Assembly: GCA_000934665.2 (NCBI GenBank)
Contig: JYFJ02003042.1
Span: forward strand, 1-47,024
Direction: 5' to 3'
Length of the DNA stretch: 47,024 bases
Source of the DNA: Catajapyx aquilonaris
Taxonomy: Eukaryota
In this document: positions 1-47,024 of the stretch, in pieces
Layout of the letters: the number at the start of each line of letters is the position of its first letter
Position numbering within the stretch: the stretch's first letter is position 1
Made by a program: the position numbers and the translations under genes
Notes under the pieces: model-generated
Database searches by the model: none
Told to the model about the DNA's origin: nothing
Seen by the model: only the letters and a program-made list of their open reading frames with translations

Positions 1-3000
1 AGACTCCTCCAAAACCTTCAGTATATGAGTGTACTGCTCCTTGATAGGGTAATCCCATACACGGAATTTCGATTGCTCCGAACTGCTCAAAGTCAGGGTT
101 TTCCACATCCTGAAAATCGCAGCATAATCTTTTGCAAATTTGTAAAATAATTAGACCACGTAATCAGAAAGCGACATTGATGTAAACATAATCAGTTTTC
201 CGATTCCATGGATTAGTTTTATGATGCCACTCACTGGTATAGCTCCTCTTCAGCATGAGCCATGTTAATGAAGTACTCGTGATACCAAGAGCCGTTGACC
301 ACAGTGTAATTGATTTTGGATTGTCGAGCCAGCTGCTCCAACGACTGGACTGGAGACTATAAAGTACAGTGTTGGACGTTAATCGCGTCGTACTGCTTGC
401 GACATTTTCTGTTGCGGCAGAAGTGCAAATTGAAGTGACCCGTGCGAGTAAGAAGAGGTAGGCATTGAGTGACGTCACCGGCTGGGGGGCAATGAAGAAA
501 AGGCTTGTCCCCAGCCAGTGACGTCACCCAAGGGCTACCATTTCTTACTCGCACGGCTCTATCACTTCGATTTGCACGTCTGCCGCATCAGAAAATGTCG
601 CCAGCATTATGACGGAATTAATGCCCAGCACTGTACGTGTTACACTCAGAATTTGTCAAATTTAAGAGGCCTAACCTGCATTCTCTCGACAGTCAGAAAG
701 GCAGCCAAGTTGGCCGTGAACGTGGCCAACATGAGTACCACAAAGAGCCAATAGGCAGCCACCAATGTGCGTCCAGACAGTGCTTTCGGGGCTTCCCCGC
801 CGCCTTGAGGAGTGAACGATGTCAGAGCGAACCAGAAGCTTTCTTTCAATGTGAACTCTCTGCCAGAAAACAGTTATAAAAAGTCAATATCGCCAGCGTC
901 AATATCTATCTATTATGGTATTATAAAGAGAAAAGTTGGTTCGTTTTTCTATTTTATGCACATTTCATACCCGTCTGTTATTATAAAAGGCTAATTTTGT
1001 TCGTTTGTCCATTTCATACCCATCTATTATTATAACAGGCAAATTTTGTTCGTTTGTCAATTTCATGCACATTTTATACCCATTAATAATTATTATTGAA
1101 AGTGTACTTGCCGACATGGATAGGGATAGGCTTCCTTGTTGTTCTGCGCACTGTAAGGAGAGTACTTGTCCAAGAACCAAAGCATGACCCCGGTGACGGT
1201 CAGAGCACCCAGGATGCTCAGCCAGACCTCGAGTTTCAACACGGTCATGAACTTGAACAGCGATGTGTTTCGGATAGGTCGTCGTGTCACTAATTATTTG
1301 TAATTAATCGATTTATATTAATGTACGGGATAAATATATAGACAACTATGCAGCTGACTCACTGATGGTGATTCCGGCTTGTGCGAAGTAAGGTGCGACA
1401 AAATCGATGACCTGTTCTCGCTCTGAGGTCATGGTGAGAGCGGCTATGACGATGTCCGTCTCCTGCCAAAAGCAGATGTATTTATTGCGTGTGCAAACAT
1501 TTGCACGCGTCACACTTTTTCGTCGCCAAACAGTGATGGGCTATTTTGATGCCCTAATAATACTCGTAAATTAACTTTCTTTGCGCATATCCAATCAAAC
1601 ATTTAAGGTCATACTTATATCTATACGTATACGTCTCTCGAAAATTATTAGAGATGTAGGCCTACCCATATATCTCTCTAAATTTTTCGAGAGAATATTT
1701 CACTCAAAAAGGGAGCCATTTCGCAAAATGCTATTTTTTGAGCGAATTTCACTCCAGAAAGATTTACTTTACCTCTAATCGAGTGGAAAATTGCGTGATA
1801 GAAGAGTGAAGTGGGAAACTGCTATTTCAGTTAGTAAAATCTATTTCACTCAATTTGAGTGAAATGAACTAATTCTGAGTGAATTATTTTCACTCTTTAT
1901 TGAGTGATTTTCACTCATTGAGTGGGAGTCAAAAGTCAAATCAAGCAGGCGAAAGAGTGAAAATCACTCAAATCGAGTGGAAAAACATTCGAAAATTATT
2001 TTTAAGAGTAATTTTAATGTCTATGGCCATACTTTTTATACAGATTCTAGGATCTGAAAGGGCCTAAAATGCGTTACAAGTTTATATTGACAATGTCCGT
2101 GCATAACATGTTATCGTTTCTTAAGAGCGACATAAAAGCTGTTACATGTGCGCAATTAATCTTCATGCATTGTCATATTTCGTCCTTGGCCTTGTCGATG
2201 TAAGGAATAATTAAAATGTAAGGCGGGCTCTTAATATCCGTTGGGACAATTTCTCAGGCCAACACCGGCTCATTAACACACGTCGAGTTTGAACACCCCA
2301 AAGACGCATTAACATTGCGTGTTACTTTCATATATTGACAAAGGCTAATTTTTTGGGGGTTATTGACGTAACAAGAAAATTGGCACACTTACCCCTTTCT
2401 CTAGATCGCCAACCAGACCATTCCACTCGCCATTTACTTTTTCGCCATACTGTTTGTCCGCGGGTATGACCATTTCGTAGTCGAAGCTGAGTCGTTTTGC
2501 CAACTCGGTCAGAAGGTCGATGCAGTAGCCTTCCCATACGTCTTCTCCGTCAATCCTTTTGGCTACGTACGCCCAAGGACGTATCTGTAACAGAATTTAA
2601 TATTTTGGGGGGCGAAATTCAGAAGCATACTATAGTGAACCCCTTGCCAAAATTTTGCATTTAACTATAATATCAGCATTATATGAGTCGACTCAGCTAA
2701 CTGAGGCGTGATTGGCCTCCTCAGATGATGTGATGAGATGAGATTTGTATGCAATATTACTTTCGCATAGGCTGCACCTTCCCATGGATTAGGCGGCAAT
2801 GTTACCTGGCAACAATGTGCTTACTCCCATTGTTGATGAAGACGGTTGTTGTTGTTTTTTTCAGCGAAACTGTTCTAATTCAGCAAGAAAAGGTGTATGA
2901 TGTCGATCTGCATGGTGTGAGAACGGTGTGGCCATAAGAAAGCTCGGATACTGTCACTCATAGCTACAGGTAACAACACAGTATGTCTTGAAAAAAAAAC

Positions 3001-6000
3001 GTAGATATATTTCGGTGGACTTTAGCCCCCCCCCACGAAAATTAAATATTTCTACATATTTCATGAATCTACTTGACAAGATGAGTTGAATGATATACCA
3101 GTATTCATAGGGTACGGAAACTAAAATTATTTGAAAACTTAAAGTACACGAATTTTTCTCCTCGACAATGCATAATATTTCCAGATGCCTACTCTCTTGA
3201 AGCATGTCGACTGCAACTCGTTTGTTAGTGGTGGTCTACCATCTGATCATCGCCTTCCTTCTGGCAGTCCTCATTATGTCAGTGACCTGGGAATACGGAA
3301 CTAAAAGAGCGCTCATCCCCTTCAATAAGCTAGAACAAGACTTCGAAATCTCCTTCTTCATCGGGCTCTCCTCATACGAAATACGCGGTGCAGGGTAAGA
3401 AGTCTTCGGATGAAGGTGTGTTCACAAGTATGGCAAGATTTGGAACACACCTTTAATTAGCTATTACTGATCATTACACCCTGCTGAATGTTTTCGCTCA
3501 GGCATGACAAGCTGCAGGATAAGGACGTGGAGTTCATCAAGACGTTTGTGTGGCGAGACGATCCTCTGGAGGGTAACGTTGGCGAAAAGGACAAGAGCCT
3601 GAAGCAGTATATGGAAACGGTCAAAGAGGGATTTCCTCTGCCGGTTGTATGGATCCAAGAGTACCTCATGCTCAACAGCGAGGGTGTCCAGCACACTAGG
3701 CACTATCGGACGGCCGGTTTCTACGGACACTTATTGCTGACCTTGGCCATGATGATTTGGATCACCTCCTTCTTCATCTCGTTTGGCATGGTGGCCATGT
3801 ACGCCAAGTGGGTGGCCATGACCGGCCTGATGATGTTGGGCAGCTCCACGATCTTCATGCTGAACCGGAACTCCTATTCGGAGATACGGGTACCGCTGTA
3901 CGGACCCGACACCAAGGATGTTCATCTGGAACTGGGCTACGGTTATCCCTTTTACCTGTCCATGTACCTTGGAGCCTTCATTGCCATCTGCGGGGTGGTC
4001 CTAAACTCCTTGGTGAAGCAGAAGCAGACGCAGATCAACCAGTTCTTCAATGTCAAGACCTCGGTTCTGTACACTGTCGAGAAGAAGGCGATCCGAGGTG
4101 CAAAAGAGGAGGATGATGTAGGTGCAATATAGCAGCTATATGTATCTAAATGTTGTGAGGGTTGACCTCCTCGGGTCATCCCCCTGACCCCGCAAGGTCC
4201 ACGAGTATAGCATTCAGGGGACATCCACTCCTTATGGATATCCCCTTGGATGCCCAAATGTCACAAGAATAGGATGCCCGAATCCAGGAGACATCCAGGT
4301 TGGATCCAGGTTGGATGTCTCCTGGATATCGGATTGACACACGGCTTTTCCGACACCTTTTCCTGTGACATTTTGCTAGTCTGTTCTTCGCAGACGTTGC
4401 ACAAAGGTTCGATGAATATCATTTTTACGTCTCACAGAGTCGCAAGTTGAAGAAGAAGGAACCCCAGACGGAACACAAAGCGGATACAGCAGAGGTGGAG
4501 TTGGATGATGAGCAAGAGTGGGAAAAGGCGCCGCCTGTGGCAATGGCCGCCGCGTCTCCGGAGGACGTCCTGTATGAGCCGGAGGAGAGTGTGCCTCAGC
4601 CGTCCGAACAGCCAGAGTTGGTGGATCAGATAATGCCACAGCCTTCGTCTCCGGTACCTCGAAGGTACTCGGTGGAGCTCAACGTCCCCAGCATCAAATT
4701 CGATCTGATTGAGGATGAACCGGAAGACGAGTTGCCTCCTCCGCCTCCTCCTCCTCCGCTCAAGGAAAAGAAGAAGCATCACAAGAAGGAGGAGGACGAG
4801 CCCATGTGCGGATGGTGCGGGTTGATGTGGTGCTAGAACCTTTTATAGCGATGCAACAGGACGCATAACAGGGTTTGAAGTGTTGCGTCTTTTTATGAGT
4901 TGTGCCGCAATTTGTTACGTGTTCATGGATCCGAATTTTTGCTGAATAAACTGGATGTTTAAGGTACATCATATACCTACAGAATTTTCTATGTGCCACC
5001 TTGTCGTGATGGAGGGACTGAGTTTCTCCCGTGACCCCAAGAGCTATGCAGGGGGTAGCTTCGTCTACTGGCAGGGCCACCCAAGTGGGATAGGAGACAC
5101 TGTGCCAAATTTTGGCAACGGGTTCACTGTACTATAGTATGCTGCTTTATAACCTTGACCTGGTCACTTCGATTTGCACTTCTGCCGCATCAGAAATGTC
5201 GGAAGCAGTATGACGCGATTAATGTACAACACTGTACCATTTATATGTGAATGTACTTGCCTCATTAGTTCCGACCCTGAATTTCCGTCGGATTTGATAG
5301 TCGTCAATTCCAGGCGAGTAGATGATATTGGTGTCGTATGTCCAGTTGCCCAGACGGTATTCGGTACGGTTTGCAGTTAGAGATATTTCCATGAAAGCAT
5401 TGTACGACAGCCTTGTGTGGTTTTTGTCCCACCAGAATCCAGGACGACTCTGTGTTGTCTGGAAGGAAAACACGGAATTGCAGTATTGTAGGGGGAAAAA
5501 AATGCAGGGTTAAAACATTAAGAGCTGACCTCTTCAATTTCCTTGTGAAAGTTGTGAGTATTCTGGTCAAACGACGCGCCGCTTATGTTGACATCGCACG
5601 AAGCGGTTTTCAATGAGAAGCTGATCCCTCGGCCTATCATTTTGTCTACAACTTCGGCCAGAAAGTTGGCAGAGCTGGCTGAAAATTCCTCTACTCTCTG
5701 AAAGAATGTTAAGAAAACTCATATTGTTACATTCAGTGTGAACGTAACATCATGAGTGTTAATGCATACATTAAAGTTGCAGTCGCAATCCTTTGGAGAC
5801 GTGAGAAGTATTTGACAGCACAACTGTCTAACCATTTTGACCATAGTGATATTTGCTTTGACTCGTGGAAGTCGGAACTGATGGTGTCGGAAATCGGTAA
5901 ATACCAAGATCCATCTGTAGTTTTTTCCGGCCATGTTGCTAGTGACAGCCTGCGGAAAACAGGGTGTTTCAGAACCAACCGTGCATTTTATAGTGAGGCT

Positions 6001-7768
6001 TGCACTTACAAAGTTAAATAACTCTGTAACGCTGGGAGTGTCACCAAAAATGACATGGAAGCTGGGCGATGGTCGAAGCTGCTTCAGATTGTCAGTCTTG
6101 TTTGGATTCAGTCGATTCAGAAGCAGGACTCGAATGACAGAGTTGCCTATCAGGTAGCGCAAGCTCTGATCTAGTTCTGAAGGAAAATTTCATATTATTG
6201 TTGTCGATTTGTGGTAAACTATAATGACGAACCTATTTCGTCCTGGAATATTAGTGCTGCGTCCAAAGCCCCCCTTTTGACGAGATACTGGTCAGCTACC
6301 ATCACATATGGTCGAATAGAAGTTTCTATGCGAACATAGGGCACACCGTTTTTCTTGGCAATTTCGCGGACTTTGTACCATCCGGCCCAGGTCAGGTCAA
6401 CCACCACGGAAACACCGCGGTTTAGGACCTGACATGCTGAAACCCCCATGTTAGTTATAGTCTATATTGTTTAGGAATGTTATAGTCTGATGGATTTACC
6501 TGAGTTTAAGTTTTCGTCTTCGTTGTCTTCGTTGAACAGGACCAAGTCCTGGTCCAGTTTAGACTTTGTGTTGCTTTGAGCTGCGGTCAGTCCTCGACCA
6601 AATGCGGTGGGAATATTTGGTTGCTGGCTTTCCACAATGGTCACTAAATAGTGGATCAAATTTACAGAACCAAGTAGTGTGAGGGTCAATAAATTTGCAC
6701 AAGAAGCAGGTCTTTTGTTCCATGATATTAATTAATTACGGAATCCACAACGATTGTCTTTAATGACCAAGGGTACTGCAGAATTGACTTTTTGCTACAG
6801 TGAAAAAGACATTCATGAATGTATAATCAGCAACATCCATTTTCAATTTACAATAAATATGTTGCTATTTTCCACTGGGCAGCATAACTTCTCTATTTTT
6901 ATGACAATTAATTTTTTTGGCACGTAACTGGTTAAGTTATAAGTTTGGGCTAGAGATAATTATTTTAGTGAATAAAAAAAATGTTGTCCCACCCCTACAG
7001 TGTACGTCTAAACTCTGTTCGTTGCTGGGAGTCATTCAATTTGCATCCTCATAATTGAAATGCCGAGTTCCCCAAGTTTTCGAGTCGATAAACTCTCATT
7101 TCATACTTTGGAAGGAGTGGAAAAAAAGTGCACAGGGATGGGGAAAATCCTAAAGCAAAGAGAACTAGGAGAGACTAACGATCCATTTTACATTTTCGTA
7201 GAAAAACGACCTCTGACCAGGCTTAATATCACAGTCATGTATTATGCAGTATTGACTCTTTTGAGATAATGTGTAACTTTCTGGAGGTCATCGTTTGCAA
7301 ATGTACTTGCATAATATCTTAGTAATTTTTTGTACTGGTTATTACAGTGTGTACTTTATGCGATATTTTTACATACATGTAGGCTAGTGCACTAAAATCA
7401 CTAAATAATAGTTTAATGTCAGCTGTGCATCCCGCTGACGGATTGATTATATTCCAAATTATAACTTAATTTTTTTCAATTGCAATTTTTAAGAAAAGTA
7501 AGTTTATAATCTGTCTCATCCCTACTTTTTCCGGCTTTCAAGTATAGTGTACCTACACGTCACACTTCACAAAGAGCAAATTGCAGACATGAGTTTGTCA
7601 TTGAAACATTTTTATTGCTTGCAAAACACTCGTCACTTGCCCTGCTCAGACGTATGCATATCACGCAATCAAGTCATGCAACATGTACTTACTGAACCTA
7701 ATGGTGTCCTGTCCACACACTCCAACACACATGATCAGTAAGCATCCAAAGAGGATCAGCCTCACCAT
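1..7768 (-). CDS. Ir8a: Ionotropic receptor co-receptor IR8a-like, paralog A (3' end runs off the window)
   Basis: Frame-consistent exons: 7693-7768 (signal peptide MVRLILFGCLLIMCVGVCG/QDTIRF), 6500-6643, 6233-6436, 6010-6176, 5770-5949, 5530-5697, 5261-5458, 2393-2584, 1363-1462, 1112-1289, 676-859, 235-356, <1-109. About 674 codons lie in the window. IR8a hallmarks: N-terminal domain present; WEGYCIDLL; LTMTSEREQVIDFVAPYF; SLFKFMTVLKLEVWLSI; YPYPCREFTLKESFWFALTSFTPQGGGEAPKALSGRTLVAAYWLFVVLMLATFTANLAAFLTVERMQSPVQSLEQLARQSKINY; FRVWDYPIKEQYTHIL. Two introns are modelled with GC donors (required at 5260, preferred at 1111). Confidence 0.93.
367..633. mobile_element. MITE (Tc1/mariner-type, non-autonomous, fold-back) in an intron of IR8a paralog A
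   Basis: TA-CAGTGTTGGAC...CCCAGCACTG-TA. The two halves are imperfect reverse complements over almost the whole length, and there is no coding capacity. Related copies lie at 38188-38395 and 5163-5234. Confidence 0.85.
933..1095. repeat. Imperfect intronic tandem repeat (~45-60 bp unit, ~3 copies)
   Basis: Recurring ttttgttcgttt...atttcatacc(c/g)...attattataa..ggc units. Confidence 0.6.
1674..2010. repeat. Degenerate repeat or fold-back element rich in TTCACTC/GAGTGAA motifs
   Basis: Many TTCACTC and GAGTG(A/G)A motifs in both orientations, with loosely inverted ends (ctctaaatttttcga ... tcgaaaattatttttaagag). Confidence 0.45.
2801..2813. promoter_or_regulatory. RFX X-box-like motif
   Basis: GTTACC-T-GGCAAC matches GYYRYY-N1-3-RRNRAC. 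It lies about 390 bp upstream of the nested DUOXA-like ATG. Motif match only. Confidence 0.4.
3204..4836 (+). CDS. DUOXA: Dual oxidase maturation factor (DUOXA/NIP)-like membrane protein, divergent, nested antisense in an IR8a intron
   Basis: Exons 3204-3394 (GG|gtaaga), 3502-4117 (ctcag|G; GAT|gtaggt) and 4438-4836 (ctcacag|AGT) give about 401 aa, with AATAAA at 4945-4950. DUOXA-family pattern: TM-TWEYG...FFIGL...FVW...KEGFPLPVVWIQEYLMLNSEG...RHYRTAGFYGHLLL..W...TGLMML...LELGYGYPFYLSMYLG. An upstream exon encoding the usual first TM may exist but was not found. Confidence 0.8.
4282..4327. repeat. 16-bp perfect inverted repeat within a GGATRYCC-rich element in intron 2 of the DUOXA-like gene
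   Basis: atccaggagacatcca-N14-tggatgtctcctggat. The surrounding 4200-4330 carries repeated ggatgcc/ggatatcc/ggacatcc motifs. Confidence 0.65.
5163..5234. mobile_element. Partial (one-arm) copy of the CAGTG MITE
   Basis: tcacttcgatttgcacttctgccgcatcagaaatgtcggaagcagtatgacgcgattaatgtacaacactg-TA closely matches the right arm of 367-633 and 38188-38395. Confidence 0.8.
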
Positions 7769-9167
7769 AATTACACGTCTGTCTGGTGACACCCAATCTT
7801 GAGTACTGAGAGCATCGTGGTCCTTTTTCCTTGTGTGGGTGTGTCTGTGTGTGTATCCTGCTTCTGGGTGAGAGATATATGGAGTCGATACAGCCAACAC
7901 GAGATTCATGTAATATTCAGTGCGTCGCTATATGATGGGCGGGAGGGAGGAGTGTATGTTAGTGGAAAGAGTTCGCTGGCAGGGTTGAATAAGTAAACGA
8001 CCATGTCTGAAAGGTACATAAGGGGGACGGAATAAATGGCGGTGCCGATAATGAGTGAAAGGTTTTCTTGGGACGTTGCTATGGGGCAAATACTGCCTGT
8101 CAATCATTCGGATGGATGCGACGGAATTATCGGAAGCTTGTGCGGGTTTTTGACGTGGGAGATGATTTTGCGACATGTTGCGACGGGTTGCGACATGTCG
8201 AGTTGGATGATGACATGTTGATATCGGTTTTTTTAAATGAAATCTCTGTAAGCTATGGGTCTAATTAAACTGGAGGTGGCATTATGCAGGTTTATTGCAC
8301 AATGGTTTATAACAACAATGATTTTCATACAATACGGGATGGGTAATTAAAATAGCACGTATTATCCAGAGCACATTTGTCAAGCAGTTTGACATGTGAA
8401 GAGATTGACAGCAAATTAGTGTCTCCACTTGTGGCATTTCAAAATAATAGAAAAATTAATGTAGTAGGGGCCTACAGCAAGAAATTATATTTTTCCTCCA
8501 CACTGTTAAGAAATATGTGCATAAATTGACAGCATGTTTCTAATCCAAAATATGATTTTTGTGGAAATTATATTGCTGCCTATCCCTTCATGCATTTCAC
8601 ATTACATCGACAGTACATGATTTTGGCTTCATTATTCTGTGTGAAAATAAAGTACTAGTGAAAGCAATGTATTACACGTAAGCAGCATGTGATGTTCAGT
8701 ATTACACATAGCACATAATTATGTGGCACGCATAAGGCAGACAGTATGTTGTTGACTTTCTGATTCAGTACTAGTTTGAAGGCCTCACATTTTGTCACAT
8801 TAAAGGAAAATCTTCGATTATCTTGCTAATAACACTGAAAGCTTATTCTCTACTTTATATTCATTTATAAAATAGAACGAAAATAGAGTCTGTGTTGTTG
8901 TTTTTATATTAAAATAAACTGTGGAACATTCATAACACATATCACATACATCAGAAAGGCACGTGCACAAGGAAATAAATACACCTTTCTGTCAGACAAA
9001 GAGAGCATGTAACTTCACAATATTTTCTCTTTAGCAAAAATAATAATAATAATTGAACTCCCCAATTTTCAATGTACACCACCAACGTCCTTCATTTCAT
9101 CCCCTGGCAACATGAGCACTACACAAAACCTTCAGGCGGATTTAATTCAAAATTTACTGAGAGTTTC

Positions 9168-12100
9168 TTACAAGTCTTCTAGACCCAGGAAATGCTTGTG
9201 CCAGGAGGTGCCTTGAAAGTCTTGTCGTCTTTGGTCCAGGCCCCTTCCTCCTGCCCCACCTGCTGCGGCTCCTCTATTCTGTATCATTTCGTGCAGACGG
9301 GCCACTGTAGATGCCACTTGTTGGTTCATGACTGCATCGGCATGAACCTTGTTGCGACTCTTATGCCTCTTGGACAACTGGATCTCGATCACTAGGGCAA
9401 CCATGGCCACCGCCAAACCAATCACTGTTATGATGAACACGCCTCCTGCGAAAGAAAGAATGGAATAAAATAGAAGCATACATGAATATTAAATTGTTAA
9501 TTAAATTAATATTACATAACTATAAGTTTTGCTATAATAAATTTGGATGAAAAATATTAGGTACGGTTGTGTACTTGTGTCTATTTAAATGAAAGGCAAG
9601 TTTCCATATGTGCATAAAAGGCAGACTCTAATTACACAATGTACGCATATGAAAATGAAGTACATGGAAGAACAAATATTTGCTTTGAATTCATATTCAG
9701 GTAAAATAATTAATCAATGCTTTATGTCAGGCGCATAGATATATAATGCCCACGTATGTAACAGCTCTCAACAGTGATTACGTTTCGCTTTCCCTTACTC
9801 TATTTTGCAATAAAAATAATTAATAACGTGTCTGCAAATAAATTGATGGACTGTGCTGAGTAATATTGTGTGGGAGTGCAAATACCTGAAATTCATCAAA
9901 TTGTGGGAATGAAGATGTATTCAGCTGCACACAAACGTTGAAACCAATTAACTGGGAGTTTAATGTGATGGATGGGGGATTTGAAGTGTATTGACATGGC
10001 TGTTTGTGTATACAGGCAATGTTTACGGTACTTCCCAGACATGCTCCACAGCATTTAATTGCTATTGATATTTAGGACTTACGTTGTCAGCTAGATAATT
10101 ATATGCATTACCCAGAGAATTGATTTTTTTTACCTGTAAGATGATCATAATTATTTTTATTCTTCAATATAACCAGCAGTTGTAATGCAATTCGAAAATA
10201 TTATTGCTGCGCCAACACATAATTTGTGTTCACTTAGCACTATTGAACCAGCTGTCCACAACATGATTAATCGATACAGTTTATTTAAGTACCGCGACAA
10301 TCAATTTAAGCTAGAGGAACATATGTGCACTCTTCCAGCACCCGCAAAACTTCAAAAGAGGACGGAAAACTCTTTATTTAGGCGCAAAGTAACCCGAAAT
10401 TAGCAAAGTCTGAGCCGGAATTAATGGAAAAGTTTTCATGATATGCACGTCGGATGTTAAAGGCTTGAAAGTATAATGAAGGCTGATTATTATTCAGACG
10501 GACTTACCCAAACTTTGCAGAGTAATGCCGTCGCTGCCTTTGGCGCACTGATTCCTCAAAGTGATGTTCCAGTATTTGGATTTGAGTAACTCAAAGTACC
10601 GCTCTTTTTGTAGCTCCAGTATCCTGAAAAGCATTTAGAGAATTCACTTACATTGGAATGCAATTATATTGAGAGTGCGGAAACTTACTGGTGACTGATG
10701 TTTTGCTGGAGAAAACTGCCTTGCTGAACCGCAATTGCGTATGGTTGTTCCGCAAACGATTTGCCAACTTCGGTCAGATTGCAATTTTGAATCAGGTCGT
10801 AACTCAACAAGGCTGTGTCGTCAATGAAGGCGAAGAATCCATTCTCGTCGTCTATGACCTTTAGACACGAAAATGTCAGGAACAAAAAATTACAGCCGTT
10901 TACAGCATAACAAAATCGGAGAACTTACCCGTTTAATACCTTCCTGGTATGACTGTACTGGATTTGAAGCCTGAATTGTTTCTAAGATTCCTTTGTAACT
11001 CTCTTTAATGGGATAGTCCCATACTCGATAAAGTCCTTCATCTACAGCTGTAGTGAGGGTCAGTTCTTTCCACATCCTGCGACACAATAACATTCATGAT
11101 TATTAGTCCACCCAGCGGGCTCCTATCCCCAAAAGGCATACCTGAATAGCTCATCTTCGGCGTGGGCCATGTTGATAAAGTACTTGTGAGTCCAGGAATT
11201 GTTGACAACCGAATAGTTGATCTTTGACTGTCTGGAGAGCTCCTCTAGAGACTGAACCGTCGTTTGCATTCTCTCGACGGTCAGAAAGGCGGCCAGATTG
11301 GCTGTGAAAGTGGCCAGCATGAGGACCACAAAGAGCCAATAGGCAGCCACCAAAGTGCGTCCTGAAAGAGCTTTCGGGACTTCCCCGCCTCCCTGGGGAG
11401 TGAAGGATGTCAGAGCGAACCAGAAGCTTTCTTTCAAGTTGAATCGTCTGGCTCCAGGGAACTTTTCCTCGTTGTTTTGGGCGCTAAATGGCGAGTATGT
11501 GTCCAGTACGCACAGGAGGATTGCTGTGACCACCACTGCCGCTAATATGATCATCCAAACCTCGATTTTCAATACGGTCATGAACTTGAACAAAGACTCA
11601 TTCTTTACTGGCTGCCGTATGACTGCAGGAAAGAAAGATCAATATTATTTGCATTACTGTATGATGCGCCAAACAATAGTTAGATTTAAAAAATGTTTCA
11701 ACGCACAGTTTTACGACTAAAGGTCGGTCAACTCAAATTAAGACAAATTAAGACAGAAGATTTTCAATTACAAAATGCAAATAGGGGATGTCCCTAATCT
11801 ACACTGTAATATGCACTAAAATGATTACCGATTGATATTCCAGACTTGGCGAAATAAGGTGCCACATAATCGATCACTTCGTCACGTTCGGCTGTCATGG
11901 TGAGGTCGGCTATGACGATGTCTAGATCCTGAAAAGTTACAGGTTGTGCCATCAGTAACCAGAATATGGAATGTAATGAGGCACTATTTTACTCGTAATT
12001 TATGTAATTACCCCTCTTGCAAGCTTCCCAACTAATCCGGTCCAACTTCCGTCTGATCCTCTGACTCCCAATGACTCGTTGGGATCAGCCACATCCAAAT

Positions 12101-14729
12101 CGTAGTCGAAATCCATAAGTTCAGAGAGTCTCTGAAGAAATTCGTAGCAATATCCTATCCAGCTTCCATTAGCGTGTTTCATTAGCCATGGAGAATGCTG
12201 TGAAGCAATATATTTGATACACCCTGTACAGTATGTTCAAAATAATCCAAAAATATCGCATATTTTTTTATAGGCGTTTGGGACTCTCATTGGATGCTTT
12301 CTAAATAATTTTACTCAAATTGTAATTGTTTGTATGACTTCCCTTAGCTTAGAGTAAGATGTATAATTTGTATACTTAATTTTTATGCAACTCACCTGAG
12401 CCAAACCGACTCGAAACAGCCTCCTGACCTTCGGTGGGTCAACCTCGATGTTCAGTCCTTTGTCCGGCGTCCAACTGCCAATCTTCTGTTTAGTTTTATT
12501 GACAAAGATGCTGATGTCGAAAGATATTCGAGGCAACAATGTCTCCATTGCCTCATCATACTTGTAGTCATGACCGTTGCTGGTGGTGACAACCTGCCAG
12601 ACACAGTCACAACAGTAAGAGATTTGTGACCTGTTGCTCACTTAATTGCCATTCAGTCAGGACTAACCTCTGTAAATTTCTTATTGAAAGTAGCCTGCAT
12701 ATCACTGGCTCCATCTTCTCCTTCCTCCTCTTGACATTTGTCCACACTGGTCGCCAGTTCAATTCCACTCTGCTGTCTTAGTTCCTGAGTAGCCTGCGCT
12801 AAAAGGATTGCCGAATTCTCCACAAACTCTTCTATCACCTGCGCATACAATTATTAAATTAATATCTTCCCTTGTAATAATTTGAGAAAATTGTCTCCAA
12901 CCTCTCCTCTGCATGTGCAGATTTGTTGTGTCTTGTACTGGCAGCAGTTTTGCTTGGACATCTCTATCAGTGTCGCATAGTCTGGAATTGTTGCTCTGCC
13001 CAATTCAGCATATCTGAAGTCTGTGAACACTAGTGTCCACGTTCCAGGTCGTGGCTTGATTACATCAGCGTTGCCACTCATCTGAAATTTACAGAACATG
13101 TCGGTTAACTTTCTGGTATGTCCATGAAGTACAGTATGTAATTACTCCAGAATAAATGGGGTGCACACCTGATGCAAAATGAGTCCGGTTAGCTCCGTGT
13201 CAGCCACCGTGACGTAAAACGACGGGGGTGGTCGCATCTGCTTCAAAACTTCTATCGACGGTGTGTTTAGTTGGTGTAGGAGCAAAAATCGCAGCGATGA
13301 TCGTCCCACGAGGTAGTACAGGCTTTGGTTCTTTTCTGGAGGCAATAAAACTATTCTGTCAATTTTTCGCTTTTCATCCTTGCATGATGCAACCCAATAA
13401 TGCATTTTTTTTAATTAGCTCCATTTGAAAGAAATCTGGATAGTGTAGGGTGGAATAACCAGTAGGACAATCCCTATTAAGTTGGCCACAAATTTTGCAA
13501 TTTTTATTTTAATTTAAGTGCAATTTAAATTTTGTTTACCCAGACACCCCAGCTGACTTACGTGCATCTGTTTCAAATATGAAGGTGGCGTCTAGTGCGT
13601 CTCGTATTTGCAAATATTCGTCAGCGACTTGTACGAAGGGTCTGACTGAGGCGTCGACGTGCAGGTACAGTATCCCTTGCTTTCGAGCCATGTCTCGAGC
13701 GAATTTGTATCCTCCTGCTGTCAGATCCACTATTCCATTCACACCCTGCGCCAAAGCCTGACAACCTGTAATTATTACACAATAAAAAAATTAACACACA
13801 CTTTGTATACTATGACATTCAAGACATGAAGTTGCATAGGTCTCCATCGGAGTATGTTAACAATGAAGCAATTATGTGCTAAGTACTTAGTACCAATTAT
13901 GTGCCAATACTTGGTACTTTCGTAGCTATAAAAGTGCCCAATCAGATTTCGATCAGTTTCTTTTACGAGGTGTGTTATATGCCAATATAACGTCACTACA
14001 GCTTTGCGTGAGACATGTTACAGGTATAGCCACACCGCCTGGTGTTGCCACAGGTTTTTTTTGATTAAATATGTACAGCAGGAACGAGGAACCGGGAAAT
14101 TATTTAATATCACGTGTCTCTTCCTTGTACAGAATTCCGAGAACACGTCCACAATGAAACGCTTAAAATCGGTGATATCTGTGCAAAATTTTGGATTAAT
14201 GCTGTCCATAGATTGTAATTATTGTAAGTTCAGGCTTACGTGTTCACACCTGGGGCACACTGGTAGATCCTGATGTGTAAGCGGGAGGCGCATGCGTGAC
14301 TGGAGCCGCTACAGTCACGCATGCGCCTCCCGCTTACACATCAGGATGTGACTAATCCATCATCAGCTCTGTTCCCTAACACATTCATATCATCTAGTAT
14401 TGAATTTTTAATTGTAAAAAAAATTACTAATTCAAATTAGGCACTAACCTGAGCTCCTAGAGTCTTCATTCAATCTCCGTGCGTACGTGGTAGGTATCTG
14501 ATCAAACCTTTCATTATGTCGTGTCTCCGCCACCTTCAAACCGCGTCCGAACGCAGCCTTGATGTTGTCCTGTTCCGCATCAAACACCGTCCCTGAAACA
14601 CCCCAAACACTTTTGACCTCTGACCTATCGAACCATCCACAATTAAAAAAAAAATCACTCACAAAGTCGTGTCGTCGCCATTCCAAATGTCACCCAACAA
14701 GCTGCGAGGATGACCAAACTCGCACTCAT
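9168..14729 (-). CDS. Ir8a: Ionotropic receptor co-receptor IR8a-like, paralog B (complete, ~869 aa)
   Basis: 14 GT-AG, frame-consistent exons: 14663-14729 (signal peptide MSASLVILAACWVTFGMA), 14449-14592, 13562-13765, 13169-13335, 12902-13081, 12668-12838, 12396-12593, 12012-12197, 11829-11928, 11142-11622, 10929-11076, 10689-10858, 10508-10623, 9168-9445 (2610 nt). Motifs: LKESFWFALTSFTPQGGGEVPK, ATFTANLAAFLTVERMQ, YRVWDYPIKE, NCNLTEVGKSFAEQPYAIAVQQGS, ILELQKERYFELLKSKYWN, GITLQSLGGVFI. Several exon lengths (144, 204, 167, 180, 198, 100) equal those of paralog A. Confidence 0.93.
14267..14347. repeat. Perfect 36-bp inverted repeat (81-nt hairpin) in intron 2 of IR8a paralog B
   Basis: atcctgatgtgtaagcgggaggcgcatgcgtgactg-gagccgcta-cagtcacgcatgcgcctcccgcttacacatcaggat. 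Confidence 0.9.
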
Positions 14730-15391
14730 GATGTGACAACCCCTTTTTTTCACGCCATGTTGGATCTATCTTAGATCAATCTATTGGGGGTGTACAAACC
14801 TTTGAAAAAAGAAAAAAAAATCCAATGTCCGGCACTTGAGGCCGCAAGAAGGACACTGGAAAGTTGTGTTTGTTTTTTCTCGAATCCAAGCGCGGAACTA
14901 ATGACGTTCGAGGCTTCTGTTGTTAGGTGTGGTAGCATTTCGTGCTAACCGGTCATAATAAATAGAACGGTAGACAGGTCTATGTGGGCGATAGACATTG
15001 GCAACGGCATGGATTAATGAGTCCCAGAGGGTATTACCTATAGAGGTTCTTATAATATGCATCGAATGTGTTGCACAACATGCTTGAGTTTTTATTGATA
15101 TGCACAAAATTTTACACAATTGATGATGGAAATATTTGAAGTACAAAAAACCGGTTCTATTATTGACGTATTGGTCGATAACTGGAGTATTTTTTATAAA
15201 TACTTGTTTTTACTAATTTTTGCGTCAAAATTGTGGAAGAACAAGTCTCGTCCGATTTTAGTTCATTTAAAAAAAATAATCAAAAATCGGTCGAGTTTTT
15301 CACTCAAAATTTTTTAGAGTGTAGAATTCCGCCGGCTTTAAGTCTTGACATGACCTGGAAGATGTCACCACACAGTGTGACATTTCTGGAT

Positions 15392-17553
15392 TTAGAAAAA
15401 TGCACCTCCGCCGCCACTTCCGCTTCCGCCTCCGCTTCCTCCTCCACTTCCGCCGTGATGACCATGGTGACCGTGGTGTCCGTGATGACCCTTCTTGTAT
15501 CCATGACCCTTCTTGTAGCCGTGGTGACCGTGATCCTGATGACCTTTCTTTCCATACTTGTTGTGGTGTCCGTGGAACCCTTTTTTGCCGTGGTGACCGT
15601 GGTGACCTTTGTGACCCTTGTGGTGATGTCCGGCGTCGTAGTGACCATTGTGCCCGTGGTGCTTTTGATGTCCGCCAGCCTTGAATTTTTAAAACGGTTA
15701 ATAATATTGTAGGTAATGGGTATCAAATAGGTATGAAATGTACCTTGTGATGTCCTCCGTGGTATTTCTTTCCTTCGTGATCGTGATGGTGTTTCGCGTG
15801 ATGCCCTTGCGTACCGTGGTATCCGTCGTCGTGATGATCGTCGTAGAACTTGGCTGATTTCGAGTATTCGTCCTTGTGGTAAGTGTTTTTGTATCCCTGT
15901 AACATCATTACTCTTATTAGTCTCCATTACTCATTGCCAGCACCTTATCGACATATTTGGCCTCCAAATTAAGTCATATAAGAGGGCCTTCAGCTATACT
16001 CACCGTGACGTGGTGTCCCTTCTTGTGATGACCTTTCTTTCCGTACTTGTGGGCATGAGCGGCCTTTGACCCGTGGTTATGGTCACCATGATGATGGTCA
16101 CCGTGGTGTTGATGGTTTTGATGATGACCCTTGTCGCCGTAGTACCCCTTCTTGTGTCCACCCTTGTGCTGACCACCGTCGTACTTGTGATGCCCACCTT
16201 CGTCGTGGTGCTCGTCGTGACCCTTGTGACCATGCTCATCGTGACCTCCATGGAAGTGGTCACCGTGGTGGTCATCGTGACCAAACTCGCTCTGCTGACC
16301 TGAGCTATGCCCACCATACCCACCACCGTACCCTCCGCCATAGTGACCTGGGGTCAATAATTTATATATTAATAATAAACAATTAAATGAATAAATAATA
16401 TAAATAAAAAAGTTTTTATCGATGATACTAAACAGAGTATCGAACTCGGTGGGTTGACTGACCTGTGGCTGAAGGTTGGAGGTCCCTGCCCTTTGACCTG
16501 ATGACCTCGACCTCAGCCTGGTTTGCCGCGACTTCAGGCTCAGGGTCGATTTCTTCCTTGAATTCGGCCGACGATTCCACCATTGTGATTTCCGTCGCTT
16601 CCAGCACCAGCGGGGATATTTCAATGTCGAAAGTGTCGGAGGTCATGTTTTCTGCCGACACCAGGGCAACAGCCTGTAACGGACGGGGGAAAACCAGTTT
16701 CGTTTTTTTTTTCTTCAATTCGACTCGCTTGGAAGGTTTAACAGGACAGTGTCATGTGTCATATGTCACAAAGAGATTCGGAAAAGCGTGGCTCCACACA
16801 ACCGTTAGAATCGTATAAAGGTGAAGGCTATTTTTGTTTCAAATAATTTAAAATCAGCCAGATTCTAACAAATGTGGACCCTATTGTTATGTATTCAGCA
16901 TTGTTAGTCGTACTGACATCTGGTCACAATATCAGAATTAAAAGTGTAATTATTAATAATTAAAGAACACGCTATTATAAGACTGAATACATTCAATTGC
17001 ATTGCATAAATATTGTAAGCCAGAATATTAATATTAATGATATAAAAATGTAAAATATCATAATGTGCTTGAAATTGAATTTACTTCACATTAATCATTA
17101 GTCACATTGTTGATACTAAACCAACTATAATTAAAGGCATGTGTACTATTAAATGACTGAAAACATTCCATTGAAGACCGTCAGTTGTTATCAAGAATAT
17201 TAAAATTAATAATATAAGAACAAGCCATGTAAAATATCATTTGGTTTAAATTAAATTGAATTGAATTTACTTTACATTAGTCACATTGTTGATAATAATT
17301 AATCCAACTATGGCACATACTAAAGACTGAAAACATTCCATTGAAGTACATCAATTGTTAGCCAGAACATTAAAATTCAAAATATAGAAATACATCATGT
17401 ATATAATTTACTATAATTTACTTTAAAATGCAATAGGGGTATGTAATTTATGAAATGGGGGCCAAAATTATGAATCAATATATTTAAAATAATAATAATG
17501 ATCGTATGATTATGGACGACAATCCTCACCCAAAGGCACAGAAACAGTCTCAT
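15392..17553 (-). CDS. Secreted histidine/glycine-rich protein (arthropod DUF4779-like), ~339 aa
   Basis: Exons 17530-17553, 16463-16673, 16004-16347, 15744-15896, 15392-15679 (1020 nt, all GT-AG). Signal peptide MRLFLCLWAVALVSA, then an acidic segment, DLQPSAT, GYGGGYGG, an H/G/K-rich body with KKGHHKKGHHVTGYKNTYHKDEYSKSAKFYDD (a motif I associate with DUF4779 proteins), and a GS-rich tail. Confidence 0.88.
16981..17390. repeat. AT-rich tandem repeat, ~172-bp unit, ~2.4 copies, in intron 1 of the His-rich gene
   Basis: gactgaa(t/a)acattc(c/a)attg recurs at 16981, 17155 and 17325, with shared atgtaaaatatcat, ttgaatttactt and cattagtcacattgttgata blocks. Confidence 0.8.
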
Positions 17554-17653
17554 CCTGTAGTGGTGTCCAACACTGTTAATCACATGTAGACCACTGTACC
17601 GCCACATCCACCGAACTCGAGCCGACTCATGACACCGTCATCAACACTTGTCC

Positions 17654-17661
17654 TTTTTATA
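17654..17661 (-). promoter_or_regulatory. TATA box of the His-rich gene
   Basis: TATAAAAA on the minus strand, about 105 nt upstream of ATG 17553, in a non-AT-rich context. Confidence 0.6.
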
Positions 17662-20600
17662 CGACCTGCGACGGTTACGACCAACCAACTGAAGCAACGT
17701 TTTTTTTTCTTCTTTCAGTCCAAAGCCGTATTTTTCTTTCACCATGAAACGGTAGGCAAGACAAGACTCCTATCTGGCCATGGCCTGAGAAAATTGTTGG
17801 GCGGGATTTAGGCGTGGTTAGAAGGACCCGATTGTTCACGGGGTAGAAGATGTAGTGACGTTTGGCGACATCGACGTAGTTCCGACACTGCTTTAATAAC
17901 GACAAAAAAAATATTTGAATCGGTTCGGTTGGCAAATGGTGAGGACAAACCTATAACTCTCACCGCAATTATATCTTCCCATTTTTTTTTGTTTCGAACT
18001 ATCATGGCTGAAAAATTGTCCCTTTTTTGGTGCCTTATTGCATCACAAAAGAACAAGTTTTTTTGGGGGAGGAAGGTCCATTGTGTCCTATTTTTTATGT
18101 AGAGTTGTAGCGATTTGAAAAGGAAAGTGAATTGACCCGCCCCAGAGGATTTTGGGCAAGAAAAAAAAAATCGGCGGAAAATCTTACATCCGTCAGTTGC
18201 ATGGATGCAATTAGTTGAGGTCAAGTAGTGATATCCTGTTATTTGTTGGATTGAAGGATATTAATTATTTTTTTGGAATAAAGGTGACAAAGGTGTCCGA
18301 CCTGGTCATATCCTAGCCTCAGAAACACTTGGCATTGGAAATATCGAACGCCTTCTAAGGAAACTCGTGCTGTGGCAAAATGGACAGATGACACACATGA
18401 ATAATTAAATCCGTCCAATATGATGATCGAAGCTTATAAATCCTGCCCTTGAAGAGTACACACCAGTAATTACTACCTCGACTTTTAGTGCTGTTAACAC
18501 CCTGGCATTGTTCCCATTTTAGATCGACCCATATCTATGCAAGCGTGAAAAAGACATCCTGTTAAGAACTAGCTGAACATAGAATCGGAAGCCCAGTCGA
18601 GTGTGGTTTTTCTGAGAATGAAAATTGGATTTCATCCGGTTGCCTGAATGGTTGAGGTGTGAATGAAAACATTTTTTTGGGTGTCCATTCATCAGGCATT
18701 GTCCCTCCATCACATATGCGAGGCCGGAATAATTCGGCGTTAAAATTGTGGAATTATTGTCTTTTATCCTAGGTGGATTTCCATATCACGCCCAATGTTT
18801 CATTAGGGTCTCGTCCGGCTTTTTGGGATTGGCATTGAATGAAGGGTGAAGCGAAAATTGGGTGGCCTTATAAAATGGGTTTGGTTTGTGCACAATTAGA
18901 GCGGATATTCAGTGTGGGAAATTTTGTCTATAGAGTGAAAATAATGATCTGTGCAAATGATGGGGGATTAATAATATGGTTCTAATGAGAGGATTTTTCA
19001 TGGTCCTACCTGGTTACCTTTATGCATAGCAAATGGTGTATAACTTCCAAGTGAAATCAGTGCATCTCATAAAGTATCGACCCATTATATAACTAAGCAA
19101 TGTTATTATAGCATTTGTGGCTACTGCATTACTGTAACTTTATGACCGCAAATATAGACTGTTATGACGCACGCAGTTTTCAAATTAAATTTTTTTTTGT
19201 GTACAATTTACTTCGTTTAAAAATCAGAGGGGCTATTTATACCTGTAACTCATTATGCACTGTATGCAAGCTTACAGAGTACTATAATACAAATATTATT
19301 TGTTAGAAACTTCATCACAAGCCTGATAGCTGATTCGGTTCAGATAAGCCGAAGGAGAATGAATTTTAATTAAAAACTTGGAGAAAATATTTTCAAACCC
19401 CCCTTTTTTTACTCCACTCTTACGAAAACTTTTATTCGCAACCAACTATTGCGAAAAGCCTAGAAAGCAGCTCCCTAATTGCCCCATATTTTTCCTTCAA
19501 AAATTTTTTGGAGCTAAGAAGAAGACACCTCGTACCATTGTCCCGCCGCCTTATTACACCAAATGTGCACGACACCGAACTTATGCGTTTCATCAGACTG
19601 GGGGGGTTACGTTAATGAACAAATGGAGCATGAAAAAGGAAGCATTGTAATCCGTCATGCGCAAAAGGGGTGCTCCCCTGGTGATGTGATTTTCAAAGGA
19701 AGTTGGGATTCATTAAAGGGTCGAGCAGAGACATTAGTGTTCTTATTAGGACCATTAGTGCATGGCTTTGGAAGGGCCTAGAAGTACAGAGAAACTGGTT
19801 CGGAATTGAAAGAGATTTTGGTGCTTGTCACAGAGGGTGGATGGCCGGTCCAGATATCATGCACAGCATCATCATCTCCAAGCAGACAAAACAAAAACAA
19901 ACGAAGAAGCTTTCCCCACACTCTCCCTTTTTTTGAGGAGAAAAAGACACAATTGGACGCACTTCTTGGAAGAAAATTCTGTGGGACGTTACAGTAATCC
20001 TGGGGGGGGGGACTTCATGGGAAACTAGTTTATTATGCCACTTATCTGGTGAGTTGTGCCACCAGTGAGTTTTACATAAGATTTAATTTACGTCGATACA
20101 CTTTTATACCAGTTATCCCTTACCTTCTCATCGCTGTCTTCTATGTACCATACACTATAGTAGTATTAGCCAACCCTTGTACTTCATTCTCCCCACAATC
20201 CCATTTGTTATAACTTGGGCATCAATACTTATCTTCAACATTCTCTTTAAGTCTGTTTTAGAGAAATAACGATGTAGTTCAGGTTCTCAACCTTATCAAC
20301 CTTACCTTAATGAATGCAGTTTTTGGCCACAAAGAATGAGAGGTTTTCAACCCAACTCTCAAAGGTACTTAAGCTCCAGCAGATGGAGGGAAGAGTCCTC
20401 GAATTTTCGAGCCAAATTGCATGACAAACACGTCTTCCTCTTACGTCGTTGTGCCTCTTCTAATTGGGTGCAACAAAGGGTTCCAGTTTCGACTTGTAGA
20501 GAGAGAGAACCTGTCGTTTCTTTATGTATTATTGACAGGCATTGTTGTTTACTGCACAAGTTTACAGAGTGGCAAAGGAAGCTTCTTCAATCATAAATGC

Positions 20601-23600
20601 ATTTGCTTTTGTGTAAAGAGAATGTTACAGTCTCTCATTGGACCAAGGTTAGTTACCTAACCCGTCATAAATCCTCTGGACGTGAGGGGTTTAATTATTC
20701 ACAGATTTGCGGGGACACAAGTTTGCAGGATTCACACTGGATGTTGGATTTGTGACCATTAATTAGGCCCTACAAAGCGCCGGAGATGGAGCCAAACCTC
20801 ATTCGCATGGAAGACATTGTAAATAACTGATTGTTAATTTTTGGAAGGGTGAAGTAAGGTGAATATGGCGACTAATTATCACTTTATGAATTGAATGGAG
20901 TGTCTGGAATAGTGCTGGTTATACAGATGGATCTAAAAATAGTTCCCATTATGCCAATCGATGCTAGCCTCCCACACTTTACCCTTGTGCCGCCTCCGCA
21001 GCTTCCAAATCTTGAAGGAACTGCTTGAAATTTGTGTGAATCGGACGTAAACGAAGCGACAACCTGTTGAGATCGAGTTTTAAAGCAGCGGTTCCGGACT
21101 ATTGATCCTCTGGAAGGACTTGATTTCCTTCCCTATAGCTATGGTTAGAGGCTTGAAAAGGAAAAGGAATTTCCTTATACTACACCAACCGGAATCTCTG
21201 TCCAAACTGTGTCTGTATACTTGTGATTTAAATAGGGGTCTGATCTGACTTGCTCCTTTTGTGGACTCAAGGTGTTTGGTCTTTTGATCGATTGGATCCG
21301 GCAAGTGCAAATGTCTGGCTTCCTGTTTGCTTGATTACCTGCCCAGAGATGAGGAGGAGAGATTCAACCAAATGCAGTTTGACCACACTGTTTTCGGAGG
21401 TGTGACGTCTGGTGTTGGGTAAACTCTGATTAGAAGTCACTACAGAGATGTAGAGACAGGTTTACTCCCATGGTGCAATTGCAGTAATTTTCTTGAGGTC
21501 TGATTTTTTTAAAGGCAAATTTAATGAATGAATAATATTAGTAAAATATGAAGGAATAATCCCGGAAGCAAATGTGCTTGCCCTTTTGGAACCAACTGAG
21601 GTGAAAGGGTGAAAGGCCATTAAGGAAGCTTCATTCAACCTCATATTTTTTAAAACCCTCCCAAAAAATCCAAATTATGATGTCTAATTGGGACTCCTTA
21701 GTGGCGACATGTACAGACAGATGTAGATTATTCCGTCATGCGAGTAAATCAGGAAGTGCTCTCAATGACTACCTGGCAAAAAGGGGGATTACAAGCCAGT
21801 TTCCTGCATGTCATTACTGGGTAATGTCAAAATGCAACCAACATTAGGTCATATTATGGAAGTCAAAAGTGATTACCAGAATTTTATTAGGGACCAAAAA
21901 ATTACACTAAACTCTCAAAATATTTGCAGTAATTTAAGCCGTGTTTCCTCGTGTACGCAATGCAGCAACGCTCCAGGGGGAAATTACTCCTTAATTAGCT
22001 CACATCTGATTAGTGATTTGAATGGAGATGAATTTATGTGGATTACATCATAACTTCTTTCTCCCCAATTTACATACATTTTCAATTTATTACTCTTTGA
22101 AATATATTCAGATAACTGATGTAATTATTTTTTATGGTATGTGTCACATTTTTTGCTTATTTTTAACCAGTTATTTTTTTGAATTGTTTATTTAAGTGGT
22201 TATCAATATTTTGCTGCTAATATTTGGTTGTGTTGAACCCCATCTTTCCAACCAGGCACACTGTCACTCATCTTTAAAATGATTTGCCAGGGTAAACAAC
22301 AAGTCTGTGAACTTGGTCAGTGCACCAGCCCGTTATATTCGCTTCGATAACTGTCCATGGCCACTGTTTTCTCAACGTCCGTCGGAAAATCTCCGCGCTC
22401 CATGTGGTATTTTCTCAGACCTGCGTCCTTTCAGGCCAAGTTTTCAGGCTTATTTTTCAGGCCAATTCCTCGGATGATAAGACAGAAAGGCCGGTGGGGG
22501 GGTGGTAGGAGAGAAACTGAAAGTCCGCACTCAGCCATTTTATACAACCATCGCTAATCAGGGTTTTCTGGCCGTCTACTGACAAAAGTTTTCACCATCA
22601 GCACAAGAGGAATCATGCCTCTTGTCATTCAACCCTATCGATTGTTTCATCAATATACATTCGCAATCGGGGTGGGTGAGGGGGGTCTCTCTGGATTGGA
22701 AAAATTACAAGCAGTTGGTTGCTTCACAAGAAACGAGTTGAGTCTCACGAGGAGGATTCTTCTTTATTCTTTTATTGAAGCAATTCACGGGCAAGGTTGC
22801 TTCTCAAAGCTGGATGGCCCTTCCCTATATAATTATGAAGGGTTGGGGTTGAGCCGGGTCGTCTGGTCGGGGTATAATAATTCGGAGTGTAGGGGGGGGG
22901 ATCTCTGTGATTGGGGCTGTTTGGTGACCTTTTGTATAGACTGCGGGAGGGAGATGATTAGAGTGGAATTGTTTGTCTGCAGGCTTGCCAACAATTGGCC
23001 AACTTGAAAAAAATTGCGGTCTAGACGATGCGTGGTGGAAGAAGCAAACTTTTGTATTTGAATGGGATTATTCGGACATATGTTGAAATATACGGAATAC
23101 ATGTTGATGCGTGAAGTGTCGTTTATGCGTAAAACAGTGTACAGTATGTCACAAAACCACGCTTCAGTCACGGTTGTCATTAGCAGAACTGAATGTAAAA
23201 TTGCGCAGTACATCGTTACATTCAGTATAAATTGATGGAAATTATATAGGAAAAGCCTTCCGTCATTATTAACCGCAGAATACCATGTAATTATTTTTAA
23301 AAACCGGATTTAATAGTGTAATGTAAATAGAAATGAAAGGTACTTGTTAAGCTCATATGACTATTAATATAAAAGTTACCTGTATATGCAATGATAGTTC
23401 CGTAGTTTCGTTCAGAGAGAAACACTATATGTTCATTAGTTGATTTAAACAAACTATTCGTGTGTGTATATAGTGCTTCATGCTGACAGACTTTATACAG
23501 TTGGCGCAAGTTTGGTGATTAATTTACATCCGCAGAATCCTAAACTATATGAACAGAGTTCAAGAACTTTCAACTTGGAATTTATATTTGTGCAATCCAG

Positions 23601-24723
23601 CCGTATTGCTGTAAACACAAACTTTCAGCCCTCCCATATTTGTAAGCAATTAATTGAATGCGTATGACGACATTTTGTGAAATTGCTGAAATCGTCGTGA
23701 CAATGCAAGACATGAAACAGGTGTTACTACTTTCCATAACAATTGAATAAAACTGACCGCTGATATTTATAATCACTGTGCTGAAAGCTATATTCATACA
23801 ATTATGACCATTATTTGCACTTTATGTTACCGGTATTATCATTGAATTTTGAACCCTACATTTCTTATCTGACTTGAATCTTGTACATCGCTGATTACCC
23901 ATTGATTAGTAATGTCGTGATGATTTGTTTGTTTGTTTGCTTGCTTGCTTGCTTTTATATATTTTTATATTCCCCAAGATGGCCTCCAGGCTTTGCGACA
24001 TGTTCATGATATCATTAGTGCTGATGCCTCTTACTGAAAAATATTAGTCCTAAAAAAATATTTAACGAGTATAAAGCACGTTCGTGCCCACATGTCACAG
24101 TGAGACAGAAAAATACAGCACCTTATTTTCAATAATGGCGCTGTCGTGATCACCCCTTCTTTTTACCCTATCTCGTGTCTGTGACAGTCTGGTGGGCCCA
24201 TCCACCCGTCTCATCAGGAAAGAAAGCTGGAACAAAACGGGTGGTAAAAAGAACCGTTTTGTGTGTACCGGTTACTGTAACTCCATACATCTTTGCTCGA
24301 CTCCTCTTCTTCTTTTAGTAGAAAAATCCTCCCCCCAATTTTTTTTCTTCCCCTCCCTTCTCGATCAGGACACTCACTCTTCCATCACGCCTGGTGCCCA
24401 CTGGCGCCCGTCAAAGAACGAGAGGACAGCAAGAGCGTGGCTAATGATGGGTATAAAGCCATGATGATTACTCGGAAGGCCTGGCAAATTTTCTACCTGT
24501 GGTCGCAGGGATTGGTCGGTTTTCGTCTCGAAGAGGGAGAGAGAGAAGTCGGTGCATGGGGTTCCTTCCTCTCAGCTCTTTTTCCCGAGGCCCCCAAGGT
24601 TGAGATACTTTTGTTAAAGTCTCAGTTGCCCTTTTCCAAAAACTAAACGGCGCTCGACCGAGGCTGACTTGCCAGTTTTGTTGCTGGGACAGGAAGGACA
24701 GGAAAAGGGGGGACACACACAAC

Positions 24724-27700
24724 ATGTGGCCGTCTCTCAAGGTACTGTACATTACTGTTAAACTTAGCCATATCCGTATTTCCTAACTGTCATAGTGCAG
24801 TCTAAAAATAGTGTAAGTGAATTCTACCTAGTGCACATAATAATTCTTCCTCATATAATAGCTAATCAACCAAGGGTGCAACATACTATCAAGTGTACGC
24901 ATGGCAATAAATCACGTCATAAATATACAAAAAAATCATCAATCCAGTTTATTAATAATCAAATTTTGTCATTGAACCAGTTTTCAACAATGCGTCACTA
25001 TAATTAACTTATAAAGACCTTTAAGTTGAACCTGTGCATACTGTAATGTCTCCTGAAGCGATTCACTGCAAGTTACGCCAACTGCTCATTTTGTGTACAT
25101 CATGCTGCAGGCAGTCTCTGAATAAAAGCAAAAGGAGGTTCGCCAATTTTTATTTTATCAAAGTCGAAACTCAGGCAGTGTTCTTTGCAAACAGTTATGC
25201 ACAAAGGAAAGGAGAGTAAGAATGCAAAAGCAATTTTGCAATGTTTTTGCCTGGCTTTTTTTTTTCTTTTTGCTAAAATACATGACGAAGTTGAGAACAT
25301 TGCGAGAAAACTGTACTATACAAGCCAGAATATGTAGTGGCATTACAAAGAAATAATCATGACCATTGTTTAAAGGATGTGCCAATATTTTAATCGCCAG
25401 TTAAACCGAGGCCTGTGGTTCTGTACCTATCAGATTAAAGCGATTGATTATTGAATCTCAGTGTAGGAATTCTGCAGAGATCGGCGTAATCAGAAACCTA
25501 ATTGGAAATACTATTCTGTGATTTTCCTTTGTTGTTTTTGAAAAGGAAGACGGGACCCAAAACTCGTTTCGTACTGTGGGGGCCTTGCTTTTTTCTCAAA
25601 TCGATTTTGGCATGGAGAAAAAAAGGGGTTCAGGTAGGAGGGCCAAGTCAGGCGTAAATTGTTTTTTAAAAAAAGAGAGGATATGGTCGCTCCAAAAATA
25701 ACATTGGGTTTAGGATTGTGAACAAATTGTGGACTAATTAATTTGACACCTCTAGACAACAAAAGATGTGTGAATGCTGACTTTGTAACATTTACAAAAG
25801 TTTAAATGGCGTAACATTTCAGGCTGGCAGAACAATGCGACGAAGCAGCACATCGTCTCGCTTGGCTGAACCTCGTAACTGAATCGCTTCAGCGGAATGT
25901 TCATCAAAAATAGACCCGCATGAATATTTAAATGTGCTCGGTGTAGGCAGTGCCACGATATGATGTAATGATTGTGCTATGTTTATTCTTCGCATATCAG
26001 GCTGCATAATAACGGATTTTTAGGCAGACCTATCAAATCAACGATGCCTTTAAGTGGACTAACATTAATGTACAATTAATGTACATACCATTAATGTACA
26101 TACAATTAATGTATTAATGTATACGTTTGTACAGTTGAATCCAGATATAACAGACTTCAAGCGACCACGGTATGTTATAACCAAGGTCTGTTATAGCCGA
26201 ATACACAAGCCATATATGGAAGTATGCCGGGACCGGCCTTTCGAATCTGTTATAACCGAGAGTGTGTTATAACCGAGGCTGTTAGATTCAGATTCAACTA
26301 TATTTTAAAATATGTATTTGTAATATGATTAATAATTATTATTATACCAGACATTTCAGAAAAATTTATTCGTAGGATTACGTTTATAATAAAATATTTT
26401 TAAATTGTATATTTCCAAATAAATTTTGAGCACTACCGGTATATGTTAATAGTAAGCTACAGTAAATGCTGGACATTGATGGTGTCGTATTAGTGACGAC
26501 AAATTTCGATTCACTCTCTTGCCGCCGTAGGATCGTGGCGTCACCAGTACGACACCATTAATGTACCGGTACTGAACACAAAATGAACATAGACTTTTTT
26601 GTCGGCAGGTTTGCCTATGGGCACTCATGATAGCACTGGCGGAGTCTCAGTATCGTCAGAGGCCAAAGTACCACTACAACGTGGACGACGACTATCATCC
26701 TCACCCGGGTCCGAGTCCTCAGACTATCAAGACTCCTTCTCCGCACACTGGGTACGGCCGTCCGTCGGAGCAGTACAGCCCAGCCGAACCGGTGTACCAC
26801 AACCGACCGAAACCGTCGTACAACCCAGCATCGTCCGGGGAATACACCTCGGACAAGCCTGAACGCGGACCTCCTGACTTCGGACCATCAGACTTCGGTG
26901 GTCAGGACTTCAGCTTCGACGAGGCACCTCCACGAGCACCCAGCTATGAGCACCTCGGTCCACCTCCGCCTTCAGAAGCAGCCCAAACTCCGGTACACCA
27001 ACACAGACAAGGTCCTCCTCAAACATACGATGACCACGGATCGTACGAGCGTCCAGACACGTACAACGAACCACCGACGCAGCACCGTCGACCAAACCAG
27101 CAGTCATACCAACCAAGCTACGACCGCGGACCGACCTACTCGTACGACGAAGCGCAACGCAAACCTGCGTACGACGAACAACGTGATCCACCTCGTCAAC
27201 AATACCAAGGACCTTCGCAGTCATTCGACGACGACTTCCGCTACTTCCCATCAGCCGGTCCTAGTCCTACCCACAATCAGCGGTACCGAGACGAAGAGCC
27301 GTACCAGCAACCAGGACCAGCCCCAGTGTACGAAGATTACAGGGGAGATAAAAGAGACGCGCAGAAGAACGACAACCCTGCATTTGACAGATTCCGCGAT
27401 TTCCTAAAGGATGCTGACTATCCCGGTAACGATTACCACGGTTCGCAGAGTACGACCAGAGGGTACAGTCCGTCTCACGGTGGTCCGTCTAAAGCTACAC
27501 CCAAAGCAGAAGAGAAGGTTAACTATACAACTGGGTTTGTGGTAACCGCGCCTGAGTTTCCTGGCAATTATTACGAAGATCTGGATTCCAGAAGAGTACC
27601 CGGATTCAGGGTCGAGGATTTTTTGAACCCGTACGTCCATGAATCGAGCGGAACGGACGGCAGTAAGCACGTAGCACCGGTACCTGCACCATCAAAACGG

Positions 27701-29017
27701 TACCCTAGCTACCCACGAGAGAAGCTGCTTCCGTCGAAAGATGTTGACGAGTACGACGGATTCAGACCATCTCTTGCTCCGCCCCAGAGGAAGTCTGAAG
27801 GCTCGGAGAAGAAGTCGCATAAGTGTACCAAGATCGAGAAGAAGTTTGATCCGGACGCGTTTGGTAACCCGGATCCGTACCGACCCGAGATTGGCAAACC
27901 GGTGATGACATGCTATCATTGTGAGGCTGAAGACGGACGGTTCTATGAGAAATGCAGCTATGGAACCGGGGCTGATCCGAAGCCTAACAATTACTTCGAG
28001 GCGCATGAGGAGTCGTACGATACCAACCCTAAGAAAAAGAACACGGACAGATCTAGACGTAACGACAAAGACACCGATCGGTCTAGACGCAACAGCACGA
28101 ACGACAAACCGGAAAAGACGGCCACATCTGGCGGACTTTTAACACAAGGTTCGGAATACTTGGCTCAACTTGTAGCTGACGGAGACTTCGGATCACGGAT
28201 CAGACCAAGACGACAGAACCAGGAGGAGACAACGACAGCGACAGCGACGAAGGATGACATACCAACTCCATCACAGGTGGTAAAACCTGAATCGGTCACG
28301 TCAAATCCTGTGAAACGAGTCAAGGCTGTTCCGCTTCGGTTTGACTTCAACGTGTCGCCGGAAGTGATTGAGTTTGAAGGTACCGAGACTACCACCTTCG
28401 GAGGATCGTACCCGAGGATACCGGTACGCGACTACTCAGTGAAGAACGTATATCCTGATTACAAGGACTTTGAGGAGTCGGTCCATCGAGAGGTTACAAG
28501 AGACAGACAAGAACGACGACCTAAACAAAAGCCACAATCGCGACGAGTACCGGACGAGTACCCGCACTATACGGACGATTTTTACGACCAACCGCATTAC
28601 GAAGACACCGAGGACTACTACAGGTCGTTGGCACCAAGTCGGAAAGAGGTGGAGAAAGTGATAGATGACATTGACAAGAAGGATCACAAGAACTGTAGGA
28701 AGGTCAAGAAAGGTGATATGATTTGCTACGAGTGTGATGACAAAGGAGACTTTAATGATGAGTGTATGTACGCCAAGAAGGGCCCTAAGAGCCACCATTT
28801 GGCGTACCATACGTCGACGTCGTACAGTTCAAACCCGAAGAAGAAGGAGGTGTCGGCGTCGTCGACGTCTCCCACTACTAAAGAACAGGAGAAGAGCGGA
28901 CCTAAGAAGGGAGGCAAGGAGGACCACACGGCAGCTTTTGACGGAGACCACGACTTCGACTCTTACTTCGAACCGGATCTGTTCGACAATGACGATTTTC
29001 ATTTTTATAGACTCTGA
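24724..29017 (+). CDS. Uncharacterised secreted Pro/Tyr/Asp-rich protein with two C-x-K..M-x-C-Y-x-C..C-x-Y modules (~808 aa)
   Basis: The 796-aa ORF 26627-29017 is preceded in frame by the acceptor ttttttgtcggcag|GTT at 26609. A mini exon at 24724-24741 (ATG TGG CCG TCT CTC AAG|gtactg) completes a signal peptide MWPSLKVCLWALMIALAES. An Inr-like TCAGTT lies at 24622. The large exon is well supported; the first exon is inferred. Confidence 0.85.
26132..26300. mobile_element. pogo/Tigger-like MITE
   Basis: TA-CAGTTGAATCCAGATATAACAG ... CTGTTAGATTCAGATTCAACTA-TA with internal repeated tgttataaccga motifs; preceded by attaatgtac repeats (26065-26122). Confidence 0.7.
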
Positions 29018-29447
29018 ACACTGCACTGACCGTCCCGTCACTAGTACAACAATAGGCTGATTATACCCAGTCATTTTACTCTCTCAAGCCCTCCGTGTAC
29101 TGAGGGACTTCGGCTTACAAATCTGAAAGCAGCGAGGTATATTTCCAACTCTGAATTTGATTCCTGTTGTAAAATTTTGGGAAACGTTTAAGGACAGGTT
29201 GCACCATCCGCAGGAAACATTTTCCGGCCGGAAAAGAGCCACTAATTGCTGACTTTTCTGGTCCCTTTCCCGCCGGAAAATGTATTCTGACGGAAGTGTA
29301 ATTGGTCTGAAATGTGGCAACGTCGCATTAAACCGTAGATTTATTTAACTGCTTTTACGTGCTGTTTTGCAATGTTGTTAATGTCATTAACGTTAATCAG
29401 GTAACATGGCAAAATTCAGTCCACAAAATAAAGGAAGAAGAGGCTAT

Positions 29448-29528
29448 CTAACTTTAAACTCACTGTTTAAATCCGATGACGTCAGCTAATCTGACCTCAT
29501 CGGATTTAAACATGGCGTGTAAAGTTAG
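29448..29528. repeat. Imperfect inverted repeat or small fold-back element
   Basis: ctaacttta..tgtttaaatccgatgacgtcag-ctaat-ctgacctcatcggatttaaaca..taaagttag. Confidence 0.7.
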
Positions 29529-31322
29529 CGTCTCTGAATTCCGTCCAAAAAGACTGCTGCTAGACTAAGTGAAAAATAACTGCTACTAGAATGTTACCTG
29601 CTACCAAAGCGTTGTTTGAACGTAAACTAAAACTTTTCCAAAATTTTGAACCCATTTCAGTGTTGGAAATATGCATCAACAGGTGTCCAATTTGCATACA
29701 CTGAATATTGCACATAAAATAACAGCCAACGACGGCCGTGAGTGATTAGCTACCTTGTATACATGTACTAAGTCCTTATCCCAAACTGTGATGTGCTAAT
29801 AAGTGTGACACCAGAAATCGATGTTCCTAGTTAGGGGTCAAAAGCAGGAGTGGAAATAATGTGGGAGGTAACTATAGAGAGAGAACTAAATAACAAAGCA
29901 CCCCTGAGGGAGCACTTTGTACCGGCGCACAAAGTTCAGATTGCTTTTCCACCGGGTAAAATTTTGCTTCTTAATTGCCTGCATGGTTAATTAGCAGTGA
30001 AAATTCTGTGCAGCTTGGCTTTCCGAGCGTACAACGTTTGGTTAAAAGACACTTGTAAAACTGTGTATATTTGAACTAATTAAAAACGCCCGATTTTCAC
30101 ACTTGTCCAATTATTTTTTTTAAAGTGTAAAAATAATGACAGTGCTGTGTACACATGTAGAGATGAAAGCGATTCGTTCCGGGGTTTAATTCCTGCGATG
30201 GTGTCAGCAGGACAGGTGTAATTGGACACAATGATATTAAATCGTAAAACGACGCTCTTTTAGTCCCACTTTCTAATCCCAATCTAGCGGAAAAAAGGAC
30301 CCGAATTTTTCTCACAGAGATTTGCAACGCACGTAATGCGTTTCATTGCACGTAATAAAATTTTTGCACCATGCAGTTAAATCCCATCAAATTTGTGATC
30401 TTGAAGAGATTTTTTTTTTGGTCCACATTTGAATCAGACGCTGACCTCTCTTGTTCTGTGCCAATGAAGATTGAAAAGACACGCTTTCGTTTCCCAAATT
30501 AGATTGAGGAAGAATGTGGACTGCATGAATAATGTAGTGCTGTAACGGGTTAGTTTGTTTCCGCCAGACTAGTTTTGTCCACTAAATCCTTGAGACTTTG
30601 GCCAGAAGAAAACAGAGAGCCTTGTTTTTTTGGCGGCCATCAGACAACGGGAAATTACACTTCACAGTAAGATTTACTAAATCTTTTTTGTTCATGTCCA
30701 CCACAAACCTGTAAGCATTAAAACTAATTGAATTACAGTAGAATTCACTTATTTTCATATTTTTACACAAAAATGGCATATTATTACATATTATGGATAT
30801 TAGCACAGCTGTCCTTTTTCATCTAATATAACATATTAATTCAGATAATTGAATCAATTTTTTTTGAAAAACCGGCTATGCAATTAAGCAATTTTTACAT
30901 ATTCAGCAAACCTTCCAAAAATAAAGAACATCCATTTTACAGAACATATTTGTAAGATATTCCCAAAAAGAGTAATGATCAGCCGAATTATGTTTTCAAA
31001 ATACACTTTTACTATGGGCACCATACTTTGCATATCATCCTGTAGTTCCTGCCCGACGCACGCGTTTTAAGTTATGCGCATTTTAATTCATTGCTGATGG
31101 CTGGCTGAGGAAATAATTCACAGCAGGTGAGCACCATTTAAATTCAGTTTACTCAGTATTTATCCACCATCTCTTTATTCCTAGAGCTGGACGTTGATTG
31201 GTGGTTAAATAAAGCCCCAAAATCGCCTACATAATAATTACTCTCGGTTTCATAATGAATCGCGCTCGCACATTACACACACTGAGAAGCTAAGTTAGGT
31301 ACACATTTTTTTGGTATAATCT

Positions 31323-34300
31323 TCATATAAGCTTTGATGCTGATTGGTCTTCAGTTGTGGTTAGTTGACAGTTGGCGACTCCATCTGGTCCGAGTCTGGT
31401 GAGGGTGAGGGCCATCCAATTGGAAGGACCATCTGATGCACTAGGACTGGCGCTGAGGCTTCCCTTGAAGGAACCATTGCTTCGAGGGCTCTTCTGCTCC
31501 ATTGGAGAAGACGGAGAGGTGATAAAAGCGCTACGAGCACCTGTCGGAACCAAATGAGGCGTTTTGGGAGACCCAGAATTTACAACCGGTTGTGTATGTG
31601 GTGGCCGAATTTAAAGGGATAAACCCGCAGTGTATGACACCCTGTGTGGGTTGAATTTAAATTCATGAGGGTGTAAAGTACATGTCCTGAGATGAGAACG
31701 AGGTAAATGTGATAATAAAGGCAAAAAAATGGGTTTATATTCATGGTCACTGTTTACAATAGTTTGAAATTTAGTTCACTGACAATTGTGTAAAAGTGTA
31801 ATTATGTGCGCGTTATTCCTGTAAGCGCTTGTTAATTTTTTGTTTTAGATACATAATGATACGTTGCTTTATATTGTGCAAGTATGGTGCAATTATTAGA
31901 ATAATGCAAGATGTCTCATTAGTTAATTGAATTTTTTTGACGAACTACTACCAATAAAATGAGGCCATACATTGCGATCTTTATTTTTCTTTTCCTAATC
32001 CATATTTCTACTCCGCAAGATTATACATTCCTTTGGTGTATTCAAGGAATCTTCTTCCAATTATATTCCGTACATGAAAAGCATGCCTGACATTCTTTCT
32101 TTCCCTTGGCGTCAAAGTCAAGCTATATTGACGCGTGAGTGGACAGAGCCCTTTAAAGAAGATTCTTTTCAAGAGGGGTGGCATTAATATGAAAGGTGTC
32201 TCGTCTTTGCCAAGTAAATCGATCACTTCTTTTGTATGAAAACGTGGGGGTGGTTGGGAGGATGAAGTTTTAGCGAGACAATTATTCTTTTGATCGTTGG
32301 TGAAGGGGCGACAGGATTTGTCAGCTAGTTATCCCGCTCCCCAAAGTAGCTTTACTGTGACACACTTTTCAAACTTCTTGCGGAGAGAGTTACTATGTCA
32401 ACTTTTCCACTCAGAAAGGGACACGAATAGACCAAAAAAAAAAGTTATAGGGTATAAAAAGGTAATGTGTAAAAAAAATTGTCTTGTTTGTGGCATATAG
32501 ATATGTTTAAAACTGTATAGATAGAACTTACTTGTACTTCTTCGATGCAGTAGGCACACAGTGGTCCTGACAGATCCACTTCGAACACTGCTGCATGGCC
32601 GTCGGACCAGTCTCTTGTGACAAATGGGAAGCGATCCGCACAGACGGAACAGCACTAGTTTCAGATCAGCCTGACGTGATTCCAACAAATGAAATACATC
32701 AGTATCATGACGCGTGAAATCAATACACTCTCTTACTACGGTCCCCAACGGAATTCTACAGTTGCGTCAAACATACCTTGAAATTTTCGCTCATGAAGCA
32801 GTAGATGATTGGATTGACAAAACTGTTGGACATGGCTAACCAGTGGCAGAAGAAATATGCCATGGCGTACACCTGTCTTTGAGAGTCGTCTCCATATGTT
32901 GCCATGTGTGGTGCCAGAGATATCATTATGATGAACACATGTAGAGGGAGCCAACACAGCACGAACAGCACCACCACAGTCACCAACATTTTTATAACCT
33001 GCAGTAGTTAGTCATAATATAGTTTAGGACACTTAGCTTAATATTGTGTACTTTGTATACCTTTCGTTTGGCTCTAAGATGTGCTTGGTCCCTTTTAGCG
33101 TTGGCGTTTCCTGGCGTGTTGTGACGCCATAGATGCCAGGCTACTGAGGTGTAGGTGAAGCCCAGGCCCATCATCGGTATGGCGAAGGTGAGTAGAAACA
33201 CACCTACTGTGTACACCTGACCGTGCATCTGGCTACCCCACTCTTCTTGGCATTCCCAGTGCCACCTAGCCAAAATTAAGACTTATTAAAGCCATGCTTT
33301 AACACCAAACTGGTTAAAAAAAATCTTCCCAAATCAAGACCACATGTGCCATTGTAGTCTTGTAACAGCTAAAGTTCTGCCACAACATACAAGTTATATA
33401 AAGTCGTACGAATTCGCAAAAGGTTGACATCCATCTCCGGTCAGATGGGCGCCTATTGTGGCTCGCTCTTTGTGAAAACTTTTCGCTAAAGTTACGAGGA
33501 AGCGTAAGAATAGAGGTCCATAGTACTCTTTCGCCAATTCGGAATTGCAAAACTCGATTGCAATTTTTGAAGGAGAGTCTGCTGAGGATAGATGGAACCT
33601 TCCTTTCCTTCCAGATCGCGGGGTTGGTTTTCATATCGATCTGACATTCCATCCGAGTTTGTTTTCTGGGTGACCCTGACCGATTCACAGCTCATAGTTA
33701 GACCACTTTTTGACCCCCCTAAGCTATAGCCTTTCTAGTCATTTCTAGCCTTTTTTTGGGATGCGCTGGAGGTTGAAAGCGTTCCATTTAAAAGCAGAAA
33801 GGCCCCCGTGTTTGTAAAGCCTGCATTTGCCCTCTGGTCTGCTCACTTTGTAAACTTCGAATTAAATTGTGATTAGTGCCATATATGCATCCATAAAGTT
33901 AGCCTCTGAATTAAGGCATGTTTATTCATTACACTATACACTCATTACTCCGGACGAAACTGGTTTTATCATTAGTCCCCATTGCACCCCTAATGTTATA
34001 TTTATATATTTATATTTTATATTAGATGTAAAAATTGGTTGCCGTACTGCCACATTGCGGCTCATAGTGTAACTGATCTCTCTATTCCCAATTGCAGCAT
34101 TCACAAAGCGTGTTTGTTGGGTTGCATCACGCCAGGATGAAACAGCCTTTTTTTTGTTGCAATTAAGCTTCCTATTTTTGGCGAGCTCAATGCGATTTCT
34201 AGCTATAGCGTAGAAAGTGTGTGAATGAACCAATTTTAACAGGCAATGGATCCGGCTTAAATTTAGGACAGCAGTAACTTAATTCCGGCTTCCTTGCAGA

Positions 34301-37300
34301 ACTCCAATCCTCCTCTGAGAATGCTATCAGCTAACCTAATCCCTTTTCTGGCCTGATCCGCACAAAACTGTAGGGAATTGTTGGGGAAATGCCCAGCTCG
34401 GTTTCAATTCCCTTGGTCAAGATGGTCGCTAAAGCCGCAATTATTGAAAGGCCAACTCTGTGTCTGACAGCAACCATTGGTCCTGTACGCAAACAAGTCC
34501 ATAGAAAAATGTTACATGTTATGCAATATAATCCGACCTGTTTTTGTTCATACAACTATAACACTACTGTGTGACTATGACAGGACCAAAGAGCATATAC
34601 TATATAGTTTTATAAGCTCTTTGGACAGGACTGAAAGCGAAGTCGACTCACTGTCCATCATATCTGAACTTTTTGGCTCCAGCAGTGTAGAGTTGGACGC
34701 TGGAAAAGATGATTCCGACCAGCCAGATGCAGGAGATGACAGTAATAGAGCGGTCCTTTGTGAGTCGCATCTTGAGAGGACGCATGATGGCGAAATATCT
34801 GGGGGAAAACCACATCAAAGGGGGAACAAGTTCTTAGAAACCCCAGACTATTGCAATGCCCTAGAAGCAGGTATCTAAATTGCTAATTTTAATTAGCAGC
34901 CTGCAATTATTATCAAGGTGCAACCTTTATTAAATAATGTGCTACCAGAATGCCTTATAGTGAAGTGTGGACACGTATTTGGATTCGGTGTGACCCGGTT
35001 TGAATGTAAAATGAGGCCTCTGGATCTTGCTATTCCGAGCACAGGGATTGGATGAAAGTTTTGCGATAGGAAGACGACTATGTAATAAAAGTGTGTCTAG
35101 GGAGCGAGATGAGAATGCGGAATTTGGGGAGTCTTACCTGTCTATTCCGATAGCTGTGAGGGTGTAGACACTGACAGTTACGGCCACGTGTTGCATGAAG
35201 ATTACTATAGGGCAGAAGGTCGGATAGAACACCCATCTTCCAAGCATGAACCTGGAAAACATAAATTTTGACTTACCTTTGTTTAATACCCCCAAAGACA
35301 TTCGAAAATGAGCATTAAAACAGTTAAAAAAATCACAATTCAAATTTAATAACGAGAAAATATAAACATCAAAATATAAATTTATCTTCAAAAATCTGAA
35401 TTGTGAATTGAAACACTGTCAGCAAAATTTGGCATATTTAAAAAAAAAAATCCAGCCAAAATATTTGTCAAAAAGTCAAGTACCATTTTGTTATGTAAAT
35501 TCGTACAAGAAAATTTAAGCCGAAACTAGCCACATTTTAACCTGCTCTATATCGAACCGTTTAATGTCTATAGTGGCCAATATTACACCTATGAACTAAT
35601 CAGCTCGTAAAATCGTCCTTAATAAATTATTAAAGCTAATGCTGGAAATATGGTTCGCATGTTCCCACAGCGGCATTGGAAATGTAGCATTGTTGCACCC
35701 TTCCGTGCAGATGCAAATTATGCAGATTAATATTGATTTTAACCTACATTTTTTTCGCCTTTCATTTTCTTTTCTGTTCTGAGAAGAACATCCCATTTTT
35801 CCACCCCTCTCTTATTCTCCGGTAATAAAAGAGCTCTGGGAATCGATTAATTGCCCTAATTGGTTAGGATAGAGACGCCGGCTGAATAAAGTGGGAGAAG
35901 TCCGGATTTAGAACCGAGTTTTCTACCTGCAAACAATGCTTCTCATATCCTTTTGTTGCAACCTTTTCGCTCCTTTCAAGGTGCACTTAGTAAAAGAAGG
36001 TTAATCCATTTTCACTGCGGCTTCATGTAATGCAGAAGAGACAGCTTTATTCTTCTGCCCTCCGATGAAAACTATGTTTTTCTGCTACGTTGATGAGATA
36101 TGACCAGATTCAAGAGAATTGACACAATCGTACAAAACTATATCTATATACCCTACTGTGATGACGATTCCTCCCGCTGTGTACGACCTACAGCATTGGA
36201 AGTTATGTAAAAAATTTAGCCCGCGTTTTCTATATTTGCAATAAACATTTTTTTAAAGGAAATAGTGTCCAGGGAATTCATAAAGCGCCAAAAACGCATA
36301 CCACTTAAAACAACAACCACCGCGACCTTTCCACGGAGTTGCCATAAACGCCGTTCCGGGCGCGGGGCGCCACCTCCTGGGTGGCGACTCGCTTACTTCG
36401 GCACTTGACCGTCGGATGCCGCTGCCTGGTCCCTCTCTCTCCACTTTCCCCATTTTGCCTAATTTATTGCCAACTTTTGGCAAGTTGGTGCCTAGTTAAT
36501 TTTTAATTGCGACGTCACGAGAGTGACTCAATTACTGCTGTTATTTTGAGGCTGCATGGCATAATCTTTAGGGAGTATGCTTGTGAACCACGCGGTTTTA
36601 ACAGTTCAAACGTAGCTCTTTAATAATTTATCCAGACTGGAAGGCAAGGGAGTTTGGCTGTCCTCTCATGATACTGTATAACCTTTATTGTTATTATTCT
36701 TTTCCTACAGTACATCAGCTCTCCTCTTTAAAATGCATAGGTGCTCAGAGCCTACAATATTTTTGCAATTTGCCTCAGGCCAATATGTAAGTCAATGTAG
36801 ACCTTACGTATAGGCGGACCGGATCGTTCACTCCAGCAACCAGCAACACTCACGCCAAATTGATTTCTGAAAGATTGAAAACTGGTTGCTGGAATGAACA
36901 TAACTTGTACAGTGCACTCGAGTCCGGAGAGAGAAGCTTTTAAACCCTGATCGCGTCTGTATTGTCTATGCCGAAGCCTTTGGGAGCAAAGGACTGGCTT
37001 TTCCGGGGGACCCGATGATGAAAGCGTTGTAGGAAAAGTTAATGGATCCTCTGTACAAAGGGGGAAAGTACTTACGTGGTGTAAGTGAATGGGATGCAAA
37101 AGAGGGCCATGATGATGTCCGACACGGCCAGGTTGATCAGGAAACTCCGGAGTTCTCGGGATGATCTGGAAGAACAATCCAATATTTTTTTGTACTCACC
37201 GTCATTTAAATCGGAGGAATACTTTATGTACAGACATTATCTATATAAAAAGTAGTTTACGAGAAAATTGTCATCAAACAGCCAATCATACGATGGAAGT

Positions 37301-40300
37301 GTTGTATAGATCGTTTTCCTCACTGGATTAGTGCTAATTATCTCCATGACATATCCGCATGCGGTGTGATCCTCATGCAGAAGTTTGTTGGTATCATTAT
37401 GACACACCCTACATATATAGAATCTAGTTGGAAGATGATTATATGAAGCGGTGATTTTGCTGCCAAAGGGACGGATCGAGATGGATCTAGATCCCATTCA
37501 TTAGAGAGAGACATGTCCCTCCAGCCAAGATAGATGCTGCTGCGATTTGTGGGGGGGTTTTAGCAAGCGAATCGCGAATTTCCTTGCTGGAAATGGGGTA
37601 GGCCTGCATTGTTACAGGATCATGCTCAATCGTAGAAGGATTTTCGTGCAGACGTTGGCAGCACACGGATTTTTGCTACCGCACGTGCAAAATTCGGTCT
37701 TTCACTCGGAAGATTTATTTTTTCCAGCACTTTTCTCTCTCTCAAGGACTTGAAAATGGTCGTATTGTTCAGGTCTCTGTCCCACAATATTTTTTGGGGG
37801 GCTATTACAGGAGAGCCGAAAAATATTTTTCTACTACAAAAAATTAGACAATTTGAATGGCACCTCGTTAATAAAAGTTGCGTGCAACTGTTACTGCAAG
37901 AGGAAATATTTTTTCCTGAGAATTATTGGCAGAAAATGAATTTGCCGAGATGCAGTCCTTTAGCCAAAGAACGATCTGACGTCACACCAGTCGTGTTTTC
38001 TGAGCGTGCGCAGTAGCATGCTTACTTTTGGGCGCGTGATTGGAGGGAAGGGCCGGGTAGAGGCGGGGCTGAACGTGACATATCGTTCTTTGAGTTCTGA
38101 CGTCAATGTTCGTTAACTTCTGACGTCACTGTTCGTTAATTGTTACAGTTACACTGTCGACAACTTGACGCCAGTACTCAAGGTGTACAGTGCTGGACAT
38201 TAATTCCATCATACTACTAGCGACATTTTCCGATGCGGCAGACTTGCAAATCGAAGTGAGCCAGTGACGTCACTCAAGGGCTACCTCTTCTTACTCGCAC
38301 GGCTTACATTCTATATAATTATATCACTTTGATTCGCACGTATGCTGCATCAGAAAATGTCTGAAGCAGTATGACGCGATTAATGTCCAACACTGTACAC
38401 TGGTATATCCTACGTGCTGAAAATGTTATTAAAAACTGCATCGCTTTCAAAATTTAATAATAGCATGGACACATTAATTTCACGTTAACTCCGGATTTTT
38501 TCTGGAGCAATCACTGTCCCGACATCCGCTTATTGAACCCTATTTGCAGTTGCAATTTCGCGGTTTAAAGGCGCACCCGACCGTGGATGACGTGAATTTG
38601 TCCACCCACCTAAATCCGCCCACCCATATTGAAGTGTCCAGTGTAGTCTCTCTTTGTTGCAACCAGTGCTAATCTCGTGTTTGCCGGGGTCCCCACCTTT
38701 GTCGGGTGACTCGACAAACAGGTGTTGCCGACCACGAATGCATGGGGCTGTTGTGTCATGTGTCATTTAACCCTGCTGGCGTGAGGACATCACGTCAAAG
38801 TCCTGCTGCGGGATTCATTGGGCGTTGATGATGAAAAGGGGTTTGGGTTACTGGCTTTTGCTGCTTTCAGGCTTCCAATAACAAGTGGATGTTTTTTAAA
38901 AAAAGAGTGAGTGTAGAATCATTATGACACACACTGTACAAAAAAAAAATTTGCCCAATCCGCCATGTGTGAAGTGGATTCGAAATTTTCAGGACGAAAT
39001 TTGTGTAGGATTTCATGCATGTAGGCGTACTGTTGGTTTTTGCTTGTTTGACGATAAATAGAACCGACATGTTGCGAAAATAGTATGGAAAAAAAGCGAG
39101 GGCAGAACAATGCATTGTCAATGGCAGTGAAAATAATGTAAATAAACAGCAGGAAACCTGCTATATACATGACGTTAAGGCATTGCATTGTGACAAATTG
39201 GTCAACAATAGAGGATATCGTATGCTCACCAATAAATAAAACTCAACAGTACATGCAATTACTGATGTTTTTTTTGTATCACAGAAATGTCAAAGTGAAA
39301 AATTGAATTCAGGGAGAAAGCTAATATTTGTAACTAAAGCGTTACTGGAATTTACCCACTGTATTTTGGCAATCTCTCAAAGTCTGACTTTAACCGGTGA
39401 GGCCAACTTTTCACTGCGTATTAACTACAGCATACATGACATGATATTGATTTAAATCGGGCTTACCCTTGTTGAAAATGAGAGATCGCAAATTGTCGCG
39501 TTCATCACGATATTAAATTATTAGTTTGCATGAACAATTATCCGGATCCCAGACTTTGAGAGATTATTGTTGAAACCTCGACAGTGTGAAATTAGTCCCA
39601 TCATTTAAATCAGCTCCAAGCTTAATTACATGCAGCTTACTACTTATTTTTTAACACTTTCTGTTGCCGGTCACTACCCCCCCCCCAAAAAAAAAAAATT
39701 GTAATTAAATTTTGCGCGCCATGAAATTAATCCGGATTGGTTATTCGGCCAGGAGCAGGAACTTTACTAATTTTGTGATCGGTATATAGAAACAAACATG
39801 TTCAATGATCGATCAACATGACTTAATCCGCCTCCGGATAGTGTTTGCCTGGATGTAATTTTCCAGGAATATTGTGACACCCCGGAAGGGACCCAAAATG
39901 GAGGAAGACCCGAGTGCAAAGAGGCATACGAAACAGGAAATTGGATGATCTCTAGANCCCCCATCTTTCTCGATAACTTCTAAACTTCGTAAGGTAAGGG
40001 TTTGGCCCTCAAGGGTTCCTCTTCTTACAAGTTTGCCCCTCCTGGAGAAGCTCTTCTGCTCCATTAGACCATGTTTACGTTCTGATTAGCGTGCGAAAGT
40101 TATAATTGCAGCACTATCTTCGGAAGTTAGTGACGTCACGTTGGATGAGCAAACATTTTGCAAAATATTCTATTTAAAAAGGGCCGAGTAAATTGAAATG
40201 TTGCCAAGGTTAATATTTTGCTCGTCCCCAAACAGATAAAACAATAAATTCAAACAAATTGAAAGCATTTTATCAAAATAAAATCCGGAACAATTGAGTG

Positions 40301-40991
40301 GCGAATATAACAGCTCATTAATCTCATTGAAGTGATGAATTGGCTTGAAAAGTGCGAACCCATAAAAATGGCAATGAAGTGCTGTATACCCATCCCGATT
40401 TTATTAATCATATGCAATAAAACCAGAACCGGTTCGGAAAGAGAAGTGTTGGAAATCTGATAACAATTTTCGCACGAAGCCGGTCATGTTCGCGATTTTT
40501 TTTTCTCTCTCTCTCTCGCGAATATATGCCTCATTCTAGCGCACACTTTTATCGCATTACATTTTTCCAGGGGACTCGGTTTCCCCCAAACTGCCAACTC
40601 GGTGTGAATTTCAAAGTTAATTCCCGTGGCATAATTGCATCAATTCCAGTGGCCTTCCCCCACAGTCTTTTGTCGCCTTTTTTTTAAACGTATAGTACAT
40701 TAAAACTAATTTTATGAAAACGTACCGGGTTCCGCAGGCGAGGACAGTGATGACCGTAATGTTGCCAGCCAGACTTAGAAACGTGGCTAGAGAATACACG
40801 CAGATTAGAAGAATTTGCATCTCGTTTTCGACCACTTCTAGTGACGGATAGTCGATGTCCAGAAGCTCCAGAAGAGTATCGTGGTCCGGTATGGTCAAGT
40901 TGACCCCGCTGATGTTGCCATACTTCCTAGCCCATAGTTCTGCCAATCCCAATTTTAGCTGAGAAATCGGATGAGGAGTTGTTGCCGTCAT
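31323..40991 (-). CDS. Class A neuropeptide GPCR of the tachykinin/leucokinin/RYamide/GPR83-related group (~466 aa)
   Basis: Exons 40726-40991, 37076-37165, 35138-35251, 34652-34798, 33061-33265, 32777-32998, 32532-32670, 31323-31540 (1401 nt, GT-AG, in frame). 7TM motifs: GN (TM1), FLINLAVSD, LGRWVFYPTFCP, SVYTLTAIGIDRY, ECQEEW, TPGNANAKRD..KRKVIKML, CWLPLH, HWLAMSNSFVNPIIY. N-terminal sequons NIS and NLT; Ser-rich tail. An acceptor 2 nt before the ATG implies a further upstream exon. Confidence 0.92.
38188..38395. mobile_element. Second (internally deleted) copy of the CAGTG MITE, in intron 1 of the GPCR
   Basis: TA-CAGTGCTGGACATTAAT ... ATTAATGTCCAACACTG-TA; shares the agccagtgacgtcac..aagggctacc..ttcttactcgcacggct core with 367-633. 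Confidence 0.85.
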
Positions 40992-43582
40992 TGCTGAAAA
41001 TCAAATCAAAACACTTTAATAGTTTTAAAGAGAAGTGACGCATTGACATAAACTTGGCCAGATCTAGAACCGGTTCACTATTCGGCAATACATAATAATT
41101 TGACATTGACTTCGGGTGAATGGATCGTTCTTCTTTACGTTCAGAAACCTTTGCAATTTTGTTGACACGGCCATCCCGAAAGCTCCCGGAAGCTTTCAAC
41201 GAAAACAGCATTCGTTCGATGCGCCATTTTCTCCTTTTCCAGACGCCCAAGCTCGTTTTTTTATACAGTGTATAACTGTCTTTTTGAATTCCAGGATTGG
41301 AGGACAACCTGATGTTTCTAGCCCTTGAAACATTGGCTGATAAATCAAGCGAATGGAAATTTTTTATTTGATCAAAAGTCCCTTTTCGCTTGACCTGCAT
41401 AATGTCAATTGAATATTTGGGTCACTTTTGTTGGAAGAGCCTTTATTTGAAGTCAAACTATAGGCCATTTCGATCTGCCTATGTGCATGAATGTCAAAAT
41501 TTTAATGGTACTAATATTAGTTAGGTATCTAGGATACAGCCACATTTTTCGTAACGATTGCTTCTAATTTGCATGAAGCCGACTTTCGAACTAATTTGAA
41601 CACACTTCGTTAGAATGTGACTGTTGCGTTTGAAGTGCTCTGAAGCCAAATGAATAGCAGATGACGTACATATTATTTAATGAATCATTGCAATCAGGCC
41701 AAGCATAATTTATTGATAAGGCAATTTTAGGCAGCCACATTTTATCATAATTGATTCCTATACATATAGAGCAGTGGCATGGAAAAGGAGGCCAGGTTTT
41801 ACATAGTGATGTGCAGGTTATAAGCAAACATATTTAAAATAATAAATTCGTGCATAAATGAACAAGTAGGCTACATTTCATATTTGAATTGAACAAACAC
41901 CTCAATTTATTTATTCTTTTGAGTTGAACAGGCATTATTCAAATAGACGAAAATTTTATTTACGAATTGACTGATCAAGTTAGTTAAAAAAATTTATCAA
42001 TTCAAAAGCAAAGTGCAGTGCAAAATATTTTATAGGGCGCAACATAAAAAAGCAACATAGACACCAAATATTGCGACATAACATGTAGTGATCACAGAGT
42101 AATCTCCTACATCTCATGAGACATTTTGCGTCGTTCAGATCTCATCGCTTTGGCAGGAAAGATCAATCTGCACTCACCCCAATATTCGGCAGAGTTCCTC
42201 GCAAAATTCACCAACGAATAATTCACACGCGACACACCCACACAATAATTTTTGGCACAATGTTATCACAATAGTGTCCGAGAAGAGAGTGAATTGACTG
42301 CCGGGTTATGGCACAAAGAGAAGGAATTGGTTCGGGAAAAACGGTTTTCCTCTCCCGGGTTGCATGTCACATCGGTCATGCGCCATACCAGGTATCCCCC
42401 CCAACTTCATACGTCTACCCTATCCCCCGCCAAATCGCCGCCTGTTGCTTTCTACCCATCTTACCCGCATGTAGTCGTAACCTTGACTCACCTTTATTAC
42501 AAACTATAATATTTCAAGTGCAAGTGCACATAATCAGCTTAGTAGGCCCTACTTAAAAACATCTATTGAAATTCACACCTAATTTGACCGAACTCAAGTC
42601 ATATATTAGTTATAACTATTATTTAATAACTATAAAATAGCTAATGAAATTCACACTTAATTTTGAACAATAAATTTGGACATTAATGGTGATGGATAAT
42701 GAGACGGAAGAATATTTCGTGAAACGCAATATTGTACATCTATCGTATTGAAATATTTTTAAATGTTGTGTCCATCAACTACCATTGCGGGTTATACGTG
42801 GGTTATACATAAGTGATGAGTGACTTTTTGAGGGTGTTGGCTTGAGGTAAACTTGCGGCAAACAGAGTCAATGTTGTGCCTCAGTTTACTGTTCTGTAAG
42901 CTGAGTCACTTCAAACAGATTACAGAAGGATTTGCTGGGTCGGAAATGGACCACTCGGATTTATTCCTTTGTTGGACGGAACTAACCTATAGTAATGCCA
43001 AAAAAAGGACAATGTGTGTAGATTATTATTATTATTAGCGAGAGCCGAGATGTGATTAGGCTTGTTTATGAAATATGGGAGAATTCGGATGGAATGGGCG
43101 AAATTAGTTTAGGCCAGAAAAAAATGCATTAAATAATATTACAGTATTACGGTACCAAGACTGAAGAAGTGAATTGCGCATTTGGTACGTAATAAAGGCA
43201 GCCATTTACACTCTGCCAGAAAAATGGCGCCTTAATTAATTAATCCACGCTGTGAGTCATATATCTTCATAGCCAGAGGATATTATACCGGTATGTTATA
43301 ATTAGCAAGTAACAGAATTGCATTTGCACATCTCTCACCTCTCCGGTTGTAATGGTTTAGCTTATGTAATTGTGGAAATTGGAATCGTCTGAGGTTCGTG
43401 GCAAAATCTGTCACCTTCAGTATAAGATCTAAGTAAATTAATTACCAGTGTCAGCTACAACGCACATCTCAAATCTAGCCGCATCTGGCAGTGTAACCCA
43501 AGGTTACAAGGTGAGCACTTAATTGCGTAATTAGTAAGGTTGTACATTGAACTGGGTTAATTTAGCCATGGTATTATAATAA

Positions 43583-43810
43583 CTAGAAAAACCCTCGCTT
43601 CGCTCACTGGGTGCGGGGGTGGGGAGGGAGCGATATAGATCGTCCAACCCACAACGAACGAATGGATGGTTCTTCCTCCCACCCACCAGAGGCGCTTCAT
43701 CAACACCCATTACGCCTGCGCAGAACGGGAGTCAATCGGAAGCGTCGCTGTAACACAATGCAGCGTCCAATCCGAAGCCATAACCATACAACGTGAATAA
43801 GATTTTAATA
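43583..43810 (-). mobile_element. Possible non-autonomous Helitron-like remnant
   Basis: The minus strand ends ...CCCAGTGAGCGAAGCGAGGGTTTTTCTAG|T, a GC-rich hairpin-like segment followed by CTAG and a T, as in Helitron 3' ends. The other boundary is uncertain. Confidence 0.3.
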
Positions 43811-46800
43811 TCTTGTGCTACAATACTCTTTAAATAAAGAATTATTCACTTTTTGGCCTAAATTCGTCAGACATTTTTCAAAATAAACATAATCTCTGAA
43901 AATCCTGCTACCTTATACGACTATAATAGGAGCAAGATGTAGAATAAATATGGCACGATACATACGCCCAATACTGGCAAACACTTCTCCAGGGCTCTCC
44001 CTTATTTACTTGTTTACATAAGATCCTCCAATCTAGTTTGCTCGCGATCGAGCCTCTTGTTGAATGGAAACCTCGCAAAAAGAAACTAATCTGCTTATCG
44101 CCAAACGGAGCGTGTTGTGACGTCAAGATGGCGTCTCGAGTTACGTTCATGTTCTGTTAAAGTAAAAAAAAAAAACATGTGTATTTGCACACTTTTTTTT
44201 TGCCTTTTCTCCAGAGTACTTTCTGTAATCAGGTTTCGCTCTCGCGAAATAGGAACTCTTTTTTTTCGCAAAAAAAGACTTGAAGCGCAGGTCTCTTTAC
44301 TCGATTCGAAGTGAACCCACTTTACACACAGAAATGGATCCTGTGGAAGGCACCCCGTGTACACAATGACACTTTTTTTTGGTCGCACGTCATAACGTTG
44401 ACCGTTAATGCATGCGTAGCACCAGAGTTATTTCAGGCGGTTAGCGCAAACATTATGAGGAGCGATTAAAACCTTAATTGGTGGATCAACATGGGGAATA
44501 TTTTCCTCCCTGACGTGGAGACTCTGGAGGCTTTTTTTTAAACGAAAAAATGGCCTACAGTATATGGCGAGAGTGAATCTATCTTTTAATAGAGAGAAGC
44601 CAGAGGAGGGAATTAGCGGATCATGCTGGAATTGGCCACCTAGGGTCTTTCACGCCACAAATCAGAAGGTCTATTCCAGTTAAAAAATTTGTGTAAGATT
44701 AGCACTAATTAGTGAATCAAACTTGGCAAAATTTCCTATTGTCCACATAGTTACTACACTTCTTTCATAGATGGCGCATCCTCCCTCTCTGCACAATCTT
44801 GACACTTTCAGGTCGGGCAAGGGGTAGTGGTACTATCAGCTCGGACAAACGAAACTGAGCCGATTATTATGATATACCAATAATTGCAAAAATTCGTGAG
44901 CAAAAGTTGTCCCATATGTTACATGCGTTTTCATATTGTATGGCTGGGCATAAGACGCAGTTTCTTCCTCCAACAACAATATTGTTCTGCGCAGTGTGTG
45001 TGCAGCAAGAATTCTCCATTAAAGTTGGCCAGATTTAAGCTCTATATAAGCTCGAGGGCCTTTTTAGCGCAGAAACCAAGCCTGAAGGAGGATTTTGTTG
45101 CAGCGTAAATTATTAGCTGTTTTACTTTCAGCTTTTTTTTTAAAAAAAAAAAAATGAGGGTGCTTGTGGATTATTTGAAATCAGATGTGACTTTTGCTTA
45201 TTTGTGGCAATGCAGTACAGCATAGTTAACTGGATATGGAGAGATAAAAATATGGATTAAATGCTGGGCACCTTTTGACATTGGGTTCAGAACTTGAATT
45301 AGCAATGGCAAAATGGCTTTTGTTGGGGCCCCCAATTTAGCACTTTTCTTAAGAACAAAAGTGTGCCCTGGAGGCTGCGCGAAACTAACCAAGTCTGTTG
45401 TTCTTTCCCATCTTCCTCCAGGCACCAGATTTTCCAACCCAGAAATGCACTTGGAGGGTTCTCTTAGCTGTGACGTAACTCCTCTGTAACCTCAACGAAC
45501 TATAAGATGAGAGTATTAAGGAAACCTGTGTAACCTTTCATCTTTTTTATAGCCCTTCCTTGTACTGATCACTTTTTGAGGTCTTCTGGAGAGCATGATG
45601 GAACACATTATTATTATTTTTTTGTTGCTGACCCCCTTTTTTATACTGTATATACCTTAGTCCATTACTGGAATTGCGCGTCTTATTCAGTTACCTAGAC
45701 AACAAGGAGGGCCTATGGGGACAGCATGGAGGGATTATTATATCCACGATGCACTTTGCATCTCATGTTTGAGGGATGCGTCGGGGGTCGTTTCGCAAAA
45801 AAAAAAAAGTTATGTAAATCCAGAAATTTGGTACATTTGGAAGCTCTGTTTCGAGATCGTGCATTCACATAATTTAGCGGTAATGGCCGACCATAAGTGA
45901 TGAGCTAAATTTACTTTAGCAAGTACTGAGCTGTCTGGAAAGTATAATTAGGACAGTAGTTGCTTCTGAAATTTGAGCAGTGTAGCGTAGCCTACACTGT
46001 ACATAGGGGGGGGGGGGGAAACAATTTGCAAGCCATGCACTTTATTAGTAGTCTGGTCTAGAATTTTGTCAAAAGAATTTGCCCAGTAATCAGCGGTCGC
46101 GTTTGTGGGCGGTCATGACGTCATTTCATTGCTAACTAGCTAGTACAGTACTGGTACGTGAGTTTCTAGCCAGCGTATGATCTAAGGCTGCATTACCATA
46201 CACACACACAAAAAGATTTTTTTTCAGAGCTTGCAATTAATGAGCTGAATTTGAAAGAACCGCTCCACTTTTTTTGATGATCTGAATTATTTTTTTTGCA
46301 ATTACTATAGTTGAGCCCTGCAGGGGAATTTGCGGATGGGATTGAATCCTTCGGCTTTTCATTTCGGATTCGTCAAGTTTTTTTCCTGGGCGGTATATAT
46401 AGGATCGATATTGCTTAATGTCGGGGTTTCCTCATGGTACCTTTATGACTGCAGGGTGTCTTAAAAAGTAATGGATTAATGGCTGAGTTTTGTCAGGCGA
46501 AAGTATAGGTTTTGTCACTCTAAAAGAATCGGCAACTGCTACTTTTGCTGACTTGTAGCTAATTAAGCAAACAACTTATGACTTTGTTGAAAAGTTCCAG
46601 ATATCAAAGAAAGGTTAAGTTTTTTTTTTGGGAGGGAGAGCTGCTGGCTAGTTGAAGATTTTTTGTGGGACACCCAGTTCCAAGTCCACAATTTCACGGC
46701 GTGAAGTGTACCTGCCAGTTCCAGACTGGTTTCCATCACAAATCCGGTCCTGACGAGGCTCCGGATTTTTTTTAAAATCCTCTGTAATGACAGCTAATCA

Positions 46801-47024
46801 TACGCAAACTAACCCAAGATTTTGAAATGATTGGTGTCGGGTTAAAATAAATAGCTGCAGGAATCACTCTTGCTGCTGGTAAAAGACTATCGATATACTT
46901 TCCGTCACTTTAAATGGTAAACAGAGGCCTGCATGTGCCTGTATTAAAGGAAAAAAAGTAGTATTGCTCCTTGATAAGCCAATGAACACTCCCAATGTGA
47001 CTGGTGATATTGCTGGAATAGTAT

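Follow-up and report, generated by a model that had tools for sequence, protein, structure and literature searches.

The window, by which we mean the whole stretch of 47,024 nucleotides that was analysed, contains two IR8a-like paralogs, A and B. Both gave Pfam matches to Lig_chan and Lig_chan-Glu_bd, consistent with an IR8a-type host, and the 120 homologues listed carry the names IR8a, IR25a or glutamate receptor (~45-59% identity overall). The exons are collinear with those of mosquito and cockroach IR8a, amino-terminal domain included. At its 3' end, paralog A runs beyond the window edge.

Paralog A is interrupted by an intron of 2676 nt (2585-5260, minus strand) with GC-AG borders read from the sequence. 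The exon on its 5' side ends in ...AATGAG at 5261, and the GC donor GCAAGT comes directly after it. At the 3' border the intron closes with ...TTACAG at 2585, and position 2584 opens the following exon. In tblastn, residues 321-390 of cockroach IR8a (P0238) aligned at 5422-5240 and residues 386-457 at 2578-2393, matching both flanking exons, which are therefore consecutive in paralog A. The tblastn-matched part of the upstream exon spans 5261-5422 (minus strand), and the downstream exon (2393-2584, minus strand) encodes part of the ligand-binding S1 region (Pfam Lig_chan-Glu_bd, E 8.2e-16). In paralog B the equivalent intron measures only 198 nt (12198-12395, minus strand) and has GT-AG borders, with the exon ending in ...GCTCAG at 12396 before the donor GTGAGT and the intron ending in ...TCACAG at 12198. 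Thus, the contrast in intron size that had been noted from the letters alone is borne out.

The co-receptor extra loop (CREL) is present in paralog A (141-1) and in paralog B (11078-10920), and neither has a glycosylation sequon there. At the same loop position, IR8a of two Drosophila species, cockroach and lobster reads NAS, NSS or NST. The CREL sequon, N669 in D. melanogaster, is reported to promote ER export of fly IR8a (PMC6472016). The host had been described as a co-receptor devoid of its ER-exit glycan site, and in the loop alignment this is true of both paralogs.

A three-exon DuoxA-family gene nested on the opposite strand

The enlarged intron of paralog A holds a gene on the plus strand, consisting of three exons with GT-AG borders, from an ATG at 3204 to a stop codon ending at 4836. 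Two variants of the exon 2/3 junction are each in frame, giving 401 or 417 codons. Exon 1 (3204-3394) encodes the initiator methionine, one membrane helix equivalent to TM2 of DUOXA and the first part of the extracellular domain, an assignment based on the donor GTAAGA after 3394, weak tblastn matches, an HMM and an alignment. An in-frame TGA at 3198-3200 directly precedes the ATG. Exon 2 (3502-4117, or to 4121) encodes the remainder of a claudin-like extracellular domain and three membrane helices. Exon 3 (4438-4836, or from 4394), as judged by the frame of both variants, composition and indels, encodes an acidic, proline-rich tail and a Cys/Trp-rich C-terminus, and closes with the stop codon TAG. 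The plus-strand poly(A) signal AATAAA at 4945-4950 is the sole AATAAA or ATTAAA within 4836-5260. The gene model, the Pfam match given below and this signal uphold the initial annotation of a three-exon, plus-strand DUOXA-like gene with a poly(A) signal in this intron. In the window copy, another ATG, out of frame, precedes the start codon by 19 nt.

By sequence and modelled fold, the nested gene is a genuine member of the DuoxA family. Exon 2 (205 aa) matched Pfam DuoxA (PF10204, dual oxidase maturation factor) over profile positions 114-278 of 279, with an E value of 1.4e-26 and a score of 93.7 bits against a cut-off of 23.3 bits. Exons 1 and 3 returned no family when searched against Pfam. 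Among PDB sequences, exon 2 matched the DUOXA1 chains 6wxr_B and 7d3e_B (E 8.9e-06). An AF2 model, covering exon 2 only and hence the last three helices and part of the extracellular domain, reached a pLDDT of 81.3 and a pTM of 0.72. With this model, Foldseek placed the DUOXA1 chains 7d3e_B, 6wxr_B and 6wxu_B at ranks 1-3 (probability 1.00, TMq 0.55), and VIA likewise ranked DUOXA1 first (Z 12.7, 11.8 and 11.7; rmsd 3.1-3.2; 145-159 residues aligned). In an alignment with 28 relatives, nine columns are invariant. As in other DUOXAs, the protein keeps the motifs G-x-P-x-P...W..EY and R-x-Y-R-x-A-G and has a long cytosolic tail after the last helix.

The report of no DUOX gene in the window also holds. 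A Pfam scan of 92 stop-to-stop ORFs of at least 85 aa, a threshold below which shorter exons fall, revealed no peroxidase or NADPH-oxidase family in the 47 kb; the only families above or near cut-off were Lig_chan, Lig_chan-Glu_bd, DuoxA and 7tm_1. The head-to-head arrangement of DUOXA and DUOX is known only from vertebrates and is not a defining feature elsewhere. In contrast to vertebrate DUOXA, the nested gene does not adjoin DUOX, but sits inside an IR8a-like gene and has further copies in the genome.

Extreme divergence and missing parts of the nested protein

Over the exon-2 columns, the nested protein is 18.9-25.4% identical to nine named DUOXAs, whereas these share 30.2-57.8% identity among themselves (median 44.5%, 36 pairs). 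Identity to the nested protein is thus 19-25%, against 30-58% between family members from separate phyla, and DUOXAs taken from different phyla resemble one another about twice as closely as they resemble the nested protein. Its end branch, at 2.33 against a median of 0.58, is the longest among 113 rows. Among the 150 matches listed from a search of 1.84 billion representatives, 31 had E <= 1e-10 and none had E <= 1e-30, and the best match among those listed reached 77.8 bits at 29% identity. The host lineage is not fast overall, with one exon of IR8a-A matching mosquito and cockroach IR8a at 93.8% identity (tblastn).

The N-terminal part of DUOXA could not be matched in the window. In tblastn with 150 family members, DUOXA residues 1-62 had no match, while exon 1 weakly matched residues ~63-122. 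An HMM of the DUOXA N-terminus, run over 1563 ORFs, hit exon 1 only (positions 59-95 of 97, E 0.033) and left positions 1-58 unmatched. The start codon of the nested gene aligns with DUOXA TM2. As read from the DNA, the protein thus differs from DUOXA in having no N-terminal peptide or TM1, and in crossing the membrane four times rather than five. An N-terminal helix could still come from an upstream exon that has diverged beyond detection. In human DUOXA1, the N-terminal peptide and TM1 dock on DUOX1, and TM2-5 are claudin-like (PMC7794343). The same source places a DUOXA N-glycosylation sequon between TM2 and TM3, N109 in the human protein. An N-[IV]-T sequon is found in the extracellular domain of 18/18 aligned relatives; the window protein reads S-Y-E-I-R at this position, and no sequon occurs anywhere in its 401 or 417 conceptual residues.

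These findings bear on whether the nested gene is simply the ordinary DUOXA of the species. It would then be the orthologue of fly mol (mol/NIP, which we take to be the invertebrate DUOXA orthologue in flies) and serve DUOX, with one or more first exons overlooked as short, diverged or far upstream, and its nesting would be accidental. The clear Pfam match, the DUOXA1 fold and the nine family-invariant residues are what such a gene would display. Moreover, no annotated proteome is close to this organism, as the IR8a identities to the 120 homologues illustrate, and part of the divergence may therefore reflect lineage distance. However, members of the family are about twice as similar to one another, the nested branch is four times the median, the sequon of all 18 relatives is lost, no N-terminal exon was detected anywhere in the window by tblastn or HMM, and further related copies exist in DNA of the same species. 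We therefore regard an ordinary DUOXA as unlikely. A canonical DUOXA probably lies elsewhere in the genome, the nested gene being an extra paralog.

A repeat-bracketed, probably inserted block and its versions

The nested gene is bracketed by an inverted repeat. The left arm (2621-2659), recognised by pairing, a 22-mer core and depth, lies 36 nt from the intron acceptor; the right arm (5103-5146) was recognised by pairing and the same core. The arms measure 39 and 44 nt, with 36/39 aligned letters pairing and one 5-nt indel, and the 22-mer core occurs at only 2 places in the window (0.00 expected). Contig depth is ~416-498 in the bin 2633-2743, compared to ~91-110 beside it. Outside the arms, 36 + 114 = 150 nt of intron remain, compared to 198 nt for the whole intron in paralog B. 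No target-site duplication was seen at the inverted repeat, and a Pfam scan of the remaining ORFs in the inserted block identified no transposase or other family. A half copy of a hairpin MITE (5162-5237) is located in a very high-copy stretch at 4964-5296, as indicated by repeat families D3, D5, D7 and I2-I5, by a depth of 4,000-21,000 and by loose ends at 5164, 5196 and 5237. Full copies of this MITE are found at 353-647 and 38185-38398.

DNA contigs of the same species contain non-identical versions of the nested gene at a depth of 93-133, while contigs identical to the window have a depth of 34-40. An additional contig of 8.4 kb (depth 27-38) matches only 3772-3933 (138/162 letters) and from 4786 on. 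The deeper non-identical contigs run on into the IR8a exon to the left of the repeat arm, and the arms therefore do not delimit every copy. Instead of paralogs, these contigs could represent alleles, if the sample was pooled, or graph paths that run through the 2633-2728 repeat.

The differences between versions depend on their position. In 12 of 32 indel rows, the indels in exon 3 were -12, -3 (or -2 and -1), +6 and -9, all net multiples of 3 that keep the frame, whereas the indels located in the intron or beyond the stop codon (+2, -3, +3, +6, +1 and -2) do not keep it. Among changed codons, 7/9 were non-synonymous (40 of 108 rows, ending at 3594), a ratio as compatible with relaxed constraint or decay as with adaptive change.

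A duplicate in decay or without function, namely a recently copied gene fragment whose 5' part was lost on insertion and which now drifts, would account for the codon changes in those 40 of 108 rows, 7 of them non-synonymous and 2 synonymous. It would also agree with the extreme branch length, with the loss of the N-terminal peptide, TM1 and the conserved glycan site, and with the out-of-frame ATG 19 nt before the start. Against such drift stand 401-417 open codons over three exons with usable splice sites, the frame-keeping of the exon-3 indels seen compared to those outside the coding sequence, the confident DUOXA1-like model and a poly(A) signal in place. Decay of this kind appears distinctly unlikely to us.

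Relation of the nested gene to its IR8a host

In Drosophila, 9.5% of genes are reported to be nested (PMC3814207, PMC5174743). Nested genes there are typically short, young duplicates that were inserted into long introns and then underwent a burst of rapid evolution (PMC5174743). The gene described here resembles these young nested duplicates in its opposite-strand placement, short length, fast protein evolution and insertion into an intron (PMC3814207, PMC5174743). Unlike them, it is bracketed by an inverted repeat, and its host intron seems to owe its length to the insert, in view of the 150 nt outside the arms.

The initial annotation went further and proposed a co-regulated module, with the nested protein working together with its host. 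The protein would act as a trafficking accessory or auxiliary subunit for IR8a-type receptors, or belong to a reactive-oxygen module in ciliated sensory neurons, with nesting providing the co-regulation. Of this proposal the antisense-nested DuoxA gene stands, but co-regulation and the trafficking role find no support. With GTHNYYATRRNAAC, which we take to be the X-box consensus, 9 sites with at most one mismatch were counted in the window against 10.6 expected, and none fell within 2585-5260; the X-box said to lie upstream is thus no more than chance would supply. In addition, the base rate in Drosophila runs against co-regulation, with nested opposite-strand pairs reported to be less co-expressed than neighbours (PMC3814207; PMC5174743).

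A partnership with the host could draw on the lack, in both IR8a-like paralogs, of the CREL sequon reported to promote ER export in the fly (PMC6472016), although paralog B has no nested gene. Similarly, both elements reported to dock on DUOX1 (PMC7794343) are lost from the nested protein. Furthermore, the DUOXA core has the claudin fold of TARP/GSG1L-type auxiliary subunits of AMPA receptors, which are related to IRs: like TARP gamma-2/stargazin and GSG1L, the nested protein is predicted to cross the membrane with four helices, the first of which is followed by an extracellular beta/alpha domain. After DUOXA1, VIA retrieved TARP gamma-2 (9rn4_G, Z 9.6 over 78 aligned residues) and claudins (Z 7.4-8.2, with claudin-15 at 8.2), values in a range common for helical bundles, for which Z values below ~13 may reflect a common arrangement only. 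Among the Atlas clusters next after DuoxA were Claudin_2 and GSG-1 clusters (scores 0.76-0.80). However, likeness to the claudin fold is common to all DUOXAs, and no sequence relationship of the nested protein to TARP/GSG1L-type subunits was detected. A working partnership with IR8a is, in our estimation, highly improbable.

Scarcely probable at all is a more specific scenario, in which a DUOXA duplicate reduced to a bare claudin-fold tetraspan by loss of the N-terminal peptide and TM1 would have been recruited to serve olfactory receptors of the IR8a type, which have lost their own ER-exit glycan, as a TARP-like auxiliary or ER-export subunit. The two genes would stay linked through its location within IR8a and its joint copying with exons of that gene. 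In the available part of the IR8a literature (PMC6472016), no accessory protein for insect-type ionotropic receptors was found, and the word 'chaperone' has 0 occurrences there. DUOXA is described only as a partner of DUOX in the corresponding parts of PMC7794343 and PMC9421330.

We consider it reasonably probable that the nested gene is a lineage-specific, fast-evolving DUOXA paralog, probably still coding, that was inserted passively and has no functional tie to IR8a. Passive insertion had been named as an alternative from the outset, and it fits better than the module given the base rate for nested genes. The protein would be a four-helix membrane protein, combining the claudin-like DUOXA core (TM2-TM5, TM2 and TM3 being separated by the extracellular domain) with a long, acidic, proline-rich cytosolic tail. 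The extracellular N-terminal peptide with TM1 and the conserved N-glycosylation site would be missing. Because the introns of the nested gene are retained, its arrival would have been by insertion or duplication at the DNA level: a repeat-bracketed block of ~2.5 kb would have landed in a probably short intron of the IR8a-like paralog A. Placement on the opposite strand would follow the usual pattern of young nested duplicates, and the nesting would be passive, creating no functional tie to IR8a. We presume that the gene is expressed, and its 5' end is probably complete. Most likely it would act as a tetraspan of the ER or plasma membrane whose service to DUOX is weakened or altered.

If the gene proves to be a drifting duplicate, the finding would be an ordinary one, another young nested gene. 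As a passively inserted paralog, it cleanly illustrates how a complete gene, introns included, can be carried into a short intron within a repeat-bracketed block. For the DUOXA family, a relative without the parts that touch DUOX1, with an open frame in several copies, would amount to a natural experiment on the claudin-like core alone.

An enlarged intron in an IR8a-like gene and the gene within it

The first 14 kb of the window hold two iGluR-type genes on the minus strand, paralogs A and B, whose exons are collinear with those of mosquito and cockroach IR8a, amino-terminal domain included. Paralog A is truncated by the left edge of the window. One exon of IR8a-A shows 93.8% identity to IR8a of mosquito and of cockroach alike, indicating that the host lineage is not generally fast-evolving. 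In paralog A the upstream exon ends in AATGAG at 5261 and is followed by GCAAGT, and the downstream exon begins at 2584 after TTACAG, defining a GC-AG intron of 2676 nt (2585-5260, minus strand). The equivalent intron of paralog B is a GT-AG intron of 198 nt (12198-12395, minus strand). These borders, read from the sequence, agree exactly with the coordinates of the initial annotation. The donor is GCAAGT in paralog A (5255-5260, minus strand) and GTGAGT in paralog B. Intron number also differs between the paralogs, as the channel-domain region is split by two introns in paralog A (357-675 and 871-1107) and is a single exon of 171 codons in paralog B (11141-11623).

The nested gene lies on the plus strand. 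It starts with an ATG at 3204, immediately preceded by an in-frame TGA, and exon 1 (3204-3394) ends at the donor GTAAGA. Exon 2 (3502 to 4117 or 4121) has alternative 3' ends and exon 3 (4438 or 4394 to 4836) alternative starts; both pairings are in frame, giving a protein of 401 or 417 residues that terminates with a TAG ending at 4836. An AATAAA motif follows at 4945. An out-of-frame ATG is present at 3185-3187, 19 nt upstream of the start codon; a deeper-covered version in DNA contigs lacks it, position 3187 being A rather than G there. Intron 2 contains a near-perfect 56-nt palindrome (4277-4332) without an Rfam match at E ≤ 0.1, and the whole of 2300-5600 likewise returned zero Rfam matches at this threshold. 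No tRNA genes were found in 1-14000. A plus-strand open reading frame at 2737-2937 was rejected as an upstream exon, as its donor phases do not fit the sole possible acceptor before the ATG; it has no Pfam match. Note that a bacterial-type promoter scan carries no meaning for this eukaryotic gene.

Several other features of the window were recorded. At 14267-14347, ~500 nt past the matched exon that lies furthest 5' in paralog B, is a palindrome whose 40-nt arms are 98% complementary and separated by 1 nt. Two minus-strand open frames of 98 and 222 codons (15395-15688 and 15977-16642) encode His/Gly/Lys/Tyr-rich repeats with common internal units, and a single plus-strand frame of 813 codons (26576-29014), in a region of strong AT skew (0.24-0.30), is rich in Pro, Tyr, Asp and Glu and contains two short Cys-containing motifs; Pfam assigned no family to any of the three. 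Two minus-strand exons of a rhodopsin-type G-protein-coupled receptor (32995-33282 and 35137-35418) matched 7tm_1 just below the cut-off (E 3.5e-06 and 1.3e-06), as they are fragments.

A divergent DUOXA-like gene model without the N-terminal segment

Exon 2 matched Pfam DuoxA with E 1.4e-26 and 93.7 bits (cut-off 23.3) over profile positions 114-278 of 279, while exons 1 and 3 matched no Pfam family. A PDB sequence search returned DUOXA1 chains alone (6wxr_B, E 8.9e-06; 7d3e_B, E 2.9e-05). An AlphaFold2 model of exon 2 alone, computed with 28 relatives, reached a pLDDT of 81.3 and a pTM of 0.72. The top three Foldseek matches of this model were DUOXA1 chains (probability 1.00, TMq 0.55), with which VIA-align superposed 145-159 residues (Z 12.7, 11.8 and 11.7; rmsd 3.1-3.2). 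Motifs retained in the window protein are W-E after TM2, G-x-P-x-P...W..EY and R-x-Y-R-x-A-G, and nine columns do not vary among the 29 aligned sequences, window protein included. Based on the Pfam, PDB and model evidence, membership of the DUOXA family by sequence and fold is solid. Together with the exon borders, this confirms the initial observation of a DUOXA-like gene nested antisense in an IR8a intron.

The confirmation extends to family membership; the gene model lacks two defining features, one being the N-terminal peptide together with TM1 and the other the glycan site conserved in the family. In human DUOXA1, residues F8, F10, Y11 and K15 of the extracellular N-terminal peptide are described as touching DUOX1, TM1 as touching preM1 and M1 of DUOX1, and the other four helices and loops as claudin-like, with an ordered glycan at N109 (PMC7794343). 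In contrast to human DUOXA1, the window protein as modelled has neither the peptide nor TM1, and starts at the equivalent of TM2. The extracellular-domain motif N-[IV]-T, present in 18/18 aligned relatives, is absent, and the conceptual protein of 401 or 417 residues contains zero N-x-S/T sequons.

In tblastn with all 150 relatives, exon 1 aligned weakly to residues ~63-122 (E 0.038-0.49), and residues 1-62 found no convincing match. An N-terminal HMM was built from 36 of the 94 full-length matches, chosen for a recognisable loop motif, and run on the 1563 open reading frames of the window. Exon 1 was the only match (positions 59-95 of 97, E 0.033); the next row had E 0.34 and lay on the opposite strand, 6 kb off. 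That the gene is the species' ordinary DUOXA, with a first exon that escaped detection, is an unlikely reading.

The protein is highly divergent. HMMER against 1.84 billion cluster representatives gave at least 150 matches at E ≤ 0.001; among the matches listed, 31 reached E ≤ 1e-10 and none 1e-30, the best scoring 77.8 bits at 29% identity. Six of the ten best clusters are named dual oxidase maturation factor 1-like (scorpion, crab, lobster, feather star, starfish, tick), and the remaining four are unnamed or 'hypothetical protein'. Over the exon 2 columns, nine named DUOXAs from four phyla are 30.2-57.8% identical to one another (median 44.5%, 36 pairs), and the window protein is 18.9-25.4% identical to each of them. 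In a tree of window exon 2 and 112 matches of at least 280 residues (38 shorter matches omitted), the end branch of the window row exceeds all others in length (2.33 vs a median of 0.58). It groups with five unnamed proteins (P0058, P0094, P0100, P0125 and P0130), with SH-aLRT values of 99 for the set of six and 73 for the inner five. We regard this grouping as long-branch attraction, the long branch making the placement unsure. The five were rejected as orthologues for this flagged placement and because the N-terminal peptide, TM1 and the sequon are present in all of them (5/5). A word-based protein search with exon 2 at the 'longer' length setting found nothing; a search with alignment A1 among proteins of 974-2780 residues retrieved one fused shrimp protein of 1087 residues.

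Flanking repeats and other versions in DNA contigs

The nested gene is bracketed by an inverted repeat with arms of 39 and 44 nt (2621-2659 and 5103-5146); the arms pair at 36 of 39 aligned letters and differ by one 5-nt indel. The 22-nt core of the repeat occurs at two sites in the window, both in the arms (0.00 expected). Outside the arms only 36 and 114 nt of intron remain, so that removing the bracketed block of 2526 nt would leave an intron close in length to its short equivalent in paralog B. No target-site duplication was recognised at the arms, and the block's remaining open reading frames and the rest of the intron contain no transposase or other Pfam family. Within the 114 nt beyond the right arm, beside the host donor site, lies a half copy (5162-5237) of a hairpin MITE. 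The ~295-nt element has 86-nt arms (81% complementary) and 51-nt inner arms; full copies are found at 353-647 and 38185-38398, 37.5 kb apart.

The interval 2300-5600 was compared with Logan contigs from a single sample of this species, sequenced in three DNA runs. Depth was 4,000-21,000 over 4964-5296, reaching 14,000-21,000 in the bins at 5186-5296 (half MITE copy) and 4964-5074 (neighbouring repeat). The bin holding the left arm had a depth of about 416-498, compared to about 91-110 alongside. Contigs identical to the window (5208-5600, 3953-4098 and 4903-5080) had a depth of 34-40, and those over 2300-5080, at 93-133, were non-identical, with 49-58 substituted and 34-41 gapped positions per 1683-1908 nt in example contigs. 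An 8.4-kb contig (depth 27-38) matched solely at 3772-3933 (24 of 162 letters differing) and over 55 letters from 4786. One further run (X5) covered 5 of 30 bins, with one 345-nt contig on 3772-3933 (24 differences) plus repeats. We read the non-identical contigs as probable further DUOXA-like copies in the genome; alternatively, they may be allelic variants from pooled individuals or assembly-graph paths that cross the repeat.

Among 12 of the 32 indel rows, exon 3 carried indels of -12, -3 (or -2 and -1), +6 and -9, and intron 2 or the sequence past the stop +2, -3, +3, +6, +1 and -2. Whether the versions are copies, alleles or graph paths, this pattern speaks for a reading frame that appears to be maintained. 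Strong constraint is opposed by the changed codons, 7/9 of which are non-synonymous (40 of 108 substitution rows, ending at 3594). A drifting pseudogene, to which such codon changes might be ascribed, is quite improbable.

Relation of the nested gene to IR8a

The initial annotation proposed a module with an IR8a lacking its ER-exit glycan site, and this lack is borne out: neither paralog A (141-1) nor paralog B (11078-10920), both on the minus strand, has a sequon at the co-receptor extra loop. In the fly, this site is described as promoting ER export of IR8a (PMC6472016). The sequon at this position is NAS in two Drosophila species, NSS in cockroach and NST in lobster; in mosquito, NLT sits a few residues before it. 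After DUOXA1, VIA-align matched the exon 2 model to TARP gamma-2, a calcium-channel gamma subunit and claudins (Z 7.4-9.6, a range for which the tool carries a warning), and in the ESM Atlas the Claudin_2 and GSG-1 clusters rank after DuoxA. Claudin-fold tetraspans are among the auxiliary subunits of AMPA receptors, giving a partnership with IR8a a conceivable mechanism. The missing sequons and the modelled likeness to TARP gamma-2, claudins and GSG-1 would suit such a partner. However, claudin-fold likeness is a property of every DUOXA, here scored within the warned range, and paralog B also lacks the sequon, yet has no nested gene. The X-box consensus does not rise above chance, with nine sites against 10.6 expected and none in the intron. 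A true partnership with IR8a is thus highly improbable.

Literature searches on arthropod DUOXA paralogs and on IR8a with IR8b yielded no DUOXA gene nested in IR8a. In Drosophila, nested structures are reported to hold 9.5% of genes, with faster evolution of nested genes (PMC3814207, PMC5174743), and nesting is described as typically starting with a short, young duplicate that inserts into an intron and then goes through a burst of rapid evolution, in which its expression also diverges (PMC5174743). In conclusion, the nested gene is probably a fast-evolving, N-terminally shortened DUOXA paralog that entered the IR8a intron as part of a block bracketed by a repeat, its nesting being passive. 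It fits the Drosophila pattern of nested duplicates point for point.
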